Part shown: positions 1 through 64,000 of the stretch, in pieces
Position numbering within the stretch: position 1 is the stretch's first letter
How the letters are laid out: the number at the start of each line of letters is the position of its first letter
From: an uncultured Nitrospiraceae bacterium
GTDB lineage: Bacteria; Nitrospirota; Thermodesulfovibrionia; Thermodesulfovibrionales; SM23-35
NCBI GenBank assembly: GCA_963727775.1
Contig: CAVSHB010000001.1
Coordinates: 288,001-352,000 of the forward strand
DNA length: 64,000 bases
Reading direction: 5' to 3'
Made by a program: the position numbers and the translations under genes
The notes under the pieces: model-generated
What the model was told of the DNA's origin: nothing
The model's input: the letters and a program-made list of their open reading frames with translations, nothing else
Databases searched by the model: none

Positions 1-1
1 G

Positions 2-148
2 ACGGTCGGGAGGATTAAGGTATTATCTTACATCGGAGAAACCTATCTGAAGGGTATTGTCATCGAAGGTGAGATTAGGCCCAAGGACATCGCAAAAAAG
101 GGAGATGTTTCTTGTCTCATAATTCTGGCAGGCGAGTGTCTTCCTTAG
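2..148 (+). CDS. 3' end of hypothetical protein (partial, runs off the window start)
   Basis: Open frame TVGRIKVLSYIGETYLKG...ECLP* ending about 80 bp before kdpD. Confidence 0.5.
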   Translation, partial: TVGRIKVLSYIGETYLKGIVIEGEIRPKDIAKKGDVSCLIILAGECLP

Positions 149-230
149 TCAACAATTCGTACCTCGCACATGTTTCTGATTTGTGCCAGTAGTCGAAAAG
201 TGCCAAAATAGGGTGAGGAGGAGCAAAGGT

Positions 231-2921
231 ATGGAAGATCACAGGTCTGATCCTGATTTGCTTATCGATAGGATGCGCAGGGAAACCGAGCGGAAACGCG
301 AGGGGCAGCTAAAGATTTTTTTCGGTGCGGCCCCTGGTGTAGGGAAGACCTATGCAATGCTTGGAGCCGCGCAGCAGAAGCGGACGGAAGGACTCAACGT
401 TGTCGTAGGGCTTGTGGAGACCCACGGGAGGAAGGAAACAGAGGCGCTCCTTGCCGGGCTTGAAGTAATGCCACGCCGTCCCGTTGAATACCACGGCGCG
501 ACGCTGTCTGAATTTGACATCGATGCTGCTCTAAAAAGGAAACCTGCGCTCATTCTGGTTGATGAACTGGCCCATACCAACGCTCCAGGATCACGCCATA
601 AAAAGCGATGGCAGGACATATACGAACTGCTTGGCACAGGTATCAATGTATATACCACAGTAAATGTGCAGCACCTCGAAAGTCTGAACGACGTGGTCAC
701 ACAGATTACCGGCATTAACGTGCGTGAAACCGTCCCCGATTTTCTTCTCGACCGGGCCGACGAAATTGAGCTTATCGACCTTCCTCCAGAAGACCTCTTG
801 CAGCGCCTCAGGGAAGGGAAGGTATACGTGCCGGAAGTGGTATCACATGCGAGAAAGAACTTCTTCCGCAGAGGTAACCTGCTTGCGCTCCGCGAACTAG
901 CTCTTCGCCGGACTGCCGAAAGGGTCGACGAGCAGATGCAGAGCTACCGGGAAGTGAAAGGGGTCACGGAGGTATGGCCTGCCGCAGAGCGGATATTGGT
1001 ATGTGTCGGTCCGAATCCCCGTTCGATACGGCTGATCCGGGCCGCAAAGAGAATGGCCGCAGGGCTCAGGGCTGAGTTGATAGCGGTTTACGTCGAGGCC
1101 CCTCACAAGGTGAAGCCGTCTGAAAGCGATCTTAGGCAGCTTGCCGAACATATGCGACTTGCCGAGAGTCTGGGGGCCGAGACCGTGACACTTTCAGCTC
1201 AAAAGGCAAGCGAGGAAATATTGAATTATGCCCGTGCCCGCAATGTCACAAAAATTCTTGTCGGCAAGCCGACCCATCCTCGATGGAAAGATAAGGTATT
1301 CGGTTCCATGCTCGATGAAGTTGTTCGCGGGAGCGGAGAGATCGATGTCTACGTGATAACCGGCGACACCGGCGAAGCGATGACCCGGCACGTTGCAAAA
1401 GCCGCCCTGCGGCGATCAAGCCCAAAAGAATGGGTTCTGTGCATCTCCAGTGTGGCAGTCTGCACGGGGCTTTCCGCTTTGGTGTTCCCCTATCTTACCC
1501 TTGTAGACATTGCTATGGTGTACCTTCTGGGTATTATGCTGGTTTCAAGCCGTGCAGGCAATAGGCCATCGTTGTTGGCGACCTTCCTAAGCGTAGCGGC
1601 CTTTGATTTCTTTTTTGTGCCACCGCGCTATACTTTTGCCGTAAGCGACGTGAAATATTTTTTCACCTTTGCCGTAATGTTCATTGTCGCCTTTGTCATC
1701 AGCAGGCTTACAATAAAGGTACGGGACCAGGCGACCGCGGCCAGACAGCGTGAGCGGAGAACTGCTGCCCTCTACAGCCTGAGCCGAAAACTGGTGCAAG
1801 AACGTGGGATAGAACAACTTAGCGTCATGGCGGTAAAGCATATCAGCGAGGTTTTCTCAAGCCATGTTGTCGTCCTTGTGCCGGATGAAAGAGAAACATT
1901 AACAATCCCGGTCACAGGCCCGGCCACTTTTGCCCTCGATCAAAAGGAACTGAGTGTAGCCCAATGGACCTTTACCCACAGACAAAGGGCTGGTCTCGGA
2001 ACCGATACCCTTTCCGGCGCCAAGGCGCTTTATCTGCCTTTGGTCGCCGCATCGAGAACGGTAGGAGTCATTGGGGTCATGCCCACCCATGCGGGCGGCT
2101 TCTTTGACCAGGAGCAGGTCCATGTTCTGGAGAGTTTCACAAACCAGATCGCTATGGCTATTGACCGCGCCATGCTCTCCCAAGAGGCCCAACAGGCCCT
2201 CCTGAAGGCTGAGACCGAGACTTTGCGAAACACACTCCTCAGTTCCGTCTCGCATGACCTGCGCACCCCTCTATCTGTGATCACAGGCGCAGCGACTGCT
2301 CTTCTTGATAAGGACATAAGCCTGACTCAATCGGGCAAAGAAGAGCTGATCCAGACTATTTATGAGGAGTCTGAACATTTGAACCAGATTATTCGCAATG
2401 TGCTCAATATGACACGCCTTGAGTCCGGGGCGATAACGGTGAAAAAGGAATGGCAGCCCGTTGAGGAGATTGTCGGCGCTGTGCTTGACCGGTTTGGGGA
2501 AAAGCTCAAAGATCGTCCTCTGACAATAGATCTGCCGGCCGATTTGCCGTTGGTCCCCTTTGATCCCTTACTCATAGAACAGGTGCTGATGAACCTCCTG
2601 GACAACACAGTTAAGTATACTCCACAAGGAACTCCTGTTGAACTTTCGGCAGCTGTTAAGGAAGGCAATATTATCGTTAATATAAGCGATCGAGGGCCCG
2701 GTATTCCACCGGGTGAAGAGGAGCGGATATTCGAGAAATTTGTTCGCGGTGCGGCAACAGGTGGCGGTATAGGACTGGGGCTCACCATTTGCTACGCGAT
2801 TGTCACTGCGCATGGCGGGAGGATATGGGCCGAGAACAGGACGGGAGGAGGCGCGGTTTTTAGTTTTGCTCTTCCTATTGGGGAATACCATCCCCAGCCT
2901 GAGATCGAGGAAAAAGTTTGA
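231..2921 (+). CDS. kdpD: Osmosensitive K+ sensor histidine kinase KdpD
   Basis: KIFFGAAPGVGKTYAML KdpD domain, USP domain, TM helices, GAF, SHDLRTPL H-box; ATG at 231 after GAGGAGGAG. Confidence 0.95.
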   Translation: MEDHRSDPDLLIDRMRRETERKREGQLKIFFGAAPGVGKTYAMLGAAQQKRTEGLNVVVGLVETHGRKETEALLAGLEVMPRRPVEYHGATLSEFDIDAALKRKPALILVDELAHTNAPGSRHKKRWQDIYELLGTGINVYTTVNVQHLESLNDVVTQITGINVRETVPDFLLDRADEIELIDLPPEDLLQRLREGKVYVPEVVSHARKNFFRRGNLLALRELALRRTAERVDEQMQSYREVKGVTEVWPAAERILVCVGPNPRSIRLIRAAKRMAAGLRAELIAVYVEAPHKVKPSESDLRQLAEHMRLAESLGAETVTLSAQKASEEILNYARARNVTKILVGKPTHPRWKDKVFGSMLDEVVRGSGEIDVYVITGDTGEAMTRHVAKAALRRSSPKEWVLCISSVAVCTGLSALVFPYLTLVDIAMVYLLGIMLVSSRAGNRPSLLATFLSVAAFDFFFVPPRYTFAVSDVKYFFTFAVMFIVAFVISRLTIKVRDQATAARQRERRTAALYSLSRKLVQERGIEQLSVMAVKHISEVFSSHVVVLVPDERETLTIPVTGPATFALDQKELSVAQWTFTHRQRAGLGTDTLSGAKALYLPLVAASRTVGVIGVMPTHAGGFFDQEQVHVLESFTNQIAMAIDRAMLSQEAQQALLKAETETLRNTLLSSVSHDLRTPLSVITGAATALLDKDISLTQSGKEELIQTIYEESEHLNQIIRNVLNMTRLESGAITVKKEWQPVEEIVGAVLDRFGEKLKDRPLTIDLPADLPLVPFDPLLIEQVLMNLLDNTVKYTPQGTPVELSAAVKEGNIIVNISDRGPGIPPGEEERIFEKFVRGAATGGGIGLGLTICYAIVTAHGGRIWAENRTGGGAVFSFALPIGEYHPQPEIEEKV

Positions 2922-2957
2922 AACGAGACTCTTTTGAACGTATGGAAACAGGATAGC

Positions 2958-3665
2958 ATGTCAGAGGATAACGGACTAATTTTGCTGATCGAAGATGAGC
3001 CCCAGATGCGGCGTTTCCTCCGCATTACTTTGCAAGGCCACGGCTATCGGCTCGTTGAAGCTGACACAGGAGAAGAGGGATTGCAGCAGGCCATAACCCG
3101 AAATCCCGATATCGTACTCCTCGACCTTGGTTTGCCCGATATAGACGGGATTGAGGTTGCGAAAAGGTTTCGTGAGTGGAGTGAAGTGCTGCCGATCATA
3201 GTCATTTCCGCTCGGGAGCAGGAAGAAGATAAGATCAAGGCACTCGATGCGGGTGCCGACGACTATCTTACCAAACCATTTGGAGCCGGCGAGCTGCTCG
3301 CCCGAATACGTGTAGCCCTCCGTCACAGGGTCATGCAGCAGTCGGTTCAAAAAGACCCGGAGTTCACTCTGGGGGACCTCAGGGTGGATCTCGCAAAAAG
3401 GCGGGTATTTGTGAAAGATAAAGAGATCCATTTGACACCCATAGAATATCGGCTCCTGACCGTGTTAATTAAGAATGCCGGCAATGTTGTCACCCATACT
3501 CACCTTCTGAAGGAAGTATGGGGGCCACCGTATATAGGCCAGACTGAGTACCTTCGAGTATATATGGCACAACTCCGGCGTAAGCTCGAAGAAGATCCTG
3601 CGCAACCCAAGTTTTTGATAAACGAACCGGGTGTTGGCTACAGGTTGAAAGTTGATGTCGGGTAG
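2958..3665 (+). CDS. kdpE: Response regulator KdpE
   Basis: LLDLGLPD receiver, OmpR wHTH with YLRVYMAQLRRKLE, adjacent to kdpD. Confidence 0.93.
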   Translation: MSEDNGLILLIEDEPQMRRFLRITLQGHGYRLVEADTGEEGLQQAITRNPDIVLLDLGLPDIDGIEVAKRFREWSEVLPIIVISAREQEEDKIKALDAGADDYLTKPFGAGELLARIRVALRHRVMQQSVQKDPEFTLGDLRVDLAKRRVFVKDKEIHLTPIEYRLLTVLIKNAGNVVTHTHLLKEVWGPPYIGQTEYLRVYMAQLRRKLEEDPAQPKFLINEPGVGYRLKVDVG

Positions 3666-3822
3666 GGTAACAACTTCGAATAAGCGTTATATATAGGAAT
3701 AGCATAAGATTAAACCTCACTATTTAATCATAGGGGAGACTAATTTTATAGCTATTAAAAAAAGAAACCTTCTGCAAGAATATGTTTATGGAGAAACAAA
3801 ATTCTTTTGACAGGAGGTTTCT

Positions 3823-5114
3823 ATGGAACAAGTAGATGGTATCAGACTTAGGGAGTTTCGACAAGTCAAGAAAGAGATACGTGGCTCCGACCAGTATTTG
3901 ATCGTCGGCATCGACGTGGCCAAAGAGAGGCACAATGCCTTTTTCGGCACGGCTAACGGTAAAACGCTGCACAAGGGAGTGATCTTTGACAACACGATTG
4001 AAGGATTTGAGAAACTGCTGACGCTGACAGAAGCACTTAAGGTTCAACATAACTTTACGAAGGCGGTCTTCGTCTTGAGCCCACAGCTAATTACCATAAG
4101 CCTTTGGGAGAGCATCTCATTAAGTGCGGGCATATGGTTGTTTTGTTATCGGGGGCGGCAGTAAAAAACAACCGACCGCTTCTGGATGGCAGATGGGACA
4201 AGCACGACACTAAGGATTCCGCAAACGTAGCCGACCTCATCTGTCAGGGGAAATTCCTCTACTATGAGTACCCGGACCCGAAGATGCAGGATCTGAGGAA
4301 TCTCCTTTCCTTAAAGAGACGACTCAAGAAAGAGGAGCACAGTATCCGGGTTCGCATCCGCAATCAGCTTCTGGCTCAGTATTTCCCTGAGATGGATCGG
4401 CATTTCGGCCCGGCAGTGAGCCTGGCCGTAGTCGGACGCTGTCTTAATCCCTCGGTAATCGCGGGGATGGAATTCGATGAATTCCGCAGGCATGTTGCCA
4501 TCAGCAGGATGAATATTGCCCAACAAAAGCTGTTGCATACAATTTGGCAGATAGCCCCTGAGTCCATTGGATGTTATGTAGGGGACGTAGTACCGTTCGA
4601 GGCGAAGGTGATGGTATCGAAGCTTAATCAGGTGCGAGAGACGATCAAAGAGGTGGAAGATAAAATAGAGGATATGTGCCTACAGTTTCCGGAATACCCA
4701 TGCCTTTTGAGTATCCCAGGCTTTGGGCCGGATGTTTCCTCAAAGGTCCTGGGAGCGATAGGTAATCCCTTTCGCTTTACGAGCTATAAGCAGATCCTGA
4801 AGATGGCTGGCTTCGATCTTTGCGCGGAACGCAGTGGAAAGGCTTCAAACGGCGCAACGCCGGTTATCTCCAAGCAAGGGAAAGCTGATCTTCGATATGC
4901 CTTGTATCAGGCTGCTTTCATCGCTTCCCATCATAACAAAGCCTTTATGACTTATTACACCAACAAGCTTAGAGGCAGACAGAGAGAAAAAGGAATCAGC
5001 ACGAAGATGCATGTTAAGCTGGCCGCAAAGCTCCTGGTTATTGCATGGACCCTGATGAAAAAGAAGGAGCTATTCGATCCAAAATATTTTAATAGGGAGG
5101 ATACTACAATATAG
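3823..5114 (+). pseudogene. IS110 DEDD recombinase, frameshifted
   Basis: GIDVAK, KHDTKD, ERSGK motifs; 1-bp deletion near 4072 relative to copy B (FGLEPT region). Confidence 0.9.
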
Positions 5115-5360
5115 GTCTGATCGAAATAATTCAACTGGGGGCTTCCTGTGAAGCTGTTTCTGTTCCAAGAGCCCTAAAAAATTACTTTGATGCGGAGAGC
5201 CCGAGAATAAGCGTTGAGGCTGAATGACCTCGTGAATGACAATACAGGGCCTCTCACTGAACTTGAGAATTTGGATAAAGGATGATGGGCGGTCCCGCAT
5301 TGCGGAACATGCCGGATAAACGTAACGATAAGAAATCAGGTTCGCTTTAAGTGAGAAAAA
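5115..5360 (+). ncRNA. Putative bridge RNA/seekRNA of IS110 copy A (boundaries approximate)
   Basis: Scaffold conserved with copy B; GAATAAGCGT (5205-5214) equals the left flank and GAATGAC (5234-5240) is the reverse complement of the right flank. Confidence 0.8.
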
Positions 5361-5489
5361 GCATCACAGAATTACTCCGTCGTTCGCAAAAACGAAATAG
5401 GAGGGCTTTGCCCTTTAAACGGGTCAACAAGCAACCTTATTAATTTTTATAGACTATTTTTTTTATTGACAGGAGGCACTATAGGATGT

Positions 5490-5525
5490 CATTCCGCTGC
5501 GAAGTTGCGGAATAACACTTATTCG
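5490..5525. repeat. Right part of palindromic target repeat (left part at 3672-3687)
   Basis: Reconstructed CGAATAAGCGTCATTCCGC-TGCGAAGTT-GCGGAATAACACTTATTCG hairpin; second copy at 50066-50108. Confidence 0.8.
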
Positions 5526-5551
5526 TTCTCGGCAATAGTGCCCTCTCTCTT

Positions 5552-6145
5552 TCAGGGCGTAACATTCACTCTGTAATACCCTTCGTCCGACCGTGGATCC
5601 CAGTTCTGTAAAAAATGGTCGAGGGCAGATGTTTTCCCTATAGGGATATGTCCATACAAAAAAGATAGCTGTTTTGCTGCCTCTGATTTTGGTGCTCCAT
5701 CCACGACGACCTTCCACATGGCGGCTGCAAGTCCGGATCTGTCCGCACCGGCCTGACAGTGTATCAAAATAGGACGAGGCGCGAATTTGAAAACCTTAAT
5801 AAGTTTATTGACTTCAGCATTATCAGGTTCTCGGTATGCCGATAGAGAGATGTCAAAGTGCGTCACATTATGCTTTGCACATGCCACTTTTTCCTCTTTA
5901 TACCATGAAGAACTGAGGTTTTCACCACGCAAATTCAGAACGCTCTTGATGTTATATTGTTTAATATAATACGCAAGCTCATCCCTGTTAAGTTGAGCCG
6001 ACCTGTAAGCTTCTCCCTGCGTGATCGGGTGAAAATTACCACGCTCCGTTACATACCAAAAATAAATTGCAGGTAAAAGAAGTAACAAAGTCAAAACTAT
6101 AATGAAATTCTTTGGTTTGCGTATCATCATCCCGCTATGTCCCAA
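5552..6145 (-). CDS. Membrane-anchored protein tyrosine/dual-specificity phosphatase family protein
   Basis: HCQAGADRSG catalytic loop, N-terminal TM segment; start uncertain. Confidence 0.85.
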   Translation of the reverse strand: MGHSGMMIRKPKNFIIVLTLLLLLPAIYFWYVTERGNFHPITQGEAYRSAQLNRDELAYYIKQYNIKSVLNLRGENLSSSWYKEEKVACAKHNVTHFDISLSAYREPDNAEVNKLIKVFKFAPRPILIHCQAGADRSGLAAAMWKVVVDGAPKSEAAKQLSFLYGHIPIGKTSALDHFLQNWDPRSDEGYYRVNVTP

Positions 6146-6174
6146 TCCCTCGTATCTATCATTCTCTTAATATA

Positions 6175-6317
6175 CTAAGGAGGTCATAAGTAAGGCCACA
6201 TAAGTTGTCATTCCCGCAAGCGAAGCGCGTCGAGAATCCTTCTGAAAACAAAGAAAGATTCCGGACAAGCCGGAATGACATGGATGCTGAACGTGGCTTT
6301 ACTAATGACCGCATTAG
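6175..6317. mobile_element. MITE with TA flanks and internal REP/RPE-like palindrome
   Basis: 23/27 terminal inverted repeat including TA flanks; internal GTCATTCC...GGAATGAC hairpin. Confidence 0.65.
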
Positions 6318-6419
6318 TAACTAAGCTCAAACATGGTCTGTCACCGATTCCCATTCCTTATCGCTTGAAATCTTTATTCCAGTTTGCCTATATTTTGTGA
6401 GGAACTGTAAAGCAATATC

Positions 6420-7448
6420 TTATTTCCCCACCACCAGGATCACAAAACTGTCTTTGATCATCGTCGGCCGCGGTCTCGATTCTCCTGGCGCTGACGCCGC
6501 TTGCGGAGCAAACTGTGCGGCAGGTAAATAGATATTGTGGGTCTTGGGATCGATCGCCATTGTGCGCGCTCCGCGTTGTGTTGCGACGGTATCGACAACC
6601 TCGAACTTGCCCGGAGACGACTCATGCATCACGGTGAGAGTGCCGTCCCCGTTAGAGCTGAAAGCCAACCCCGTCCCGGGATCGAAACCGTTTCCGTCCA
6701 CCCCTTCGCCGATCGGCACAGTGGCAATTACTTTGCCTGCCTCCGTGTCGAAAATGGCCATAATCTTATTGTGACATCCCACAAAGACCCGATGATACAC
6801 CGAATCAATTCCCATTCCTGTAGGCTCTTCGCAAGGCTTGAGTGAAGACCGCTTAGTTACCGTAAGCTTCCGGCTGTCGATTTCTACGACTTCGTTAGTG
6901 TCTTCGATATTCACGTATACCTTCCCCTTGTCATCCGCCGTCGCAAATTCCGGTTTGCCGCCGAGTGCAATCGTGGCTGCAACCTCTCCACTGAAGCCAT
7001 CGAATACCGTAGCATCCTTACTGCGGCCATTGAAATCGAATACCCGTTTTGAGGCAGGATCGTACAAAATGGCATCAGGATTTGTTCCAGTCTTCACCTG
7101 TCCAAGAACTTTCAGCGTTTTCAAATCGAAAATAGTCGCCGTATTTGCCCGCCCGTTGCTAATAAAGCCGCGATTCAACTCGGGTGCCACCGCGATTCCG
7201 TGTACGCCAGGAGTGTCGGGAATATCGCCTATCAATTTATCTGTGTCGATATCGACCACCATTACGTGGATGGACCGGGAAATGTACAGCCGCCGGGAAA
7301 CGCCATCTACAGCCAGATAGTCCCAGCCGCCTTCGCCGCCCAGTTGCAGTTTTTTGATCACATGATGCCCGGAATCCGCCGCATAGGCGACTGTGCCGAG
7401 AACCAGACCACAGAACAACAAAAGTGTTTTCAATGAAGATGTTTTCAA
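6420..7448 (-). CDS. Secreted YncE/YVTN-type beta-propeller protein
   Basis: Signal peptide; GGEGGWDYL, GVHGIA, GARTMAID motifs. Confidence 0.85.
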   Translation of the reverse strand: MKTSSLKTLLLFCGLVLGTVAYAADSGHHVIKKLQLGGEGGWDYLAVDGVSRRLYISRSIHVMVVDIDTDKLIGDIPDTPGVHGIAVAPELNRGFISNGRANTATIFDLKTLKVLGQVKTGTNPDAILYDPASKRVFDFNGRSKDATVFDGFSGEVAATIALGGKPEFATADDKGKVYVNIEDTNEVVEIDSRKLTVTKRSSLKPCEEPTGMGIDSVYHRVFVGCHNKIMAIFDTEAGKVIATVPIGEGVDGNGFDPGTGLAFSSNGDGTLTVMHESSPGKFEVVDTVATQRGARTMAIDPKTHNIYLPAAQFAPQAASAPGESRPRPTMIKDSFVILVVGK

Positions 7449-7583
7449 AAGTTACCACCTTTCGTCCGTTATTGTCCTTTTTCTTAACATAACAGTTTCC
7501 ACGGCTAATCTTCTACAATTACTCTTTTCTGAGGGAAATGTTGAGAGGAGAAAGCACCGACAAGACGGAAGGATTTTTGCTAT

Positions 7584-9620
7584 CTATAAAGATGTTTTCC
7601 CGTTAATTCCACTCCAGTGGATACTTTGATTCCTTCCCGTTCTTTTTGCCTGGTACAATGCCTTATCCGCCCTCTCGATAAGTTCTTCTTTTTTCTTAAT
7701 GTCCCCGGCACTTGTGGATATCCCGATGCTTATGGTCACGTTGAAATTATTTTCCCCGGATACAAATTTTGTGTCCATTACGGTTTTTCTCAATCTCTCG
7801 GCCATGTTCATCGCGCCTTTTTCATCGGTACCCGGCAACACTACCGCAAATTCCTCGCCCCCGTACCTTGCGGGGATGTCTATGTTTCTTATGGTCTTTT
7901 TGATCATGTCGGAGACTTTCTTCAGTACGGCGTCTCCGACCGGATGTCCATAGGTGTCATTTATCTTTTTGAAATAGTCTATGTCGATAAGGAGTAAAGA
8001 GATCGGCTCTGAAAACCTTTCAAGACGGCCGAATTCCTGCGTGAGTCTTTCCTGGAAATGTCTATGGTTGAACAGGCCTGTCAACCCGTCTGTTATCGCC
8101 AGCCGCTCAATTTCCGTGTAGAATTTGGCGTTTGCTATCGATGTCGACGCCTGATTCCCGAGGACCTCAAGGAGTTTGATCTGATGAGGGCTTATTGCGC
8201 TTGTCTTTTCCAAAAGGAGAGCAAGTATTCCCAGGAGGTCTTTTTCATATAGCATCGGGAGCACAAACACGGAGCCTGTGTTGTCCGTTTTGAAAGGCAT
8301 AATGGGAGAGCGATAGCTCCTGACATCCGAAATATAAACAGACTCTCTGTTCTTCACGGCCATATCGAGCAGTGTCCCTTTGATGTTGTATGTCTTTTTC
8401 CCGCGGGAATACAGGCCTGTCTGATATACGACCTCGAACCCTGTCCCCTGCGCCATAAAAAAGATTATCTCTGAAGGCGCTATCCTGTTTGCTCCGTCTA
8501 TCAAGCTTTGTACTATGACATCCATATTAAGTGAAGAGAGCAGTTTTGAGCTCTCCTCATTTAAAATCTTCAAAGCGGAATAGGAACGTTGTATCTGAGG
8601 GTAAACACGTTCCCTCTGCAATACCCTCATGACCTGGTTTGCGAATATCTGAAGAGTATCCATATCGACGCTGCTGAAGGCATGAAATCTTCCGCTGTCG
8701 GCAACCATAACGCCCAGGGGAAAATTCTCATCGATAACAGGCACTAATATCAGCGAAGAAATCTTGTCTTTTTTTAAATACCCCGGGTCAAGCTTTTGTC
8801 CATTCATATCTTCTGAAGAAATAAAAGATTTTCTGTCCTTAAAACAGAGATTTATCATGCCTCCTTCAGAGGGTATGATACCGCCTAATCCTTCTGTTGA
8901 GCATCTCAGCTTCAAACTGCCGCCTGATCCCGTAAAGAGGTTAACAGAATCTGCAAATACCATATTTTTCGCGACAGTAAGAAGTTCCTTGATTTCATCA
9001 TCGGGCTTGAACATCGACTCCAGGTAATCGGACACAATTTTTTCATTACTGAACAATTTTGTTTCTGCCTCCATGTCCTGATCTTTTTCCGCTTCTTCTG
9101 CGCCGGACAGCGGCGCTGCCAGGAGTTCTTTTTTGGTCCTGGTTTTGAGAAGTAAGGATAGGCCCGCGGTCACTGCCAATGACGCGACGAAGGCAGTCTC
9201 TTCAAAGCGCGTCATCTTGTTTAAAAAATTGTTTATCTCAAGGAAAGGAATGAAGATCAGAAGCGAGAGTACGGTCCTATGCCCGTAGAATGCAGCAAGA
9301 CATACCATAAACGGGAAATAGACTATCCTTAACCACGGCATGGCAAATGCCTGGATAATGCCGGCGAGCAACAGCGATAAGGAAAGGAGGAATTGCAGTG
9401 AATATTTTTTTTCTTTTTTTAAGAAGTAAAAGGCGGAACATACGGAGATCGTAGCGGAGCTGAAGACAAACCACGGGACTTGTCTTTTTAAAGGAAATTC
9501 GAATAATAATCCGAGATAGGTGAGAAAGAGAAGGAGAAACGGAAGCCAGCTTTTTATCCGGAAGCCCTGCCTCTTTTTATCTCCTCTTCCCTGAAGTATT
9601 TTCTGTACAATATTTCCCAC
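7584..9620 (-). CDS. Membrane-bound GAF-GAF diguanylate cyclase (start uncertain)
   Basis: N-terminal TMs, two GAF-like regions, TDGLTGL, DIDYFK and RYGGEEF motifs. Confidence 0.9.
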   Translation of the reverse strand: MGNIVQKILQGRGDKKRQGFRIKSWLPFLLLFLTYLGLLFEFPLKRQVPWFVFSSATISVCSAFYFLKKEKKYSLQFLLSLSLLLAGIIQAFAMPWLRIVYFPFMVCLAAFYGHRTVLSLLIFIPFLEINNFLNKMTRFEETAFVASLAVTAGLSLLLKTRTKKELLAAPLSGAEEAEKDQDMEAETKLFSNEKIVSDYLESMFKPDDEIKELLTVAKNMVFADSVNLFTGSGGSLKLRCSTEGLGGIIPSEGGMINLCFKDRKSFISSEDMNGQKLDPGYLKKDKISSLILVPVIDENFPLGVMVADSGRFHAFSSVDMDTLQIFANQVMRVLQRERVYPQIQRSYSALKILNEESSKLLSSLNMDVIVQSLIDGANRIAPSEIIFFMAQGTGFEVVYQTGLYSRGKKTYNIKGTLLDMAVKNRESVYISDVRSYRSPIMPFKTDNTGSVFVLPMLYEKDLLGILALLLEKTSAISPHQIKLLEVLGNQASTSIANAKFYTEIERLAITDGLTGLFNHRHFQERLTQEFGRLERFSEPISLLLIDIDYFKKINDTYGHPVGDAVLKKVSDMIKKTIRNIDIPARYGGEEFAVVLPGTDEKGAMNMAERLRKTVMDTKFVSGENNFNVTISIGISTSAGDIKKKEELIERADKALYQAKRTGRNQSIHWSGINGKTSL

Positions 9621-9838
9621 TCAGGACTTCCCTCAACTACCTTTTTTGAAAACGACTGCAATTTCTTTCTGACGACGGAATCTATCTCTTCTCCCACCTT
9701 GAGTTCCGAAACAATAGTCCTCTTGATCTCCGCCCGTATCTTGCCTTCTTCCCCCGTCGCTTCAACGAGTTTTTTGGCGAGGAGCTCTTTAAGCAGTACA
9801 TGAGCAAGGTGCGAAATCTTGTCCTCGGAGAGCATCAT
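9554..9838 (-). CDS. DUF507 family protein
   Basis: MMLSEDKISHLAH...EGSPEWEILY pattern; tandem paralog. Confidence 0.75.
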   Translation of the reverse strand: MMLSEDKISHLAHVLLKELLAKKLVEATGEEGKIRAEIKRTIVSELKVGEEIDSVVRKKLQSFSKKVVEGSPEWEILYRKYFREEEIKRGRASG

Positions 9839-10116
9839 AAGACGATGTTTCTCTCCTTCACGATTTTCCGTTTTGTGAGATCGAAGAGCGTTCTATAGTC
9901 CATGCGTTCCTTCTCAATTTCAGAGGCGTGGCTTTTTAATATTTCCCTTACTTCGTCGTTGAGCCTGTCCTCCACAGTGAGTTCAGTAAGGATAAGCGTT
10001 TCCGCCGCTAAAAGAAGTTTTTCCGCAGATATGCCTGGTCTGACAAGATTTTTTGAAATGAGATTATCTATTATTTTTTTTGTTAAGAGAGGAACCCAGG
10101 TCTTGGGGATCCTCAT
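9835..10116 (-). CDS. DUF507 family protein
   Basis: EDRLNDEVREIL...DYRTLF pattern; follows rpsR. Confidence 0.75.
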   Translation of the reverse strand: MRIPKTWVPLLTKKIIDNLISKNLVRPGISAEKLLLAAETLILTELTVEDRLNDEVREILKSHASEIEKERMDYRTLFDLTKRKIVKERNIVL

Positions 10117-10117
10117 C

Positions 10118-10378
10118 CTACTTTTCCGCGTAGGCAATCAATGCTATACTTCTTGCCCGTTTGATGCACTCAGACAGTTCTCTCTGATGTTTTGCACAGG
10201 TCCCGGTCATTCTCCTGGGGAGGATTTTTCCCCTTTCCGTCAGATAACTCTTGAGTATCTTGATATTCTTATAATCAATAAACTCCACTTTTTCCGAACA
10301 GAACCTGCAAAATTTCCTTCTCTGGAATGTTTTCCGCTGCAAACTGCCTCCTCTTTCTCTATTGCTTGAAGTAATCAT
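10118..10378 (-). CDS. rpsR: 30S ribosomal protein S18
   Basis: [23 protein letters not shown] motifs. Confidence 0.97.
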
Positions 10379-10401
10379 AATTTTCTTTTCCGTCCTTTAA
10401 T

Positions 10402-10800
10402 CTAAAATGGTTCTAAATCAGTGGTTTCTTCAGGCGGAATGATATCCCCTTCTCCGCCAAAGGCGGCATCCTGAGTACCCCCTCTCCTTGAGAGGAATCT
10501 TACGGATTGCGCGACCACCTCGAACTTGCTCTTCTGCTGGCCGTTCGATTCCCATCTCCTCTCCTGGAGCCTTCCCTCTACAAGCACTGAACTTCCTTTA
10601 TTGAGATATTTGCTGCACGACTCCGCCTGCTTACCGAAAACGACGTTGTCTATAAATAATGTTTCCTGCTTCATCTCATCGGACTGCTTATATTTGGAAT
10701 TGACCGCGATCCTGAAAGAGGCCACAGGCGTTCCCTGTGGAGTGTATCTGAGCTCGGGGTCCTTTGTAAGGTTGCCGATGAGTATTATTTTGTTGTACAC
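10402..10800 (-). CDS. ssb: Single-stranded DNA-binding protein
   Basis: NKIILIGNLTKDPELRYT; acidic C-terminus ending EPF; rpsF-ssb-rpsR order. Confidence 0.97.
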   Translation of the reverse strand: MYNKIILIGNLTKDPELRYTPQGTPVASFRIAVNSKYKQSDEMKQETLFIDNVVFGKQAESCSKYLNKGSSVLVEGRLQERRWESNGQQKSKFEVVAQSVRFLSRRGGTQDAAFGGEGDIIPPEETTDLEPF

Positions 10801-11157
10801 CTAAGCCTCGGCTTTTTGCTCCGGGGCCTGTTCAGTAGCGGCCTCGGCCTTTTCAAGGCTTTTCACCTGTTTGGCCTCAAGTTTTATGACCATATATTTT
10901 AATACAGAGTCAAAGACTTTATAGAACTCCTCCAGCTTTCTTATTGTAACGGCCGGCGTTTTATAGAACAGAAGCACATACAATCCCTTTTTCTGTTTCT
11001 TAATCTCGTATGCAAGCTTCCTCCTGCCCCAGACGTCCACTTTCAGGACCTCTCCGCCCTGACCCGTGATGACCTCTTTGATTTTCGCAACAGCAGCCTC
11101 GGCTTCTTCGTCGGATATGGCTGCGTTCAGAATGACCATATTTTCGTATATATTCAT
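10801..11157 (-). CDS. rpsF: 30S ribosomal protein S6
   Basis: YENMVIL and WGRRKLAYEIKK motifs. Confidence 0.97.
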   Translation of the reverse strand: MNIYENMVILNAAISDEEAEAAVAKIKEVITGQGGEVLKVDVWGRRKLAYEIKKQKKGLYVLLFYKTPAVTIRKLEEFYKVFDSVLKYMVIKLEAKQVKSLEKAEAATEQAPEQKAEA

Positions 11158-11289
11158 CGAACTTTCTCCTGGAAATTATTTTATTCTTTATAGAAATCTA
11201 AATTTTATACCATAATAAACAGAATAAAATCAACATATTTGCCATTTTCGCAGTATTTCGGAATAAAAAAACCGCAAAAGATCGCTTTA

Positions 11290-11340
11290 TGGAAATTCCG
11301 GAGTACTTCGGACTGGCGTTCCGATTTAGTTCGGACACTA
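11290..11340. repeat. IS21-like terminal repeat remnant
   Basis: Starts TG; TTCCG-N6-TTCGGAC repeated at a 23-bp period. Confidence 0.45.
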
Positions 11341-11787
11341 TCCAGACCGCCTTAGATATCGTAGCTATCTTATGGCTCGGAAGACAATCCAATTGGCCCC
11401 AAACACAGGAGTACAACTACGAACAAACGTTTTCAGAGGTTCTGAAATTTTCTTACCTTCTTCATCTACTACGCACCAGAGTGATTTTTTATTAGATGTT
11501 ATGTGCACCTAATAACCATCACCGCGGCAAGTTCTCCGATTGTGTTTGTTTCCGGTAAAATGTGTTAAAAATCGTTAGCGTGTTTCATCCCATACTCTTC
11601 ACGGACCAGTTGACTTAAGAAACTTTTTTACAGCAGTGTTGCACAGATAGCAGCCTATTGTTCTGCAAAAGATTACGCCCCGGAGAACGAAAAGCTTACG
11701 GATTTCATGATTTTGAATGCTTCTCATTAATCATTAAAAATGCTTGCACATATAGCAACTAACCTGTAAAGAACCTAAGCAATATGA

Positions 11788-13160
<1,373 letters not shown>

Positions 13161-13164
<4 letters not shown>

Positions 13165-13565
13165 GGGATTCATTATTCACTTTCAGGATGGTAACCCCTC
13201 CGAAAATAATCGAGAAACGGGTGAAGGCTATCAGGCTGAAAGACGAATCTGGATTTTTTGGGATAATGAAAGGGCATATTAATTTCGTAACTGCCATTGA
13301 GCCGTCCCTCTGCTATTATCTTGATGAGAACGACAGGGAGGTGTTTCTTGCAGTTGATGGAGGGATAGTTAGTATTAAAGGGGGTATGGTGACTATGACC
13401 TCCCGTGAAATATTTGAAAGCGATGATGCTGAAAAACTGGCTGAAATTATCGATAATACAATGGTAAAAAGGGATTCTTCCGAACGTTCTTTTCTCAATA
13501 TGATTAAAGGTATTGAACAATCTTTTATGGAAAAGACTCTTGAATTGATAAAGAGTGGGTCGTGA
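13161..13565 (+). CDS. atpC: ATP synthase epsilon subunit
   Basis: GFFGIMKGH and AVDGG motifs; operon position. Confidence 0.88.
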
Positions 13566-13846
13566 TGGAAGATAAAAAATTTTCTAAAGATATCGGGAAA
13601 TCTGCTAAGGAACTGATGGAAGCCAGAAAGGAGAGAGGCACATTCTGGCACTATGCCTATATTCTTGGTGTTGGCGGCTGGCTACTCGCGCTACCCATTG
13701 TTGGAGGGGCCTATCTCGGAAAATATCTGGACAAGAAAATGGGCGGAAGCGGCAGGATATCATGGACAATTACCCTTATCATAATCGGTATTGCAGTTGG
13801 CTTCTATAATCTCTGGTGCACCTTTATGAAGAGAGCTCAGAAATGA
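13562..13846 (+). CDS. atpQ: AtpZ/AtpQ (gene 1) family protein
   Basis: GW...PIVGGAYLGKYLD, two TMs, N-ATPase operon position. Confidence 0.8.
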   Translation: MMEDKKFSKDIGKSAKELMEARKERGTFWHYAYILGVGGWLLALPIVGGAYLGKYLDKKMGGSGRISWTITLIIIGIAVGFYNLWCTFMKRAQK

Positions 13847-14508
13847 AAGCCCTGAATGTTTTTCCGGAAAAGGTATTTTCCATGGGGCCTGTGCAGGTAA
13901 CTGATACTGTTATCACAACATGGTTTGTAATGGCTGTCATAATCGCAATCTGTTATCTGTTTACAAGGAGATTGTCCATACAACCGTCTATTGGTCAGGA
14001 GATCCTGGAGGGTATTTTTGAGGCCATAGAAAAGACAGTGAGAGAGATTCTTCCCATAGATCCATGGCTTGTTATCCCGGTTTTAGGAACCCTCTGGATC
14101 ATGATAGGCTTTTCAAATCTTATCGGCATTCTGCCCATGGTGAAAACACCGACTGCCGATCTGAATACGACATTTGCCTTTGCCGTAATATCCTACTCCA
14201 TGACGCATGTCTTTGGGATAGCAACACAAGGGCTGAAAGAATATATTTCTCATTACAAGGAGCCAACGTGGATATTGTTTCCTTTTCATCTGATAGCGGA
14301 GGTTACCAGGACAATAGCACTTGCAGTTAGGCTGTTTGGCAATATGCTAAGCGGGGATATGATCGCATTGATACTTCTCGGCATAGTCGGATTTCTTGTC
14401 CCGGTGCCTTTTAATCTGCTGCATATTGTTATTGGGATTATACAGGCTTACATATTTGGGGTTTTAACATTGGTGTTCATAGCTGGAGGAATACGGTCAC
14501 AACCATAA
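13843..14508 (+). CDS. atpB: Fo subunit a
   Basis: PTADLNTT, LAVRLFGNM and IQAYIF motifs. Confidence 0.95.
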   Translation: MKALNVFPEKVFSMGPVQVTDTVITTWFVMAVIIAICYLFTRRLSIQPSIGQEILEGIFEAIEKTVREILPIDPWLVIPVLGTLWIMIGFSNLIGILPMVKTPTADLNTTFAFAVISYSMTHVFGIATQGLKEYISHYKEPTWILFPFHLIAEVTRTIALAVRLFGNMLSGDMIALILLGIVGFLVPVPFNLLHIVIGIIQAYIFGVLTLVFIAGGIRSQP

Positions 14509-14521
14509 AAGGAGGCTTCAT

Positions 14522-14788
14522 ATGGATGGATTAACGGTCATTATAGTTGTCTCAATACTCTCTGCTGGTCTTGCCATAGCAATCGGCGGCTATGGTCCTG
14601 CAAGAGCACTTGGTGAGTCACTCTCGAAAGCCCTTGATTCGATAGCACGACAGCCTGAGGCATCTACATCGATTATGAAGACGCTTTTTGTCGGAATGGC
14701 TTTGATAGAATCAATTGCCATCTATGCTTTCGTCATAGCACTGATTATCCTTTTTGCAAACCCGCTAATCGGGTATGTCGTAAAATGA
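14522..14788 (+). CDS. atpE: Fo subunit c
   Basis: ARQPE loop, ESIAIY. Confidence 0.95.
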   Translation: MDGLTVIIVVSILSAGLAIAIGGYGPARALGESLSKALDSIARQPEASTSIMKTLFVGMALIESIAIYAFVIALIILFANPLIGYVVK

Positions 14789-15525
14789 AATTCGATATCT
14801 GGACATTTTTTTTTCAGGTAATAAACTTTCTTGTTCTGCTCTTCATCCTTAAGCGGGTTTTGTATAAACCGATACGGGAGATTATAGAGAGGCGGAGAAG
14901 TCTTATCCAGCAACGCATCGAAGACGCAGAGAAAACAAAAAAGGAAGCCTTGAACTTAAAGGAGAACTATCAGCATGAGATGGACAAACTGCGTGAACTC
15001 AAATCCCAGATGCTCGAAAAGATGAATGAGGAAGTCGAGCAGGAGAGAAAAAAACTGATAGGCAGGGCTAAAGAGGAAGCATCAAGGGTTATTGAGAAAG
15101 AAAAAGCTGTGTTCGATACAGAAAAAGCAAGGCACGACGCTGAGTTGAAGGATAAGGCGATTGAAGCTGTTACGATCTTTGCAATAAATCTCTTAAAGGG
15201 TGTTTCAGATGAGAATCTCCATAAGGCCATATATGAAAAGCTTTTCAGGGAGCTCCAGGGAATAGCTTCTCATATGGCGGAGATAAAGGGAAAGGACAGG
15301 CCACTGACCGTGGATTTGGTCACAGCATATCCACTCAGTGAGACTGAGACAAGAAAGTTCCGGAAATCAATTGAATCTATTCTTTCTCAGAGTGTTGTTC
15401 TCAATACAACAATTGATGCATCCCTCATAGCGGGTGCTAAAGTTAAGTTTTATGATATGGTGTATGACTTATCACTGTTAGGTCAGATAAAGAAACTTGC
15501 CTTGAAGCTGAAAGAGACTGTCTGA
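14785..15525 (+). CDS. atpF: Fo subunit b with delta-like C-terminal extension
   Basis: FQVINFLVL TM, coiled coil, DASLIAG C-terminal domain. Confidence 0.9.
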   Translation: MKFDIWTFFFQVINFLVLLFILKRVLYKPIREIIERRRSLIQQRIEDAEKTKKEALNLKENYQHEMDKLRELKSQMLEKMNEEVEQERKKLIGRAKEEASRVIEKEKAVFDTEKARHDAELKDKAIEAVTIFAINLLKGVSDENLHKAIYEKLFRELQGIASHMAEIKGKDRPLTVDLVTAYPLSETETRKFRKSIESILSQSVVLNTTIDASLIAGAKVKFYDMVYDLSLLGQIKKLALKLKETV

Positions 15526-17022
15526 ATGGAAAAAGAGATAATCAGTTTTTTTGAGAAGATAAAAGAGACGGTAATGAAAACAGACCTTTCCGTTGAGATA
15601 TCTCAAGAAGGCAAGGTGCTTTCTGTTGGAGACGGAATTGTGAAGGTCTCCGGTCTTCGGGATGCAAAGCTCTATGAACTGATAGAACTTGAAAGTGGTG
15701 ATAAAGGCATTGTCTTTGACCTGGATGCTGAAAGTATCGGCATTGTCCTGCTTACCGAGCAGAACGGAATAAAGGCTGGAGATGGGGCTTACAAGACGGA
15801 GCAGATTGTTTCTGTGCCTGCAGGAGAAGGCCTTCTGGGCAGGGTGCTCGATGCTATCGGCAATCCTCTTGATGGAGGTCCTAAATCAGAACATAGTGCA
15901 TACTATCCTGTGGAAAGAGAGGCTCCTTCACTCCTGCAGAGGGATTTCATAACCCAACCGCTCTATACCGGCATTAAGCTTATCGACGCCATGCTACCCA
16001 TAGGCAGGGGACAGAGAGAATTAATAATCGGCGATCCTTCAATAGGGAAAACCGCCGTAGCTGTAGACACTATTATCAATCAGAGGAGTTCTGATGTCAT
16101 CTCAATTTATGTTGCTATAGGACAGAATATATCACACATCCTTAAGATCATCGAAGAGATACAGAAATATGGAAATTTCTCAAAGACCATATTTGTAGTT
16201 GCCGATGCCTCAGATTCCTTAGGACTTCAATATATAGCTCCTTACAGCGCCACTGCCATCGCAGAGTATTTCCTTGATAAAGGTAGGGATGTCCTCATTG
16301 TTTATGATGATCTTACCAAACATGCAGAGGCATACCGTTCATTGAGCCTTCTCCTGAAAAGACCACCGGGCAGGGAGGCTTTCCCAGGAGACATATTCTT
16401 TATTCACTCCAGACTCCTCGAAAGGTCTGCTAAATTGAACCAGAAATCGGGTGGCGGTTCTCTAACCGCCCTTCCCATAGTCGAAACACAGCAGGGCAGA
16501 ATATCATCTTATATACCAACAAATATTATCTCAATAACCGATGGACAGATATATCTGGACACCCTATTATTCAACAAAGGTATCCGTCCTCCCATCGATG
16601 TAGGGAAATCAGTATCAAGAATAGGCGGCAAGGCTCAGGTTGAAGCCATGAAGAAGGTAGCAGAAAGACTCAAGATAGATTACTCGCGATTTGCAGAAGT
16701 GGAAGTATTTACTAAATTCGGGGCACATCTTGAGGACGAAACAGCAAAACTCATCAAGCGCGGAGAACGTATGAGGGAGGTACTCAAACAACCTCGGTTT
16801 CATACCTTTACACTTTCAGCCATGGTATTGAGTTTCATTATTTTGGAATCAGGCATACTCGATGCTGTTGCTACTGCTTCGGTGGGAAAAGCCTATATGG
16901 AAATTCTGAACAGGACATTGACTGCACATGCAGAACTGATAAATAAAATCGATCAGGAAGGAAGGCTTACAGATAAGGATATCGAAATGCTGAAAAAATC
17001 CATCACTGCTGTTGAGATTTAG
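15526..17022 (+). CDS. atpA: F1 alpha subunit
   Basis: GRGQRELIIGD, RPPGREAFPGD and SITDGQI motifs. Confidence 0.96.
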   Translation: MEKEIISFFEKIKETVMKTDLSVEISQEGKVLSVGDGIVKVSGLRDAKLYELIELESGDKGIVFDLDAESIGIVLLTEQNGIKAGDGAYKTEQIVSVPAGEGLLGRVLDAIGNPLDGGPKSEHSAYYPVEREAPSLLQRDFITQPLYTGIKLIDAMLPIGRGQRELIIGDPSIGKTAVAVDTIINQRSSDVISIYVAIGQNISHILKIIEEIQKYGNFSKTIFVVADASDSLGLQYIAPYSATAIAEYFLDKGRDVLIVYDDLTKHAEAYRSLSLLLKRPPGREAFPGDIFFIHSRLLERSAKLNQKSGGGSLTALPIVETQQGRISSYIPTNIISITDGQIYLDTLLFNKGIRPPIDVGKSVSRIGGKAQVEAMKKVAERLKIDYSRFAEVEVFTKFGAHLEDETAKLIKRGERMREVLKQPRFHTFTLSAMVLSFIILESGILDAVATASVGKAYMEILNRTLTAHAELINKIDQEGRLTDKDIEMLKKSITAVEI

Positions 17023-17024
17023 GT

Positions 17025-17867
17025 ATGCCATACTCTGAAGATGTCGAAAAAAAGATTAAATCCTTATATACCATAGAGGATATCATTGGTGCTATGAAGG
17101 CCTATGCGGGAGTAACCATAAGAAAGACAGAACAGATTGTTCCGAACGTCAGGGAGTATGAAAAAAATGTCCTTTCTGCTATGTCAGATCTGATCGTCAA
17201 TTATCCTGATCTGTTATTGTCAAAAAGGAACGGAGAGAAAAGGATTATAGTAGCCTTCGGCTCTTCCCAGGGGTTATGCGGAGCATATAATGAAAAAGTC
17301 GCTGATGCCGTTGTTGAAGTGATCAGAGACAAAGATGTCTTGTTTGTTATTGGAAGAAGACTCACATCATCTTTGCTATTAAGGCATATAGCCTTTGCGA
17401 ATTATAGTGATTCGGTATTGAGCATCAGCGGTATACAGGCTGCATTAGAAAGAACCATTGTTGAGTTAATGGATATCTACAGGAAGAAGGAGTTTTATAA
17501 TCTTACTTTTATTTTTACATCTGTTTTCGAAAACAAGGCACAGGTTGCCATAGAGCAGATACTGCCACCCGATATTGACAGAATGCTTGCTATGGGTCCG
17601 AATAATATAACACCCTTCACCTACCTTAATACAGAGGTTATTTTTGAAAGGGCTTTGGAAGAACTCCTTTATATCAGCTTTTATCGTTGCTATGCAGAAT
17701 CTTTGCGGAGCGAGAATTGGTATCGCCTTAGGAGCATGGAGGGCGCTTCGGATATATTAAGAAAGCATATTAGTGAACTCAGTTCTCTACAAAAATATAT
17801 CAGGCAGGAAGAGATAACAGAGGAGATGCTCGAGATATTGGGCAGTGGAATGTTCTACGGGCAATAA
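17025..17867 (+). CDS. atpG: F1 gamma subunit
   Basis: GLCGAYN and RQEEITEEMLEI motifs. Confidence 0.92.
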   Translation: MPYSEDVEKKIKSLYTIEDIIGAMKAYAGVTIRKTEQIVPNVREYEKNVLSAMSDLIVNYPDLLLSKRNGEKRIIVAFGSSQGLCGAYNEKVADAVVEVIRDKDVLFVIGRRLTSSLLLRHIAFANYSDSVLSISGIQAALERTIVELMDIYRKKEFYNLTFIFTSVFENKAQVAIEQILPPDIDRMLAMGPNNITPFTYLNTEVIFERALEELLYISFYRCYAESLRSENWYRLRSMEGASDILRKHISELSSLQKYIRQEEITEEMLEILGSGMFYGQ

Positions 17868-18146
17868 GCATAGGCATGTCGAAATACCCGGCGTATTGCC
17901 CACGGGACACCATGAGCATCACATGCAAATGTCAGTTTCGAAGCGGTTCATTTATCAAATTGATGTTCATCTTGTTTTCCCAGCCAAAAGACTCAGCTAT
18001 GCGGCCAGATAGGGTATCAGGGCAAGATCATTCTCACGAGCTTTATGGTCGAAGTGGAATGACAGAGAATCGCCGTCTCTTTCTCTAATCGCAGGAACGA
18101 CCTCTACCGTCATCCGAAAAACCGTTGACCTACTTACTTATTATAA

Positions 18147-19767
18147 CCCAAAAAATGCAGTTGACCTAAAATAATATCCCCAAAGAAATTCTCCTTTCGT
18201 ATTAGAATCAATAGGTTTGACCGACCATCAACTCTAAACGAAAGGAGAATAGAAATATGCAGTCAAAATGTAGCACAAACATTGAAATAAATAAAGTGAG
18301 GATTGGATTTACGGAGAAGAAGCTGACTGCATATGGGGGCTTCAGTTTATTGGCGGCATTCTTTGAAAAGGTCAAATTGAGAGGGATATTGCAAGAGGTG
18401 ATTCCGGTCCATGAGAGTTCGCCCAATGGAATGGGGATATACAGCAAGGTATTGGCGTACATACTTCTGATCTATGCGGGAGGCAGCAGGTTTTCTCATC
18501 TGCTTTATCTTGGCTGGCAGGAGATTTTCACTGATCTTTTTGCAGTGAAGAGGCTTCCTCTAGCCTCGACGACATTGGGCAGGCTTTTCAGGAAGATCAG
18601 GAAACTGAAGGATGTGGAAGAGATGTCGGAGGGGTTATGGGGATACTTGAAGAAATTGATTCCCTGGGAGGAGCTCAAAGAGGACTGGTTGACGTTTGAT
18701 TCTACAGTCCTTGAGAGATACGGCAAACAGGAGGGGGCAAAGAGGGGATATAACCCGAAGAAGAAGGGCCGTGGTAGCCACAGCCCGCTTCTGGCATTTC
18801 TGAACAAGAGCAAATATGTGGTGCATCTGTGGAATCGTCCGGGCAATGTGATGTCATGGAATAATATCATTGGATTTTTCGAGTCCACATGGCAGAGGAT
18901 CAGCGAGCATATTGATATTAAGGGTGTTATTGCGGACAGCGGATTTTATCTCAGGGAATTTATCGAGCTTTTGGAGCGGAGAAAATTAATCTATATCATA
19001 GCCGCTCGTCTGTACCATCCTTTGCAGAGAATGGTTTATGCACAACAAAATTGGCAGCAGATAGAGGATGGAATATGGATCACGGAGTTTCTTTTTCAGC
19101 ATGCGGATTGGATAACCGACAGGAGATTCATTGCAGTTCGGCAGGATATAAAGAAGAGACCGCACGCGATGGGAAAGGAGCTGTCTCTCTTTGGAGATGA
19201 GTTTGATACAGGTAACTATCGTTATAGCGTATGGATAACCAATTCGCATGATCCTGCATATGAGGTATGGAAGCAGTGCAGGCCGAGGGCAAACGATGAA
19301 AACACTATCAAGGAACTGAAAGAGGATTTTGCGCTTGGTGGGTTCTCGATGAAGTATTTCTATTCAACAGAGGCGGCGATGCTTATCCGGGTATTCATCT
19401 ACAATCTGTTTGTCCTGTTTCGACATCAGATACTGGGGCAGCAAGAAAAGATAGAACGCTTGAAGACCTTGCGGTATAAGTATTTTGTACTCCCCGCTCA
19501 TTTGGGATGGGATGGCAGGAAGCCTGTATTGCGAATATCCGTCTTTACGCAGAAAGTACGATCAAAACTGTTATACCTCTTTAACCGCATAGGACAATAC
19601 TTTCCGCCCGGTATCGGTATTTGCACTGCAGTTGGAAGATGACAATAAAATTCAAAAGGAGATGTGCCAAGAAACAGTGCAAAGATTAGCTTTGCTAACG
19701 CTAATTCCGATAATGCCTTGATGGGCTTGTATCTACAGGTATGTCTTTTCTATCTGCACTTTTCGGG
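18147..19767 (+). mobile_element. IS1380-family element
   Basis: Terminal inverted repeats CCCAAAAAATGCAG / CTGCACTTTTCGGG flanking a transposase. Confidence 0.85.
18257..19642 (+). CDS. IS1380-family DDE transposase
   Basis: LTAYGG, FDSTV, ADSGF and RANDENTIKELK motifs. Confidence 0.88.
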   Translation: MQSKCSTNIEINKVRIGFTEKKLTAYGGFSLLAAFFEKVKLRGILQEVIPVHESSPNGMGIYSKVLAYILLIYAGGSRFSHLLYLGWQEIFTDLFAVKRLPLASTTLGRLFRKIRKLKDVEEMSEGLWGYLKKLIPWEELKEDWLTFDSTVLERYGKQEGAKRGYNPKKKGRGSHSPLLAFLNKSKYVVHLWNRPGNVMSWNNIIGFFESTWQRISEHIDIKGVIADSGFYLREFIELLERRKLIYIIAARLYHPLQRMVYAQQNWQQIEDGIWITEFLFQHADWITDRRFIAVRQDIKKRPHAMGKELSLFGDEFDTGNYRYSVWITNSHDPAYEVWKQCRPRANDENTIKELKEDFALGGFSMKYFYSTEAAMLIRVFIYNLFVLFRHQILGQQEKIERLKTLRYKYFVLPAHLGWDGRKPVLRISVFTQKVRSKLLYLFNRIGQYFPPGIGICTAVGR

Positions 19768-19971
19768 TTAATAAATAAAGTGACACCTTCAAAAAAATCC
19801 CTCTTGGGTACAGCGAGCGTCAAGTTGATTCAAGGAAGCTCTCAAAGTCATCTGTTCCATAGGCTGTTTGCTAAAAAATTATCGGCCGTTGTTATGCAAG
19901 AAATAATTATGATAATCTTGAACAGCAAGATTCTTATGCGGCCCAAAGGTCAAAGAAAGGAATAGTCTATT

Positions 19972-20871
19972 ATGAAAATTGTGTCTCTCCTGAGATTTGT
20001 CTTTCTGTCGGTGTCGATGGTCCTTTCACCGTATGTTGCGCATGCCATTTCAGGCGTCTATGAATATCAGAGCAGCACTTCGGTGATAGGCTCTATCACG
20101 ACTTGTCGGACAAAGGAAAACGAATCGCTTATAGAACTGGCCAGAAAAGTCGACATCGGATATAAGGCGATAACGGACGCGAATCCCCTCTTGGACCCCT
20201 TCGTTCCGGGAACCGATGCCCTCGTTACCATACCATCTGCGTGGATACTGCCTGATGTCGAATCCTATGATGGCATCGTCATTAATATTTCAGAATTGCG
20301 CCTCTATTATTTCACAAAACGGGGAAGCTTACGGTTGGTGAGGATATTCCCTATCGGAACAGGTAGCGAAGGCCACGATAGCCCGCCAGGCAAATACCGT
20401 GTGGTTGAAAAAATTGTGAAGCCCGCCTGGCATGTGCCTGAATCCATAAGAGAGGAAAATCCTGACCTGCCTAAAGTAGTCCAGCCCGGGCCTGATAACC
20501 CTCTCGGTTCTCACGCACTGAGACTCTCCGCAGGCGATATTCTCATTCACGGCACAAACAAACCATGGGGTGTTGGCAGGAGGGTCAGCCACGGCTGCAT
20601 ACGAATGTATCCGGAAGATATTTCCAGATTTTTTCCCATGGTGCCCATGGGCACAAAAGTGACAATTGTCCGGCAGCCCGTCAAAGTCGGCCTGCGAGAC
20701 GCCAGGGCGTACCTGGAGGTACATAATGATGAATTCGACAAAGATTCGGACTACCTTGCAACGGCCCAGACATTGCTGGCTAAAAAAGGTCTCCTAAAAA
20801 ACGTTAACTCGGAAAAGCTCTATCGCGCGATCCAGGAAAAACTAGGTATGCCGATCGATATTTCCGAATGA
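19972..20871 (+). CDS. L,D-transpeptidase (ErfK/YcfS/YnhG family)
   Basis: Signal peptide, PGPDNPLG, IHGTN, SHGCIRM. Confidence 0.93.
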   Translation: MKIVSLLRFVFLSVSMVLSPYVAHAISGVYEYQSSTSVIGSITTCRTKENESLIELARKVDIGYKAITDANPLLDPFVPGTDALVTIPSAWILPDVESYDGIVINISELRLYYFTKRGSLRLVRIFPIGTGSEGHDSPPGKYRVVEKIVKPAWHVPESIREENPDLPKVVQPGPDNPLGSHALRLSAGDILIHGTNKPWGVGRRVSHGCIRMYPEDISRFFPMVPMGTKVTIVRQPVKVGLRDARAYLEVHNDEFDKDSDYLATAQTLLAKKGLLKNVNSEKLYRAIQEKLGMPIDISE

Positions 20872-20986
20872 TTATGAAAAAAGCCCTACTCTACGCATTA
20901 TCCTGTGCTTCCAAGTCTTATTATTTCTTGACATGTTAACCGCAATATTTAAGACTTCATCTTTACACATCTAGGCGAGGACTTCA

Positions 20987-21163
20987 ATGCACAGACAGCG
21001 CATCGGTCACATCCGAGTGAGCCCCTTTGAACAAAATATAGCTCGTCAGCTTGACAATATCGCCTTAGATAAAGTGTTCTCGGACAAAGCCTATGGGAAG
21101 GACACTCGACGACCAGAGCTTGAAGCTCTAATGCAATTTGTTAGGCAATGGGATACTAGTTGA
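20987..21163 (+). pseudogene. Tn3-family (Tn21/Tn501-like) resolvase N-terminal fragment
   Basis: MHRQRIGHIRVSPFEQNIARQL...DKAYGKDTRRPELEALMQFVR; truncated at 58 aa. Confidence 0.75.
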
Positions 21164-21240
21164 TATAATAAATCAAGCTTCGGATATTTTTGGAATGAAG
21201 TGTAGTCGTGAGAATGCTTGAGTGAGGATGGTATACCCTG

Positions 21241-21476
21241 ATGGAACTAATGATGCGTGAGCCGTATGGAGGAGGAATATGGCTGTTCCTATTTCTCCTT
21301 TTCTGTACACTTATTGTTATCGGCATTATTTTGGTAATCGTGTGGATTGTGAGAAAGCATGGAAAACATACAAACAGCCCGCAGAAGAGACCGCCCTCGA
21401 CATCTTGAAGAAGGGACATGTCAGGAGAGAGATCAACAAGGAAGAATATGAGAGGATGAGAAAGGATGTCTTTTAG
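21241..21476 (+). pseudogene. Small TM + SHOCT domain protein, frameshifted
   Basis: TM segment in one frame, ETALDILKK...EINKEEYERMRKD in another. Confidence 0.6.
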
Positions 21477-21480
21477 GCTA

Positions 21481-22617
21481 GTGTAGTGTCCCACTAACGG
21501 CTTTACAATGAACGACCTTTTCCAAGATGGCATCGACCTTTTTCGTCCAGACAAACGGCTTGGGACTCTCGTTGTTGATCTGGATGAAGTCTTCTATTGC
21601 CGCAACAAGTTCCGAAACACTGCGAAAAACTCCACAGCGAATGCGTTTCCGTGTGATCTCTCCGAACCATCTCTCCACCAGATTCAACCATGAGGAACTG
21701 GTCGGCGTGAAATGAAGGTGAAATCGGGGATGTTTTTTCAGCCATGCTTTAACCTTGGGATGGTTGTGCGTACCATAATTATCCAGAATCATATGGACGC
21801 CCAATTCCGAGGGTACGGTGGCGTCGATCTGTCGCAGGAATTTCCGAAATTCGATGTTGCGATGCCTCGGATAACAGGAGCCAATAACTTTTCCCTCCAG
21901 CACATTCAACGCCGCGAACAGACACGTAGTGCCATTGCGCTTATAGTCATGGGTCATGGTTCGGCAGCGCCCTTTCTTCATCGGCAAGCCGGGTTGTGTC
22001 CGATCCAACGCTTGAACTTGGCTCTTCTCGTCAACACACAGCACCACCGCCTTGTCCGGCGGATTCAAGTACACTCCCACCACGTCCGTCAGTTTTTCAA
22101 CAAACCGCTTGTCCTTGGATAACTTGAATGTCTCAACGCGATGAGGCTGAAGACCGTGCGCGTCCCATATACGTTGCACCGTGGACTTGCCGACTCCCTG
22201 AGCCCTTGCCATCGAACGCACCGACCACTGCGTGGCATCGCGAGGTGTCGTGTGGAGAGTCGCTTCGACAATGGCCTTCACCCGGTCCGGCGGAAGAGCC
22301 TGTGGACTCGGGCCATGGGGTGCGTCCTCGGCCAATCCCATCGGTCCATGCTCTTCGAAACGTTTGCGCCATTGGATTACTGTCGGGCGGGAGGTGGACA
22401 GTTGGGCCGCGATAGCGTTGTTCGACAAGCCATCCGCCGCCAAAAGACAAATACTCGCTCGCAGTACTGCTCGCTGAGGGCTGGTCTTAGCCCGTTTCCA
22501 AGCTTCCAATGTCCTGCGCTGCTCTTTTGTCATCTCCAGAACTTCTGCTTTTTCCCACATGCCATATAGCTTACCATGACAACTAATCATTGTCCAGCTT
22601 TTAGTGGGACAGTACAC
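21481..22617 (-). mobile_element. IS630-family element with intact transposase
   Basis: 19/20 inverted repeat including TA flanks; CVDEK, LDNYGTH and SWLNLVERWF motifs. Confidence 0.92.
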
Positions 22618-22704
22618 TAGGAGCCTGTCAGACTTTCAAGATTTTTGGAAAGTCGATCTCCTGAGAAGCCCTAGAATCGCTTAGTAAATAAAGTCATTGC
22701 GACA

Positions 22705-22736
22705 CCACAGGGCGTTGACCCTGTGGGTAGCTGACA
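22705..22736. repeat. IS200/IS605-like terminal hairpin remnant
   Basis: CCACAGGG-CGTTGA-CCCTGTGG followed by GTAGCTGAC. Confidence 0.45.
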
Positions 22737-22887
22737 AGGACCTGTGCCAAGAGCACAGGGTGTTATTTTTTTTATAAAAGAGGAATATTGAACTGAAAAG
22801 ATCTCTCTTCTTGTATGAATTCATATCATGCACTCTACCAATGACATTGACAAAAGAATTTATAACCTATGAAATATATCGTACTAA

Positions 22888-24165
22888 GTGCCCTGCTTCA
22901 TAAATTCGGTCACGTATTTCCCAGAGCTATGCGGCTAATGGAAAATGTACTATTGTAACCCTGCTTATCTTTTTGAGCAATTTGCCAAGATCCTGTCTTG
23001 TAAACTTCCACTCGAACGGCGTGGCGATTTTTTCATAATATTGTTCGAAGGAAATCAATCGGTTTTCAAGGGCCGAAAGCGAAGGGAAGGCATTAGGGGT
23101 CAGGGCTTTCCTTTGCAGGATCGAAAAATAGATTTCGATCTGATTCAGCCAGCTGGCATGAACTGGCCCATGAACAAGCTCCAGATTCGGATGCCTTTCC
23201 TTCAGTCGTGCGACCGACTTTACGCCGCGATGTGAGGAACCGTTGTCGACAATCCAGAAAACCCGTCTGGCTTCGTTATAGGGCGATTGTGCCATAACCT
23301 GCATCACTAATCGGTCGAATGGTGCAATCCCACTTTTTCTCTCGCAGCGTCCGAAAACTTTTGCCCGGTGAACATCGAGTGCAGCGATATATGCCCACGC
23401 ACCGCATCGTTTGTACTCATGTTCCACCCTCATGGATGCACCTTGCGCTGGTGGCAGTGTTGGATGACGCCGAGATCGGGCCTGAATGCTTGTCTTCTCA
23501 TCAGCCGATAGGACAAATTCGTCGTCTTTTAGGCATTTTTTATTCCAAACCCTCTCGTAAAGGTCGAGAATACGACCAGCTTTCGCAGTAAATTCAGGAT
23601 CACGAGGAAAAATCCAGCAACGATGCTGCCACGGACGGATAGCATCTTCATTGAGCCAACGCCATACTGTGCAATCACTGATAGTAGAGACTAGTCCAGT
23701 CCGACGAGCCTCGCGAGTAATATCCGCTACACTGAATCGTGAGAGTGGGAGATTGTGTGTAGCAGGCAATTCGCAGGCCAGTGCCTTAATGCTCATGACC
23801 AGCTCTGGGGGAAAAAGCCCGAGGCCGACCCGAGCGAGGGCGTTCTTCAATACCGTGCAACCGTTCTTCAAAAAAACGTTTTCTCCACATGCTGACAACC
23901 TCCCGCCGCGTATTCAAACGGTGGGCTATTTCGTCGTTCGTTAACCCATCCGCGGCCAATAGAATCATCTTGGCGCGAAGTACTTGATAATACGGTAACG
24001 TATATTTTGTGGCACATCTCATCAAGTGTTCCACTTCCTCTGGCGTCAGCCTTATGCTATATGGACTTTTCCTTGGCATTGATGACCTCCTTACGATCAA
24101 TCATGCCATATTCGATTCTATTTAGCAAGCTAATATTACGTTAGTGTAGTTATGATATTATGTAC
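22888..24165 (-). mobile_element. IS630-family element; transposase in two overlapping ORFs (24079 to 22927), likely programmed frameshift; ends approximate
   Basis: HTH ORF ending RPRAFSP, slippery TTTTTCCCCC, then ADEKT, DNGSSH and SWLNQIE motifs. Confidence 0.85.
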
Positions 24166-24221
24166 TAAGTCATCCACTCGAATTGCTTCATCAAGAATCT
24201 ATGCGAAATCGATTCGCCTCC

Positions 24222-25564
24222 TCATTTTCCTCTCATTCTATTTATCAGTTTGACTATTCCGCCGATAAGGCTTTTGGGCCTGAGTTTAACCTCTATCGCG
24301 TCGATATCTTCCATGACGCCGCCTTTGTCCACGATGAAAGAGGCTGCTTTTGCAATGGACAATACCTGGCTGGGATAGACACTTCTATGCCCCGTCATTA
24401 GAAAACTGATGACACACGCTATTGCGGCATAGGGAGCCACCTGCGCACCGAAAAGCTCTACAGCCATTAAACTTGCAGAAATCGGCGTATTCGCTACACC
24501 TGCAAGGAGACTGACCATTCCTATTGCAGAAAATATATTTGGATCAAGCCCGATGATCCTTCCAAACAAGTTACCGGAAGTAGATCCAATAAAGAAGATA
24601 GAGTAACTATGCCACCGCTTCCCCCGAAATTAAGGGTAATCGAAGTAAATACCATTTTATAGAAGAAAGCTAATGCCGGAACTTCTCTGCCTTCAAGTGC
24701 ACCTTTAATTGTATCCAGTCCAAGACCTAAGTATTGTGTAGACAACAGAAACGTCAGCAATACAAGGACAAAACCTCCCAATATTCCCTTAAATGGCAAC
24801 CACATTTTCATTCTCCTGCTCAGATTCATGGTGAACTTTAAAATTTCAATAAACAGAAAAGAACAGAGGCCAAAAAATATACCGCTCAAACATACCTTGA
24901 TAAAAAAGAGGCTGCTAAAGACAGGGACAAAGTTCAACTGATGGTAAAAATACGTTATTCCCAAACCGGAAGAAACATGATAGCCCACAATACCTGCAAC
25001 AAAGGCAGGAAGAAGCACGTCGTACATCAGGCCGCCGACAAAGAGTACTTCAACGCCGAAGATGGCACCTGCGATAGGTGTCCCGAATACAGTGGCAAAA
25101 CCCGCACTGATGCCGCATATAACCAGCTTCTTGCGGTCTCTGTTCCCAAACTTAAACAGGTCAGCAAATGCCGATGCAAGCCCTGCGCCTATTTGTGCAC
25201 AAGGGCCTTCCTTCCCTGCGGACCCACCAAGTGCAATTGTTATGATCGTCGCTATAAGCTTTACCGGTACAACCAATGGATTTATTTTCCCGAAACGTTT
25301 ATGTACCGCTTCTATTACTTTTTCTGTACCATGTCCTTCTGCTTCGGGAGCAAGATATTTTACAATTAGACTGCTAAGGAACAACGCTCCCGGTAGCAAA
25401 ATAAAGTAAAATTTATAGCCTCTCGTAAATGTTATACCAAGACCTAATAGTTTCAGGAATATTGCTGTTGATAAGCCAACAATGACCCCTATGCACGATG
25501 ATAGGATCACCCATTTGCTGACGCTGATAAATAGTATTGAACCTTCTATGACTCTTCTTTTCAT
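24222..25564 (-). pseudogene. CLC chloride channel/antiporter, 1-bp frameshift near 24601
   Basis: GKEGP, FGTPIAG and GGSGGIVT, continuing in another frame with ANTPIS. Confidence 0.85.
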
Positions 25565-25663
25565 TTAAAACAACCTTTGCCAGACAAGATATTTTTAAGA
25601 TATGGGAATCGAAAGATTTCACTTATAATAGCGCTAATCGCCATTACTCACAAAGGACGTATG

Positions 25664-25694
25664 GTAAAGGGCGAGATCACATCTCGCCCTTTAC
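25664..25694 (-). terminator. Stem-loop downstream of lipoprotein gene
   Basis: GTAAAGGGCGAGAT-CAC-ATCTCGCCCTTTAC perfect stem. Confidence 0.6.
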
Positions 25695-25764
25695 AGAGTA
25701 GCTTCAAAATATCCGTTTCACCTTCACTGAACTGCTTCGAAAAGCAAGTCATGAAAGTTCATTC

Positions 25765-25980
25765 CTATTTTTGCTCATGCAATTCGAACGCTTTCTCGCA
25801 CTTCTTTGCAGCATTCTCAGCTCTTTCAGCCGCAGCTTCAGCCTTACTGCAGCAATCCTTCGCTTCCAGCTTGCTGATTCTATCAGCCAGAGGGTCTACT
25901 TGCTGCTTTACGTAATCTCTTGTAGCACATCCCCAAAATAGCAGCGACAGTAATGGAATAACTAATAATGCTTTTTTCAT
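25765..25980 (-). CDS. Lpp/OprI-like alanine-zipper lipoprotein
   Basis: Lipobox FWGC, AEAAAERAENAA coiled coil, C-terminal Lys. Confidence 0.75.
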   Translation of the reverse strand: MKKALLVIPLLSLLFWGCATRDYVKQQVDPLADRISKLEAKDCCSKAEAAAERAENAAKKCEKAFELHEQK

Positions 25981-26079
25981 TGTATAACACCTCCTTCCCG
26001 GATAGAAAGTGCTTCTCTGATAATCTCAGAATAAGCATTCACCCGCTTCTCGAGGCAACGCCATTTCAGGCAATCCTCA

Positions 26080-26490
26080 TTATTCCTTATTACACACATA
26101 TTCAAATAAATCGAGTTCATGAGCGCCCTGTTTTATGTGATGCCATAGGGTATAATCATATTCTTCTGTTTTCTCCGTGCCATCAATAAATCGAAAAGTT
26201 ATTTTGAGATCGTTATATCTCTCTTTGTCGCAATCCCATTGGCGGCAAATGAGAACCTCACTAATAGGTTTTTTGAAAGCACCGGACAACTTTGGTTTGA
26301 CATATGAAGATTTCTGACAGGCACTTACGATGTCATCAGAGATCTGCCTAATGCTATCACTGTCAATGGATACGGACATATTGCCATCCTTGCTTCTACC
26401 GACAAGTTGCCAGTTAGCCCCCTCTGACAGGGTTACGAGACAGAGGAGGCCAATGGCTAAAAGAGTTATTATATATGACCCTTTTTTCAC
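26080..26490 (-). CDS. Secreted protein, surface-adhesin E-like
   Basis: Signal peptide, ANWQLVG, IDSDSI, WDC and terminal VC pattern. Confidence 0.6.
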   Translation of the reverse strand: MKKGSYIITLLAIGLLCLVTLSEGANWQLVGRSKDGNMSVSIDSDSIRQISDDIVSACQKSSYVKPKLSGAFKKPISEVLICRQWDCDKERYNDLKITFRFIDGTEKTEEYDYTLWHHIKQGAHELDLFEYVCNKE

Positions 26491-26515
26491 TGTTCTTTAG
26501 ATATCAAGGACTGGT

Positions 26516-27091
26516 TTATTTGAAAACAAAATGATCCCTTCTATTTTTCACCCAACATGTTTCATTTTTTTCTGTACATATCGGTTTTTCCTTGCCATAA
26601 CTTATCGTATCCATCCTATTGGATGGAATTCCGAGTGCCAAGAGATACTGCTTGGCAGCATTGGCCCTTCTATCCCCCAGCGCGATGTTGTATTCGGCGG
26701 TCCCCCTCTCATCGCAGTTTCCCTCGATAAGCACTTTTATTGTCTGATTCTTAAGGAGCGCCGAAGACAGTTGCTCGAGTAAGGCTTGCGCAGTATCACT
26801 TATAGAATAATTATCGTAATCAAAGTAGATGTCATGAAATTTTGTTTCCAAAACCCTAATCGTTTCTTGCATATCCGATATCTGCTTTTTAGAAAGCTCT
26901 CTTTCCGAAATGTCTTTTGATTTGTTCATGTCCTTAAGAGGCGCTTGTTCTATCCGTTTGCGCTCGGGTTGCTTGTTCTCGACAGCGGAAGCTTCTTTCT
27001 TAGGCAGATCGGCAGTTTTCACAACATCTCTTTGCGCACACCCTACTATCATTACTCCTACTATCATTAAGACTGAGAATATTTTCCTCAT
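26516..27091 (-). CDS. pal: Peptidoglycan-associated lipoprotein
   Basis: Lipobox, IYFDYD, GNCDERGTAEYNIALG, NRR. Confidence 0.9.
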   Translation of the reverse strand: MRKIFSVLMIVGVMIVGCAQRDVVKTADLPKKEASAVENKQPERKRIEQAPLKDMNKSKDISERELSKKQISDMQETIRVLETKFHDIYFDYDNYSISDTAQALLEQLSSALLKNQTIKVLIEGNCDERGTAEYNIALGDRRANAAKQYLLALGIPSNRMDTISYGKEKPICTEKNETCWVKNRRDHFVFK

Positions 27092-27225
27092 TAGTTCCCC
27101 TTCAGTGTTTAAGAAGATATAGCAGTCACAAGAGATCCTCTGGAGGTCTTGTGACGGATATCGTAATGGTTTTGTTTAAAGAGATTCTCTCAAAAAGAAA
27201 AGAGATGAAGCATACCCTATGAAGA

Positions 27226-27690
27226 TTAAACTGCTGGAGGGGACAGGCCTGAATGTAACAGACGATAGTCCTGTAACGGTCTTCGTCTATCGAGCGAAAT
27301 CGCTAATCTCGACAAAAGATGTTCAAAAAGAATGAAATTGCTTGTTGCTATAGATACACTTTCTAAATGTGCAATTTCAATATTGGTGTCCGGAGGTAAT
27401 ATCGCTCGCGCTTTTCTTAACAGTATTCTGTCATTCGAATTTGATGAAGAAGCAGTATTACCTGAGCTCAGCTTTGAACAGATAAGCTCCCACACAAATA
27501 TATCGAAACTTGTCGACATGCCGGCTGCTCTGTCCTGAGCAGTGAACTTTCCAATAATATTTTTAGTCGAAAGAGAATAAGAAAGAGGTGATATTGCATA
27601 AATAAAGAAATAGAAAATAAAACCGAAAGTGAGGATATATTTCTTTTTGTGTAAACTCATCGTACCATTAATGCTCAGCAAGAAATTCAC
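27226..27690 (-). CDS. Hypothetical membrane protein
   Basis: ORF with N-terminal TM and C-terminal HSGLSPP. Confidence 0.5.
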   Translation of the reverse strand: MNFLLSINGTMSLHKKKYILTFGFIFYFFIYAISPLSYSLSTKNIIGKFTAQDRAAGMSTSFDIFVWELICSKLSSGNTASSSNSNDRILLRKARAILPPDTNIEIAHLESVSIATSNFILFEHLLSRLAISLDRRRPLQDYRLLHSGLSPPAV

Positions 27691-27743
27691 TGAAATAATT
27701 ATGGCGCGTCAATATATATAATTGCAAGGGAGCAAGATATGAA

Positions 27744-29392
27744 CCTAAAAACGGCAGTTGACATCATAAATGGCACAAGTTAGGGAGTATCCAGGCAGGT
27801 TTTATCCTTAATGGGCCGATCAATTTTCTAAATGCGTACAATGCAATGAACCTTACGCGTTCAGAGAGATTCAACTGCTCCGCAGTAACTTTAACGCGCC
27901 CGAGAAAGCGCGACAGATTTCGCAATGCGCTTTCTACCTTCGCTGCCTTTGCATGCTGATTTGTAATAGTCAAGAAAGTCTGTCCGCCATGGCTTGTTTT
28001 TTTGGCCACTGCATGTAAAAGCAATGGGCGGCTTGTGATGGCCTCGTGATGTTTGTTAGGATTTGCAAGACGTACAAATAGAGACCACCAATTGTATATG
28101 AGGGCAACCATACGGCTGACAAAACGGCACCGCTTCAAATCTTTCGTCGTGTAACCACCCCAGCCCCACTGGTTTTTCAATTCATCGAAGCAGTTTTCAC
28201 TGTCTGCACGATCCCGGTAATGCTGGGCTATGGATAAAATATCATCAGGCAGTGATGTTACAAGCACTGCGTATTCATATTTCCCAATCCGCCCTTCCGT
28301 TTCTATAAATGCCATATCCAACTGATCCTTCGCCGTCTTCTGCTTAAGCAGTATATCTCCTGTAATAAGGCGACGCAGAACTATTACACGACGACTACGG
28401 CTCCATCCACTCAGTTTCAATGATGATTCTGTCCCCTTGTATCCTTGTCCGGCATCTGCCCAGTCATCAATTTCAAAAAGCCTCTCAATGAGACGTTTGA
28501 CGTTCTTTGTGAGCCTGAGCTTGGTAAGGTAATGAATTCTCCTTGCTTCTGCTCCTGACAGTACCCCCTCTACTCCAAAAGCAACATCTCCCCGTATAAA
28601 TGCCGGCCAATTCCCTTTGGGTATGCTTTCAAGCAGTTGCCACAGTCCAGCAGTATTGTGATTTGATGCCGTCTCATTCCCGGGCTTCACTTCAACTTTC
28701 AACGCCAATCTGGTATTTGCCATGAAATAACTATGGTAGCAGTGTGAGGGCCGACCCCGTTTTTTCGGATTGTATCCGACAACTGCTCCCTCCTGTTTTC
28801 CATACAAACACTTCACTGTCGTATCTGTATCAAGTATCCAAGAAGGACCTGCTACTACGGATAATACCGGCATTGTACAGCGGGCGAACTGAGTTTCAAG
28901 CCACTGTATTCCATCTTTTTCCTCTATATTCAATAAGGCCCGTCGCGCTGCATCTTCGCTGATGATTTTCTTCATCCCCAATAGCTCAGGATTGACGCCA
29001 TCACAACGAATTGCCGATATATGCGCATACCGCTTGTGCCCGGCAAGTATGGAAAGCATCAAGGTTCCCAATATATCCCGCTTAGCAGGCGCATTAGGAC
29101 TGCTGTACTCAAGCGGACAATCATCTACAAAGCTATCGAACAACCCGCTGACTTTCAGAAACTCTATGAAAAATGGAAGTTGCCCTAATGGTGTTACTGC
29201 TGCTTGTCTGTCCCATTCAACGTGAATCTTTCCCGCATATGTGTCGAGCCCTGCGCGGTTATTTTCCCTTGCCAATGCCCGTCGCTTTGCTTCACCCATC
29301 AGGTGATCCCTCCCTTGCTGTGTTTTTTACGCTTCCATGAATATTATCACAAGGTTACTGCGATAGGTGGGTTCTTAGCTGCTGTTTATAGG
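27744..29392 (-). mobile_element. IS1380-family element (transposase 27764..29299)
   Basis: Inverted repeats CCTAAAAACGGCAG / CTGCTGTTTATAGG; DTDTTV, RGDVAF and RADSENCFDELK motifs. Confidence 0.85.
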
Positions 29393-29486
29393 TTGAATCC
29401 GATATATGCACAGAGAGGACGGCTGGATATCGAAAAATATGTTAATTCAGGTTACTCAGTTACCTTTTTTCGAGATCCTCTTATGA

Positions 29487-29566
29487 TGGATATTCCTCTC
29501 AGTTCGGACACCTTATTTTTTGAGCTAAGCCATCACTCACCCTTGGCCCCGGACTTCTGGCCGTAC
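29487..29566. repeat. IS3-like end remnant; inverted copy of 32367-32442; 5' exon of the intron
   Basis: TGGATATTCC..CAGTTCGGACACCTTATTTTTTGAGCTAAGCCATCAC shared in inverted orientation. Confidence 0.75.
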
Positions 29567-31526
29567 GTGCGCCACGAGGCTGCACAGAAGATGAGGGAAG
29601 GCCCCTCGGAGTCGGCTTGCAGGAGCAGGCTCCAAACCACCTTAAGCTGCATCTGTTAAGAGCAGGTGTGGTGAGCGTTAAGGAAAAGGCACTGGGAAAA
29701 GTGTCAGGTATGAATCAGCAGAGATGAACGCAAGTGAACCACTGATGAGGTGTCGAAAGAAGTCAGGCGACGTCGAAACTGGTGACGTACGGCATGCCAG
29801 AATAAGCCCGAGAGAAACCTGTTTACTGACCGGGCGGCGTCCGGCATAAAGGTGGCATGACTCTGATTCAGGCTTTTGTGGGGAACGTGGGAAGCTGTGC
29901 ACTGATGTAAAGGGAGAAATCCAAATGGAGGTCCCATGAGGATGAGAGTACCGATGCGGGGCACAGCGACGGAGTAGCCCGTAGTAGTGATGAAGACTCG
30001 TAATGGAGTTGGAGCAAAGGGGCTACATTGTTCAGCTTTATTAAATGGTCAACCATTTGATGGGAGGAGCTATTGAGTAAAGCAAAGCCGTTTAGTATTT
30101 CCAAACAAGTAGTGCTGGATGCCTTTAAGCGTGTAAAGGCAAACAAAGGTGTTGCCGGAGTAGACGGGGAGTCGATTGCAGAGTTTGAGAAGGCCCTCAA
30201 AAGCAATCTCTATAAGCTCTGGAATCGGATGTCATCAGGGAGCTATTTCCCGCCACCGGTTCTTACTGTTGAGATACCGAAGGACAATGGAGGTATACGG
30301 TCTCTTGGGATACCAACGGTAGCAGACAGGATTGCGCAGATGGTGGTAAAGCTGTATCTGGAGCCTGAAGTGGAGCCGCACTTTCACCCAGACTCCTACG
30401 GGTACAGACCTGGGAAATCGGCAGTGGAGGCAGTAGGGGTAGCTCGACAGAGGTGCCGGAAGTACGGCTGGGTTGTGGATTTGGATATTAAAGGATTCTT
30501 TGATAATCTGAACCACGAGTTGGTGATGCGTGCAGTGCGCAAGCATACCAACTGCAAGTGGATACTGCTCTACATTGAGCGCTGGCTGAAAGCCCCCGCT
30601 CAACTACGGGACGGGACTCTTGCAAGTCGGGATAAAGGCACGCCCCAAGGGTCATTATCCAAAGCTTTTGATAAGGCGGAGTAATCTCGCCCCTACTGTC
30701 GAATATCTATCTTAACGAGGTGGATAAGATGCTGGAGAAGGCGAAAATCGTAACGAGCAAATCTGGTTTTACCCATGTCGAATATGCTCGTTTTGCGGAT
30801 GACCTTGTGGTACTCGTAGATGGGTATCGCCGCTGGGACTGGCTGGTAGAGAGGGTATATCGGCGACTTCTTGAGGAGTTCGCAAGAGTTGATGTAACAG
30901 TCAACGAAGAAAAGACACGACTGGTAGACCTGATGAAAGGAGAGAGCTTCAGCTTTCTGGGATTCGACATTCGGAGTGTCCGAACACTGAGTGACAAATC
31001 AGGAGTGCTTATCACGCCAAGGATGAAAGCGCGGACGACCCTTTTGCATAACCTCAAGGAAATCTTCCAGCGCTTCATATCGCAACCAGTGGGCCGGGTG
31101 ATAGAACTGATCAACCCGAAACTCCGGGGCTGGGTTAACTACTTTAGGGTGGGACATTCCAGCAGGTGTTTTCAGTACGTAAAAGATTGGGTGGAGAAGA
31201 AGATACGGCGGCATCTTATGAGGGCTCGAAAACGGGGAGGCTTTGGCTGGGACAGGTGGAGTAGAGACTGGTTTTACGGGCATCTTGGGCTTTATGCCGA
31301 TTATAAGGTGAGGTATTACCGTGGACTCGAAAGCGCTGCCAGCGGATAGGCATCATAACCCTTGAGGAGAAGCCAATAGGAAAGCGTAGTGCGGGAAATC
31401 CGCACGCTGCGTTTGACGTGGCAGGGAATGGAGAAGTGCCATGGCGAACCTAAACGGGCACGAAACTGGAAACGGTGGATACAGCCAAGGGGAGACCTAC
31501 GGTAACTCGCCATTCTTTGACCCTAC
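29567..31526 (+). mobile_element. Group II intron (chimeric)
   Basis: 5' GTGCG; EBS1/EBS2 pair with the 5' exon; domain V AAAGCGTAGTGCGGGAAATCCGCACGCTGCGTTT at 31381; 3' end GACCCTAC. Confidence 0.9.
30073..31349 (+). pseudogene. ltrA: Group II intron reverse transcriptase/maturase, broken at GTPQG
   Basis: GIPTVADR, DLDIKGFFD, GTPQG, RFADD, LRGWVNYF; 26 extra bp near 30650 shift the frame. Confidence 0.9.
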
Positions 31527-31584
31527 TGACGAGGGGGAGCTGGAGATAGAGCGTATTTGCCACTACGCCAGCTCTCTACTCTAT
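31527..31584 (+). mobile_element. 3' remnant (end of domain V plus domain VI) of a second, host group II intron
   Basis: TGACGAGGGGGAGCTGGAG...CCAGCTCTCTACTCTAT stem with bulged A and AY end. Confidence 0.7.
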
Positions 31585-31708
31585 AGACAGTGAGATATGT
31601 CTTAACCCGCTCAAAATCTCTATTTCTATGTGAACTGCGGTGCTTCACGGCGACTCGTTGGTGCGTTGAGTACAAGGAAGAATTGTATGTTCAGATCTGC
31701 AGAATTCT

Positions 31709-31942
31709 TCATGCACACTGGTGCCCAGTTTTTTTGACATACTCTCTCAAGGCATCGTTCATGAGTGTCTGATATCCGGATTTCTTTTCCGTAGCCAGTT
31801 TCTTGAAAAACAACAGAATGTCATTATCAAGTCTTATGGTCGTGGAAATCTTTTTGGGTCTATAAAACCTACCCCTTATTCCTTTTGAAAAGTCATACTC
31901 CTCTTTGAGTTCAAATGTTTCTTTCTTATCCAATTGTTTCAT
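31709..31942 (-). CDS. brnA: BrnA-family antitoxin
   Basis: EEYDFSKG, TIRLDNDI and GYQTLMNDAL motifs. Confidence 0.88.
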   Translation of the reverse strand: MKQLDKKETFELKEEYDFSKGIRGRFYRPKKISTTIRLDNDILLFFKKLATEKKSGYQTLMNDALREYVKKTGHQCA

Positions 31943-32216
31943 ATTGTTTCACCTCCTTTTTTGTTGCTTTCCTTGCATTTATTATTCTTATGATTTCATC
32001 AGCATTCTCTGTTAAGTAGTACAAATGTCCCACTACAATAATACTTCCTTTTCTTAGACTGCCAACAGTAATCCATCTCTCATCGAAATAATCGAATCTT
32101 TTGTCCAGAATGGATACATGGAGAGGATCATCAAATACCTCTGCTACATAATCGAATGATATGCCATGCTTTCTTATGTTCTCTTTATTCTTATTTGCAT
32201 CCCATTTAAATTCCAT
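31926..32216 (-). CDS. brnT: BrnT-family ribonuclease toxin
   Basis: MEFKWD..K...NIRKHGISF and IRIINARKAT motifs. Confidence 0.9.
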   Translation of the reverse strand: MEFKWDANKNKENIRKHGISFDYVAEVFDDPLHVSILDKRFDYFDERWITVGSLRKGSIIVVGHLYYLTENADEIIRIINARKATKKEVKQYETIG

Positions 32217-32366
32217 GCTTAGTTACATTTTAAGATAAAGTAACAACAGTGTCAATACAATCTGCTTCAGCGGTATACAGCCTTTAGTATTTATTCCCAT
32301 TAATAATCAGCAGATTTTCTGACCCATCCAAGCACGTTGACTTCAGGAAGCACATCTCCGTGTATA

Positions 32367-32442
32367 GTACGGCCAGAAGACCGGTGCTATGGGTGATGGC
32401 TTAGCTCAAAAAATAAGGTGTCCGAACTGCGCGGAATATCCA
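32367..32442. repeat. IS3-like end remnant; unoccupied intron target
   Basis: Inverted copy of 29487-29566, ending CA. Confidence 0.75.
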
Positions 32443-32497
32443 CTTTATCTCGTCACTCATCGCAATGACAATTAAGTATATTTTATAATATCTTCAA

Positions 32498-33469
32498 ATG
32501 TCACTGTTTGCATCTATCGACGTCGGTTCCAATACATTGAGGCTCCTGATTGCCGGGATTGAAGAGAACAGAATAATTAATGTATTCTCCGACAGGAAGA
32601 TAACGCGTCTCGGCAATAAGGTCTCAACGACCGGGCGGCTTCAGGATGAAAATATCGAAGTCTCGATTGCTGCACTGAAGGAATTCTCAGCCCGGATCTC
32701 CGAATACGGCGTTGCTCATATTAAAGCTGTTGCCACGAGCGCCTTGCGTGAAGCGGTAAACTCCGGGTCCTTCATTAAGAAGGCCTTTGAGGACACGGGC
32801 ATATCCGTTGAAGTAATTTCAGGAGACAGAGAAGCCGGGCTTACTCTAAAAGGTATCCTCTCTTCATTTTGTGGGTCCGATCTCCGGATACTACCTTCCG
32901 CCTTCATCATCGATATCGGGGGAGGGAGCACGGAATGGATCCTCTATCGGGACAAGCATCTTGTCGATATGGGAAGTATCCCGGTAGGTGTGATTAAGCT
33001 TACCCATGATTTTATCAAAACAGACCCTGTCGCTATACATGACCTTAATGGGCTGACTGCTGAAATTGTTTCGGTATTGGACAATCTAAAAATGAAAATC
33101 GCACGACATGTGCGCAGAGATATGCTTTTTATAGGTACCGCCGGGACCTTTACTACTATCGTCGCTATCGACCTCGGGCTCGAAACCTATTCAAGGGAAA
33201 AGATACATCTGCACAAACTGCCTTTAGCCGGATTGCGGGATATGGGGGAGCAACTTACGGCCCTCTCATTGGAAGAAAGGAAAAAAATCGTGGGGCTTGA
33301 ACCTGAGAGAGCAGACTTGATTATACCCGGCATACTATTTACAATTAAGATCATGGAATATTTCGGTTTTAATGAATTAACGGTAAGCGATTACGGGCTG
33401 CTTGAAGGAACTTTGTTGGACCTGAAGGAGGGAATTGGAAAAAGTATTTCAGAGGCCGAAAAGCCTTAA
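32498..33469 (+). CDS. ppx: Ppx/GppA exopolyphosphatase
   Basis: IDVGSNTLRL, ATSALRE and DIGGGSTE motifs. Confidence 0.92.
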   Translation: MSLFASIDVGSNTLRLLIAGIEENRIINVFSDRKITRLGNKVSTTGRLQDENIEVSIAALKEFSARISEYGVAHIKAVATSALREAVNSGSFIKKAFEDTGISVEVISGDREAGLTLKGILSSFCGSDLRILPSAFIIDIGGGSTEWILYRDKHLVDMGSIPVGVIKLTHDFIKTDPVAIHDLNGLTAEIVSVLDNLKMKIARHVRRDMLFIGTAGTFTTIVAIDLGLETYSREKIHLHKLPLAGLRDMGEQLTALSLEERKKIVGLEPERADLIIPGILFTIKIMEYFGFNELTVSDYGLLEGTLLDLKEGIGKSISEAEKP

Positions 33470-34184
33470 AAAGGAACCGTTCAGATATTGTCCGGGGTGC
33501 GGTCACAGTCTCATTCACAGGATGATCGCCGAATGTATAGACACTTTAAATATCAGGGAAAAAGTTGTGGGGATCGCTCCTATCGGGTGCGCCGTATTTG
33601 CCTACGATTATTTTAATTTTGATGTGCTCGAGGTCGCGCACGGCAGGCCGCCGGCCGCGGCAACCGGTCTTAAACGCGCCATGCCCGACAGGATAATCTT
33701 TTCATATCAGGGTGACGGTGACCTCGCTGCAATAGGAACAGCCGAGATAATCCACGCTGCCAACAGGGGTGAAAATATCTCTGTGTTTTTTGTGAATAAT
33801 GCGACATACGGCATGACCGGAGGCCAAATGGCGCCGACTACCCTCCCGGGCCAGAGGACAACAACAACACCCTCCGGCAGAGAAGTCGGGAAAGAGGGCT
33901 ATCCATTACATATCTCTGAACTCCTTGCGACAATTGAAGGGGCTTCTTATATTGCCAGGACTTCATTAGATTCATGCAAGAACGTAATAAATACAAAGAA
34001 AGCTATAGCGAAGTCATTAATGTACCAGATAGAAGGCAGAGGGTTCAGTCTTGTGGAGATACTTTCGCCATGCCCCGTGGACTGGAAGCTTACGCCAAAG
34101 GACGCGCTGGCATGGATCAAAAAAGAAATGACTTCCGTGTTTCCCCTCGGTATTTTTAAAGACAATTTCAAGGAGAGCGGATAA
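33435..34184 (+). CDS. 2-oxoacid:ferredoxin oxidoreductase beta subunit (TPP-binding)
   Basis: YCPGCGH, YQGDGD and YGMTGGQ motifs. Confidence 0.92.
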   Translation: MEKVFQRPKSLKKEPFRYCPGCGHSLIHRMIAECIDTLNIREKVVGIAPIGCAVFAYDYFNFDVLEVAHGRPPAAATGLKRAMPDRIIFSYQGDGDLAAIGTAEIIHAANRGENISVFFVNNATYGMTGGQMAPTTLPGQRTTTTPSGREVGKEGYPLHISELLATIEGASYIARTSLDSCKNVINTKKAIAKSLMYQIEGRGFSLVEILSPCPVDWKLTPKDALAWIKKEMTSVFPLGIFKDNFKESG

Positions 34185-34733
34185 CTGGAAACCAGGATAA
34201 TAATCGGCGGGTTCGGCGGTCAGGGCATACTCTTATTCGGGAAAATACTTGCTCATGCGGGGATGATCGAAGGCAAAGAGGTAACGTGGTTCCCTTCTTA
34301 CGGGGCGGAAGTGAGAGGAGGGACTGCAAACTGTACCGTGGTTGTCTCAGACGAACTGATAGGCTCCCCCGTCGCCGCAAGTCCCGACATATTAATAGTA
34401 ATGAGCGACGCGTCTCTGAATAAATTTTTGCCGAAACTCAGACAAAACGGCCTTCTGATGTTCGATTCCTCTTTGATCAAGGGGCCTGTTACGCGTACCG
34501 ATGTCGAAACCGTCGGAGTGCCCGCGACAGAAATATCGAGTCAGGCCGGCAATACTAAAGCAGCCAATATGGTCATGCTCGGCGCATTTATCAAGAAGAC
34601 GGGAATATTAAATGAAGCTTCCGTGTTTGAAGCAGTCGAAAGTTCGATGCCGGCCGGTAAAAATAAGAGCACTGAGAATAATAAAAAGGCCGTTAATGAA
34701 GGGATAAGGTTTATTGAAGACAAGAAAAGCTAA
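34185..34733 (+). CDS. 2-oxoacid:acceptor oxidoreductase gamma subunit (probable CTG start)
   Basis: In-frame upstream extension IIIGGFGGQG; PSYGAEVRGG; NMVMLGA. Confidence 0.88.
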   Translation: METRIIIGGFGGQGILLFGKILAHAGMIEGKEVTWFPSYGAEVRGGTANCTVVVSDELIGSPVAASPDILIVMSDASLNKFLPKLRQNGLLMFDSSLIKGPVTRTDVETVGVPATEISSQAGNTKAANMVMLGAFIKKTGILNEASVFEAVESSMPAGKNKSTENNKKAVNEGIRFIEDKKS

Positions 34734-35166
34734 GATATCCGACCTGAAGCAGGTCCAGAAGCTTATAAATGATTTTGCAAAACGCGAGCAGATGATCCCA
34801 AGATCCCTGAATGAGCTTTATGAAACCGTGAGGGATTTCTTTGTATGTGAGGCCGACGGGAAAATATGCGGGGTCTGCGCCCTGCACATCATGTGGGAAG
34901 ACCTCGCAGAGATCCGCTCACTCGCAGTTGACGGTAAATATCAGAAAAAGGGCTTGGGCAGAAATCTTGTCAGGCAATGTCTCAAAGAGGCAAGGGCTTT
35001 AGGTATGAATAAGGTCTTCGCACTTACATACCGGCCTGAATTCTTCAAAAAACTGGGTTTTGCCGGTGTCGATAAGGCAAGCCTTCCTCAGAAGATATGG
35101 GGAGACTGTCTGCGCTGCCACAAGTTCCCCGAATGCGATGAGCACGCTGTCATCATAAACCTGTAA
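34714..35166 (+). CDS. GNAT N-acetyltransferase (short ArgA-like N-acetylglutamate synthase)
   Basis: LAEIRSLAV, FALTY and KIWGDC..C.KFP.CDE motifs. Confidence 0.85.
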   Translation: MKTRKAKISDLKQVQKLINDFAKREQMIPRSLNELYETVRDFFVCEADGKICGVCALHIMWEDLAEIRSLAVDGKYQKKGLGRNLVRQCLKEARALGMNKVFALTYRPEFFKKLGFAGVDKASLPQKIWGDCLRCHKFPECDEHAVIINL

Positions 35167-35171
35167 ACCTG

Positions 35172-35333
35172 TTACCAGATCTTTTCGAAAGAGTCCTTCG
35201 GCGCACCGCAAACAGGACAGACCCAACCGTCAGGAAGCTTTTCAAAAGGAGTTTCAGGAAGCACGCCGTAATCCGGGTCTCCGGTTTCAGGGTCGTATAT
35301 ATATCCGCAGACCGTGCACCTGTATTTATCCAT
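35172..35333 (-). CDS. Rubredoxin (53 aa, absent from the ORF track)
   Basis: [15 protein letters not shown]...[17 protein letters not shown]. Confidence 0.95.
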
Positions 35334-35661
35334 TCTTATCTCCTTTCTCAATACTCCTGAAGAAACATGTCTTGTTCCCCGTATGACAGGCGCCGGAACC
35401 GTGTTGGATTACCTTAACAAGCAGTGTGTCCTCATCGCAGTCATAGAGGATCTCCTTTACCTCCTGGACGTGCCCGGATGTTTCCCCTTTCTTCCAGTAT
35501 TTCTGCCTCGACCGCGACCAGAAATGTGTGAACCCTGTATCAAGGGTCATCTCAAGCGATTTTCTGTTCATGTAGGCCATCATCAGTATATCCCCGGTTT
35601 TCACATCCTGGATGATAGCGGGTATTAAGCCTTTGTCGTCATATTTCAATTCAGGTATCAT
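35326..35661 (-). CDS. hisI: Phosphoribosyl-AMP cyclohydrolase
   Basis: WSRSR, KGETSG, DCDED and ACHTG motifs. Confidence 0.95.
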
Positions 35662-35682
35662 TAGCTCATCTCCATTTTTTAT

Positions 35683-36165
35683 TTACAGTTTATATCCTAT
35701 CTTTCTCAGGAATTCTTTTCTATGCGCCTTGTCCTCGGGCATTTCCACTCCTTTAGGGGGAAAACCGTCTATTACGCCGAGCACGCCTCTGCCTTGGGAT
35801 GTTGCTGCAACGATCACCTCAATCGGGTTTGCAGTCGCACAGAAAATCCCGCATACCTCCGGACAATTTTTTATCCGTGTAAGGACATTAATGGGAAAAG
35901 CATTCTTAAGGAGGATGCAAAAGACATGGCCGGCGCCTATTTCCTGCAGGTCCTTTACGCAGTAACTCACGAGGTCGGCATCATTCCCCTCTGTCCTTAT
36001 CAGGCAAGGTCCTGAAGCCTCTGTGAATGCAGCGCCGAATTTTGCCTGGGGGACGGTCGTCACTATGATTTCATAGAGATCTTCTATGGTTTTAATAAAA
36101 TGTGTCTGCCCCAGGATAATATTACACCCCTCGGGGATATCTATCTTGATTGTCTTCAGCTCCAT
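35683..36165 (-). CDS. Adenosine-specific kinase family (DUF355) protein
   Basis: GQTHFIKT, EASGPCL and CATANP motifs. Confidence 0.85.
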   Translation of the reverse strand: MELKTIKIDIPEGCNIILGQTHFIKTIEDLYEIIVTTVPQAKFGAAFTEASGPCLIRTEGNDADLVSYCVKDLQEIGAGHVFCILLKNAFPINVLTRIKNCPEVCGIFCATANPIEVIVAATSQGRGVLGVIDGFPPKGVEMPEDKAHRKEFLRKIGYKL

Positions 36166-36277
36166 ATCTGCCTCCTTATTCAATGTGACTGATGAATCCG
36201 GACTTATTTTGCTATGATATAATGAAAATAAATTTTTCTTTATGTCAAGCCTTAAAAATTAAGAGATAACTCATATA

Positions 36278-36883
36278 ATGAAAGCAAATAATTATAAATT
36301 AAAAGATATAAGGCAAAGATTGTTACCCCTTTCCGCCTTTCACTTTTTTCTTTTGATTTTCCTGCTGCTCTCATACACCCCCGCTGATTGTATGGAAATA
36401 ACAGGGCCGGAGGTAAAAGTGCAGGACAAAGACATCTACGTTACAACATCCCTTTCGCTGGAAGAGAATTATTTGCGGGAAATAAATAACGGGATAAAAA
36501 AAGAGTTCAGGTTTTATATAGACATCTTCAAGGTATGGAAAATTTGGCCTGATGAGTTCGTACTGAGTAAATCTTTTACAAGGACTATGAAGTCCGATCC
36601 CGTAACAATGGAATATATCGCGACATCGAGTGATGGGAGCACTTTAATACAGAAAAGGTTCAAATCGTTTGAATCGATGACAAGATGGGCTTTAAGCATC
36701 AATAACCTGAAGGTCGCAAATATGCGGGATCTCGATCCTGGAGTTTATTTTGTCAGGGTGACTGTTGAATCAAAAGTAAGGAAATTGCCCCCTGTTATAG
36801 GTTATTTTATGATTTTCTTGCCTGAAAATGAATTCAAGATCACGAAAGATTCTCAATATATCTCTGTCGGTACCGCTAAATGA
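36278..36883 (+). CDS. DUF4390 domain protein
   Basis: Signal/TM segment; position upstream of ntrY; KLPPVIGY C-terminus. Confidence 0.65.
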   Translation: MKANNYKLKDIRQRLLPLSAFHFFLLIFLLLSYTPADCMEITGPEVKVQDKDIYVTTSLSLEENYLREINNGIKKEFRFYIDIFKVWKIWPDEFVLSKSFTRTMKSDPVTMEYIATSSDGSTLIQKRFKSFESMTRWALSINNLKVANMRDLDPGVYFVRVTVESKVRKLPPVIGYFMIFLPENEFKITKDSQYISVGTAK

Positions 36884-38916
36884 AAGGTTCACGCTTTAAC
36901 ATCTTTCTAATCACCATATTCCTTCTAATCACTGTAGCTTTCGGGGTAGAGCTACATTACATGAGGCTTGAATCCTTGGCTTTTCCCATAAGGCTCGCTC
37001 TGCTTTTACTCCTTAACCTGACGATTATTGCTTTACTTGTCCTGATGTTTTTTGTGGCCAAAAGCATCGTGAAACTTTATTTCGAGAGAAAGTACAAGAT
37101 TCTCGGTTACAAGTTTAAGACAAAACTTGTCATTACACTTGTTGTCCTGACATTGATACCGGCTGCTTTTCTCTTTTTTGTAGCAAGCGGGCTCATCACC
37201 AGTTATATCGACAGGTGGTTTTCTCCGCAGATAAAACAGCCTTTGCTCAGTTCAATCGAAATCGCAAAAACATTGTATGAAATCGAGAGACAAAAAACCC
37301 TTGATTACGCAAGAACACCCCATGCAGGAAAGACAAGCACGGAAAAGTTTACTGTCAGGCATCTCTCCGAGATGCCGAAAGACGCTACGGAAACAGTAAA
37401 GGCCGCCTTTGACGGCAGGGAGGGCACTGAAGTCATATCCGATGACAAAGGAGACATTATAAGGGCGGTTGTCCCGGCATTTAAAAACAGCAGGATGTCA
37501 GGCGTACTGATAGTGGAATCTATGATCCCGGGAAAGATTACCAGGAACGTTGAAAATATTAAGGACGCATATGAAAACTACTTAACGCTTGAGACGTGGA
37601 AGATGCCGATAAAAGCGAATTACCTCTCGATTCTCGGTTTTCTTACTGTAATTGTAGTCTTTATGGCCCTCTGGATAGCCCTTCGAATTTCGAAGGGGAT
37701 AACCGATCCCATACAGATCCTTGCGCAGGCAACGGAGGCGGTTGCGGCCGGGAACCTCGATACTAAAGTTTCGATCGACAGAGAAGACGAGATAGGGCTC
37801 TTGGTAACTTCATTTAACCACATGGTAAAAGAATTGAAAGAAGCGGAAGAATCGCTTCAGTCCGCCTGTCTTGTGTCGGACAGGAGGAGACTTGTTATCG
37901 AGAATATCCTTGATAACATAAACTCGGGCGTTGTAATGCTCGATACAACCGGGGCTGTCCGGGTGATCAATAAACGCGCGTGTTCAATCCTGGATATAGA
38001 TCCTGAGCAGATGGTCAACAGGAATTACCGGGAGCTCATTTCCATAATAAAATCCGAAGAACTCCACAAGCTTGTCGGCAGTATTGAAGGCCGTGAATTC
38101 AAGCCCGTCAGAAAAGAGATCAAGGCGGTCATCGGAAATAAAAAAGTGATACTCCTGATCTTTATAACGAGTCTCAAAGATTCCCAGACATATATAGGCC
38201 TGCTCGTTGTCTTCGATGATCTCACGGAGGTCATAGAAGCTCAGAAGGCGCTGACATGGCAGGACATAGCCAGAAAGATAGCGCATGAGGTAAAAAATCC
38301 GTTGACCCCCATTAAGCTCTCGGCGGAGCGCATGATTAAAAAATGGGAACATAAAGACCCTGATTTCGGAGAGGTGTGCCAGAGGTCTGCAAGGACCATA
38401 GTAAAAGAAGTGGACAGCCTCAAAAGGCTGGTTGACGAGTTTTCAAAATTCGGGAAGATGCCCGAAATACACAAGACGCCGACCTCCATCCCTATGGTGA
38501 TAGACGAGGTCGTCAACCTGTACAAAGATTTCAATAACATCGAGATACGCGTTTCTGCGCCGGACAACCCGCCTCCGGCGGAGCTGGACGGGGAACAGTT
38601 CAGGCGGGTTTTGATCAATATCTTTGACAACGCCATACAGGCGATGTCGAACAGGGGCAGGATCGATGTGGAGCTGAGTTTTAATACGCCGTCGAATATG
38701 GCATATATAGAAATCGCGGACAATGGCCCCGGCATTAAAGATGAATACAAGGAAAAATTGTTCCTCCCGAATTTTTCAACCAAAAAGGACGGCACCGGCC
38801 TTGGACTCGCGATAGCAAACAGGATTGTAAAAGAGCACGGGGGAAATATAAGTATAAGGGACAACTCGCCTCACGGCACTGTATTCACATTAGAGGTCCC
38901 TGTAAAGGAGAGTTAA
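36880..38916 (+). CDS. ntrY: NtrY-like HAMP-PAS histidine kinase
   Basis: WQDIARKIAHEVKNPLTPIKLSAER. Confidence 0.8.
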   Translation: MKGSRFNIFLITIFLLITVAFGVELHYMRLESLAFPIRLALLLLLNLTIIALLVLMFFVAKSIVKLYFERKYKILGYKFKTKLVITLVVLTLIPAAFLFFVASGLITSYIDRWFSPQIKQPLLSSIEIAKTLYEIERQKTLDYARTPHAGKTSTEKFTVRHLSEMPKDATETVKAAFDGREGTEVISDDKGDIIRAVVPAFKNSRMSGVLIVESMIPGKITRNVENIKDAYENYLTLETWKMPIKANYLSILGFLTVIVVFMALWIALRISKGITDPIQILAQATEAVAAGNLDTKVSIDREDEIGLLVTSFNHMVKELKEAEESLQSACLVSDRRRLVIENILDNINSGVVMLDTTGAVRVINKRACSILDIDPEQMVNRNYRELISIIKSEELHKLVGSIEGREFKPVRKEIKAVIGNKKVILLIFITSLKDSQTYIGLLVVFDDLTEVIEAQKALTWQDIARKIAHEVKNPLTPIKLSAERMIKKWEHKDPDFGEVCQRSARTIVKEVDSLKRLVDEFSKFGKMPEIHKTPTSIPMVIDEVVNLYKDFNNIEIRVSAPDNPPPAELDGEQFRRVLINIFDNAIQAMSNRGRIDVELSFNTPSNMAYIEIADNGPGIKDEYKEKLFLPNFSTKKDGTGLGLAIANRIVKEHGGNISIRDNSPHGTVFTLEVPVKES

Positions 38917-40260
38917 ATGACAGAGTTCAGCGTACTGATAATAGATGATGAAGAGGGAATCTGTGAAAGCCTTTCGGGGATATTTGAGGATGAAGGTTAT
39001 TCCGTTCTTACGGCAAATTCGGGGGAAGAAGCGCTCAAGGGCTTAAGGGAACAGACCCCGGATTTGATACTGCTCGATGTTTGGCTCACGGGCCTTGACG
39101 GTATTCAAACCCTCAAGGAAATAAAAGACATGAAGCCGGACATTCCCGTCATCATGATTTCGGGCCACGGGAATATAGAACTCGCCATTACGGCCACGAG
39201 GATGGGGGCGTATGATTTTCTTGAAAAACCGCTCTCACTCGAAAGGGTCCTGCTGGTTGCGCAAAGGGCACTCGAAAAAAGGGTACTTGAAATAGAAAAT
39301 ATGTCCCTGAAAAAAGATCTGATAAGAAAATGGAAACTCGTCGGGAATTCCGCGAAAGTGGTCCGGCTCAGGGAGGAGATCGATAAAGCCGCGAAGAGCA
39401 ACGGCAGGGTGCTGATACTCGGTGAGAGCGGCTGCGGCAAAGAGCTTGTCGCGCATATTTTACATGAACACAGTAACAGAACGGATAAACCCTTTGTAGA
39501 GATGAATTGCGCGGCGATACCGCAGGAACTCATCGAGAGCGAACTGTTCGGCCATGAAAAGGGTTCTTTTACCGGCGCATTCGAAAGGAAGAAAGGTAAA
39601 TTTGAACTCGCGGATGAAGGCACTTTATTCCTCGATGAAGTAGGCGATATGTCTCTTACTACCCAATCAAAGGTGCTTCGCGTTTTGGAAACGCAGGAAT
39701 TCCAGCGTGTCGGCGGCAGCAAAAGCATAAAGGTGGATGTCAGGATTATTGCGGCTACGAACAAGGACCTTATTGAAGAAGTGAAAAAGGGAAACTTCCG
39801 GGAAGACCTCCTTTACAGGCTCAATGTCATTCCGCTTGAAGTGCCTCCTCTCAGAGAAAGGAAGGGCGATATACCGATTCTTGTTAAACACTTCCTCGAT
39901 CATTTTGCTGTGGAATACGGACAAAAACCGAAAACGATAACACCGGACGGATTGAATATGCTCGAAATCTATGACTGGCCCGGAAATATCAGGGAGCTTA
40001 GGAATGTGATAGAACGGCTTGTTATCATGACTCCATCGAATACTGTAACAGCCAGGAACATTACTATCGGCGAGTCGGCCCCCTCAGACTATTTCGCCTT
40101 CAACACATTAAAAGAGGCCAGGGAATTATTCGAAAAGGACTTTATTGCAAAAAAGCTTGAAGAAAATAACTGGAACATCTCCAGGACCGCTGAGATACTC
40201 GATATCGAGAGAAGCAACCTGCACAGGAAAATCAAAGCATACGATATTAAGACGCCATAG
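38917..40260 (+). CDS. ntrX: NtrX-like sigma54 response regulator
   Basis: ISGHGNIE receiver, GSFTGA, ERSNLHRK HTH. Confidence 0.8.
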   Translation: MTEFSVLIIDDEEGICESLSGIFEDEGYSVLTANSGEEALKGLREQTPDLILLDVWLTGLDGIQTLKEIKDMKPDIPVIMISGHGNIELAITATRMGAYDFLEKPLSLERVLLVAQRALEKRVLEIENMSLKKDLIRKWKLVGNSAKVVRLREEIDKAAKSNGRVLILGESGCGKELVAHILHEHSNRTDKPFVEMNCAAIPQELIESELFGHEKGSFTGAFERKKGKFELADEGTLFLDEVGDMSLTTQSKVLRVLETQEFQRVGGSKSIKVDVRIIAATNKDLIEEVKKGNFREDLLYRLNVIPLEVPPLRERKGDIPILVKHFLDHFAVEYGQKPKTITPDGLNMLEIYDWPGNIRELRNVIERLVIMTPSNTVTARNITIGESAPSDYFAFNTLKEARELFEKDFIAKKLEENNWNISRTAEILDIERSNLHRKIKAYDIKTP

Positions 40261-40262
40261 TC

Positions 40263-41828
40263 ATGTCACTTAAGAAAAAAATAACGCTCAGTTTTCTTAT
40301 TAGTATAAGCATTATAATTATTCTCGCGGCGTTCGAATACAGCAATTTCATAGAGATCAGGCGGGAAATCAGGCATCTGGAGATCACCGATAATATAAGG
40401 AGTAAATCTCTCCAGTTGAGACGACATGAGAAAAACTATTTTCTTAATTATTCAAAGGCCAAAGAAGAGTCTGAAGCAGTACGGAAATACATCTCTGAAC
40501 TGAACGGCATCATCAACGCAGGTTCCGCCGGCAGTCTGCCCATGTATGATCTGAAGGCGTCCATAAAGGAATATGAGCAAAGGTTCAACAGGATAGAATC
40601 ATCTTCGAAGGATCTGTCGAAAGAATTTGAGGCAATAAAAAATTCCCATTCGAAATTCCATGAATATTTTCCGCTCATCGAATCGATCCTGATAGAGCAT
40701 CCACTCCAGGGCGCCGAATTGCTCCAGAAAATGTTTTCACTCTCTTCAGATAATAAACTCATTCCAGGTCTTAAAGAACTCGATCTGCAAATAAGCGCGC
40801 TAAGAAAAAACGGGGAAAATATCCTGGTGGTATCGGAAGAACTGGACAAGCACGCCAGAGAATATGTGGATAAGACAATCCATGTATCACAGCTTGCGAT
40901 CTTTATATTTTTCCCTTTATTCTTTATCACGGGGATAGGGACAATATTCTTTTTTAACAGGGACGTTGTTAACCGTCTGAAAGCCCTTATCGAGGTTGTA
41001 GAAAAGACAGGTAAGGGCAGTTTCTCGAAAGTGTACCTTTCGCCGGCAAACTGGGGCAGCAATGATGAGGTATCGACACTGATCCGGAAGTTCAATGAAA
41101 TGGAAGAACAACTTGTCCAGAGGGCAAAGGAACTCGACAAAAAGAACAAAGAATTATTTCAGGCCAAAAAACTGGCTGCCATCGGAACATTGGCGTCCGG
41201 GGTGGCGCACGAGCTGAATAATCCACTCAACAACATCTATATTTCTACGCAGGTTTTGGTGAGGGAAGTGGGAGCCGCCTGCCCTCCGGATATAAAGGAG
41301 GTAGTGTCCGACATCCATAGCCAGACCCTCAGGGTCAAGAATATCGTGGGCGATCTTCTCGAATTTGCCCGGGGGAGGGAGCCTAAGGTGAAAGCAGTGG
41401 ATTTGAGAGATCTTATTGCGAATGCATATAAATTTGCCGGAAACTCCATCAATACGGAAAAGATAAGGTTCGTGCTCGATTCCGATATGGAAGGCTTAAT
41501 TATTCATGCGGACCCTGAACAGATGGAAAGGGTTTTCATCAACCTTTTTACGAATGCGGTTGAGGCGATGTCGGGCGAAGGCGAGTTGACGGTTAAAGTG
41601 TCGAACGAGAATAATCTTATAATAATTGAAATATGTGATTCGGGAAAGGGAATGTCCGTGGAGGCGCAGGAAAAGATCTTCGAGCCTTTTTATACAACAA
41701 AAGATAAAGGCACGGGGCTTGGACTTGCCATCGTTTTTAATATAATAAATAAGCATAACGGCAATATAAGCATTCAAAGCGAAGAAGGGAAGGGAACTAC
41801 CTTTATTATTGCCCTTCCGAAAGGTTGA
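40263..41828 (+). CDS. Sensor histidine kinase
   Basis: Two TMs, AHELNNPL, GTGLGL. Confidence 0.9.
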   Translation: MSLKKKITLSFLISISIIIILAAFEYSNFIEIRREIRHLEITDNIRSKSLQLRRHEKNYFLNYSKAKEESEAVRKYISELNGIINAGSAGSLPMYDLKASIKEYEQRFNRIESSSKDLSKEFEAIKNSHSKFHEYFPLIESILIEHPLQGAELLQKMFSLSSDNKLIPGLKELDLQISALRKNGENILVVSEELDKHAREYVDKTIHVSQLAIFIFFPLFFITGIGTIFFFNRDVVNRLKALIEVVEKTGKGSFSKVYLSPANWGSNDEVSTLIRKFNEMEEQLVQRAKELDKKNKELFQAKKLAAIGTLASGVAHELNNPLNNIYISTQVLVREVGAACPPDIKEVVSDIHSQTLRVKNIVGDLLEFARGREPKVKAVDLRDLIANAYKFAGNSINTEKIRFVLDSDMEGLIIHADPEQMERVFINLFTNAVEAMSGEGELTVKVSNENNLIIIEICDSGKGMSVEAQEKIFEPFYTTKDKGTGLGLAIVFNIINKHNGNISIQSEEGKGTTFIIALPKG

Positions 41829-41833
41829 TCAGG

Positions 41834-43165
41834 ATGGCTTTTAAAATACTGGTAGCTGAGGATGAAGAAATAACATTAAAACACCTGCTTTCAACCCTGC
41901 AAAAAGAGGGGTATGAAGTCTCAGGCGTAGGTAACGGTCGGAAGGCTTTTGAGAGTTTAGAGAAAGAGCATTTCGATCTGCTTATAGCCGACATAAAGAT
42001 GCCCGGGCTCACTGGGCTCGAAGTTCTGCAGAAAATAAAAGAGAAACATATAGAAACCGAGGTCATAATCATAACCGGCTATGGCAGCATAGATTCCGCC
42101 GTGGCGGCCATGAAGCAGGGCGCTTATGATTATATCGCGAAACCGTTTAATCTTGATGAACTGCTTTTAAAGGTCATGAAAATCTTCGAGGAGACCAACC
42201 TGAAGAAAGAAATCATTGCATTAAAAACGTCCTTAGGCGCGAACAGCAAGATCTCTGGAATCGCAAAGAGCGAAAGCATGAAGAAGATATTCGGTATCAT
42301 TGAAAGCATACAGGATTCCGATTGTGACGTTATGCTGACAGGAGAAAGCGGTGTCGGCAAAAGTCTTATTGCGAGACTGGTCCATTCAATCAGCCAAAGG
42401 AAAGAGAAACCTTTCCTGTCGATAAATTGCGCTACCTTCACCGAAAATCTCCTTACCAGTGAATTGTTCGGCCATGAAAGGGGGGCTTTTACCGGCGCGG
42501 TCACGACTAAGCAGGGACTGCTGGAGATCGCGGACACGGGGACCATCTTTCTTGATGAAATATCGGAAATATCGACAAGCTTACAGGCAAAATTGCTACA
42601 TGTAATAGAAGACGGAGAGTTCTTCAGGGTTGGCGGCACAAGACCTCTAAGGGTTGATGTAAGATTTATCGCGGCAACCAACAGAAATATAACTGCCCTC
42701 ATATCCGAGGGAAAATTCAGGGAAGACCTTTATTACAGGCTGAATGTAATGGAAATCCATGTCCCGCCTTTGAGGGAGCGCAGGGAAGATATCGAACCTC
42801 TCAGTAAATATTTCCTGGGAAAGTACCTCCCGAAATCGAGCAAAAAAATAACCGGCTTTACAAAAGAAGCTATGGGGATATTGATGAACTATAGTTTCCC
42901 GGGAAACGTCAGAGAGCTTGAAAACATTATCGAAAGGGCGATAATCCTTGAAAAAAGTTCCATGATTACCGCCGAAAGTCTGCCCCAGGGTCTACAGCTG
43001 TTCCAGATTGAAACACTATTGCCGGGTAATATCAAACCCATCGATGAATTGAATAAAGAGTATGCAGAAAAAGTAGTAGAGATGCTCGGCGGCAATAGAT
43101 CGAAGGCTGCAGAGCTTCTGGGGATATCACGAACAAGCCTGTGGAGAATATTAAAAGAAGAATAG
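41834..43165 (+). CDS. Sigma54-dependent response regulator
   Basis: Receiver, GESGVGKS, GAFTGA, HTH. Confidence 0.92.
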   Translation: MAFKILVAEDEEITLKHLLSTLQKEGYEVSGVGNGRKAFESLEKEHFDLLIADIKMPGLTGLEVLQKIKEKHIETEVIIITGYGSIDSAVAAMKQGAYDYIAKPFNLDELLLKVMKIFEETNLKKEIIALKTSLGANSKISGIAKSESMKKIFGIIESIQDSDCDVMLTGESGVGKSLIARLVHSISQRKEKPFLSINCATFTENLLTSELFGHERGAFTGAVTTKQGLLEIADTGTIFLDEISEISTSLQAKLLHVIEDGEFFRVGGTRPLRVDVRFIAATNRNITALISEGKFREDLYYRLNVMEIHVPPLRERREDIEPLSKYFLGKYLPKSSKKITGFTKEAMGILMNYSFPGNVRELENIIERAIILEKSSMITAESLPQGLQLFQIETLLPGNIKPIDELNKEYAEKVVEMLGGNRSKAAELLGISRTSLWRILKEE

Positions 43166-43227
43166 CGTTCACCGCTGTTCAAATCTGAAACATTCATTTG
43201 CCTCTCCTTTTTTTAACTTCCTTTGTA

Positions 43228-43261
43228 TTTCAATGAGTTACAAGCAGGCATCTTTATTGCT
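43228..43261 (+). promoter_or_regulatory. Sigma54 promoter with upstream IHF-like site
   Basis: AGGCATCTTTATTGCT (GG-N10-GC); TTTCAATGAGTTA. Confidence 0.65.
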
Positions 43262-43280
43262 TTCTATGTAGTTAATCAAT

Positions 43281-43795
43281 TACAGGAGGCAAACACAAAG
43301 ATGAAAAAAAAGCTGTTGTTCATTACTTATTCTGATGCACATTCGGATGAAGGGCTTTCATATGTCATCGAACTCGCGAAGGTCATGAACGAAGATTTAA
43401 TGATTTTCTTGCTCAGGAAAAAGCAACTTTCGAGAAAATTTGATGATTTGATGACCGCGGTAACTTTTGCAGAGGCGAATGAACATAAAACAGCAAGAGA
43501 GACCATAACGGAAGATTACGAGAACATCAATGAGAACCCCGAGAAGAAGCTTTCAGGTCTTTTTGAAAAATGCCGGGAATCAGGGATTGATGTTGACGTA
43601 TATTCATCAAAATCTGACGCCGCTTCAGCAATAGAAAAATATTTCAAACGCAGAAACGGGGTAGACATAGTTTTGTTAAGTCCGAATGTTACCGACAACA
43701 GTAATTTTACAAAGAGAAAACTTAAAAGACTTTCAGACATAGTCGCGAGGCCGATAGTAACTATAACAAGACAGCCGGCTGCTGTCCCGATCTAA
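43281..43795 (+). CDS. Hypothetical USP-like protein (AVTFAEA motif)
   Basis: ATG after CAGGAGG; first gene of the TauE/USP operon. Confidence 0.7.
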
Positions 43796-43813
43796 AAAAG
43801 GGGGGGAAATATT

Positions 43814-44731
43814 ATGTATCTCTACTTGCCTGTAGCTTTAACCAGCATTAACATTTTAATACCGGTCGGACTCGGTCTAATTGTGGGGCTGCTTTCAGGG
43901 TTGTTTGGAGTCGGCGGCGGATTTTTGATGACACCGCTCTTGATAATGTTCGGCATTCCGTCTACAGTTGCCGCGGCCACAGACTCTAATCAGATTGTCG
44001 CAGCTTCCGTTTCCGGTACTTACGCGCACTGGAGAGTCGGCAATGTCGATTTCAAGATGGGGTTATACCTCCTTGTAGGAGGTTTTCTGGGAGGACTTCT
44101 TGGAGTCGAGTTCATTAAGGTCCTACGGGCAATGGGGAACGCCGACTTTGTAATCAAGATCACTTATGTGCTGATGCTCGGCATAGTCGGGGCTTACATG
44201 TTCATTGAAAGCATCCAGAGCCTGAGGAGTAAAAAGTCAGCAAATGTGAAGGAAGAAAAAGACTCGGCAATTGCAAGATTTCTCAAGTCCCTGCCTTTGC
44301 AGACCCGGTTTGAAAAGTCCGGGGTAACGCATTCTACCATAGTACCGGTTTTCCTGGGAGGCCTTGTGGGGATACTCGCTGCGATAATGGGTGTCGGCGG
44401 CGGTTTTCTCATGGTGCCGGTGATGTTCTATATTTTGAAGATGCCCATGCATGTTATTGTCGGAACAAGTCTTTTCCAAATCCTATTTACCTGCGTTGAG
44501 GTCACATTTCTCCAATCCTATACGAATCATACAGTCGACTTCGTGCTCGCAGTTTTATTGTTACTCGGATCGACGGTCGGAGCCCAGGTTGGGGCTATCT
44601 TTGGGCGTAAATTAAAGGCGGACCAGCTCAAAGTATTTCTTGCCGTAATAGTCCTTATTGTAACTGTAAAGATAATTTCCGAGCTCACTTTGAGTCCGTC
44701 ATTGCTTTTATCACAAGGAGGGGGGCACTAA
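43814..44731 (+). CDS. TauE/SafE sulfite exporter family permease
   Basis: Two GVGGGF repeats; highly hydrophobic. Confidence 0.88.
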   Translation: MYLYLPVALTSINILIPVGLGLIVGLLSGLFGVGGGFLMTPLLIMFGIPSTVAAATDSNQIVAASVSGTYAHWRVGNVDFKMGLYLLVGGFLGGLLGVEFIKVLRAMGNADFVIKITYVLMLGIVGAYMFIESIQSLRSKKSANVKEEKDSAIARFLKSLPLQTRFEKSGVTHSTIVPVFLGGLVGILAAIMGVGGGFLMVPVMFYILKMPMHVIVGTSLFQILFTCVEVTFLQSYTNHTVDFVLAVLLLLGSTVGAQVGAIFGRKLKADQLKVFLAVIVLIVTVKIISELTLSPSLLLSQGGGH

Positions 44732-45522
44732 TGAAGACTCACGGTTTAATAAGCAAAACTCTAGTTATTTTTCAAATGCTGATGGTATCTTCACTTTTCC
44801 TGTTCGTGGGCATGGCATCCGCGCAGTTAACGGCAAAGGCAAACCACGACCATATAACAGTAGACTTTTTTTATCATGGAAGCACGGTCAGTGTAAGAGG
44901 CATCTCTGATCCCGGCGCCGATTTGATTATTAAGATTACATCCGAGGAGGGGCATAATACACTGCGCAAAAAAGGTAAGGTAGGAGGATTCTTATGGATG
45001 AATGTGGGAGAACTCCAAATCGAGCATGTCCCGACTTTATATGCCGTCCATAGCACGAAGAAAGTGGAAGATATATTAAGCAAGGATGAATTGAACAAAT
45101 ACGTCCTTGGATATCCGTCACTGGAAAACCATGTCAGTATGAATGTTTCGGATGACGCAGAGAAGAACAAGTGGTTTAATGAATTCTTGAAGTTTAAAGA
45201 ATCTTCGAACCTCTACACGTCAAGCACAGGAAAGATTTCCTTAACTGAAAACAAAGGTTTACAAAATTATTACATATTGACTCAATGGCCGTTCCAGGCC
45301 CCTCCTGGAAATTACACGGTCACCGTATACGCGGTCAAGGACAAAAAGGTAATTGAGACCGCCACCTCAAGTGTATTCGTGGAACAGGTGGGCCTGGTGA
45401 AATCATTTGCCGGTATGGCGAAGAATAATGCGGCGGTGTACGGGATCATATCCATTCTGGCGGCGCTGAGCGCCGGATTCGGCGTAGGATTGGTATTCGG
45501 AAAAAGCGGAGGCGCACATTAA
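44731..45522 (+). CDS. TIGR02186-like membrane protein
   Basis: KGKVGGFLWMN; follows TauE; C-terminal TM. Confidence 0.7.
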   Translation: MKTHGLISKTLVIFQMLMVSSLFLFVGMASAQLTAKANHDHITVDFFYHGSTVSVRGISDPGADLIIKITSEEGHNTLRKKGKVGGFLWMNVGELQIEHVPTLYAVHSTKKVEDILSKDELNKYVLGYPSLENHVSMNVSDDAEKNKWFNEFLKFKESSNLYTSSTGKISLTENKGLQNYYILTQWPFQAPPGNYTVTVYAVKDKKVIETATSSVFVEQVGLVKSFAGMAKNNAAVYGIISILAALSAGFGVGLVFGKSGGAH

Positions 45523-45523
45523 T

Positions 45524-46387
45524 ATGTATCAAAACATAGTAATTGCCTACGACGATTCGGAATGTAGCAGGGCCGCCCTTTTAGAGTCATCGCACTGGAT
45601 ACAAAGGCACGGCGGGAAAGCGGTGCTCGTCCATTCGGTGTTCTTTGATGAGGAAGAGTTTGTCATTGCCCCTGGCCAGAGAGAAAAGCGCTTTGAATTA
45701 GGGAAAAAGATATGCTATCAGACCAAAGAGAAAGTGTCGGCAGAATTCGGTTTAAACGGGAGCCTGGATGCCGTCATCTGTGAAGGCGAGCCGCATGATA
45801 CCATCGTGGAAGTTGCGCGGGCAAAGAATGCAGACCTTATCGCAATGGGTACTCATGGAAGAAAGGGGCTGAAGAAATTGTTCATGGGAAGCGTGACGGC
45901 GCGGGTTATTGCCAGTTCCCCGTGCGATGTCATGATAGTAAAAAAGCCCTGCGCAAATTGCACCGGAAAATATGCGTCCATACTCGTTTCTTTTGACGGA
46001 TCGGAATTCAGCAAAAAAGCTTTGGTGCGCGCATGCGAATTAGCGAAGATTGACAATTCCAACCTAAGGGCGTTCTATGTCGTCCCCCGGTATGAAGAAA
46101 TGATTGAGTTTTTCTCATCGAGCGTTATAAGGGAAAATCTTCGCCATGAGGCAGAGGACGTCATGGAAATAGCAAAAACGATCGCAACGACGCAAGGTGT
46201 GAAGATAGATACTGAAGTTGCGGAGGGCGACGAAGCAGAAAAAATCATAGAGAAAGCGAAAGGGCTGAAAAATGACCTGATTATTAGGGGAACTCACGGA
46301 TGGAGAGGTATTAATAGGGCGATCATAGGCAGCATTGCGGAGAGAGTAATAATCAATGCTCCCTGCCCTGTATTGGTAGTCAAATAA
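45524..46387 (+). CDS. Tandem universal stress protein
   Basis: Two GTHG...GS...CxV USP motifs. Confidence 0.9.
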   Translation: MYQNIVIAYDDSECSRAALLESSHWIQRHGGKAVLVHSVFFDEEEFVIAPGQREKRFELGKKICYQTKEKVSAEFGLNGSLDAVICEGEPHDTIVEVARAKNADLIAMGTHGRKGLKKLFMGSVTARVIASSPCDVMIVKKPCANCTGKYASILVSFDGSEFSKKALVRACELAKIDNSNLRAFYVVPRYEEMIEFFSSSVIRENLRHEAEDVMEIAKTIATTQGVKIDTEVAEGDEAEKIIEKAKGLKNDLIIRGTHGWRGINRAIIGSIAERVIINAPCPVLVVK

Positions 46388-46402
46388 AAAGGAGAGTGCA
46401 CA

Positions 46403-46822
46403 ATGAATAATTACAGAAAAGTTGTTATTGCAGTGAACGGGGACAAAGATGTCCTTATCCAGGGGTTGAGACTCGTTCATAACGAGAAATGTGATGTTAC
46501 CGTTGTAAAGGTAATTCCACACTATGAAGGTGACCTGAGCATGGTAGGTGTTGGAAATCTTGGTTCCGTGCTGAACAGCAGCTCGAAAGAAGAAATCTCT
46601 GAGATAACTGAGATCGCGAAAACGGAAGGCGCAAAAGTAAAAATAAGATTGGAAGAAGGCGATATCGATAAGAAAATTGTGGAGGCTGCCGAAGAGGAAA
46701 GGGCTGACCTTATAATTATGGGTGGTAAAAAACATAATTTTATCGAAAAACTCCTTGACCTGGATACTATTGATAAGGTTACCGGACATGCATCTTGTCC
46801 CGTGTTGTTAGTAAATAGATAA
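46403..46822 (+). CDS. Universal stress protein
   Basis: ADLIIMG and ASCPVLLV motifs. Confidence 0.85.
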   Translation: MNNYRKVVIAVNGDKDVLIQGLRLVHNEKCDVTVVKVIPHYEGDLSMVGVGNLGSVLNSSSKEEISEITEIAKTEGAKVKIRLEEGDIDKKIVEAAEEERADLIIMGGKKHNFIEKLLDLDTIDKVTGHASCPVLLVNR

Positions 46823-46863
46823 GAATAGTTTTTAGCATACTTATTGGACGTATTGCCACAATA

Positions 46864-47059
46864 GTTGCAATATGCAACCTTGCCCCTTTGTTTGCAACTG
46901 TTGTGCAAACGTCTGCCCGACCTTAAGGATCTCACTCCCTGAATATTTATAATTGCAATTTGCAACAATTGTATCAACCTCGCAACGCTTTTTAAAACCT
47001 CTACATTTCAATAATATCAACAACTTACGTGTGTGTTATGGCGTGGCATAAAATTTGTT
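46864..47059 (+). promoter_or_regulatory. Sigma54 promoter with IHF site and TTGCAA-type activator palindromes
   Basis: GTTGCAATATGCAAC (46864), ATTGCAATTTGCAAC (46952), TATCAACAACTTA (47015), TGGCATAAAATTTGTT (47044). Confidence 0.65.
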
Positions 47060-47100
47060 ATACAAAGTAATAACAAAATCAAAACTATAAGAGGGAAACA

Positions 47101-47378
47101 ATGGATGTAAAAGAGTTGGTAGCACAGTTTGAGGAAATAATGTCTGCCGCTGCATTTGCGGAAGCCGGGGCATTTGATGACGCAAGAAAATTCCTCAGGG
47201 AAAGAAAGGTGCTGCTTGTTCTGACCGGGATGGAGTCGGACATGAAAGCGGCGAACTCATCGTTATAGATTCCGAGGATATCGGGCCCCGCGCTGAAGAC
47301 GGTCAAAAGGCGGAACTTAATGAGTTGAATAACCTGCAGTGCCCTGTTGTTTTGGTTTCAGGGCAGGCGAGGCTGTGA
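47101..47378 (+). pseudogene. USP-like protein (AAAFAEAG motif) with apparent internal deletion
   Basis: N-terminal part stops at 47268; downstream LQCPVVLV C-terminal remnant. Confidence 0.55.
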
Positions 47379-47406
47379 AAAATATTTTTCGTATAAGGAG
47401 GGGTTG

Positions 47407-47730
47407 ATGGGAAACGATCATGGAGCAGCAAAGAAGAAGCCGGTTGGTAAGATGGTGTTGTACGGGATAATGTCGGTAGCCCTTTATGCCGCAATGTTTT
47501 CGTACCAGGGAGCTGTCACGGCATATTTCACGAGAGGGGCGTGGTATGCTGCATTGCCGATTGCAACAGCGTTTGCGATCTCTTTCATTCACGGCGGGTT
47601 TACTAATTATTTCTGGTCTGTGCTGGGCATTGAAGCGACTAAAAAGGCTCTGCGTCCGAGAGTTGAAGAGAAACGCACTTACGACGTAGAACGTCCAAAG
47701 ATTCAACCTCGCCTGAGAGCAGAGTTATAA
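47407..47730 (+). CDS. Small membrane protein associated with TauE
   Basis: RBS AAGGAGGG; SFIHGGFT.YFWSVLGIEA. Confidence 0.75.
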   Translation: MGNDHGAAKKKPVGKMVLYGIMSVALYAAMFSYQGAVTAYFTRGAWYAALPIATAFAISFIHGGFTNYFWSVLGIEATKKALRPRVEEKRTYDVERPKIQPRLRAEL

Positions 47731-47748
47731 GAAAAGGAGGGATGATAG

Positions 47749-48834
47749 ATGCATGATATGGTACATGAAGCAGTAAAGTTTATCGATTTAAATTCCATGA
47801 ATGTTGCATATCTTTTTATTGTCGGTTTCATCGGCGGGCTCGTAAGCGGATTTATCGGTTCAGGCGGCGCCTTTGTTCTTACGCCCGGGATGATGAGCAT
47901 AGGAGTGCCGGGACTTGTGGCAGTTGCAAGCAATATGTGCCATAAGTTTCCGAAGGCATTGGTCGGAGCTATTAAACGCGCCAGATATGGCCAGGTGGAT
48001 GTCAAGTTGGGCCTCGTCTTTGGTGTGTTTGCCGAGGCAGGTGTGTTCTATGGCGCCCATGTCCAGGAGAACATAAAGAAAGCCTTCGGTGACGCGGGTT
48101 CAAACCTTTATGTGAGTGTTGCTTTTGTTGTGGTGCTGGCTGTTGTCGGGGGGTTAGTCCTCCGTGACGCGGTGAAGACTTATAGATCAGGCAAGGCAGA
48201 TGAAGAAGAAAAGGTATCAGATATAGCCAAATGGGTCCAGTCCGTGAATATCCCCGGGACTATGGTCTACTTTAAATGCCTGAAGGCAAAGGTTTCTGTC
48301 CTTTTCATTATCCCGCTTGCTTTTGCAACCGGAATGTTGGCAGCTACTATAGCTGTCGGAGGTTTTATAGGTGTGCCTTCGATGATTTACGTTCTCGGTG
48401 CGCCAAGTCTAATGGGCTCTGCTACGGAACTGGTTGTAGCGTTTGTGATGGGGCTCGGAGGTTCATTTAAATACGCGCTCCACGGTCTTGTTGATATACG
48501 CTTAGCGGCCATTATCCTCGCAGGTTCCCTTTTCGGAATACAGCTTGGCGCTATAGGGACAACATATGTTAAGCCCTTTATGATAAAGTTCGTAATGGGC
48601 CTTATCATGGTTATTGTTCTCTTTAGCCGCGCCCTAATGGTCCCGGTCTATTTGTCGGAGTTAGGCCTGATACAGAAACTGAGCGATGGCGTTATTACGA
48701 TATTGAAAAACACCAGTTTCGCTATTATGGCATTTGCACTTCTCACCGGGGCATTTATCGTGCTTCGAGGTATGTGGCAGGGACGCCGGGCTGAACGCGC
48801 ATTGGCTGAACAAGAATCGCTGGAACACGTTTAG
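47749..48834 (+). CDS. TauE/SafE family permease
   Basis: SGFIGSGGAFVLTP and AVGGFIGVP motifs. Confidence 0.88.
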   Translation: MHDMVHEAVKFIDLNSMNVAYLFIVGFIGGLVSGFIGSGGAFVLTPGMMSIGVPGLVAVASNMCHKFPKALVGAIKRARYGQVDVKLGLVFGVFAEAGVFYGAHVQENIKKAFGDAGSNLYVSVAFVVVLAVVGGLVLRDAVKTYRSGKADEEEKVSDIAKWVQSVNIPGTMVYFKCLKAKVSVLFIIPLAFATGMLAATIAVGGFIGVPSMIYVLGAPSLMGSATELVVAFVMGLGGSFKYALHGLVDIRLAAIILAGSLFGIQLGAIGTTYVKPFMIKFVMGLIMVIVLFSRALMVPVYLSELGLIQKLSDGVITILKNTSFAIMAFALLTGAFIVLRGMWQGRRAERALAEQESLEHV

Positions 48835-48845
48835 TTAGGGGAAAA

Positions 48846-49706
48846 ATGGGACGCTATAGAAAAATTCTCGTTGCGATAGACGGTTCGGAATTAAGCCTGC
48901 ATGCGCTAAGAGAATCTCTCAAGCTCGCGGCAGACGAAAAAAGCTGGGTGACTGTTGTTTCAGTTGTCCCCTCTTATGAAGGTGATCTGGGATCATTGTG
49001 GATAAATAATATTAAGGATTCTATGAGAAAGCCCTGTGCACTGGCTATTTCAGAGGCCGAAAAAATAGCCAAAGAAGAGAGGGCTTTGGTTAAGACTGTC
49101 TGTGAAGAAGGTGAAATATACGAAAAGATTGTCGACCTTGCCGATGCGGAAAACTGTGATGTTATAGTGATGGGCAGAAAAGGTATGAGCCGCCTTGAAA
49201 GGACCCTCATCGGAAGCGTCACCGCAAGGGTCATCGGCAATACATGGAAGGATGTTCTCGTGGTCCCCGAAGGCGTTGCAACAGGCTGGAAAAACATCCT
49301 TCTTGCGACCGACGGTTCCCGTTACAGCGAGGCCGCAACAAACAGAGCTATAGAACTTGCCAAATCCTATGGCGGGTATTTGAAAATTGTATCTGTTGTG
49401 GACATACCGCCTGAGTTTTATTCACACATAAAAGCATTAAAGGCGGCGGATGAACTTATTCAGAAAGCAAAAGGAGTTGTCGCGGCTGTAAAGAATAAGG
49501 CCGAAGAGCAAGGAATAAAAACCGATACATTTGTAAAAGAGGGTGAGGCGTCGAAAGTAGTAACAGATCTTGCCGGGGAACAAAATGTCGATGTAATCGT
49601 TATAGGCTCGCACGGTCGGACCGGCCTCAGGAGGCTTCTTATGGGGAGCGTTGCTGAAAGTGTAATCGGGATTGCCTCATGCCCTGTGCTCGTGACACAT
49701 ATCTGA
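48846..49706 (+). CDS. Tandem universal stress protein
   Basis: Two USP domains; GSHGRTGLRRLLMGSVAE. Confidence 0.92.
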   Translation: MGRYRKILVAIDGSELSLHALRESLKLAADEKSWVTVVSVVPSYEGDLGSLWINNIKDSMRKPCALAISEAEKIAKEERALVKTVCEEGEIYEKIVDLADAENCDVIVMGRKGMSRLERTLIGSVTARVIGNTWKDVLVVPEGVATGWKNILLATDGSRYSEAATNRAIELAKSYGGYLKIVSVVDIPPEFYSHIKALKAADELIQKAKGVVAAVKNKAEEQGIKTDTFVKEGEASKVVTDLAGEQNVDVIVIGSHGRTGLRRLLMGSVAESVIGIASCPVLVTHI

Positions 49707-49714
49707 TTGTCCGC

Positions 49715-49752
49715 GGGTGTAATAAGGCGTGAATCCGCGACTTATTACACCC
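49715..49752 (+). terminator. Stem-loop after the USP operon
   Basis: GGGTGTAATAAG...CTTATTACACCC; no U-tract. Confidence 0.45.
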
Positions 49753-49974
49753 TGCATCCTTATCTCTTAACCTGCACTATTCATAAAATTGCCGACTGTC
49801 ACCAAGCTTTTGCATCCCCATGTCCTACGGTTAATGGCGGACACGGAATTTTCGCTTATTCTCGGTCGTCCCGACCTCCGAGGTAAATTCTTTCTTCGAA
49901 AGAATTTAAAACCGCTCAAATACTGCGTTCGCCATTATTGACCCACAAACTGCTATAGGAAATGTCACGACGAA

Positions 49975-50048
49975 TATCGGAGTCCGACCCAGCGTGCCAC
50001 TCGGTCCGATTTATTACTGCCACCTGTTCCGGACCAAATCTGCCACCT
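49975..50048. repeat. IS21-like terminal tandem repeats (remnant)
   Basis: TGCCAC at 49995, 50018 and 50041 (23-bp period). Confidence 0.55.
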
Positions 50049-50065
50049 TGGCATGGGGAAGTCTG

Positions 50066-50108
50066 AACTTCGAATAAGCGTTATTCCGCTGCGAAGTTGC
50101 GGAATAAC
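50066..50108. repeat. Palindromic repeat; empty near-match of the IS110 copy A target
   Basis: AACTTCGAATAAGCGTTATTCCGCTGCGAAGTTGCGGAATAAC. Confidence 0.85.
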
Positions 50109-50249
50109 GTGTGGAGAACATCCTATAGTGCCTCCTGTCAAGACAAAAAACATCTGGGAAATTTACTTAAATATCAATGATCGTTATCCGAGATCTTGCA
50201 AGAACAATAGTCTGCCGTACGTCCATCTGGACGATAGTATTTTTTCTCG

Positions 50250-50496
50250 ACGCACTCTCTCACTACAATCGAACTTGATCTCTGATAGTTACGTTTATCC
50301 GACGTGTTCCGCATTGAGCGTACCGCCCATCATCCCTTATCCAGACTCTCAAGTTCAGTGAGAGGCCCTATATTGTTCTCCACGAGGTCTTTCGCCTCAA
50401 CTAAGCCAAGCTCGGGCTCTCTGCGTCTTGTTTTTGGGGCCTCCAGAACAGAAACGGCTTCACAGGAAGCCCTCAGTTAAGTTCTTTTGATGTGGC
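50250..50496 (-). ncRNA. Putative bridge RNA/seekRNA of copy B (boundaries approximate)
   Basis: Guides GGCTTAGT (50400-50407) and GTGGAGAAC (50375-50383) match the element's own flanks. Confidence 0.8.
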
Positions 50497-51789
50497 CTAT
50501 ATTTGGATATCCCCCTTATTGAGATATTTTGGATCGAATAGCTCCTTCTTTTTCATCAAGGTCCATGCGATAACCAAAAGCTTTGCGGCTATCTTTACAC
50601 GCATCTTCGTACTAATTCCCTTTTCCCTCTGCCGACCTCTGAGCTTATTGGTGTAATAAATCGTAAAATCTTTGTTATGAAAGGAAGCGATTAGAGCAGC
50701 CTGATATAAGGCGTAGCGAAGATCGGCTTTCCCTTGTTTGGAGATTACCGGCGTTACGCTGTTTGAAGTCTTTCCGCTTCGCTCCGCGCAAAGGTCGAAA
50801 CCAGCCATCTTCAGGACCTGCTTGTCGCTCGTAAAGCGAAAGGGATTACCTATCGCCCCGAGAACCTTTGATGAGACATCCGGCCCAAAGCCAGGGATAC
50901 TCAAAAGGCATGGGTATTCCGGAAACTGTAGGCACATATCCTCTATTTTATCTTCCACCTCTTTGATCGTCTCTCGCACCTGATTAAGCATGGATACCAT
51001 CACCTTCGCCTCGAACGGCACTGCGTCTCCTACATAACATCCAATGGAATCAGGGGCTATCTGCCAGATCGCCTGCAGCAGCTTTTGTTGGGCAATATTC
51101 ATTCTGCTGAGGGCAACGTGCCTGCGGAATTCATCGAATTCCATCCCGGCGATCACCGAGGGATTAAGACAGCGGCCGACTACGGCCAGGCTCACCGCTG
51201 GGCCGAAGTGGCGGTCCATTTCAGGGAAATACTGGGCCAGAAGCTGATTGCGGATGCGAACCCGGAGGCCATGTTCCTCTTTCTTGAGTCGTCTCTTTAA
51301 GGAAAGGAGATTCCTCAGATCCCGCATCTTCGGATCCGGATATTCATAGAATAGGAATTTCCCTTGGGAAATGAGGTCGGCTACGTTAGAGGAATCCTTG
51401 GTGTCGTGCTTATCCCATCTGCCATCCAGAAGCGTGCGGTTGTTTTTTACTGCCGTCCCCGCTACCAAAACAACCATATGCCCACACTTAATAAGATGCT
51501 CTCCCAGAGGCTTATGGTAATTGGCTGTGGGCTCAAGACCAAAGACCACCTTTGTAAGGTCATGCTGGACCTTAAGCGCTTCTGTCAGCGTCAGCAGTTT
51601 CTCGAATCCTTCAATCGTGTTGTCAAAGATCACTCCCTTGTGCAGCGTTTTGCCGTTAGCCGTGCCGAAAAAGGCATTGTGCTTCTCTTTAGCCACGTCG
51701 ATGCCGATGATCAAATACTGATCGGAGCCACGTATCTCTTTCTTGACTTGTCGAAACTCCCTAAGTCTGATACCATCTACTTGTTCCAT
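50497..51789 (-). CDS. IS110 DEDD recombinase, intact
   Basis: GIDVAK, LEPT, KHDTKD and ERSGK motifs. Confidence 0.95.
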   Translation of the reverse strand: MEQVDGIRLREFRQVKKEIRGSDQYLIIGIDVAKEKHNAFFGTANGKTLHKGVIFDNTIEGFEKLLTLTEALKVQHDLTKVVFGLEPTANYHKPLGEHLIKCGHMVVLVAGTAVKNNRTLLDGRWDKHDTKDSSNVADLISQGKFLFYEYPDPKMRDLRNLLSLKRRLKKEEHGLRVRIRNQLLAQYFPEMDRHFGPAVSLAVVGRCLNPSVIAGMEFDEFRRHVALSRMNIAQQKLLQAIWQIAPDSIGCYVGDAVPFEAKVMVSMLNQVRETIKEVEDKIEDMCLQFPEYPCLLSIPGFGPDVSSKVLGAIGNPFRFTSDKQVLKMAGFDLCAERSGKTSNSVTPVISKQGKADLRYALYQAALIASFHNKDFTIYYTNKLRGRQREKGISTKMRVKIAAKLLVIAWTLMKKKELFDPKYLNKGDIQI

Positions 51790-52187
51790 AGAAACCTCCT
51801 GTCAAAAGAATTTTGTTTCTCCATAAACTTATTCTTACAGGAGGTTTCTATTTTTTAATAGCTATAAAATTAGTCTCCCTTATGATTGAATGGGGAAGTT
51901 TGATCTTATGCCATTTCTATATATAACTAAGCCGGTGCGCCGGATATGGGGATTCGATTAATTCTCCCGGAACTTTTTCTATCGAAGAGGATATGGTTTA
52001 TGGAGCATCTGTCTTATTTTGATCTGCATGAGATCATCCTGATACGAAAATTGAGGCTGAGATTGCGACCATTGCAGCTGGATAGTATCCCAAGGTCTGA
52101 TTTCAGACAATAGGGGAGCATAGCGAAACAGGATGCTGTTTTCGCAGGTTGATAGAGCTATGATTTTTGAGCTATCGCCGGTGTGCA

Positions 52188-52436
52188 TCAGTATCGATCC
52201 GGAGGGCTATTGCACCTGGAAGGGAGCAAATACTCAATCGTGACCATTGTGCCCTTCTTGCAAACCGGGCAGGTATTGATATCGATACCGTAGATTCTGA
52301 GCAACTGATCCTGCCAGGTCTCTGATTTTTCTTCTTCTTCTTCTTTTGTTTCGGTTTTACAACTGCCGATGAGCTTACGGCATAGCGCGATGTTGTCTTT
52401 ACGCTTTCTGTTTGCGAGGAGTCCGAAGTGCCTGAT
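52188..52436 (-). pseudogene. IS91-family transposase C-terminal fragment
   Basis: IRHFGLLANR...CPVCKKG continues FVRIR from the other side of the RIT. Confidence 0.88.
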
Positions 52437-52535
52437 TTATGTTATATATTCACTTATGTTGCGTCGTTTGTGAAAGGCCTTGTTATTGCACAATGTCATC
52501 GTTAACGACACAACATAAGTAAATCCCTCTTCGGG

Positions 52536-53531
52536 TTAAAGTGCTTTTAAGAATGCCATCAACCCCGGCTGATCTTTCCACCGTCTTGATTGCTCTGAAG
52601 TAAATATCTCACAGTGGGCAAGTGCCTTTGCCTTCATTTCGAGATCGACCTCAGCATAGACATTTGTGGTATCTAGCGACACATGCCCCAGCCATGCACG
52701 GATTGTATTAATATCCACACCTGCGCGAAGAAGGTGAACTGCGCAGGAATGACGAATTATATGTGCACTGACTCTTTTCGTTCTCATTGAGGGGACTTTG
52801 TTGCTTGCTTTGATAACATAACGCCTAACGAGGGCATGAATGCCGAAGCGAGTGATTGTCTGCCCCCGACAGTTGAGGAAAACCTGTTCGCTATCCTGGC
52901 GATCGGCAATGAGAGTGCGTAAAGTATTGGCTGTTAAAGACCATAAAGGACAGATTCGTGTCTTGCCTCCCTTGCCTTTAATCTTGACTGAAAGCGAATA
53001 ATCCAGGTCGAGATCGTCTACAGTCATATTCGCAGCTTCATGGGCGCGGGCGCCAGTATTGTAAAGAAAAAGAAGTACGGCATAATCTCTAAAGCCTTGT
53101 TTGGTGGAAGTAACGGGAGCATTAAGCAGGGCATCCATTTCTTGTTTGTCGAGATAAGACATCGCAGCCTTTGCAGTTTTTTTGAAAGGGATAGCTCTGA
53201 TCTGTCCACACCAGATGATGTGTTCCGGACATCGTTCGCCGATAAAACCGGCGAGGGCGTGAATTGCGGCAAGGCGCTGGTTGCGAGTGGCTATAGAACA
53301 GGATCGATGCTCCTCTATATAAAGCAGAAAAAGACGAATTACCTCAGGGGATATATGCTCTACAAGCAGCTTGTCTATAGGTTTTCTGACCTTCTCAGCG
53401 ATGAAAGGGAGCATCAAGGCCAGAGCATCGCGATAACTGGATTGTGTATTTAGCGACAGATTACGCTCTTCCACCAAGTATTCCATAAGGAAGCGTCGCA
53501 CCCAATATCCGATAGAAGTTACGTTAGACAT
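52536..53531 (-). CDS. RIT tyrosine recombinase C
   Basis: YNTGAR, HIIRHS and WLGHVSLDTTNVY motifs. Confidence 0.92.
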   Translation of the reverse strand: MSNVTSIGYWVRRFLMEYLVEERNLSLNTQSSYRDALALMLPFIAEKVRKPIDKLLVEHISPEVIRLFLLYIEEHRSCSIATRNQRLAAIHALAGFIGERCPEHIIWCGQIRAIPFKKTAKAAMSYLDKQEMDALLNAPVTSTKQGFRDYAVLLFLYNTGARAHEAANMTVDDLDLDYSLSVKIKGKGGKTRICPLWSLTANTLRTLIADRQDSEQVFLNCRGQTITRFGIHALVRRYVIKASNKVPSMRTKRVSAHIIRHSCAVHLLRAGVDINTIRAWLGHVSLDTTNVYAEVDLEMKAKALAHCEIFTSEQSRRWKDQPGLMAFLKAL

Positions 53532-54468
53532 GATTCACGTCCGATAGAACATAATGTTCAAAACGCAAATTTGCTTCCCGCAAAAGATCAGGAGTCATGC
53601 TCAAATAGCATTGGGTCTCCGCCACATCAGTATGGCCCAAATAGGTTGATAATTGAGGCAGCAAGCGCTGGACATCAGCGCCTTCCCGGTACCAGGCTTC
53701 AAGACGGTGAACTGAAAAAGTGTGACGAAGGTCGTGAATCCTGGGATAGTATCGAGTGCCGTCCCGGCGAGGCATCCCGGATAGGTTTCGCAAACGACTG
53801 AAAGTTTTTTGCATGCGGCCATAGGATAAAGCGTGGCCAGTGCGTGTGGCAAAAAAGGCGGAATCTTCCTTAAGTCGGCAGGGCAACAGTCGCCTTTTTC
53901 CCAGATAGGAGTCAAGGTGGTCAGTTAACCGAGGGCCGATGGGTACGAGACGTGTCTTATAGAATTTGGTATTGCGCACTGTGATAAGGCTATCCGAAAC
54001 GTTAACATCAGCAATCGTTAGAGAAAGCGCTTCGCTGATACGAAGGCCTGTTCCATAAAGGGTAAGCAAAATGGTTCGGAAGGTGGTTGCCTGAAGAGGA
54101 CTTATTGGGGATTTAAGCGAGTTGGTAGCGGAAAGGAGGCGGTGCAGTTCCTCGGTGGTGTAAATATATGGTTCCAGAGTCGCCGGACGTTTAGGTACCA
54201 TCTTTGGAAGCGGAGACTTGTCGATATGACCATGGGTCAGAGCAAAGCGATAGAAACCACAGAGGACTTCATACTTCCGGTGCCAGAAGGTAGTGATCGG
54301 ACCTTCACCTGCAAGGAATGCTGCTGCAGTATCGGGATTAACTTCTTCGATCTCTATATTGCCCATAGCTTTGCAAAAAGATCTGAGTACCACAGCATCA
54401 GACCGGTAACACATACCAATGGACTGTTTTAGCGACACATACTCGGTAACAAGTTCTGAGAGTTTCAT
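53524..54468 (-). CDS. RIT tyrosine recombinase B
   Basis: TGLRISE, TKFYKTRLVP, HDLRHTF and LSTYLGH motifs. Confidence 0.92.
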   Translation of the reverse strand: MKLSELVTEYVSLKQSIGMCYRSDAVVLRSFCKAMGNIEIEEVNPDTAAAFLAGEGPITTFWHRKYEVLCGFYRFALTHGHIDKSPLPKMVPKRPATLEPYIYTTEELHRLLSATNSLKSPISPLQATTFRTILLTLYGTGLRISEALSLTIADVNVSDSLITVRNTKFYKTRLVPIGPRLTDHLDSYLGKRRLLPCRLKEDSAFFATRTGHALSYGRMQKTFSRLRNLSGMPRRDGTRYYPRIHDLRHTFSVHRLEAWYREGADVQRLLPQLSTYLGHTDVAETQCYLSMTPDLLREANLRFEHYVLSDVNHV

Positions 54469-55706
54469 TCCAGCCCTCCCATATCAAACTTAGCTACCTC
54501 GCGAAGACCTGACAGATTCACCTTGGCATAGATCCTCGTGGAGAGAGAACTTCGATGCCCTAGGTGATCGCCGACCTCCTTGAGGGAGAAGCCCTCGGCA
54601 ACCAGGTGGGCGGCGCACGCATGCCGCAATGAGTGGGGCCCATGATGGTGAGTGCGTATCCCGAGCTTCACCATTCTGTTACTGACCACAGGATAAAGTG
54701 CTCCTAATGAAAAAGGACGATATGGGGGCAAGAGAGTGAGAAATATCTCTCGATATGAAGAGTGGGGACGCACTTCCTGTAAATAGCGGATTATCGCGTT
54801 GCCTACTATTGGGATCAATGGGTATGTTTGTCTTCCTCTCAGCTTAACTCGGGGTACCGACATAAGTCTCTGTTCCCAGTCGATATCGTCAAGCCTGAGA
54901 GTTGCTACCTCAGTTGATCTCAACCCATAGATCGCAAAAAGCATCACGATGGGTTTGTCTCGTATGTCACTGGCTTGATCTGTCTCCATGCTCTCTATCA
55001 AGAGTCTCACGTTTCCCCAAGATGGTCCCGACGGCAATTGTTCTTGGGCAAAGATACGAGGGCCACGTATATCGGGGGCGATTGAAGACGAACACCACCC
55101 CCGTGAAGCCGCGTACTTGAAAAAGGCCTTCAGCGCGGTCGCCATGTGTTTAACCGATATGCGACAATTGCCCTTGTCACCGTAATGGGTAAGAAACGCG
55201 TCAATATCTTTGAGGCAAACGGCTGAGATATCACAACTCCGAGTGCCATACCAGCGTAGAAACCGTTCAACGTAAGAGCAGTTCCCTCGGATAGTCTGAG
55301 AAGTGAACCCTCGTTCGTTCTTCATCCATGTCCTGAAATCTTCAAGCAAATGACCAAACGGAATGGAAGTATCTTCTCTCCAACAGCCCAAAAAACGTAG
55401 CCACGATCTTGCTGCATTGACAAAGCGACTGCGAGTACAGTGCGGATTAAGCGCTTTTCCCCAATATCGTTCCCGTTCTGTCCATCCTCGGGCGACAGCT
55501 TCGACCTGATTCAGGGTTACTCCGTTTTCAAAAGAAATACGTAGCTTCTTTGCGACCCATAAAAGTTCTCGCGCAATGTTCTGTAAAGTCGAGAGAGAAT
55601 ATCCTTCTTGCTCGCAGTGCTTAAGATAACGCTCCCTCTCCTCTTTGTACGGGGCCTTCTTGTGACGGGATAGAATTGAGAGTTTTGTGTAAAGCTTTTC
55701 AAACAT
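54465..55706 (-). CDS. RIT tyrosine recombinase A
   Basis: YGLRSTE, HSLRHA and LGHRS..STRIYAK motifs. Confidence 0.92.
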   Translation of the reverse strand: MFEKLYTKLSILSRHKKAPYKEERERYLKHCEQEGYSLSTLQNIARELLWVAKKLRISFENGVTLNQVEAVARGWTERERYWGKALNPHCTRSRFVNAARSWLRFLGCWREDTSIPFGHLLEDFRTWMKNERGFTSQTIRGNCSYVERFLRWYGTRSCDISAVCLKDIDAFLTHYGDKGNCRISVKHMATALKAFFKYAASRGWCSSSIAPDIRGPRIFAQEQLPSGPSWGNVRLLIESMETDQASDIRDKPIVMLFAIYGLRSTEVATLRLDDIDWEQRLMSVPRVKLRGRQTYPLIPIVGNAIIRYLQEVRPHSSYREIFLTLLPPYRPFSLGALYPVVSNRMVKLGIRTHHHGPHSLRHACAAHLVAEGFSLKEVGDHLGHRSSLSTRIYAKVNLSGLREVAKFDMGGLE

Positions 55707-55843
55707 GACCGGACCTCCTCTAATAGAGACTTTCCAGCCATATAACGGCAATTACTTATGTGTTGTCAAATCAAAAATAATCATTGCAAATTAAGAAAAT
55801 TGACTGACTTCACAACATAAGTGAATACATAACATAAATCAGG

Positions 55844-55863
55844 TTATGTGTTTAAGCACATAA
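55844..55863. repeat. 20-bp palindrome beside the RIT end
   Basis: TTATGTGTTTAAGCACATAA between ATCAGG and CCTGAT. Confidence 0.85.
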
Positions 55864-56454
55864 CCTGATGCGCACAAATCGATGCGGAAGCACATGAAGA
55901 AGGAACCTTCTTATGAACTCATCGGCCTTAAGAGTCATGATCTTTTGTTTATCACCATCGGCATAGTCCCGCCAGCGGAAGGAAACATTGCCGTCTTCAA
56001 CGTTTAGGACACGATTATTACTGATAGCAATCCTGTGGGTATATCTGCCCAGATACTTGAGGACACCCTCGGCGCCGTCAAAAGGCGGCTTGCAATATAC
56101 AACCCACTTCTTATGGTAGAACTGTCCTCTGAACACCTCAAAGGTTCCGGGGTCTTTAAGATGACGGATACCGCCAGGGAAGATAAGATCACCTGATTCA
56201 AACCTGTTTTTGAGATGGTCCAGGAACTTGCCCCTGAACAATGAGGACATAACCCTTACAGGCATGAAAAAACCTTTCCTGCACGATACCCAATGTTTTC
56301 CATCAGGTGACAATCCGCCGCCGGGTACGACACAGTGAATATGGGGATGATCCATAAGGTTTTGTCCCCAGGTGTGAAGGATGCCGATAAAGCCTGTATG
56401 TGCGCCGAGGTGTTTCGGATTATTGGAGAGCTCCATAAGTGTCTCGGAGACTGC
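55864..56454 (-). pseudogene. IS91-family (HUH/Y2) transposase, central fragment
   Basis: LHTWG, HPHIH, YLGRYTHR and RRFLLHVLP motifs; N-terminal part deleted. Confidence 0.9.
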
Positions 56455-57127
56455 CTGAGCGTATGTGGGCTTACTGGTTTTGTTATGCCGGCGCGCTCTT
56501 TGGCCTCAACGAATATCTGTCGTATTGTACTTAGACATACATGAGCTCCTTCCTTTTGTCAAACAACCAGTCTTTCGGACGATATTCTCTCCAGTATTGC
56601 CTCAGACACTCAAGAGCGGTCTGAGACAGGATGGTGTAACGGTCTTTGCCCCCCTTGCCTTGCTGAACTCTTACCATCATCCGCTTGCTGTCGATATCGC
56701 TTACCTTAAGGTGTGCTGTTTCGCTTATCCGGAGGCCTGCAGAATAGGTAATCGTCAGGATCGCCCGGTGCTTTAGATTCTCCATGACGGAAAGCAAAGT
56801 CTTGACTTCTGCCAAATCCAGAACCACAGGAAGTTTGTTTTTCCCTCTGGGACAATGAATCTTCTCCACGACCTCTTCCCGTTTTAACGTGTGCTTATAT
56901 AGAAACTTCAAACCCTGGTAATAAAACCGGTATGTCCCCTTGGCCAACTTCCGTTCGTTCAAAAGATACAGCAAATACTCTCTGAGTTCCTTCTCTCCAA
57001 GTTCCTCCGGCGACTTGCCGAAGTACTTTGCATAATTGCTTACTTCCCTCAGATAAACCTTTTGGGTCTTGGGGGTAAGTCCCTTCAACTGAAGCTCTGC
57101 CAACATCTGTTCTCTCAATGTGCTCAT
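56455..57127 (-). pseudogene. Tyrosine integrase (SAM-like N-terminus), frameshifted and truncated at HTLR
   Basis: KLPVVL, YSAGLRISE and GKGGKDR motifs; frameshift after WLF; fused to the transposase fragment. Confidence 0.85.
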
Positions 57128-57466
57128 ATCCAATCTCCTTTGAATCGATATGCGCCGACGAAGGCCGACGGGGAAACAAAGGAAATTGTAAAAAGACTTC
57201 GATTGTTCAACAAGGGGGGGAATAGCAGACTAACTTCTACAACTCAGAAAAAGGTCTATCTTATCCAGAAAAGGCTCACGCCTCGTTAACCACCGCGCAG
57301 CGGTTTAGTTCTTCGGTACAAACTCTTCATGAGTTGCCGCTTCGCATAAATGTGGAGCTTGCTATATTGTTGTAGAGTTAGGCCTTGTTAAAGAAGGCTA
57401 TACTCTTTCTTGATTCAGACCAATGTGCGAGTTGGTTAAATCCAAACCAAAGAAAGGAGTATAGCC

Positions 57467-58729
57467 ATGAAGAAGAGTAAAACAAAAAAGTTTAAAGTAG
57501 TCAATGGTAGAACGATGATTGTGACAGCTGATATGGGAAAGGATAGACATTTTGGATACTGGCGCTGTCCGGACGGAAGCGATGTGAAGCCCTTTGCCTT
57601 CTGGAACAACGGCAGGGGTTTCCAAGAGTTCTGGGATCGTGTATCTTATGCCAAAAAGCTCCATAACATCGAAGATATTGTTTTTGGATACGAGTCCACC
57701 GGGCCGTATGCCGAACCTCTTGTTCATTTCATGCGTGCGAGAGGCGTACACATGGTACAAGTAAGCCCTATGCACACTAAGAGGCTTAAGGAGCTTCAGG
57801 GTAATTCGCCGAACAAGACCGACCAGAAAGACCCAAAGGTTATCGCTGATATTATGGCACTTGGCCACGCCCTGACTGTAGTGATCCCGGAAGGTCCAGC
57901 GGCCGAACTCAGGAGGCTCACTCAGGCCAGGGAAAGGAGCAACGAGCGTTATGTATCCCTGGTGAACCAGCTCCAGAGCTTGCTTGCGATTATCTTTCCT
58001 GAGTTTTTGCAGGTAATGAAGGATGTAAAGACGTTGACTGCCCGATATCTCCTTGCGCAGTGCCCAGCACCCAAGGATATTGTCGCGTACAGTCTTGATA
58101 ATTTGAGTGCAACGATCAATAAGGTCAGCCGCGGAAAGCTGAAGGAAGATCGCGCCAAGGCCCTCTATGAGGCTGCAACAGCTTCTATAGGTGTAACCGA
58201 AGGCATGACGAGCATTATACGTGAGATAAGAGAACTTCTTATCGCCATGGACGCTGCTGAGTCCTTTACCGGGGATCTGGAAAAGGAAATGGGGTATTAT
58301 CTGAAGCAGATTCCCTACAGTGGCTCGATCCTCTCGATAAAGGGGATTAAAGAGGTTACCACTGCCGGTCTTATCGGTGAAGTGGGTGATTTTCGGAAGT
58401 TTCAAACCCTCTCCGAGATCCTAAAGCTCGCAGGGCTGGACCTTTATGAGATCAGTTCTGGCCAATACAAGGGGAAGCGACGCATATCTAAGCGAGGCCG
58501 TCACCTGCTGCGTAAACTTTTGTACTTTGCCTCGCTCAACACAGTCCGCAGAGGTGGAATAATGCACGATCAATATCAAAAGTACCTTGAGCGGGGCATG
58601 CCTAAGACCAAGGCGCTGATCGCCGTAGCAAGAAAACTTCTTGGAATCATATTTGCTGTTGTGCGTGACCAAAGTGTATACAAAAAAGATTTCTCTATAG
58701 TCTCACTTCAATACCAGGAGGCTGCATAA
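57467..58729 (+). CDS. IS110 DEDD recombinase
   Basis: ADMGK, YESTG, KTDQKD, ISSG and ISKRG motifs. Confidence 0.93.
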   Translation: MKKSKTKKFKVVNGRTMIVTADMGKDRHFGYWRCPDGSDVKPFAFWNNGRGFQEFWDRVSYAKKLHNIEDIVFGYESTGPYAEPLVHFMRARGVHMVQVSPMHTKRLKELQGNSPNKTDQKDPKVIADIMALGHALTVVIPEGPAAELRRLTQARERSNERYVSLVNQLQSLLAIIFPEFLQVMKDVKTLTARYLLAQCPAPKDIVAYSLDNLSATINKVSRGKLKEDRAKALYEAATASIGVTEGMTSIIREIRELLIAMDAAESFTGDLEKEMGYYLKQIPYSGSILSIKGIKEVTTAGLIGEVGDFRKFQTLSEILKLAGLDLYEISSGQYKGKRRISKRGRHLLRKLLYFASLNTVRRGGIMHDQYQKYLERGMPKTKALIAVARKLLGIIFAVVRDQSVYKKDFSIVSLQYQEAA

Positions 58730-58743
58730 CTTATAGTATTGGC

Positions 58744-58910
58744 GTGTAAGCGGGGAGATTACCGACCTGATACCTAAGGCGGCTGAGCCGACCTTCATGC
58801 GGAGCTTGTAACTCCCCGCTTGCACCTTAGTCTCGATTAAGCAAGGTCAGGGCTCTGTTGAGACCCTCGAATTACCAGTGTCAGGCAAGGTGCTACACCA
58901 AAGACTAAAG
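58744..58910 (+). ncRNA. Putative bridge RNA/seekRNA of element C
   Basis: Stem GTGTAAGCGGGGAG / CTCCCCGCTTGCAC enclosing ACCTGATAC and ATGCGGAGCTTG, which match the flanks; second stem TTAGTCT / AGACTAA. Confidence 0.65.
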
Positions 58911-59329
58911 TGACTTCCTCCTAATGGAGATGGAAGTGAGAAGGTTGATATAAGGTTAAGTGAAAGGAGCCAAGAGGAGGCATAAAAAAGAGAAACGCCG
59001 AATCCAGGGGATACCGTAATATGGGTCATGCTGAGATAATCGATCCTATAGCTTTCTACGAAGCCGCTTTTTCAGAATTGGCTCTCAAACATGCAGAATG
59101 GATTACGTAATGAGACAAGGGATCTGGGGGCAAAGAACGAAGCAGAAACCATTGAAGCCAGGAAACCTTAGTAGTGGCTTGTCTCTATCAGAGGGGAGTT
59201 ACTCCGTAAAAAGTTCTTGACAATAATAAACCAGTATCAGGTGGACCTCGCGGTGGCCGGGTTCTTCAGAACGTATCGAGTGGGTCAGATAACCTTTTCA
59301 TAAGGTCTCCACTTTGGTAAAATAATGTC

Positions 59330-59515
59330 ATGGATTTATTTAAATCATTCACTTTTAAATGGTGGCAGGGAAGCTTTTTCAAATTATCCATGATTTCGCT
59401 TGGAATCATCTTGGGTGTCTACTTCCAAACATTCTTCCTCAAGTGGATCGTTATTGTGACAATTATTTTTATTGTGCCTGCAATCTATCTTTTCCGCGTA
59501 TGGTGGAGGCAATGA
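59330..59515 (+). CDS. Small two-TM hypothetical protein
   Basis: 61-aa hydrophobic ORF. Confidence 0.55.
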   Translation: MDLFKSFTFKWWQGSFFKLSMISLGIILGVYFQTFFLKWIVIVTIIFIVPAIYLFRVWWRQ

Positions 59516-59598
59516 CTTAGCTAGCTGCTTCACGCTGAAAGTGGATGTTGAATAATTGATTGTAATGCGTTAATGAACGCAATACTTAATATTTTGAT

Positions 59599-60192
59599 CT
59601 ACTTACTTCTGCGAGAGGCTTTCATCTTTTCACTGCCCTTATCCGCGTTCGCCTTCGCCTTAGAAGAGTATAGGAGGGTACGCATTAGTCCTGTTCTGTT
59701 ATCAACACCTGTTTTTATATAAATGTTGCTCAGATGGTCCTTTACGGTTTGCTCAGATATCTCAAGATCCTCAGCAATTTCAATTTTATTACGGCCGTCA
59801 AGAACTCTTCTAAGAATATCGTTTTCTCGCCTCGACAGCCTGAACTGTTGTCGGACTTCGTCCATGTTCAGCTTATTGGAAATGGTTTCTTCAATAATGA
59901 CAAGATAGATAATTGGATCCGGTTTATCGTAAGTATAGATCCTGAATATCCAATGGCTCGGGGAACCTCTGAATTTCTTTGTGAAACATATTTCTCCGGG
60001 GAATAGTTCGTTTAATCTCCCGCTGTCGATGGCATCGAATATCCTGTTTTTGATAATTGTTATTTCAGCGGGAAGATCGAACCGGCCAAGAAAGCTGGTT
60101 GCCTTTTTGTTCGTGTAAAAAATGCTCTTTCGATTGAAGATTATCAGACCTATGGGGAGTTTTTTCAGAATAAACTCTATCTCTTCGTTCAT
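59599..60192 (-). CDS. LuxR-family HTH regulator with PAS-like N-terminus
   Basis: LSRRENDIL and ISEQTVKDHLSNIY motifs. Confidence 0.85.
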   Translation of the reverse strand: MNEEIEFILKKLPIGLIIFNRKSIFYTNKKATSFLGRFDLPAEITIIKNRIFDAIDSGRLNELFPGEICFTKKFRGSPSHWIFRIYTYDKPDPIIYLVIIEETISNKLNMDEVRQQFRLSRRENDILRRVLDGRNKIEIAEDLEISEQTVKDHLSNIYIKTGVDNRTGLMRTLLYSSKAKANADKGSEKMKASRRSK

Positions 60193-60340
60193 TCTCTTCC
60201 TCTCTTTTTTATGTTAACTATATCATTTTCAGGAATGAAAGAAAATGTCTTTTTACGTGAAACGACCCGACGGGAATAACCGGAATACGCAAGAGTGCCA
60301 AAAGATCACTGGCTATTCGGATCTAATGACCCGGAGAAAT

Positions 60341-60580
60341 TCAGTTCCTTGACCTCTTGAAATCCCTTAGATCGTCAGGATCAAGCACTATACTCCTGCC
60401 TATCCTCCGCGACTTAAGGGACCCTTTCTTTACCCATCGCCTGACTGTGATGTTCGCAACATCGAGATACTCAGCGGCCTCCTTTATCGTAAAGGGCTCA
60501 TTGAGGTCTTCAAACACTTCTGCGTGAGTGTAAGTATCCTTTTCAAAGCCCTGCCTTGCAATTACCGTAAAAAGCCTCTC
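60341..60580 (-). pseudogene. Excisionase/MerR-type (HTH_17) DNA-binding protein, 5'-truncated
   Basis: FTIKEAAEYLDVANITVRRWVKKGSLKSRRIG; no start codon found immediately upstream. Confidence 0.65.
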
Positions 60581-60651
60581 CGATAAACCGAACCGATATA
60601 TGTAAAAAATGTATAATATATGAAGCAGTTAAAAAGGGGGTGAGCTATAAA

Positions 60652-60852
60652 ATGTTCGGTACTCAGGATATAGTCCTTATCGGGATAATAGTTGTTGTGC
60701 TGTTTGGCGCAACCAAATTGCCCCAGTTGGGGAAGGGGTTAGGCCAGGCAATAGGAAATTTCAAAAAATCCATGAATGAACCTGAAAAGTTGGAAGAAAC
60801 AACAAAAGACAGCTCGGAAAATGAAGAGACACAGAAAAAGGAAAGTGAATAG
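60652..60852 (+). CDS. tatA: Twin-arginine translocase TatA/E
   Basis: LFGATKLPQLGKGLGQAIGNFKK. Confidence 0.9.
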   Translation: MFGTQDIVLIGIIVVVLFGATKLPQLGKGLGQAIGNFKKSMNEPEKLEETTKDSSENEETQKKESE

Positions 60853-61812
60853 ATGAACAAGAAATTCCTTAAATCAGTATCGCTCATAACAGCCCTGCTG
60901 TTTATAAGCATTGCCGTCTTTGAACTTGACGCTTTTGCGAGGGCAGGCGGCGGTAGGTCTTTCGGCAGCAGGGGCTCGATGAGTTATTCCTCTCCGAGCC
61001 GATCGTATTCCGGTCCTTCAAGACAACAGGCTGCACCATCTCCTGCGCAGCCTTCATCGCCTCAGTCGCCGGGCGGCGGTTTTATGAGGAGTTTCGGTGG
61101 AGGGTTGCTCGGCGGGATGGTAGGCGGGATGCTCTTCAGGAGTCTCGGTTTCGGTGGATATGGAGGCGGGTTCGGCGGCAGCGGCATAGGCATCTTTGAA
61201 ATCCTGCTGATTTTTGCAATCGGGTATTTCATAATCAGAACAATCAAAAGAAACAGAAGGGAAGCGAATCTTTCCTACCAGACTTCGTCTCAACAGGGAG
61301 GTTACCGGACGGAAGGCTTCCCCGTAAATGAGAACAGCGGACAAGCATATAAAGAAGATATTTCCGTCGGGATATCGCATGTCCGGCAGTTTGATCCATC
61401 TTTTGACGAAGACCGCTTTAAAGACACTGCAATGGATATTTTCTTCAAAATCCAGGGGGCCTGGATGAACAGGAATTTGTCCCCGGTAAACGGCTTATTG
61501 ACAGCTGATATGAGGTCTATTTTCCAGGAGGATATCAACTCTCTGTTAAGAGAAAAAAGGGTGAACAGACTCGAAAACATCGCGGTAAGGAGCGTTGAAA
61601 TTGCCGAGGCCTGGCAGGAAGCAGGACAGGATTTTATTACGGTCCTTTTTCGGGCAAACCTCCTGGATTATACTACGGATGATATAACGGGAGAAGTTGT
61701 CGCAGGGAGCAAAACAGACCCTGTAAAATTTGAGGAATACTGGACTTTGACGAGGACGGTAGGAAATAACCCCTGGAGGCTTTCAGCGATTCAGCAGACA
61801 CAAAATAGTTAA
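60853..61812 (+). CDS. Tim44-domain membrane protein
   Basis: ARAGGGRSFGSRG, Gly-rich region, FEEYWTL..WRLSAIQQ. Confidence 0.88.
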   Translation: MNKKFLKSVSLITALLFISIAVFELDAFARAGGGRSFGSRGSMSYSSPSRSYSGPSRQQAAPSPAQPSSPQSPGGGFMRSFGGGLLGGMVGGMLFRSLGFGGYGGGFGGSGIGIFEILLIFAIGYFIIRTIKRNRREANLSYQTSSQQGGYRTEGFPVNENSGQAYKEDISVGISHVRQFDPSFDEDRFKDTAMDIFFKIQGAWMNRNLSPVNGLLTADMRSIFQEDINSLLREKRVNRLENIAVRSVEIAEAWQEAGQDFITVLFRANLLDYTTDDITGEVVAGSKTDPVKFEEYWTLTRTVGNNPWRLSAIQQTQNS

Positions 61813-61825
61813 ATAAGTAATAAAA

Positions 61826-61881
61826 TGTCTCAAATAAAAAACCCATCGATTTAAATGTCGACGGGTTTTTTATTTGAGACA
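61826..61881. terminator. Bidirectional rho-independent terminator
   Basis: TGTCTCAAATAAAAAACCC...GGGTTTTTTATTTGAGACA. Confidence 0.75.
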
Positions 61882-61917
61882 ATTATGTTGGCTTGGTATA
61901 AAATCATTATAGGTTCT

Positions 61918-64000
61918 ATGGACAATAATCTTGACATCAAAACCATCCCGGGCCTATCTAATGCCGAAGCAGTCCGAAGGCTGAAAACAGAGGGCTACAA
62001 CGAACTCCCGTCTACTAAAAAGCGCAGTGTCTTTGCAATCGCATTTGAAGTGGTGCGCGAGCCGATGTTTTTGCTTTTGATTACCGGCGGGGCAATATAT
62101 CTCTTGCTGGGTGATATACGTGAAGCGGTAATGCTGCTCAGTTTTGTGTTCGTTGTCATGGGCATTACTCTCTATCAGGAACGCAAGACTGAGCGGGCTT
62201 TGGAGGCCTTGAGGGATTTATCAAGCCCGCGTGCCTTGGTAATAAGAGATGGCGAGCAACAGAGAATTCCGGGCCGTGAAGTAGTACGGGGAGATATTAT
62301 AGTGCTTTCCGAGGGCAACAGGGTGCCGGCGGACGCGGTAATAATCTCCTGTGTAAGCCTGTCCGTTGATGAATCTCTGTTAACCGGAGAATCGGCGCCT
62401 GTGAGAAAAACCTTGTGCGATGGGACCGCCGGGATGTCGCCTCCGGGAGGTGATGATTTGCCTTCTGTTTACTCAGGGACTTTGACGGTCAAAGGGTTCG
62501 GCATTGCCGAGGTCTGGGCAACCGGCATGAATACCGAAATCGGGAAGATAGGCAAGGCGTTGCAGACAATCGAACCCCAGGAGACCCCATTGCAAAAAGA
62601 GACCAGGCAACTCGTGCGGAATCTTGCCGTTGTGGGCTTGGTGCTTTGTATACTGGTGATTACGGTGTACGGACTCACCAAAGGTAACTGGCTTAACGGG
62701 CTTCTGGCGGGCATAACTTTGGCGATGGCAATGTTACCGGAAGAATTCCCTGTGGTGTTGACCGTTTTTCTGGCATTAGGAGCATGGAGGATTTCCCAAA
62801 GGCGGGTCCTTACCCGAAGGATACCTGTAGTAGAAACACTCGGGTCAGCCTCTGTCTTATGCGTGGACAAAACCGGGACCTTGACTTTAAACAGGATGTC
62901 GGCACGTAAAATATTTTCCCGCGACAAATTTCATGATTTGGACCAGCGGGACAATAGTCTTCCCGAAAATTTCCATGAAGTCATAGAATTCAGCATGCTG
63001 GCAAGCCAGGTATCCCCTTTCGACCCAATGGAAAAAGCCTTAAGGGAATTAGGCGGGAACGCCCTGTCCGGGACCGAGCATCTCCATACCAACTGGACGC
63101 TGGTGCAGGAATATCCCCTGTCGCAAAACCTGATGGCGATGTCGCGCGTCTGGAAATCACCCGACAGCAGAAATTATATTATCGCTTCAAAAGGCTCTCC
63201 GGAAGCCATTGCCGACATATGCCATTTGGATAAAAAACAACTTCAGGGGTTATTAGGCCATATCAATTCTATGGCTGAGGAAGGTCTCAGAATAATCGGG
63301 GTGGCCAAGGCCGAATTCAAACAGACAGACCTCCCCGGTGAGCAGCATGATTTTAAATTTGAATTCCTGGGGCTCATCGGATTGGCAGACCCGATTCGTC
63401 ACGGTGTTGCCGCAGCAATCAAGGAATGTTATACCGCAGGCATCAGGGTCGTCATGATTACCGGTGATTATCCTGTTACCGCTCAAAATATAGCGGGACA
63501 GATAGGGCTTAAACAATCGGACGGAATCATTACAGGCTTAGAACTGGAGGCAATGAACGATTTAGAACTCGGGGAACGCATCAGGACAGCCAATATCTTT
63601 GCTCGGGTTGTCCCGGAACAAAAGCTGCGCATTGTAAATGCCCTCAAAGCCCATGGAGAGGTCGTTGCCATGACGGGGGACGGTGTTAATGATGCAGCAG
63701 CCTTGAAATCCGCACACATAGGCATAGCAATGGGAGGGCGCGGTACCGACGTGGCCCGTGAGGCTTCTTCCATAGTGTTGCTGGATGATGACTTTTCTTC
63801 TATAGTGCAGGCTGTTAGAATGGGGCGCAGGATTTTCGATAATCTAAAAAAAGCGATGGCCTATATATTTGCAATCCACATCCCCATTGCCGGGATGTCG
63901 CTGCTCCCCGTCCTTTTCAATTGGCCTCTGGTGCTGCTGCCTTTCCATATAGTTTTCCTTGAACTGATCATCGACCCGGCATGTTCAATCGGTTTTGAAG
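61918..64000 (+). CDS. Cation-transporting P-type ATPase (partial; absent from the ORF track)
   Basis: LTGES, LPEEF, DKTGTLT, MITGD and GDGVND motifs. Confidence 0.92.
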   Translation, partial: MDNNLDIKTIPGLSNAEAVRRLKTEGYNELPSTKKRSVFAIAFEVVREPMFLLLITGGAIYLLLGDIREAVMLLSFVFVVMGITLYQERKTERALEALRDLSSPRALVIRDGEQQRIPGREVVRGDIIVLSEGNRVPADAVIISCVSLSVDESLLTGESAPVRKTLCDGTAGMSPPGGDDLPSVYSGTLTVKGFGIAEVWATGMNTEIGKIGKALQTIEPQETPLQKETRQLVRNLAVVGLVLCILVITVYGLTKGNWLNGLLAGITLAMAMLPEEFPVVLTVFLALGAWRISQRRVLTRRIPVVETLGSASVLCVDKTGTLTLNRMSARKIFSRDKFHDLDQRDNSLPENFHEVIEFSMLASQVSPFDPMEKALRELGGNALSGTEHLHTNWTLVQEYPLSQNLMAMSRVWKSPDSRNYIIASKGSPEAIADICHLDKKQLQGLLGHINSMAEEGLRIIGVAKAEFKQTDLPGEQHDFKFEFLGLIGLADPIRHGVAAAIKECYTAGIRVVMITGDYPVTAQNIAGQIGLKQSDGIITGLELEAMNDLELGERIRTANIFARVVPEQKLRIVNALKAHGEVVAMTGDGVNDAAALKSAHIGIAMGGRGTDVAREASSIVLLDDDFSSIVQAVRMGRRIFDNLKKAMAYIFAIHIPIAGMSLLPVLFNWPLVLLPFHIVFLELIIDPACSIGFE

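Follow-up and report, generated by a model that had tools for sequence, protein, structure and literature searches.

The bridge RNA of IS621 is described as carrying two internal loops, the first for the target and the second for the donor (PMC11208160, PMC11208158), with the 3′ side of the guide pairing to the core and right target on their top strand (Durrant 2024, PMC11208160). For ISEc21, Siddiquee et al. (PMC11187229) describe an upstream non-coding region, a 358-aa enzyme and a short target-only RNA that has its bottom-strand match on the 5′ side of the top-strand one; ISEc21 makes no target duplication, and its comparison with ISMch6 provides a case of natural retargeting. The IS1111 members tested in the same study (Siddiquee 2024, PMC11187229) all have the reverse guide order and enzymes of 330–350 aa, and a downstream region is reported there for some IS110-family members. 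Within the IS1111 group (ISEc11, ISPa11, ISKpn4; ISPpu9 and ISPpu10), the RNA is encoded behind the gene, in elements with a short left and a long right end, and ISPpu9 and ISPpu10 are described as inserting into REP palindromes.

Copy A, located in the window (the whole 64-kb stretch of DNA analysed here), is a genuine and ordinary IS110-family element with a predicted bridge RNA, in an uncharacterised clade. It resembles IS621 in the order of its two internal loops, in the alignment of the DEDD and Ser-Gly catalytic residues, in a right-end TTGACA suited to a junction promoter and in the very short inverted repeats around the donor core. In contrast to IS621, the RNA is encoded downstream of the gene rather than in the left end, GT takes the place of CT as the core, the enzyme comprises 430 rather than 326 aa (E 1e-15 apart), and the RNA has a long-range P1 closure and P3 nesting that are not found in the available descriptions of IS621. 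With ISEc21 the element shares the order of the two matches, the lack of target duplication and natural retargeting, here between copies A and B, but it differs in the position of the non-coding region, in enzyme length and in that a donor loop is also evident. The downstream RNA and the short left and long right ends are shared with the IS1111 group, and the use of an extragenic palindrome as target with ISPpu9 and ISPpu10, whereas the guide order is reversed, a subterminal inverted repeat of 7–17 bp is absent from copy A, the enzyme is ~90 aa longer, and the donor guides occupy a simple internal loop instead of a multi-loop. We note that the likeness to IS621 and ISEc21 rests on sequence here, whereas experiments exist for those systems.

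Extent, recombinase and target site of copy A

Four further copies (B1–B4), 89% identical to copy A, are present in the same genome, where copy A itself is single. The similarity between A and B begins directly after GT (TATATATAG...) and ends at ...CTATAGGAT ahead of GT, and the element ends, taken from these limits of similarity, are set independently; by convention, the GT on either side is counted as flank (Table 1). The non-coding portions of copy A measure 135 nt at the left end and 373 nt at the right end. The GT core is present at both junctions of copy A, of B1–B4 and of a metagenome relative (L092), as well as at 48 of 51 left and 65 of 65 right junctions of the relatives, and near-cognate empty sites hold one GT only. 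As in the IS110 family, copy A has no terminal inverted repeats, is inserted site-specifically and shares a core dinucleotide without further duplication; the longest inverted repeat between its 60-nt ends is 5 nt, where the mode of the shuffles is 6. The alignment of 36 sequences shows conservation of TTGACAGG...TATAGGAT at the right end. At a distance of 16 nt from this end stands TTGACA, after which come GT and the TATATA of the left end, a pattern conserved in the family; the joined ends could form a circle-junction promoter, to which the left end would contribute the −10 box.

Compared with copy B and L092, the recombinase gene of copy A has lost one base near 4071/4072, a deletion that divides it into two ORFs (3823–4164 and 4104–5114), and PF01548 and PF02371 match the two pieces. 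The frame breaks near codon 83, ahead of the second catalytic residue, and copy A therefore does not hold the full catalytic set in one protein. Copy B, by comparison, encodes an intact 430-aa ORF (50497–51789 of the window, minus strand) that scores 168.8 bits against the NCBIfam model NF033542 'IS110 family RNA-guided transposase' (cut-off 140) and matches the IS621 structure 8wt6 with an E of 1.1e-15. The D, E, D, D and S-G residues are aligned in this match, such that D31, E86, D129, D132 and the S-G of RSGK correspond to D11, E60, D102, D105 and S241-G242 of IS621, as named by Hiraizumi et al. 2024 (PMC11208158). With a broken recombinase, copy A cannot move by its own enzyme, so that present-day movement would depend on the B copies supplying their 430-aa enzyme in trans. 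Copy A is thereby marked as non-autonomous, although it carries an address of its own.

The half-sites of the target join as CGAATAAGC-GT-CATTCCGC, which constitutes one arm of a hairpin palindrome, the other arm residing at 5507–5525. A 15-mer scan of both strands of the 3.4-Mb genome, allowing at most 2 mismatches, returned 16 hits, not all of which belong to the palindrome family. Judged from their sequence contexts, ~7 of the loci belong to that family, and the target, which the initial annotation had called a dispersed palindrome, is indeed dispersed but is low-copy, being confined to these few loci of a small family. No exact empty A site is present among the hits of this genome-wide scan, and 5 sites are one base off the A target, all of them unoccupied. 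The activity of copy A today is doubtful, given that its recombinase is a pseudogene and that the genome holds no exact empty A site. An uninterrupted site is seen in a DNA contig (X2), where CGAATAAGC directly precedes GTCATTCC...; this instance is weak, as it is a 9-letter loose end at the end of the contig.

Table 1. Positions, within the window, of the features of copy A and of its sister copy B2.
Feature	Position	Strand	Basis
IS110-family element copy A, 1800 bp	3688–5487	+	self-match 100% and 4 copies at 89%; limits from A/B alignment
Left target half-site CGAATAAGC and core GT, left arm of palindrome	3677–3687	+	same left flank in L092 and L093
Left end, 135 nt, starting TATATATAGG = right half of donor site	3688–3822	+	conserved in relatives
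Recombinase pseudogene with DEDD_Tnp_IS110 and Transposase_20 domains	3823–5114	+	ORFs, Pfam, alignment with B and L092
Predicted bridge RNA, core of transcript, ~180 nt, closed by P1 (5188–5193 with 5361–5366)	5188–5366	+	
Target-binding loop: basal stem (GAGAG)CCC/GGGC(CTCTC), internal loop, distal hairpin GAGG/CCTC (5216–5231)	5195–5255	+	
Left target guide GAATAAGC and core GT	5205–5214	+	exact match; left-flank covariation
Right target guide GAATG and AC (core), would pair with top strand GT-CATTC	5234–5240	+	right-flank covariation
Helix P3, CTCTCACT pairing with AGTGAGAA (5350–5357), encloses donor arm	5251–5258	+	two-sided changes in 4 of 8 pairs
Donor-binding arm: P4 (5260–5272 with 5333–5342), internal loop, P5 (5287–5292 with 5307–5313)	5260–5342	+	
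Left donor guide AGGATG = last 5 nt of right end and first core base	5279–5284	+	
Right donor guide TAAC = reverse complement of core GT and first TA of left end	5323–5326	+	
Right end: −35-like TTGACA (5466–5471) and terminal CTATAGGAT = left half of donor site	5466–5487	+	
Core GT, right half-site CATTC and remainder of palindrome (CATTCCGC-TGCGAAGTT-GCGGAATAACACTTATTCG)	5488–5525	+	L092 right flank identical
Copy B2, sister element, 1806 bp, intact 430-aa recombinase (50497–51789)	50120–51925	−	
Copy B2 bridge RNA (predicted), guides GGCTTAGT / GGAGAAC matching flanks ACCGGCTTA-GT / GT-TCTCC	about 50241–50438	−	

Guides, flanks and fold of the predicted RNA

The guide stretch GAGAGCCCGA...GGGCCTCTC quoted in the initial annotation is located at 5195–5255. 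Its first guide segment was said to equal the left flank plus the GT core, and positions 3678–3687 and 5205–5214 do both read GAATAAGCGT; the second, GAATGAC at 5234–5240, is the reverse complement of GTCATTC at 5488–5494, as had been noticed. The 10-mer GAATAAGCGT occurs 3 times in the 64-kb window where 0.11 occurrences are expected, a count that 0 of 100 shuffles reach, and the third occurrence, at 50072, is a further copy of the same palindrome. The 5′ and 3′ sides of the loop match the bottom-strand left and the top-strand right target, respectively, with the core included, and the left/right target-guide geometry of a bridge RNA that had been proposed agrees exactly with the IS621 description given in PMC11208160.

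Copies A and B have a common loop scaffold and differ in the guide segments, and either guide pair fits its own flanks, as seen in B1–B3 (counted as one insertion event) and in the independent B4. Copy A has an intact RNA scaffold that hardly differs from the B scaffold, the copies differing mainly in their guides, and the pair is a case of natural retargeting within one genome. In addition, two metagenome copies with the guides of copy A were found (L092 and L093), both behind CGAATAAGC-GT. L092, which reaches the right end, sits before GT-CATTCCGC (target CGAATAAGC-GT-CATTCC) in the palindrome. The wider flanks of L092 and L093 are unrelated, and both elements carry intact 430-aa ORFs. At the insertion site itself, same-RNA copies are thus not in unrelated flanks, since L092 and L093 share the target of copy A, and copies with other guides fit the flanks predicted for them.

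This fit extends to a set of 80 related loci, of which 72 were parsed (76 rows, 58 distinct guide pairs). The target loop was recovered by a strict regular expression in 19 of the 80 loci and by an nhmmer profile in 73 (E ≤ 1.1e-9), one further hit with an E of 6.5 being dropped; no loop was found in L033, L034, L044, L046, L056, L065 and L069, several of which are cut by contig ends. Over the 7 nt located 5′ of the core, 272 of 357 positions match the guide (51 non-redundant rows; permuted mean 0.43), as do 242 of 305 positions over the 5 nt located 3′ of the core (61 rows; permuted mean 0.47). Neither the left nor the right value is reached in any of 10000 permutations, a control that ignores the relatedness of the loci, and the tested flank positions played no part in setting the boundaries. 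The fit is imperfect: 26 of 51 rows match at position −7 on the left, and 25 of 61 at position +5 on the right. When mismatches are counted over 6+3 positions in the 45 rows with two flanks, 15 rows have none, 15 have one and 9 have two, while three are present in 4 rows, four in 1 row and nine in 1 row, the last of which probably reflects a mis-set boundary.

The fold was derived from RNAalifold and pair counts on 36 sequences. The 42 proposed pairs are paired in 89.3% of cases compared with 35–45% when the partners are slid, and two-sided changes are observed at 23 pairs, values that 0 of 500 shuffles reach; P4 shows such changes in 7 of 11 pairs and P5 in 4 of 6. RNAalifold unaided recovers P1, the target-loop stems, P3 and P5 and leaves the guides unpaired, and the guide segments are therefore not buried in stems, as might have counted against the original proposal, but unpaired in a conserved consensus structure with covariation support. 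Many G-U pairs are present on the sense strand only, for example 24 at pair 44–65 and 9 at pair 128–153. Single-sequence folds are no better than shuffles (5115–5360, z −0.99; 5190–5262, z −1.61), the shorter of the two displaying the stem, internal loop and hairpin shape, and a scan of positions 3000–6500 against Rfam 15 gave no match at E ≤ 1. Extending the target-loop stem by GAGAG/CUCUC results in 97.9% pairing with 0 compensatory changes in the 4 added pairs, and this extension is retained solely as an alternative pairing. A long-range pairing of 5146–5161 with 5354–5369 was dropped, as it is not kept in copy B.

The donor loop, together with the closing and long-range helices, is an addition to what the initial annotation contained. 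The internal loop of the donor arm matches the joined ends of the element, and its variable base equals position −3 of the right end in 68 of 68 rows (G/G 50, T/T 15, A/A 2, C/C 1). The right donor guide comprises 4 nt and is invariant, so that covariation is uninformative and the support for this half comes from identity. Single donor-loop changes in L050 and L077, which have no consistent line-up with right-end changes, were left uncounted.

A terminator-like hairpin at 5140–5155 separates the stop codon from the RNA. A scan of 3600–5600 for sigma-70-like promoters returned a single site, inside the gene, and none before the RNA. None of the 22 runs listed contains half of the words, 4 of the 22 having been aligned. 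Two contigs from RNA libraries (two metatranscriptome runs of one study), X10 (covering 5151–5513) and X18 (4901–5417), span the non-coding region of 90–95% relatives, and these contigs do not demonstrate transcription. By analogy with the described systems, the RNA would be transcribed, bound by the recombinase and needed for recombination.

Proposed mechanism and alternative explanations

We suggest that copy A is very probably an IS110 insertion sequence with a bispecific bridge RNA encoded in its 3′ non-coding region, judging by its anatomy, the covariation of guides with flanks and with element ends, the helix covariation and the catalytic residues of copy B. Experiments on IS621 and ISEc21 provide the model for RNA, not DNA, as the likely guide, as well as for the presumed enzyme binding, circle formation and chemistry. 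An RNA of ~180 nt would be transcribed in the same direction as the recombinase gene, with P1 closing two arms. The first arm would present GAAUG-AC, pairing to the core and right target on their top strand, whereas the internal loop of the second arm would present AGGAUG and UAAC and thereby recognise the ends of the element itself once they are joined (...TATAGGAT-GT-TATATA...). The RNA-bound DEDD/serine recombinase would bring the excised circular element and the target together, and strand exchange at the GT core would result in insertion with no target duplication beyond the common core. Joining of the ends would place TTGACA 17–18 nt from a TATATA-type box, which may generate a promoter in the circle.

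A more speculative and rather unlikely proposal is that the RNA acts as a two-state device, in which CUCUC 3′ of the target loop pairs with either of two GAGAG segments. Pairing with GAGAG 5′ of the target loop would lengthen the target-loop stem, whereas pairing with the GAGAG found at the donor arm's 3′ end would form P3 and nest the donor arm under P1. If both pairings are used, the conformations of the target and donor loops would be coupled within a single molecule. Such a licensing switch would be undescribed for IS621, and would occur in a clade where chemistry of the IS110 type is combined with a gene layout of the IS1111 type.

A substantial chance, somewhat short of even, attaches to the reading of copy A and its RNA as a dead relic, in which the enzyme is broken, the B enzyme ignores the A RNA and the match records a past insertion. 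The frameshift ahead of the second catalytic residue is consistent with this, as are the single-copy state of A in the genome and the absence of an exact empty site, with just 5 one-mismatch sites, all unoccupied. However, the RNA scaffold of A is undamaged and almost the same as in B, the coding regions of A and B are 90.6% identical in DNA, and intact A-type elements with 430-aa ORFs exist elsewhere (L092, L093); in addition, Siddiquee et al. (PMC11187229) report that the use of a seekRNA can extend beyond transposases that are very close relatives.

The remaining explanations fare less well. Membership of the IS1111 group, with an ISEc11/ISPa11-type seekRNA in place of an IS110/IS621-type bridge RNA, would account for the long non-coding region downstream of the gene, which is the IS1111 layout as described (PMC11208160, PMC11187229), and for a palindromic target as in several REP-targeting relatives. 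Such an assignment is nevertheless improbable, as the bottom-strand match precedes the top-strand match in the ISEc21/IS110 order (PMC11187229), the enzyme has 430 aa instead of 330–350 aa, the best end-to-end inverted repeat is a shuffle-like 5 nt where 7–17 bp are expected, the donor guides, like those of IS621, occupy a simple internal loop, and the best full-length plasmid matches are enzymes of ~400 aa (ISRel25, ISBth13 and ISEc20). We consider it very improbable that the guide is the single-stranded DNA of the element, analogous to the subterminal guide sequences of IS200/IS605; RNA and same-strand DNA are indistinguishable by sequence analysis alone, but the enzyme passes a curated model for IS110 RNA-guided transposases, the helices tolerate many sense-strand G-U pairs, and IS621 and ISEc21 are reported to need and bind RNA (PMC11208160, PMC11187229). 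Practically no weight is left for chance matches or a captured flank, with a fold that is merely a 3′ UTR or terminator structure: the weak single-sequence z-scores and the lack of an Rfam match fit this account, yet 58 guide pairs track their own flanks to a degree not seen in the 10000 permutations, and A and B differ mainly in their guides. It is already contradicted by the guide-flank permutations, by the sites of L092 and L093 and by the donor-loop covariation in 68 of 68 rows.

Family placement and significance

An N-terminal RuvC-like DEDD domain and a C-terminal Tnp domain, both passing curated models, place the recombinase in the IS110 family. The layout of the narrow IS110 group, with the RNA in the left end and upstream of the gene, is not seen here, since the RNA (5188–5366) lies behind the stop codon. 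Thus, the label IS110/IS1111 given originally is borne out in its first half, the guide order and the 430-aa enzyme being IS110-type, whereas the likeness to IS1111 is limited to the downstream RNA. In a tblastn search of plasmids, the best full-length matches to the three ~400-aa enzymes named above have 23–30% identity, and many enterobacterial plasmid matches span the C-terminal third only, with an E of about 0.1. These matches are suggestive of the IS110 group, as a similarity search rather than a phylogeny.

The principle itself is not new, bridge and seek RNAs having been on record since 2024. What is documented here is an uncharacterised clade, to date encountered only in metagenome genomes of Nitrospirota, Desulfobacterota and the like, with at most 30% identity to plasmid-borne IS110-family members. 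For the annotation of this genome, the locations of the A and B copies are explained by their guides. The clade's 58 natural guide pairs, which share one conserved scaffold, constitute a ready-made data set for the programmable positions of a bridge RNA, which comprise about 6–7 nt, then GT, then 3–4 nt. An IS621-like two-loop RNA behind a 430-aa enzyme also blurs the rule that the RNA lies upstream in the IS110 group and downstream in the IS1111 group.

Ends, guides and genomic setting of copy A

The left flank of copy A, an IS110-family element, reads together with its GT core as GAATAAGCGT, and, as the initial annotation described, the identical 10-mer recurs in the non-coding region downstream of the recombinase gene, followed by GAATGAC, the reverse complement of the GTCATTC at the right junction. 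The GAATAAGCGT 10-mer occurs three times in the 64-kb window (0.11 expected; 0 of 100 shuffles reach three), and the third occurrence, at 50072, is part of another copy of the copy-A target palindrome, a family of about seven loci in the 3.43-Mb genome. The genome scan found five sites one mismatch away from the A site and no exact empty copy of it. Similarity between copy A and its sister element B starts directly after GT (TATATATAG...) and stops at ...CTATAGGAT ahead of GT, thus fixing the ends of copy A without use of the guides.

Copy A is flanked by a response-regulator gene (Response_reg and Trans_reg_C domains) and, on the opposite strand, by a dual-specificity-phosphatase-like gene; it begins 22 nt past the regulator stop codon and thus interrupts no gene. 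Its two overlapping ORF pieces carry DEDD_Tnp_IS110 and Transposase_20 domains, and compared with B and with the metagenome locus L092 one base is missing near 4071/4072, just ahead of the codon for the second catalytic residue. Judged from its sequence, copy A cannot make its own enzyme.

Coordinates of features (window positions unless another contig or locus is named)
Feature	Position	Strand	Basis or content
Response-regulator gene	2934-3665		domains
Left flank plus core	3678-3687		GAATAAGCGT
Copy A	3688-5487		limits of A/B similarity
ORF pieces	3823-4164; 4104-5114		domains
Hairpin	5140-5155		GGCTTC-CTGT-GAAGCT, T-rich run
5' guide	5205-5214		GAATAAGCGT
3' guide	5234-5240		GAATGAC
TTGACA	5466-5471		
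Core plus right flank	5488-5494		GTCATTC
Phosphatase-like gene	5552-6145	opposite	
Parts of repeated unit holding B1-B3	50071-50119; 51926-52430; contig 3 near 220777-220825		
B2	50120-51925	minus	own-genome search
49-nt piece without B copy	contig 3, 224026-224074		
Trio segment	52431-55843		Phage_integrase domains
Inverted repeats of trio	52431-52461; 55813-55843		31 bp
Trio in second copy of unit	contig 3, 215054-218465	opposite orientation	
ORFs beside trio	55852-57133		domains
Passenger gene	L053, 2895-3866		DUF3991 + Toprim_2

Guides and flanks among copies and relatives

Besides copy A, the genome search yielded B1-B4, which are four copies at 89% identity, and one truncated copy (P). 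The flanks of B1-B3 are common to all three over at least 514 nt on the left and 49 nt on the right, with B1 at a contig end; these copies thus represent one insertion event within a larger repeated unit, and B4 is an independent one. In the non-coding alignment the A and B scaffolds are nearly identical, with GAGAGCCCGA ... GTTGAGGC-loop-GACCTCGTG ... ACAATA-AGGGCCTCTC common to both; the two intervening segments differ. Copy A pairs the guides GAATAAGC-GT and GAATG-AC with the flanks CGAATAAGC-GT and GT-CATTC, and B pairs (GCTT)GGCTTA-GT and GGAGA-AC with the left flank ACCGGCTTA-GT and the right flank GT-TCTCC in B1-B3 or GT-TCTCT in B4. P combines the 3' guide GAAGA-AC with a GT-TCTAC right flank.

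When the intact 430-aa B protein was used as query, 196 out of 239 candidate stretches were confirmed and 80 loci kept, at 52-85% identity, from Nitrospirota, Thermodesulfovibrionales, Desulfobacterota and other metagenome genomes. A profile detected the target loop in 73 of these, with guides parsable in 72. Together with four own-genome rows, the resulting 76 rows hold 58 distinct guide pairs, the 5' guide ending in GT in 72 and the 3' guide ending in AC in all 76. The ends of the relatives were set by the conserved motifs GT-TATATAT.. and ..TATAGGAT-GT, and only flank positions outside these motifs were compared. Over the 7 nt preceding the core, the left flank matches the 5' guide at 272/357 positions (in 51 non-redundant rows, with a permuted mean of 0.43); over the 5 nt following it, the right flank matches the 3' guide at 242/305 (61 rows; permuted mean 0.47). 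Neither the left nor the right value was reached in 10000 permutations, which ignore relatedness of the loci. The contrast between A and B, as well as six different sites in one genome (loci L085-L090), are independent of that relatedness. Agreement is high from -1 to -6 and from +1 to +3, and weaker at -7 (26/51) and +5 (25/61). Among the 45 rows with both flanks, 30 show at most one mismatch over these 6+3 positions and one shows nine, probably reflecting a mis-set boundary.

Scanning metagenome contigs with the copy-A loop recovered two further elements, each with an intact 430-aa gene. Both sit behind ...CGAATAAGC-GT in flanks that are otherwise unrelated, and L092, the only one reaching the right end, precedes GT-CATTCCGC-AACTGCCGCA-GCGGAATGAC, again a palindrome. 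Thus, rather than sitting in unrelated sites, the outcome that the initial annotation named as a refutation, the same RNA is found at the same target.

The repeated unit holding B1-B3 exceeds 5.8 kb. The right flank of B1-B3, GT-TCTCCACAC, continues directly into GT-TATTCCGC..., which belongs to the copy-A palindrome family as one of its arms and is cut exactly at the GT expected for an A-type guide; the 49-nt piece is also present once without a B copy. The unit includes a 3.4-kb segment in which three tyrosine-recombinase genes (331, 314 and 428 aa) overlap in tandem between inverted repeats. We take this segment to resemble 'recombinase in trio' elements; it lies in opposite orientation in the unit's second copy and could be invertible or independently inserted. 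Two ORFs beside it give the appearance of a nest of mobile elements: one of 194 aa has a Y2_Tnp (IS91-type) domain, and the other, of 200 aa, combines an integrase SAM-like domain with a partial Phage_integrase domain. In L053, a 323-aa passenger gene separates the bridge RNA from the recombinase gene, and likewise, judged by loop position, in L051 and L057; some relatives thus carry internal cargo.

Predicted structure, donor loop and source of the RNA

In an alignment of 36 sequences, RNAalifold alone recovers the closing helix P1, both target-loop stems, the distal donor-arm stem P5, and P3, which pairs the target loop's 3' flank with the donor arm's 3' end. The guide segments are unpaired in this consensus, and the concern that they might be buried in stems is not borne out. 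Adding the donor-arm basal stem P4 gives a full model of 42 pairs that is 89.3% paired; sliding the partners by 1-3 columns lowers this to 35-45%. Changes on both sides occur in 23 of the 42 pairs (including P1 7/7, P3 4/8, P4 7/11, P5 4/6), and none of 500 shuffles attains these figures. The target-loop stems scarcely vary, reflecting strong conservation, so their variation is uninformative on pairing either way. An alternative to P3, in which a target-loop stem is lengthened by GAGAG/CUCUC, reaches 97.9% pairing and shows no compensatory change across the four pairs that it adds. Frequent G-U pairs on the gene-sense strand assign the structure to that strand.

The 5' side of the donor loop reads ..GGATAA(A/G)G-N-ATG.., and its 3' side reads ..CCGGATAA..NN-TAAC... 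N equals right-end position -3 (TATAG-N-AT) in 68/68 rows (G/G 50, T/T 15, A/A 2, C/C 1), and the reverse complement of TAAC spells the core GT followed by the TA that opens the left end. Together with the target-loop matches, this suggests that the predicted RNA reads the joined ends as well as the target, the defining trait of a bridge RNA.

A sigma-70 scan of window 3600-5600 found no promoter-like site ahead of the predicted RNA, and in a circular form TTGACA and a TATATA-type box at the left end would be 17-18 nt apart; the simplest source of the RNA would then be read-through from the recombinase gene. The B copies retain the hairpin that separates the recombinase stop codon from the bridge RNA, with G-T changed to G-C; it could serve as a terminator, as a processing site or as a 5' stem of the RNA. 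In the search for transcripts, none of the 22 runs listed contains half of the sampled words; contigs of two metatranscriptome runs from one study span the non-coding region in relatives at 90-95% identity, which does not demonstrate transcription.

Comparison with IS110 and IS1111 systems

The B enzyme passes NCBIfam NF033542, and in its alignment to the IS621 structure 8wt6 (E 1.1e-15) the five catalytic residues named in PMC11208158 are all in place; the nearest plasmid-borne IS110-family members are only 23-30% identical to it. According to Durrant et al. (PMC11208160), all four bridge-RNA pairings include the core, the RNA lies at the left end in IS110-group and the right end in IS1111-group elements, and inverted repeats are subterminal and 7-17 bp in IS1111 but only 2-3 bp in IS110. 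Siddiquee et al. (PMC11187229) place the top-strand match 5' of the bottom-strand match in IS1111 members and the reverse in ISEc21, an IS110 member, give enzyme lengths of 330-350 aa for IS1111 and 395-455 aa for one IS110 subgroup, and note a downstream non-coding region in some IS110-family members. The copy A clade thus resembles the IS1111 group in the downstream position of its predicted RNA, but differs in its 430-aa enzyme and bottom-then-top order, the latter common to ISEc21. Between the ends of copy A, the best inverted repeat is 5 nt, not above shuffles. The bridge-RNA reading of the guides proposed initially is upheld by the tracking of guides and flanks, the guide order and the donor loop, and the sequence comparisons support copy A as carrying a predicted bridge RNA of an undescribed IS110-family clade. 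Its RNA position, match order, enzyme length and inverted-repeat result point to an IS621/ISEc21-like mode of working within an IS1111 gene layout.

Follow-up and report, generated by a model that had tools for sequence, protein, structure and literature searches.

A 20-bp remnant of a RIT element marks the join of two group II intron lineages

The window analysed here is a stretch of 64,000 nucleotides, C1:288001-352000 (C1-C4 are contigs of the same assembly; positions without a contig name are those of the window). It holds a group II intron whose RT gene is broken by a 20-bp near-palindrome, together with a RIT element, RIT-2, that serves for comparison. X denotes a 6-mer and X′ the inverted 6-mer.

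29568..30072, plus strand: 5′ ribozyme part, lineage 1, starting GTGCG; Rfam group-II-D1D4-2 at 29593-29709, 121 bits
30073..30654, plus strand: RT N half, lineage 1 (412-aa RT type); RVT_1 positions 1-123
30649-30654, plus strand: native 6-mer GGGTCA, codons G S, end of the lineage-1 N half
30655..30664, no strand assigned: arm a, TTATCCAAAG, outer arm of the palindrome-bearing RIT-1 end; same 10-mer at C1:37747, C1:478281 and C4:80
30665..30674, no strand assigned: arm b′, CTTTTGATAA, outer arm of the simple RIT-1 end; same at C1:41222 and C1:481756
30675..30680, plus strand: 6-mer GGCGGA, crossover region of the far-end site and also the GG codons of the C half
30675..31349, plus strand: RT C half and maturase domain, lineage 2 (434-aa RT type); RVT_1 122-205, GIIM
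31350..31590, plus strand: 3′ ribozyme part (domains V-VI), lineage 2, ending ..CTCTACTCTAT; Rfam Intron_gpII
52431..55869, minus strand: RIT-2, inside a Y2_Tnp (IS91-like) gene, PF04986; module at 55844-55863

Around the joint the window reads CAA-GGGTCA-TTATCCAAAGCTTTTGATAA-GGCGGA-GTAATC, and the string, the 20-bp near-palindrome at 30655-30674 and its 6-bp codon-pair flanks are exactly as an earlier note on this DNA had claimed. The 20-mer has one mismatched arm pair, and the minus strand fits it with 2 mismatches. In shuffled versions of the window (n = 100) the mean number of matches at three or fewer mismatches was 0.03, and none of the 100 equalled the 2 seen. The 20-mer has a copy number of 1 in the 3.43-Mb genome and is absent from intact relatives of both RT lineages. 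The ORF of the RT N half (30073-30684) runs into it and terminates as ..GTPQGS LSKAFDKAE and a stop, and the C half proceeds from 30675 in a different frame, reading GGVISPLLSNIYLNEVD.., which together define a 26-bp insert at the PQG(G/S) codons. Because these 26 bp shift the frame, the window RT gene is not functional.

The two halves of the gene have different closest relatives. The N half is 85-91% identical to P0001-P0015, the fifteen best-ranked RTs (405-435 aa, mostly 412), whose C halves share 22-31% identity with the C half of the window. Conversely, the C half is 97% identical to a group of 434-aa RTs (P0121 and others), and the N halves of those proteins are 32-40% identical to the window N half (34% for P0121). 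The ribozyme types differ as well: the 5′ part in the window is of type D1D4-2, like that of the copy on C4, and a full lineage-2 copy (copy A, introduced below) is of type D1D4-4, so named after Rfam; ribozyme parts of one type at both ends are not what the window intron has. Its 3′ part matches Rfam Intron_gpII at 31380-31526 with 32.5 bits, below the gathering score of 40, and is 97% identical to C2:303989-304446. These identity patterns place the N and C halves in different intron lineages, as had been suspected, and the alternative that both match one intact RT does not hold, since each half matches a different RT set. In contigs from four other samples the N-type sequence continues natively after 30650 into ..GGVASPLL.., and in a C-type contig from another sample the match begins at 30675, with 709 unrelated bases ahead. 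The four other samples yielded no contig bridging the joint; they cover the halves separately. Neither a reciprocal product nor a lineage-1 C half was found in the assembly. Judged from its sequence, the window intron is a dead relic, a hybrid of lineage 1 (5′) and lineage 2 (3′) without evident function.

The earlier note had taken the palindrome for RIT-derived, and its two 10-mers indeed equal the outer arms of two RIT-1 ends. RIT-1 is a 3.5-kb element with three more occurrences in the genome besides the window remnant, two full and one at a contig start.

C1:37741-41237: RIT-1 copy 1, full; ends C1:37747/41222
C1:478275-481771: RIT-1 copy 2, full; ends C1:478281/481756; 99.97% identical to copy 1, interior inverted
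First 105 bases of contig C4: RIT-1 copy 3, end at C4:64-99, cut by the contig start

Each lies within a group II intron RT gene, which it splits at the same codons; the lineage-2 intron that carries the first one, at C1:37-43 kb, is called copy A. The N half left of this first RIT-1 copy (C1:37111-37746) is 97% identical to the N halves of P0121 and the other 434-aa RTs, and copy A is therefore a single lineage-2 intron split by the RIT. RIT-1 encodes three ORFs on the same strand at C1:37866-41081 (411, 339 and 339 aa; overlaps of 37 and 23 nt as longest ORFs) and has no cargo besides these recombinase genes. All three proteins match PF00589 (Phage_integrase; E 3e-22 to 4e-30), and their best NCBIfam matches are XerC/XerD, with scores under the equivalog cut-offs. 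The terminal inverted repeats measure 94 bp (95.7%). RitA, the protein used for comparison here, is 36.7% identical (E 2e-73; 98% of its length aligned) to the product of pHG1 51512-52720 of Cupriavidus necator, which opens a trio of overlapping genes annotated as integrases. As the two full copies are 99.97% identical and keep intact ORFs, the RIT-1 enzymes have probably been active recently.

In RT orientation the left junction of RIT-1 reads ..CAG GGCGGA TTATCCAAAG CTTTGGATAA TCCGCC TTATCAAAAG (7 bp) TTATCCAAAG TAAATGC.., and the right junction reads ..GCATTTA CTTTGGATAA (7 bp) CTTTTGATAA GGCGGA GTAATC... The integrated element thus has the order flank, X, a, a′, X′, b, 7 bp, c, interior, c′, 7 bp, b′, X, flank, in which the X beside arm a is the native 6-mer and both X′ and the far X are the carried 6-mer. 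Arm a′ is CTTTGGATAA in all three copies and b′ is CTTTTGATAA; the two are identical at 9 of 10 positions in direct orientation. The left junctions of the RIT-1 copies, at C1:37747, C1:478281 and C4:80, have arm a directly after the native 6-mer. At C1:41222 and C1:481756, arm b′ is followed by GGCGGA and then by the RT C half, and GGCGGA thus stands at the right junctions of both full copies, with its reverse complement TCCGCC inside their left ends. Arms a and b′ of the window are each identical (10/10) to these outer arms and occupy the same RT codons. What the window retains is the native 6-mer GGGTCA, arm a, arm b′ and the carried 6-mer GGCGGA. By this correspondence the 20-mer consists of the outermost arms of both RIT-1 ends joined together, with everything between them missing; as a RIT remnant the orphan could not be smaller, and two intron lineages meet at it. 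It contains no recombinase genes and keeps one good arm at each of two half sites. The flanking 6-mers differ, as the earlier note had remarked: a native one stands on the left and one of the element-carried type on the right; GGGTCA is taken as native since 38 of 120 related RTs have PQGS.

From the first base of b′ onwards the window is 100% identical to C1:41222-42095 (874 bp); at the point where this identity ends, copy A carries an IS3 (C1:42096-43365). The 52 bases of copy A past the IS3 are only ~85% like the window, and the C2 fragment is 97% identical straight across. The identical tract may be a gene-conversion patch bounded by two insertions, and for that reason it does not date the fusion. 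Unequal exchange or a large duplication was considered as the origin of the arrangement and dropped; a large duplication is rejected because identity with copy A ends after 874 bp.

The conserved RT motif that the earlier note saw as an insertion point is where RIT-1 copies and their relatives sit. The genome has seven RVT_1 matches, every one of them a half (4 N, 3 C) with the split at profile position ~122, and the RVT_1 search found no intact RT in this genome assembly. One mobile element thereby disables every copy of another, all RT genes here being split at one codon pair. When the first recombinase was compared with one genome per species, six loci were recovered (3 Paenibacillus, 1 Cohnella, 1 Nitrospiraceae MAG and 1 Peptococcaceae MAG). 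At each of the five with a visible flank the element adjoins an RT half at PQGG with the same end layout; the sixth begins at a contig end. A plasmid of Bacillus sp. S3 carries a 50%-identical trio beside RT C halves, and 4 of 120 truncated RT proteins related to the window N half end in a translated RIT end, PQGG LCKALH... Native 6-mers at the RT site vary (GGCGGA, GGCGGT, GGCGGG, GGTGGA, GGGTCC and GGGTCA). RIT-1 inserts into RT genes of group II introns, at the codon pair that follows PQ in PQG(G/S).

RIT-2 is unrelated to RIT-1 and has the same end layout. It has three Phage_integrase-type ORFs (428, 314 and 331 aa) and inverted repeats of 44 nt (84%). Its end at 55838-55869 reads ..ATCAGG TTATGTGTTT AAGCACATAA CCTGAT, a 20-bp arm pair between 6-mers, so the shared "20+6 geometry" that had been pointed out at 55844 is real. 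A second RIT-2 copy lies at C3:215034-218465, where the native 6-mer is ATAAGA (synonymous, Ile-Arg) versus the carried ATCAGG. The arm pair of RIT-2 is slightly asymmetric, and between the two copies it is inverted along with the interior.

At RT genes the palindrome is always on the N side, whichever orientation the interior has. Where the 6-mers differ, the palindrome-side one is native, and the inner and far-end 6-mers match each other. This pattern of apparent carry-over is found in five informative junction sets: the RIT-1 copy at C1:478k (native GGCGGT versus carried GGCGGA), the loci L019 (GGTGGA versus GGCGGA) and L116, RIT-2 at C3, and the window orphan. L017 is an exception, with equal outer 6-mers and a different inner one. 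A Xer-type core site is laid out as arm, 6 bp, arm, and b′-X-a forms a unit of this kind. An integrated copy would accordingly present a left half site flank-X-a, a full inverted site a′-X′-b and a right half site b′-X-flank. In a circle, the junction b′-X-a-a′-X′-b would act as two inverted sites or as one folded strand; folded, it would form a single double-stranded core site closed between a and a′, and integration would proceed by exchange at one edge of X. A folded core site would entail a fixed palindrome side, both interior orientations and the polarity of the 6-mers, and a circle bearing b′-X-a-a′-X′-b could, as a model, fit the side of the palindrome, the joint flipping and the 6-mer polarity. 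Single-strand integration of folded DNA is known from CTX phage and from integron attC sites. A hairpin-ended excision, in which the element would be cut between a and a′ and symmetrically at its far end, was also considered and rejected: TATTTTA in b′ does not mirror arm a.

Metagenomes were scanned with the a-b′ 20-mer, allowing Paenibacillus-type variants, and at least 122 loci matched. At least 40 of the 122 matches listed are ends of other RIT families in other targets, and many are chance matches in coding DNA, for example in eukaryote-like RT motifs (..LSKAFDK..). At least four listed orphans (L061, L094, L041 and L076) have no arms on either side and lie between 6-bp direct repeats that differ at one position at most; 4 of 122 compares with ~0.4 expected (19/4096 per locus). 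L094 is a 26-bp orphan in an IS66 transposase gene (PF03050), and removal of the 26 bases leaves the frame open through the joint, ..SCWAH-ARRK... At L042 two transposase N parts are joined head to head at an arm pair. On the Bacillus plasmid the RIT ends on each side in a simple end next to an RT C half, an arrangement that inversion between two RITs would leave. At L101 the module already reads a-b′. RITs do rearrange the elements they occupy. The search for RT genes broken at PQG that the earlier note had called for thus came out in two ways: full RITs were found at that position, and a second orphan palindrome in an RT gene, or another RT chimera at an orphan, was found neither among the 122 metagenome matches listed nor in the other 119 truncated RTs. 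A protein search with the translated tail recovered the window's own protein as its sole bearer.

We consider it probable that the 20-mer is an arm joint of RIT-1, left after RIT-mediated recombination of two introns and loss of the interior, and that the outcome is a dead hybrid with a 26-bp scar. Several routes could lead there. Two RIT-bearing introns might recombine through their 3.5-kb RITs into N half (lineage 1)-RIT-C half (lineage 2), after which the interior would be lost between the direct arms a′ and b′ by a crossover in their first four bases. A single event between copies, at arms a′ and b′, might have the same result. In a third route the recombinase would make the footprint, starting from a parental element with an a-b′ arm pair like that of L101. 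The first two are favoured, since a′ carries G in each of the three RIT-1 copies of this genome. The a-b′ joint cannot come from exchange within X, so it is the microhomology that suggests a step of interior loss. A G-to-T change in a′, or a parental a-b′ RIT variant like L101, fits equally well. Against this favoured view, it may be observed that the joint is documented by the assembly alone and is a single case among RTs; in the sequencing-run search the best run held 0.14 of the sampled words.

An unlikely, though by no means negligible, alternative makes the 26-bp unit a footprint of the recombinase itself: the inner full site (a′-6-mer-b) would pair with the far-end half site (b′-6-mer-flank) of the same or a different copy, the interior would be excised leaving the arm pair and a 6-mer, and such footprints would then fuse introns by acting as crossover points. 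The recurrence of 20+6 orphans with 6-bp direct repeats (at least 4 among the 122 listed metagenome matches), deletion end points that fall exactly at arm boundaries, the flank swaps at RIT sites in L042 and the Bacillus plasmid, and near-identical RIT-1 copies whose intact ORFs speak for enzymes probably active recently all argue for it. However, exchange at the 6-mer would retain a′ (CTTTGGATAA), and the window has b′ (CTTTTGATAA); the 6-mers to be paired, TCCGCC and GGCGGA, point in opposite directions, a layout that favours inversion; the 122 listed metagenome matches and the other 119 truncated RTs contain no further RT orphan; and the part of PMC10214605 covered here contains no RIT recombination experiment. 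The earlier note had likewise cast short footprints as the recombination sites, and this part of it is not borne out: since no 6-bp crossover region lies between the joined arms, the standard exchange that we infer cannot make the a-b′ joint. A simpler course than a footprint serving as a site is that two full RIT copies recombined and the interior was lost afterwards. That the joint might be an assembly artefact, with two RIT-interrupted introns mis-joined or a RIT collapsed, we regard as very improbable. RITs do coincide with contig breaks, C4 beginning within RIT-1 and C1 ending at a RIT-2 end, and another locus matches the C half at 100% over 874 bp, but the C part of the window runs through the intron 3′ end, where copy A has its IS3, and the artefact is unlikely because a mis-join at the repeat would retain the 3.5-kb RIT and not yield a 20-bp a-b′ joint. 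No more than 14 bases of the joint are found in the true left end, and no more than 10 in the true right end, so reads must contain it. A chance or functional hairpin without any transposon link, for instance a terminator within the RT gene or a palindrome with a regulatory role, might be suggested by a near-palindrome lying inside a gene; we give this practically no credence, as it is already contradicted by the identity of both 10-mers with RIT-1 end arms at the same position relative to the RT codons, and intact relatives of both lineages are without the palindrome, which frameshifts the gene.

A more sweeping reading, which we think distinctly doubtful, would make RITs of the RIT-1 lineage hyperparasites by which every group II intron of a genome receives Xer-type sites at a single conserved codon pair. 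Their recombinases would integrate from a folded single strand with the 20-bp palindrome as its hairpin tip, would also make 26-bp footprints and, working in trans on footprints and full copies, would swap intron halves. If true, it would mean natural site-specific recombination of retroelement modules together with the silencing of all introns at once. The possible route for shuffling mobile elements that the earlier note had envisaged is not a productive one here: the product is frameshifted, has ribozyme halves of different Rfam types and has no second RT case beside it among the metagenome matches listed or the truncated RTs. The locus is a clue to RIT mechanics and not evidence of a working shuffling system. 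Together with the sister copies it constrains those mechanics in the positions of the arms and of the 6-bp crossover, in the native versus carried 6-mer, in the joint flipping of palindrome and interior, and in the occurrence of scars and flank swaps.

RIT elements were reportedly described by Van Houdt in 2009 and Ricker in 2013 (Plasmid). A search pairing 'recombinase in trio' with 'group II intron' found no paper in the literature collection covered, and one on intron RTs interrupted by tyrosine recombinases listed unrelated papers. The portions of PMC2864759 (Janssen 2010) and PMC3414803 (Van Houdt 2012) covered here name pHG1 as a RIT-rich plasmid and IS66 tnpA and Tn6049 as RIT insertion targets; orphan arm joints are not described in those portions. 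Like the RITs of these papers, the elements studied here lack cargo and have long terminal inverted repeats; their three tyrosine-recombinase genes adjoin and overlap one another, and the first is the longest. They also occur in several near-identical copies per genome and are inserted in genes of other mobile elements (here RT and Y2_Tnp). Unlike the RITs described there, the RIT-1 lineage occupies a single codon pair in RTs of group II introns, and the window feature is a 20-bp outer-arm remnant joining two host elements rather than an element.

Resemblances extend to other recombinase systems. Like Xer sites, RIT ends comprise an arm, a 6-bp central region and an arm, and the best NCBIfam matches of the recombinases are XerC/XerD; unlike Xer, all recombinase scores lie below the Xer equivalog cut-offs, and the folded intermediate is a model only. 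According to the part of PMC10214605 covered here, Tn554 and SE (strand-biased circularizing elements) carry 6 bp from the donor site and make no target duplication, and its Table 1 gives RIT target specificity and movement as NT, with no transposition reproduced. The far-end 6-mer apparently carried in the five informative junction sets, small numbers without a proven donor-recipient pair, may be akin to that of Tn554 and SE. Unlike these, RITs have three recombinases and no TnpC/Srap-type protein, and they bear an extra arm pair and an inverted 6-mer at one end.

As to the surroundings of the window intron, multi-copy IS sequence makes up most of the upstream block, which lacks synteny in 5 relatives. 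Among 40 relatives the sole conserved neighbour is the downstream ppx-like gene (65-70%), and no empty ancestral site of the locus could be reconstructed from these comparisons. Local alignment of the 3′ exon with the lineage-1 homing site gives scores of 15-16. The 5′ exon, ..CTTCTGGCCGTAC, has two unoccupied copies, one in the window at 32367-32442 (inverted) and one at C1:1037668-1037762.

All seven RVT_1 (Pfam reverse-transcriptase profile) matches in the source genome, G000, are half genes broken at profile position about 122, and a whole-genome search of the assembly (96.8% complete) found no intact group II reverse transcriptase (RT). Many truncated RT proteins end in PQGGV(I/M/V)(T/A)P(P/R/L)TQ.., about three codons past the PQG(G/S) site used by recombinase-in-trio transposons (RITs) (P0245, P0248, P0249, P0268, P0310, P0317, P0319, P0325, P0332 and P0343). 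The recurrence of these ends suggests that a different, additional kind of insert, besides the RIT, recurs in the PQGG motif of RTs.

The window also holds RIT-2, distinct from RIT-1, the parent of the orphan palindrome; a sister copy lies on contig C3.

Window 52431-55869: RIT-2, with three ORFs of 428, 314 and 331 aa
G000:C3:215034-218465: sister copy of RIT-2

Both the interior and the 20-bp arm pair, the palindrome at the RIT end, are flipped in the sister copy relative to the window copy. The outer 6-mer beside its arms is ATAAGA, a native synonymous variant, and its far-end and inner 6-mers are of the element-carried type. The gene split by RIT-2 is of the Y2_Tnp (IS91-like) type, and the break falls at an Ile-Arg codon pair. 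Contig C4 begins within RIT-1 (G000:C4:1-105) and contig C1 ends at a RIT-2 end; because the assembly breaks at these repeats, more RIT copies may be absent from it.

Orphan RIT arm pairs also occur on three metagenome contigs (L042, L061 and L094), none within an RT gene. That of L094 lies within an IS66 transposase gene, whose frame across the joint after removal of 26 bp reads ..SCWAH|ARRK..; at L061 the orphan has a perfect 6-bp direct repeat, and at L042 two transposase N parts are joined head to head. The RIT on a Bacillus sp. S3 plasmid (NZ_CP039728.1, 4356-7810) has two simple ends without a palindrome and, at either side, an outwardly directed RT C half, the two coming from different introns. 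This arrangement looks like the product of inversion between two RITs.

The lineage-1 intron, which gives the 5′ half of the window's hybrid intron, follows an exon repeat with two further copies.

Window 29487-29566: 80-bp repeat ending ..CTTCTGGCCGTAC, the 5′ exon
Window 32367-32442: unoccupied repeat copy, inverted, 2.8 kb downstream of the 5′ exon copy
G000:C1:1037668-1037762: unoccupied repeat copy
Window 31709-32216, minus strand: a pair of short ORFs, 77 and 96 aa, that overlap each other

Both unoccupied copies run on into TATACACGGAGATG.., and the downstream copy is so placed that inverted repeats enclose the intron and the two ORFs. Judged by eye, these ORFs look like a putative toxin-antitoxin pair; their region has an 84% DNA match in a relative, G022.

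The lineage-2 intron, source of the 3′ half, has a copy at L010, copy A, which is split by a RIT-1.

G000:C1:42096-43365: IS3-family element inside the domain V-VI region
G000:C1:36001-36120 (L010 1-120): additional partial D1D4-4 ribozyme match, upstream

The upstream match suggests a further intron fragment there. Identity between this intron copy and the window is 100% before the IS3-family element and about 85% after it.

Follow-up and report, generated by a model that had tools for sequence, protein, structure and literature searches.

The window analysed here, a stretch of 64,000 nucleotides, carries two paralogous IS110-family elements, one of which (copy B) lies near the end of an IS91-like element. 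Coordinates for copy B and its surroundings follow the minus-strand reading unless stated otherwise, and G000 denotes the genome that contains the window. The features are:

50118..51927, minus strand: copy B, an IS110-family element, including both GT cores (interior of 1806 nt)
50497..51789, minus strand: B transposase (recombinase) gene, 430 aa, intact
50249..50427, minus strand: structured non-coding RNA scaffold (putative bridge/seek RNA), downstream of the B transposase gene
50400..50407, minus strand: left target guide GGCTTAGT, on the 5' side of the predicted target-binding internal loop
50384..50399, minus strand: apical hairpin between the guides (GAGGC / GACCTC), with 5 pairs invariant in 23/23 sequences
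50375..50383, minus strand: right target guide GTGGAGAAC, on the 3' side of the same loop
50136..50141, minus strand: TTGACA in the right end of B, half of a putative junction promoter
51928..57312, minus strand: body of the IS91-like element (Pfam), from which 543 nt are deleted internally and into which a recombinase-trio element is inserted
52431..55843, minus strand: element that encodes three consecutive tyrosine recombinases and has inverted repeats of 44 nt; it interrupts the IS91-like transposase gene
55852..56436: Y2 transposase fragment (194 aa, Pfam) of the IS91-like element
56531..57133: truncated tyrosine-recombinase ORF (Pfam) of the IS91-like element
57295..57312, plus strand: left (5'-terminal) inverted repeat of the IS91-like element, GCGCAGCGGTTTAGTTCT, unoccupied in the window
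51926..51940, minus strand: inner portion of the IS91-like right inverted repeat, GCGCACCGGCTTAGT, which is the left half of the B target; an inverted repeat of 57295-57312, conserved in related ends
50071..50117, minus strand: last 47 nt of the IS91-like element, severed by B, comprising TCT (the end of the repeat), CCACAC, a hairpin and GCTTATTCG, and including the right target half (50117-50111)
3686..5489, plus strand: copy A, the paralog of B, with cores at 3686-3687 and 5488-5489

The boundaries of copy B were set by comparing four full copies in G000 (99.7-100% identity; a partial copy is also present) with each other and with an uninterrupted homolog, in the genome G023, of the site that the fourth copy (B4) occupies. 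A duplicated GT core brackets the element at 51927-51926 and 50119-50118. The left flank reads ...CACCGGCTTA, with GGCTTA at 51933-51928, and the right flank is TCTCCAC at 50117-50111; the span of 50111-51943 given in the initial annotation takes in these flanking target halves and not copy B alone. GT is found on both sides of copy A, of all four B copies and of most relatives. Long terminal inverted repeats are absent: in the outermost 45 nt at each end of B, the longest such repeat is 5 bp (TATAG). CTTGACAGG is conserved across the right ends of relatives. If B were circularised, TTGACA would come to lie 17-18 nt from the TTATAT/TATATA of the left end (51926-51920), and the joined ends are thus predicted to form a promoter reading into the transposase gene. 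Neither a circle junction nor an excision joint across B was found in the assembled contigs of four sequencing runs.

The transposase ORF is intact in all four full copies. Its product matches the Pfam families DEDD_Tnp_IS110 (N-terminal and RuvC-like; PF01548, E 2.2e-22) and Transposase_20 (C-terminal; PF02371, E 7.3e-17), and scores 168.8 bits against the NCBIfam model NF033542, 'IS110 family RNA-guided transposase' (cut-off 140). It is homologous to the IS621 transposase (8wt6, E 1.1e-15) and to that of ISCro4. Four acidic residues (D, E, D, D) and a serine in the Tnp domain align to their IS621 counterparts (GIDvAKE, LEpT, HDTkD, iSKqG), and we take their catalytic roles to be those established by work on IS621.

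Copy B leaves 136 nt of non-coding DNA upstream of the transposase gene and 377 nt downstream (50496-50120), and the downstream region encodes the structured RNA. When a scaffold of 44 pairs was examined in 23 aligned family members, 88.2% of cells could pair, compared with 30-46% when the partners were slid; 16 pairs change on both sides, and the observed score was reached by 0 of 500 shuffles. The test is tilted towards the drawn structure, as the 44 pairs were drawn by hand and then tested; RNAalifold alone returned only 21 pairs. An alternative basal helix (GAGAG with CTCTC) was also drawn and was left out of the pair count. No relevant family emerged from a scan of 49500-59500 against Rfam 15 at E values up to 1, which gave one chance lncRNA match and indicates that no curated model fits this RNA.

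In RNA sense, the region presents GGCTTAGT, the hairpin TGAGGC-GAAA-GACCTC and GTGGAGAAC, in that order. The first strand is identical to the left target half plus core at 51933-51926 (8/8), and the reverse complement of the second equals the core plus right half at 50119-50111 (9/9). A further conserved internal loop (GGATAAGGGATGATGGG / CGGATAAACGTAAC) contains runs of 4-5 nt that match the joined element ends. Covariation between this loop and the ends is absent because the ends are too conserved.

Copy A provides a natural comparison for these assignments. It is 88.8% identical to B over 1677 nt, and a frameshift divides its transposase gene into ORFs 3823-4164 and 4104-5114. At positions homologous to the guides of B it carries AATAAGCGT (5206-5214) and GTGAATGAC (5232-5240), and these match its own flanks, cgAATAAGCGT and GTCATTCcg, at 9/9 and 7/9 positions. 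A truncated third paralog in G000 (C2:587826-588574) bears yet another pair, GGTTTAGT and GTGAAGAAC. Copy A and this third paralog together show a lineage that switches target by altering its two guide strands only.

Guide-flank covariation extends beyond this genome. Genome contigs were scanned with a pattern that returned 82 matches, of which 28 are true family members; the other 54 have no similarity to B and were dropped, and we estimate that about 70 chance matches are expected for 18 fixed bases in the genome collection. A pattern scan of metagenomes gave 16 loci, with 8 counted in the family (L145, L149, L150, L151, L152, L155, L157). Two of these, L150 and L155, are atypical and were excluded from the B-type contexts. 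Element ends in relatives were placed by conserved end motifs, independently of the guides. The left-guide columns vary in step with the left flanks of the same elements: the guide of an element matches its own flank at 5.73 of the 7 non-core positions, compared with 2.20 for the flanks of other elements, a statistic resting on n=11 because 20 of the 31 sources yielded no left end, or none that was accepted, by motif. The right guide likewise covaries with the right flank, with 4.33 of 7 for own flanks (n=27) and 3.09 for cross matches, and in most relatives the right-guide pairing is short (5-6 nt including the core). Among six distinct guide pairs, the true pairing alone of the 720 permutations attains 62/84 matches, with related genomes counting as non-independent samples. 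The initial annotation had described A and B as paralogs that share one scaffold and carry different guides, each pair matching its own flanks, and had proposed guide-flank covariation as a check. Both ideas stand, and the covariation holds beyond chance across about 30 relatives.

The nature of the B target depends on where the IS91-like element ends. An intact relative in G023 carries an N-terminal zinc-binding domain, Zn_Tnp_IS91 (PF14319), and the HUH-type Y2_Tnp (PF04986), and matches NF033538 at 461 bits. The right inverted repeat of the element is GCGCACCGGCTTAGTTCT and its left counterpart is GCGCAGCGGTTTAGTTCT. Past the insertion point of B, the 47-nt stretch consists of GTTCTCCACAC, the hairpin and GCTTATTCG. 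In other genomes, 10 of 12 related ends continue beyond GGCTTA without interruption through GTYCYTCAYAC, the hairpin and GCTTATTCG, and their flanks become diverse only thereafter. Two 2579-bp copies in G023, 100% identical and with unrelated flanks on both sides, include the terminal module, and the three IS91-linked B copies in G000 share the 47 nt to the right and diverge directly after GCTTATTCG. Because the related ends and the G023 copies run on in this way, TCTCCAC is DNA of the IS91-like element, 47 nt from its true 3' end, and B divides a right inverted repeat that is subterminal. The IS91 family inserts next to a GTTC/CTTG tetranucleotide; no such tetranucleotide was found next to the IS91-like 3' ends in the flanks examined, where the sequence after GCTTATTCG varies (AAGT, TTAG, TAAT, TAAG, GACT). 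Among the sequencing runs, one contig each in X1 and X3 passes from the hairpin into an uninterrupted GTCCTT-type repeat. Two IS91-like ends (G023 L174 and G003 L051) lack exactly 6 nt around the core.

It had been proposed that B has a hybrid target, one that arose as the IS91-like element inserted at a host site, such that GGCTTAGTT derives from the element and CTCCAC from the host, and B recognises only occupied sites. The assignment of GGCTTAGTT to the terminal inverted repeat is correct insofar as the sequence, and with it the guide GGCTTAGT, belongs to the inverted repeat, but the right repeat lies 47 nt inside the element. Furthermore, in the left repeat, which is truly terminal, the right guide does face host DNA over its distal four positions (L078, L149 and probably L081), as the hybrid proposal would have it. 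At the right end, however, TCTCCAC and the 40 nt that follow it (together 50117-50071) are element DNA in 10 of the 12 related ends, and the equivalent stretch is part of both identical G023 copies, precisely the finding that the initial annotation had named as damaging to its junction claim. Since the 47-nt module is conserved and uninterrupted in these ends and copies, the target is borne by the IS91-like element itself rather than made by its insertion. B4 also contradicts the restriction to occupied sites, as it lies in an intergenic site outside any IS91-like element that is uninterrupted in G023. We therefore regard the hybrid target as highly improbable; the 'junction-sensing' idea does not hold, and no new mechanism is revealed.

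One might instead view the 47-nt hairpin module as an independent palindromic host repeat, just upstream of which the IS91-like element habitually enters, so that the right half-site of B would be repeat DNA. Solo palindromes of the same hairpin do exist without an IS91-like element, with three in G000 (the copy A site, C1:630592 and C3:224035, the last of which bears GTTCTCCACAC) and two in G023 (L170 and L180). However, the other arm of the palindrome never occurs in the 5' flanks of IS91-like copies, and GTYCYTCAYAC is present at all 10 uninterrupted IS91-like ends and missing from 4 of 5 solo palindromes. Moreover, GTTCT is part of the inverted repeat held in common with the left end, and the module changes with its IS91-like element across genera, with compensatory changes in the stem. 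This alternative thus seems very unlikely, and the module is best treated as part of the IS91-like element.

Copy A itself sits in such a palindromic repeat, CGAATAAGC-GT-CATTCCGC...GCGGAATAAC, which is the same hairpin as that of the IS91-like 3' end and occurs 6 times in G000 when up to 4 mismatches are allowed. Insertion of the IS91-like element into the palindrome was considered and ruled out, given 5' flanks without the other arm.

B-type elements are concentrated in IS91-like repeats. The initial annotation had asked whether they always lie in integrase/IS91 ends, and they do so at 9 of the 10 loci with a readable left flank, with B4 (C3:109140-110955 in G000) as the exception. The right repeat is occupied in B1-3, in L006 of the genome G036 and at L151 and L157, and the left repeat at L078, L145 and L149, where the relatives carry the GGTTTAGT guide. 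All nine repeat-borne insertions are at one position, between GGYTTAGT and YCT. The guides differ accordingly: the left guide has C as its third base in the five right-repeat elements whose guides are readable, and T there in the three left-repeat elements (8 loci, 6 distinct contexts), and the right guide follows the repeat variant, with GTTCTCCAC in G000, GTTCTTCAC in L151 and GTCCTTCAC in L157. In G023 the B4 site is empty and reads ...CTCTTAGT|TCTCTCTCATTTC, uninterrupted and with a single GT. A search of G000 for free sites with at most 2 mismatches to the 15-nt B target returned none.

These contexts bear on whether B might be a passive passenger, that is, the product of one old insertion into an IS91-like end that was later copied with the composite, in which case identical contexts would be uninformative about current targeting. 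B1, B2 and B3 share identical inner flanks that extend for 120 nt leftward and 47 nt rightward, the recombinase-trio insertion is common to the window and C3 copies, and B, the 3' part of the IS91-like element and the trio element diverge alike (99.8-100%). A single composite, once copied, could thus account for all three IS91-linked copies in G000 in place of three separate insertions. Nevertheless, B4 is a separate insertion with an empty-site homolog, and the transposase ORF has stayed intact in all four copies. B3 also has three substitutions in common with B4 that are absent from B1 and B2, a hint that the IS91-like end was entered more than once. Finally, in other genomes and metagenomes B-type elements occupy left as well as right repeats of IS91-like elements that share only 68-90% identity, and their guide variants match. 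We consider the passenger explanation unlikely, if somewhat less so than the other two.

We are confident in the reading that B is an intact, recently active IS110-family element guided by its downstream bridge/seek RNA to the right inverted repeat of the IS91-like element. Guidance by RNA is what homology to IS621 and ISEc11 would predict. Two strands of an internal loop in the B RNA would specify the insertion site, with GGCTTAGT corresponding in sense to the left half of the target together with the GT core and GTGGAGAAC being complementary to the core plus right half. Recombination at the GT core would then leave a core on both sides of the inserted element. The site so specified, GGCTTA-GT-TCTCCAC, is the outer portion of the IS91-like right inverted repeat, in an element with both a tyrosine recombinase and a Y2 transposase, and insertion separates this repeat from the terminal hairpin. 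Because the specified site falls within the IS91-like right repeat, B would parasitise a sequence borne by another mobile element.

A more ambitious reading, which we put forward tentatively and consider rather doubtful, is that copy A, copy B and the GGTTTAGT variant form a guild of RNA-guided elements that are specialised on different parts of one IS91-like terminal module and co-evolve with it. Guides would track the repeat variants, left-repeat and right-repeat specialists would have arisen, and insertion might disable or throttle the IS91-like element by uncoupling the repeat from the hairpin, while the two ends that lack 6 nt might represent escape alleles or excision scars. If true, this would be a natural arms race between two mobile elements that is fought with programmable guides.

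Hiraizumi and co-workers reportedly described IS621 and the IS110-group bridge-RNA recombinases in 2024. The excerpted account of these recombinases by Durrant et al. (2024, PMC11208160) allows a direct comparison with B. As in IS621, the recombinase combines DEDD and Tnp domains, one loop strand gives the left half and core in sense and the other is complementary to the core and right half, a dinucleotide core is duplicated at both ends, and the guides are free to vary on a fixed scaffold. In contrast to the arrangement in that account, the B RNA lies downstream of the gene rather than in the left end, and the core is GT rather than CT (PMC11208160). The B transposase is also longer (430 aa, compared with 328 in the solved IS621 chain), and its RNA scaffold resembles a three-way junction in which no clear donor-binding loop was found.

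B resembles the IS1111 group and its seekRNA, as portrayed in the excerpted text of Siddiquee et al. (2024, PMC11187229), in its long non-coding region downstream of the gene for the transposase, in short RNA segments that match the top and bottom target strands, and in joined ends that would form a promoter, such as the junction promoter described there for ISEc11. However, subterminal inverted repeats of 11-13 bp are a mark of that group in the same text, and the one in B is 5 bp (TATAG).

A search of the literature within a limited library returned no report of an IS110-family element that targets IS91-like ends. Targeting of repetitive palindromes by IS110-family elements was reportedly noted by Tobes and Pareja in 2006. 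The IS110-family element ISPpu9 is reported to target REP sequences (PMC12288879), and copy A is similar in that it occupies a palindromic repeat, although its palindrome is rare and is the same hairpin as in the IS91-like 3' end. Taken together, copies A and B and the third paralog offer a clean natural case of bridge/seek-RNA retargeting, with three guide sets on one scaffold in one genome and more variants in related genomes. These guide and inverted-repeat variants constitute a ready panel for studies of mismatch tolerance and co-evolution.

Perhaps the closest parallel in habit is provided by IS4321/IS5075, which belong to the IS1111 family and, as Partridge and Hall are said to have found in 2003, insert specifically in terminal inverted repeats belonging to transposons of the Tn21 family. 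B likewise inserts at one fixed position in the inverted repeat of another element, a likeness of habit. Its target is a rolling-circle-type IS91-like element rather than a transposon of the Tn3/Tn21 family, the right-end repeat is subterminal, and the guide variants of B-type elements are readable and track the left or the right repeat. Integrase-carrying IS91-like elements thereby join the short list of mobile elements that offer IS110-family elements a dedicated landing site in their inverted repeats, a list so far best known from IS4321/IS5075 in Tn21-family transposons.

The genes of copy B, of the IS91-like element that it splits and of a third element lodged within the latter are arranged in the window as follows.

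50497-51789, minus strand: transposase gene of copy B (430 aa; DEDD_Tnp_IS110 and Transposase_20 domains)
52431-55843: element with three consecutive tyrosine recombinases, inserted in the IS91-like transposase gene (second copy in the same genome, C3:215054-218465)
55852-56436: Y2 transposase fragment of the IS91-like element (194 aa)
56531-57133: truncated tyrosine-recombinase ORF of the IS91-like element

The B transposase scores 168.8 bits with the NCBIfam model for the IS110 family RNA-guided transposase (cut-off 140 bits) and is homologous to the solved transposases of IS621 (E 1.1e-15) and ISCro4 (E 6e-14). In this comparison its residues D, E, D, D and S, which we take to be catalytic, align. 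Within the element, 136 nt lie 5' of the gene and 377 nt lie 3' of it. The boundaries were set by comparing the four full copies in this genome, G000 (the copy in the window at C1:338111 and the others at C1:1571870, C3:218953 and C3:109137), and a 3' fragment at C2:587826, and a GT dinucleotide borders copy B at either end (51927-51926 and 50119-50118, minus strand). We infer that B is active from its copy identity of 99.7-100% and its intact ORFs; contigs of the four sequencing runs compared with the window show neither a joint across B nor a circle junction. A scan of G000 found no remaining free site within two mismatches of the 15-nt B target.

In RNA sense, the non-coding region downstream of the gene reads GGCTTAGT (50407-50400), an invariant hairpin and then GTGGAGAAC (50383-50375). 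The left flank of copy B is ...GGCTTA-GT and its right flank GT-TCTCCAC, so that GGCTTAGT equals the left half-site plus core (8/8) and GTGGAGAAC is the reverse complement of the core plus right half-site (9/9). The paralog copy A, which is 88.8% identical to B across 1677 nt and carries a frameshift in its transposase gene, has AATAAGCGT and GTGAATGAC at the same RNA positions, and its flanks cgAATAAGCGT and GTCATTCcg match these at 9/9 and 7/9 positions. The correspondence of guides and flanks that the initial annotation described is borne out as written. The truncated copy at C2:587826 carries GGTTTAGT and GTGAAGAAC, a third guide set within G000.

Relatives were gathered from related genomes, from metagenome contigs and by a pattern scan of genome contigs, in which 28 of 82 loci were true family members as judged by similarity to B. 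Element ends were located through conserved end motifs, independently of the guides. At non-core positions on the left side, guides match their own flank at 5.73 of 7 positions (n=11) and the flanks of other elements at 2.20 of 7; the corresponding values on the right are 4.33 (n=27) and 3.09 of 7. With six distinct guide pairs, the true pairing alone among 720 permutations attains the observed 62 of 84 matches. Covariation of guide and flank, which had been proposed as the check on this system, is thus strongly supported. The usual target in the family is ...CAAC-GT-CCCY, from which copy A and the B clade depart.

Judged by its pattern of substitutions, the RNA scaffold flanking the guides is a conserved structure. 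Over the 44 pairs of a hand-drawn structure for 23 aligned sequences, 88.2% of cells are paired, compared with 30-46% after the partners have been shifted by 1-3 columns; both sides change in 16 pairs, and the observed covariation score was attained by 0 of 500 shuffles. No Rfam model matches the B RNA region. The guide strands form opposite sides of one internal loop, with a basal helix below and the invariant apical hairpin above, which is the arrangement described for the IS621 bridge RNA's target-binding loop (PMC11208160). No donor-binding loop could be picked out confidently; a conserved internal loop has runs of just 4-5 nt that match the joined ends. By homology with IS621 and ISEc11, B would excise as a circle. 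Circularisation would place TTGACA of the right end and TTATAT/TATATA of the left end 17-18 nt apart, and the resulting junction promoter, of a sort reported for ISEc11 (PMC11187229), would drive the transposase gene. The transposase would bind an RNA that the 3' region encodes, the loop strands would pair with both target strands to each side of the GT core, and the circle would recombine into the target in one orientation.

What B recognises can be read from the IS91-like element, which adjoins it to the right in window coordinates. This element has an 18-nt inverted repeat whose 5' copy, GCGCAGCGGTTTAGTTCT (57295-57312), is terminal and whose other-end copy reads GCGCACCGGCTTAGT|TCT, where the bar marks the B insertion point. 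The initial annotation correctly assigned GGCTTAGTT to this repeat, which is present at both ends, but it took CTCCAC for a host site, whereas IS91-like DNA continues past the insertion point. Beyond that point, the three IS91-linked B copies in G000 (B1-B3) share 47 nt, consisting of TCTCCACAC, a hairpin and GCTTATTCG, and diverge only thereafter. Ten of 12 IS91-like ends from other genomes run uninterrupted from GGCTTA through GTCCTTCAYAC and the hairpin, whose stem shows compensatory changes, to GCTTATTCG and unrelated flanks; of the two exceptions, one (G036) is occupied at this position by a B-like element and the other (G003) is a deleted form. The related genome G023 has two copies of 2579 bp that are 100% identical and lie between unrelated sequences; they begin with AGAACTAAACC... 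and finish with ...GCTTATTCG. Together, the shared 47 nt, the uninterrupted ends and the G023 copies place the B target wholly within the IS91-like element and show that the right repeat is subterminal, with the true 3' end (50071) 47 nt away. CTCCAC is therefore element DNA, an outcome that the initial annotation itself had named as telling against the junction claim. The proposal that copy B reads a hybrid insertion junction found only at occupied sites is refuted; that B has another mobile element as its target is supported. Through the B insertion, the right repeat now lies 1.8 kb from the final 47 nt of the IS91-like element.

There is a small probability that the hairpin module is instead a repeat independent of the IS91-like element, given that the same hairpin occurs as rare solo palindromes (three in G000, two in G023). 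However, the other palindrome arm is never present in the 5' flanks of IS91-like copies, and GTYCYTCAYAC accompanies the IS91-like element but not four of the five solo palindromes. The palindromes (CGAATAAGYG-hairpin-CRCTTATTCG) lie at window 5490-5535, C1:630592 and C3:224035 in G000 and at loci L170 and L180 in G023. Copy A sits within the first, and the third bears GTTCTCCACAC as a bulge; they may be mini-elements, one-ended transposition products or target sites. An unoccupied near-match to the A target, AATAAGC-GT-TATTCCG (50070-50092, plus strand), lies beside B in the terminal module. It matches the A guides at 9/9 positions on the left and 6/9 on the right, where the commoner hairpin variant of relatives would give 7/9, so that the targets of A and B are two parts of a single 60-nt module.

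The notion that B-type elements always occupy integrase/IS91 ends holds for nine of the ten loci with a readable left flank and fails for the G000 copy B4 (C3:109140-110955). Six lie in the right repeat (B1-B3, L006 in G036, L151 and L157) and three in the left (L078, L145 and L149). All five right-repeat elements with readable guides have GGCTTAGT as left guide, whereas the three left-repeat elements have GGTTTAGT. The right guide tracks the repeat variant present at each locus, being directed at GTTCTCCAC in G000, at GTTCTTCAC in L151, where the site reads GTTCTTCAT, and at GTCCTTCAC in L157, where the site reads GTCCTTCAT. Where the left repeat has been entered, GTTCT alone belongs to the IS91-like element and the other right-guide positions lie opposite host DNA, so a weak version of the junction idea fits these insertions but not copy B. 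At the metagenome locus L145, the IS91-like left repeat lies left of the B-type element and the 3' hairpin module right of it, as if two insertions had recombined. At L150, likewise a metagenome locus, an IS91-like left end is joined directly to the RNA hairpin at guide sequence common to both.

B4 lies downstream of a 174-aa ORF in DNA without similarity to the IS91-like element. The uninterrupted homolog of its site in G023, ...CTCTTAGT|TCTCTCTC, has a single GT, which confirms the element boundaries and core. This homolog is present twice (C1:584302 and C1:2405438) in near-identical surroundings, and the locus may itself be part of a repeated element. B1-B3 may derive from a single composite of which three copies were made or, alternatively, be separate insertions; three substitutions common to B3 and B4 and absent from B1 and B2 favour two or more events, or else gene conversion. 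Two IS91-like 3' ends (L174 in G023 and L051 in G003) read GGCTT-CACAC, without exactly 6 nt (AGTCCT) around the B-type core, and the target is thereby destroyed. Such an end may represent an excision scar or else an escape allele, which is also how it would be read on the boldest, speculative view that guides and IS91-like repeat co-evolve.

The IS91-like copy in the window lacks 543 nt present in relatives, including the integrase C-terminus and transposase zinc domain; in an intact G023 relative the tyrosine recombinase has 307 aa and the IS91-family transposase 397 aa (NF033538, 461 bits). The three-recombinase element has 44-nt inverted repeats, and its C3 copy occupies the same site in reverse orientation with ~31-nt overlaps at either end, which suggests either that the element inverted between its repeats or that a second insertion took place at that site. 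A different IS110-family element (57349-59246; 420-aa transposase, NF033542, 188.7 bits; four copies in G000) lies outside the IS91-like 5' end, at a distance of ~37 nt. A diverged form of the ~47 nt on its left side is also present next to its copy at C1:783803-785734, and this stretch may be its own repeated target. A fourth IS110-family type, with ~27% identity to the B transposase, is found at C3:106783-108416, C3:201826, C2:574265, C4:121010 and C2:386192; one copy is 720 nt from B4 and another ~800 nt from a second IS91-like family (C2:571876-573722, 46-48% identical Y2 transposase). The window also holds a ~3-kb unit (29487-32442) between 53-nt, 94% complementary inverted repeats containing GGCTTAGCTC, and a further insertion sequence with a 379-aa IS630-like transposase ORF (21478-22617; DDE_3 and helix-turn-helix domains).

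IS4321 and IS5075 are known to target transposons of the Tn21 family at their inverted repeats, and B matches this habit in the IS91-like repeats. Our literature search did not find an IS110-family element aimed at IS91-like ends, which is no proof that none exists. Like the IS1111 group as described, B has its non-coding region downstream, but it has only 5 bp in place of the 11-13-bp subterminal repeats reported as the mark of that group (PMC11187229), and we therefore place it in the IS110 family without a subgroup. RNA-guided target choice, and natural variation of targets among relatives, are reported as established for IS110 and IS1111 elements (PMC11208160; PMC11187229), to which B adds a natural case of guide retargeting and a new class of target element.

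Follow-up and report, generated by a model that had tools for sequence, protein, structure and literature searches.

The 64-kb stretch of DNA analysed here (the window) carries an intact RIT (recombinase-in-trio) element, whose insertion point is the Ile-Arg codons of a Y2 transposase gene of the IS91 family. The layout of this insertion as a whole, in which one 6-mer occurs three times around a 20-bp palindrome, is probably best explained by one conservative crossover of a mobile unit that carries the palindrome with it. The original prediction held that a single crossover does not explain three copies of the 6-mer; it does, provided that the palindrome and both of its spacers travel with the element.

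The RIT insertion spans positions 52431-55869 of the window, and the layout described in the original prediction was confirmed in its positions and letters. Read along the plus strand, the order is GAAGTG, CCTGAT, TTATGTTATATATTCAC, three recombinase genes, GTGAATACATAACATAA, ATCAGG, the palindrome, CCTGAT and GCGCAC. The left flank GAAGTG is followed by the left 6-mer CCTGAT (52431-52436, plus strand), the crossover (overlap) region at the junction between the target and the ritC-side end. Next comes the ritC-side terminal inverted repeat (52437..52474, plus strand) with the arm TTATGTT at its tip and another one 17 bp inward (52452-52461); a third arm, inverted, lies on the same side at 52511-52520. 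The ritA-side terminal inverted repeat (55800..55837, plus strand) mirrors this arrangement, with arms at 55830-55839 and 55813-55822 and a third one at 55754-55763. It adjoins the internal 6-mer ATCAGG (55838..55843, plus strand), which is the reverse complement of CCTGAT at 52431-52436 and the spacer of the sole complete core site, AACATAA-ATCAGG-TTATGTG. The 20-bp palindrome TTATGTG TTTAAG CACATAA (55844..55863, plus strand) can be read as two putative, end-like recombinase-binding arms set back to back. The right 6-mer CCTGAT (55864..55869, plus strand), the crossover region at the palindrome/target junction, leads into the flank GCGCAC. A repeat search of the window recovered both symmetries, namely a 44-nt terminal inverted repeat (52431-52474 with 55800-55843, 84% complementary) and a 32-bp palindrome (arms 55838-55853 and 55854-55869, 94% complementary).

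The pattern CATAA-N6-TTATG is found a single time in the 64 kb of the window, where 0.05 would be expected, and 5 of 100 shuffles contained it at least once. The motif AYTTATGTKD has eight matches in the window against 1.73 expected, and six of the eight are found at the two RIT ends in mirror symmetry. Given the left 6-mer, the probability of a chance match is 1 in 4096 for each remaining 6-mer position. The idea that the 6-mers are crossover spacers of tyrosine-recombinase core sites is supported.

All three genes of the trio are on the minus strand and encode tyrosine recombinases with a Pfam Phage_integrase match. The gene in the ritC position (52536..53531, 331 aa, E 3.4e-32) overlaps ritB by 8 bp, and the one in the ritB position (53524..54468, 314 aa, E 1.4e-23) overlaps ritA by 4 bp. 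In the ritA position, there is an ORF of 428 aa starting from TTG (54465..55751). Since the homologues are about 414 aa long and begin at the invariant M16, the likely start of ritA is near 55706. The three Rit catalytic domains share, without exception, the catalytic residues R, K, H-x-x-R, H and Y. In RitA, Pfam finds one SAM-like domain (residues 135-219), and residues 1-130 have no Pfam match; the available text of one study gives RitA of RIT elements two successive core-binding domains and groups Rit proteins with the ‘simple’, Xer-like tyrosine recombinases (PMC8138268). RIT elements are widespread: a search that scored only 8000 candidates gave 5100 homologues of RitA with E <= 1e-20. 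Searched with RitA (tblastn), 197 plasmid records matched, the best being Cupriavidus sp. KK10 (47% identity over 97% of the query); in P. phymatum pBPHY02, the matching gene stands first in an annotated trio. The protein is thus related to RitA of recognised RITs on plasmids of alpha- and beta-proteobacteria.

The N-terminal part of the interrupted Y2 transposase gene lies to the right of the insertion (55870..56436, minus strand; Pfam Y2_Tnp, E 3.8e-62, profile positions 1-171 of 183), and its ORF, as called, extends to a stop at 55852, within the palindrome. To the left is the C-terminal part (52191..52430, minus strand), recognised by its translation (..HFGLLANR..CPVC..) and having no separate Pfam match; a related metagenome contig joins the two parts. 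The empty target GAAGTG-CCTGAT-GCGCAC had no match in the window with up to two mismatches allowed and is absent from the genome too, and was therefore a reconstruction by the original prediction. Its single CCTGAT stood the comparison with related sequences: in a Logan contig from metagenome run X1, position 52431 is fused directly to 55865, with 3433 bases skipped, at a depth of 20.8, and with this one 6-mer the minus strand again reads through in the Y2 transposase frame (...V R I R H F...). Loose contig ends from metagenome runs X1 and X2 belong to more uninterrupted Y2 copies, with CCTGAT or TCTGAT present once in each. As CCTGAT occurs 2802 times in the genome and all three known RIT junctions fall in one gene family, the choice of target must use more than the spacer. 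The mechanistic model leaves this extra determinant unspecified.

According to the mechanism that we propose, the mobile unit would consist of the RIT, the palindrome and its two spacers. If the unit were joined into a circle, a 6-bp spacer would link each face of the palindrome to one RIT terminus, which would create two complete core sites for tyrosine recombinases (arm, 6 bp, arm), of the same sequence and opposite orientation. The reverse complement of AACATAA-ATCAGG-TTATGTG is, letter for letter, the predicted joint of palindrome, CCTGAT and left terminus. One conservative crossover of either core site with the target 6-mer would then produce the order target, X, RIT, X', palindrome, X, target. 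The element would contribute two of the 6-mers and the target the third, with zero duplication. The orientation of the RIT would be set by the core site used, and, the spacer being asymmetric, the palindrome would never change sides relative to the target. Identity of the spacers may be preferred and not required; a mismatched exchange would leave the former spacer of the element at one junction, in a manner similar to the coupling sequences of Tn916 and Tn554.

A circular joint, in which both faces of the palindrome would meet a RIT end, was found at none of the 62 palindrome occurrences in metagenome contigs (public runs were compared as contigs, the best run holding 0.19 of the sampled words); the circular intermediate is therefore an inference of ours, and so are the order in which strands would be exchanged and the assignment of Rit proteins to arms. 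One candidate for the joint, at the beginning of contig L118, was rejected, being a fold-back of a single end. The available text of Nielsen et al. 2017 reports RIT DNA enriched after exonuclease treatment, yet no circle junctions by paired-end mapping (PMC5737581).

The same genome contains a second RIT copy (C3:215054-218465), 99.85% identical over 3413 bp, and a third left RIT junction at the end of contig C1. Compared with the window copy, which is on C1, the C3 copy has the same flanks and target position, and its RIT is inverted; inversion of the trio had been anticipated in the original prediction. The palindrome of the C3 copy is still on the GCGCAC side, with its centre flipped (CTTAAA versus TTTAAG in the window). 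Such a combination of inverted RIT and flipped centre is what the use of the other core site would predict. The C3 copy has TCTTAT as its right 6-mer and CCTGAT on the other side. Two changes in these 6 bp, against two in the next ~580 bp and four in 2365 bp of the left flank, lead us to read TCTTAT as brought in by recombination: judged from these substitutions, it is the signature of an imported spacer, not of point mutation.

Another close relative, the metagenome RIT L145, is 95.1% identical over 3404 bp and occupies the same codons of a diverged Y2 gene. All of its 6-mers have changed together (TCTGAT/ATCAGA/TCTGAT). Relative to the window, the orientation of the RIT is the same and the palindrome centre is opposite; thus, RIT and palindrome can also flip independently. 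The simple one-crossover model needs a further inversion to account for L145.

Our wider survey covered 44 RitA-bearing loci with a credible inverted-repeat pair, 28 of which were parsed with a palindrome at exactly one end; its length was 20 bp in all 28. As predicted, the internal spacer follows the local target and is not constant, being ATCAGA in L145 and taking 16 distinct forms in the 28 parsed RITs. It is not, however, always the reverse complement of the local 6-mer, as had been expected: outer and inner spacers (n=27) were perfect complements in 16 cases and had one mismatch in seven, two in two and three in two, and the C3 copy carries TCTTAT. Far-end and inner spacers (n=27) were identical in 11 cases, differed by one mismatch in another 11 and by three or four in five, and all three 6-mers were the same in 9 of 26 RITs. 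The 16 loci outside the automated parse were inspected by eye. A palindrome was present in L036 and L038 (both cut by the contig end), in L054 and L055 (both parsed separately), and at both RIT ends in L007 and L074; L023 and L026 were cut at the contig end, and in eight of the 16 no palindrome was seen. On finished plasmids of isolates, the palindrome adjoins a RIT end in all four examined. Metagenomes yielded 62 distinct occurrences of the palindrome, 25 of them beside a RIT end; the flanking 6-mers of these 25 were perfect complements in 14 cases, with one mismatch in five, two in five and five in one, junction pairs from short-read metagenome contigs being possible chimeras across the 3.4-kb repeat.

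The target fixes the side of the palindrome, and the orientation of the RIT is free. In the Y2 targets (window, C3, L145 and the two ends of L094), the palindrome is found towards the N-terminal part of the gene; all 13 loci of a second target family likewise agree on its side, with the ritA end facing it in seven and the ritC end in six. In L065 and L068, which represent one element in one genome, the ritA end is always beside TGTGCG and the ritC end beside GATGAG. Exceptions of this kind, in which spacers stay at the ends of the element, suggest, by analogy with Tn916 and Tn554, that mismatched spacers are tolerated.

In another scenario, the palindrome and its spacers are installed first, as a dock, and the trio then integrates beside them and inverts between the inverted 6-mers. 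The presence of RITs in both orientations beside a palindrome fixed on the same side of the same target would agree with it, as would the palindromes that have no adjacent RIT in metagenome contigs (for example, L087/L130, L119, L132, L139, L096 and L110), and the difference between L145 and the window in palindrome centre, not in RIT orientation, tells that independent flipping does happen. However, if a palindrome-less RIT circle entered a spacer of a resident palindrome by a conservative crossover, the RIT should end up between direct repeats; in fact, it is flanked by inverted 6-mers, with the direct pair outermost. Moreover, the palindrome centre flips with the RIT in 4/4 informative families (this genome, L065/L068, L070/L072-73 and L094), so the palindrome does not belong to the target as a fixed component. 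The empty sites recovered are palindrome-free, and no palindrome-only allele of the Y2 target was found. As to the solo palindromes, those inspected by eye (L130 versus L121 and L090/L105) are bordered on both sides by palindrome-side flanks of occupied loci and not by the left and right halves of a single target. An adaptor installed first, as envisaged in the original prediction, is therefore unlikely.

We find it quite improbable that the 6-mers are merely extended inverted repeats of the element, matching the target through strict site-specificity with no exchange of spacers. Near-identical elements have different spacers, as in the window versus L145, C1 versus C3, L043 versus L044 and L039/L040 versus L038, and 99.8%-identical copies of a single-recombinase element in this genome carry TCACAG in one case and TGGCTG in the other. 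All this has to be set against an aligned inverted repeat that continues through the 6-mers, an inner spacer TCTCGG that is constant in 3/3 copies (L070, L072 and L073) with variable outer ones, the similar spacers of related RITs (CCTGAT, TCTGAT and CCTGAA), and RIT unitigs that retain only AT beside each end in three metagenomes. A scheme like that of telomere resolvases is very unlikely; in it, staggered cuts about the palindrome axis would leave hairpin ends, covalently closed, on a linear intermediate that resists exonuclease. Hairpin intermediates are proposed in the available text of Nielsen et al. 2017 from end palindromes, exonuclease-resistant RIT DNA and missing circle junctions (PMC5737581). 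Although the joint predicted here is itself a long near-palindrome, element/target junctions lie at the 6-mers beside the palindrome and not at its centre, most RITs have the palindrome at one end only (28/44 parsed), which makes two hairpin ends from one copy impossible, and the 4-bp centre is not self-complementary in 15/28, with no sign of an exchange region common to targets.

Returning to the single crossover of a palindrome-bearing unit, the anatomy, the mirrored sister copy and the relatives pin the exchange to the 6-bp spacers beside the palindrome. The model predicts the exact joint of the intermediate and would explain entry in both orientations; thus, the RIT mechanism becomes directly testable. 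RITs also disable genes of other mobile elements at conserved codons. It is tempting to suppose, as one tentative joint reading that we regard as possible rather than probable, that RITs and smaller single-recombinase, palindrome-ended elements make up a wider class of tyrosine-recombinase transposons with a double mirror-image attachment site. In such a class, one intermediate would enter the target in either orientation, mismatched spacers would be tolerated, so that the former site is recorded, elements would home into conserved codons of rival mobile elements, namely of IS91 transposase, group II intron and serine-recombinase genes, and recombination between copies would generate two-, no- and solo-palindrome forms and rearrange the genome.

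The element in the window belongs to the RIT elements, on which Ricker et al. 2013 is reportedly a further source, because nothing defining differs. As described in the available text of the respective papers, RIT elements have ritA-ritB-ritC on one strand with overlaps of 4-8 bp, as in Cupriavidus metallidurans CH34 and pHG1 (PMC3414803), and are also found in sphingomonads (Van Houdt et al. 2012, PMC3414803; Nielsen et al. 2017, PMC5737581). The window trio likewise overlaps on one strand (by 4 and 8 bp), shows in all three proteins the possible catalytic motif of RITs (R..H-x-x-R..Y), and has terminal inverted repeats and near-identical copies per genome; a Cupriavidus plasmid trio has a RitA with 47% identity to its own. 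Imperfect palindromic repeats of 47 and 51 bp at RIT ends are reported in the available text of Nielsen et al. 2017 (PMC5737581). The accessible portions of the RIT papers of 2012, 2017 and 2023 do not describe the pattern X, RIT, X', 20-bp palindrome, X, nor do they mention a palindrome that keeps to one side, a mirrored alternative to the arrangement or element-borne spacers. RIT target specificity and movement are listed as untested in the part of Idola et al. 2023 available (PMC10214605), and RIT movement has never been reproduced according to the literature in its available portions (PMC3414803, PMC5737581, PMC10214605).

The window RIT shares a 6-bp crossover region and the absence of target duplication with Tn916, Tn554 and strand-biased circularizing elements (SEs). 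Tn916-type conjugative transposons are tyrosine-recombinase elements with 6-bp coupling sequences. Movement of this coupling-sequence type uses a circular intermediate, whose two ends meet across the 6 bp. Tn554 and SEs are, in the available text of one paper, tyrosine-recombinase transposons that also have 6-bp coupling sequences (PMC10214605). In all of these, as in the RITs, a 6-mer of the former site may reach the new junction, so that junctions can differ: those of the C3 copy read CCTGAT and TCTTAT, and the spacers of L065/L068 stay with the ends. In agreement with the absence of duplication, our empty sites carry a single 6-mer. The window RIT nevertheless belongs to none of these families: it has three recombinases, long inverted repeats and no counterpart of TnpC, Srap or Xis, and its palindrome would supply a second complete site, features that are undescribed for them. 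Membership in the Tn554 family itself (TnpA, TnpB, a non-recombinase TnpC and no inverted repeats) is ruled out by the three recombinases and the 44-nt repeat.

Finally, the core site of XerC/XerD-dif and of elements that integrate through Xer consists of two inverted binding arms around a 6-bp central region, and the RIT core site has the same plan of two inverted arms around 6 bp. RITs differ in that their recombinases are encoded by the element and not by the host, and in that the target has no recognisable arms. A further difference from dif is that the two RIT core sites would have a back-to-back arm pair in common.

The element at window positions 52431-55869 is a recombinase-in-trio (RIT) element by every defining feature that could be tested. 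Its three genes, ritA (54465-55751), ritB (53524-54468) and ritC (52536-53531), all lie on the minus strand, overlap one another by 4 and 8 bp as ORFs of the window, and code for tyrosine recombinases (Pfam Phage_integrase) in which the catalytic R-K-H-R-H-Y residues are kept. A 44-nt inverted repeat bounds the trio, and each RIT end carries three copies of an arm, AYTTATGTKD, arranged in mirror symmetry; six of the eight matches to this arm in the window (1.73 expected by chance) are found at the RIT ends. Across the junctions, the order is GAAGTG, CCTGAT, the RIT, ATCAGG, the palindrome TTATGTG TTTAAG CACATAA, CCTGAT and GCGCAC. The original prediction, which described a 6-mer present twice directly and once inverted around a palindrome, is confirmed here to the letter. 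For the core CATAA-N6-TTATG, the window has a single occurrence where 0.05 would be expected.

The RIT splits an IS91-family gene for a Y2 transposase. The N-terminal part of this gene (55870-56436) matches positions 1-171 of the 183-position Y2_Tnp profile, while translation places the C-terminal part from 52430 downward; on the coding strand, the 6-mer reads as the Ile-Arg pair within ..VRIRHF.. Upstream of the Y2 transposase there is also a 200-aa tyrosine-recombinase ORF (56531-57133, minus strand), which appears truncated or frameshifted, because its match spans no more than positions 3-101 of a catalytic profile 172 positions long.

The empty target GAAGTG-CCTGAT-GCGCAC had been deduced rather than seen in the original prediction, and sequence searches found it neither in the window nor in the rest of the genome. 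Its exact sequence nevertheless exists: a Logan contig of the public sequencing run X1 joins 52431 to 55865 in a related copy of the gene. Uninterrupted gene copies with a single CCTGAT or TCTGAT are present in other contigs, and a more diverged copy has different letters at the insertion site. The best-matching public run contained no more than 0.19 of the sequence words of the organism, so the contigs of runs X1, X2, X3 and X5, when compared with the locus, reveal empty sites in relatives, not dynamics in the organism itself.

A second RIT copy, 99.85% identical over 3413 bp, occupies the equivalent position in another host-gene copy on contig C3 of the same genome (215054-218465), and a third left junction lies at the end of contig C1. 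In flank orientation, the C3 layout is GAAGTG, CCTGAT, the inverted RIT, ATCAGG, TTATGTG CTTAAA CACATAA, TCTTAT and GCGCAC. Compared with the window, the RIT is inverted, while the palindrome is still on the GCGCAC side with its centre flipped. The right 6-mer, TCTTAT, differs from CCTGAT in two of six letters. Point mutation was rejected as the origin of this difference, as it would need two changes in 6 bp against two in the next ~580 bp; the left flank holds four differences in 2365 bp. From about 56449 onward, identity between the two host-gene copies falls to 78%. A 1-base deletion splits the C3 ritA (217091-218373) into residues 1-87 and residues 74-428 with a TGA, and this copy is probably defective; the window copy is intact.

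When 41 genomes of relatives were searched, no close RitA turned up outside the organism's own genome except a partial match (64%) in one relative, G037. RitA homologues are otherwise very numerous. An alignment of 28 of them was used for a scan with one genome per species (322 relatives), and the best 80 loci were kept. Among these best 80 of 322, 10 loci were too short downstream, one was without an inverted repeat, and 44 had a repeat pair that a filter accepted as credible (span 3300-3520 bp). Parsed by script, 28 of the 44 had a palindrome at just one of their ends, 20 bp long in every case; it faced the ritA end in 19 loci and the ritC end in the other 9. These loci read as flank, 6-mer Y1, palindrome, inner 6-mer Y2, RIT, far-end 6-mer Y3, flank. 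Whether the internal spacer is always the reverse complement of the local 6-mer had been set as a test in the original prediction; the inner 6-mer was the perfect reverse complement of Y1 in 16 of 27 loci, but 11 were mismatched (one mismatch in 7, two in 2 and three in 2), so the rule does not always hold. The far-end 6-mer was identical to the inner one in 11 of 27 loci, one mismatch away in another 11, and three or four mismatches away in 5. All three 6-mers agreed in 9 of 26 parsed loci, and 16 distinct inner 6-mers were present among the 28.

The 16 unparsed loci were judged by eye. The palindrome was cut by a contig end in two (L036, L038) and present, parsed separately, in two others (L054, L055); two more were themselves cut at a contig end (L023, L026), and 8 showed no palindrome. 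In L007 and L074, a palindrome stood at both ends, and the flanks, both of the palindrome-side kind, were inverted copies of each other. L019, a RIT without a palindrome, lies between two far-side flanks that are homologous and inverted relative to each other. Four finished plasmids from cultured isolates were examined, and in all four the palindrome lay beside the ritA end; by eye, the three 6-mers were identical in a Cupriavidus plasmid and one to three letters apart in the other three.

Scanning metagenomes for the palindrome of the window RIT gave 69 loci with 62 distinct occurrences. A RIT end adjoined 25 of them, with flanking 6-mers that were perfectly complementary in 14 and had one mismatch in 5, two in 5 and five in 1. 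Another 34 were without a RIT end (own pattern), 11 of these with perfectly complementary 6-mers, and are a mix of solo palindromes and probable chance hits. The last three, at the start of L118 and at ends of L098 and L120, were fold-back contig ends and were set apart as artefacts. A circular joint, with a RIT end on both palindrome faces, was found in none of the 62 occurrences; the sole candidate, at the start of L118, is a single end folded back on itself.

The metagenomic RIT L145 (95.1% identical over 3404 bp) interrupts a diverged Y2 gene at the equivalent codons, is oriented as in the window, and has TCTGAT/ATCAGA/TCTGAT at its junctions. ATCAGG is thus not constant among homologous RITs, and the contrary outcome named beforehand in the original prediction did not occur. 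The palindrome centre of L145 is flipped relative to the window, though the RIT orientation is the same, which shows that palindrome and RIT can also flip independently. In L094 (89.4% identical), a palindrome is present at both ends, and two diverged Y2 N-terminal halves face each other across the RIT; this locus is a recombinant or else a chimera of the assembly. Solo palindromes (L087/L130, L119, L132, L139) join two palindrome-side flanks of different genes. Overall, the two-palindrome, no-palindrome and solo-palindrome forms resemble the reciprocal products that recombination between RIT copies would give, but short-read chimeras are possible.

How might such an arrangement arise? The palindrome itself, with its 7-bp arms and 6-bp centre, was rejected as the crossover site, since the junctions and the shared letters fall outside it. 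Because the direct 6-mer repeat is the outermost pair, conservative site-specific recombination implies an inserted unit made up of the RIT, X' (the reverse complement of the target 6-mer X) and the palindrome. It is this whole unit that would be mobile. In a joined form, each palindrome face would meet one RIT terminus across a spacer, creating two core sites of identical sequence and opposite orientation; the reverse complement of the window's internal site is the exact sequence of the predicted other joint. This is the most likely way of working, with the joined (circular) form as a predicted intermediate that may be either excised or copied out. With an asymmetric 6-mer, the palindrome would always come to lie on the same target side, and the RIT would be free to face either way.

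All three predictions of this model are borne out. The window, C3, L145 and L094 all have the palindrome on the same target side, as do 13 of 13 loci of a second target family, where it faces the ritA end in 7 and the ritC end in 6. The palindrome flips with the RIT in four of four informative families, and empty sites carry one 6-mer. Each spacer of L065 and L068 remains with its own element end, and one C3 junction bears a foreign 6-mer; these exceptions fit an exchange across unlike spacers. CCTGAT occurs 2802 times in the genome, yet the known insertions are restricted to one gene. The model is well constrained and testable, and the original interpretation, in which a palindromic adaptor is installed and the trio integrates or inverts beside it, is partly supported overall.

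The same genome also holds a 2.6-2.9-kb repeat in three copies, 94.7-99.8% identical (C1:~20940-23534, C2:~570935-573883 and C3:~339430-342025; L153-L155), with a single recombinase-like ORF of ~287 aa weakly matched by RitA. The repeat ends in ..CAGCGGCTTAGTTCAA, a 6-mer, a 20-bp TTATGTG..CACATAA palindrome and an inverted 6-mer, and the 6-mers of the 99.8%-identical copies differ (TCACAG/CTGGAA versus TGGCTG/CAGCCA). In L008, L020 and L032, the motif CAGCGGTTTAGTACA also adjoins a RIT, at its ritA end. This end motif, together with the palindrome and the copy-specific 6-mers, suggests that smaller single-recombinase elements use the same type of site as RITs. As for targets, many RITs of unrelated phyla share one conserved site, ..GGATCTCC-CGCATC-CGGCTTTCGG.. 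(L012, L022, L025, L034, L052, L053, L065, L068, L075, L151 and others), which in a Mesorhizobium plasmid adjoins the reverse-transcriptase gene of a group II intron. Further RITs are inserted in a recombinase-like reading frame (..ENRLVAR..). It seems that RITs home in on other mobile elements.

RIT movement is described as unproven or untested in PMC3414803, PMC5737581 and PMC10214605, and PMC5737581 also mentions palindromic repeats at RIT ends and the idea of a hairpin. Literature searches returned no further paper on the RIT mechanism beyond those cited, with Ricker et al. 2013 lying outside that coverage. Among known systems, the window RIT resembles the coupling-sequence transposons (Tn916, Tn554, SE) in its way of working, yet it is not a member of that group.
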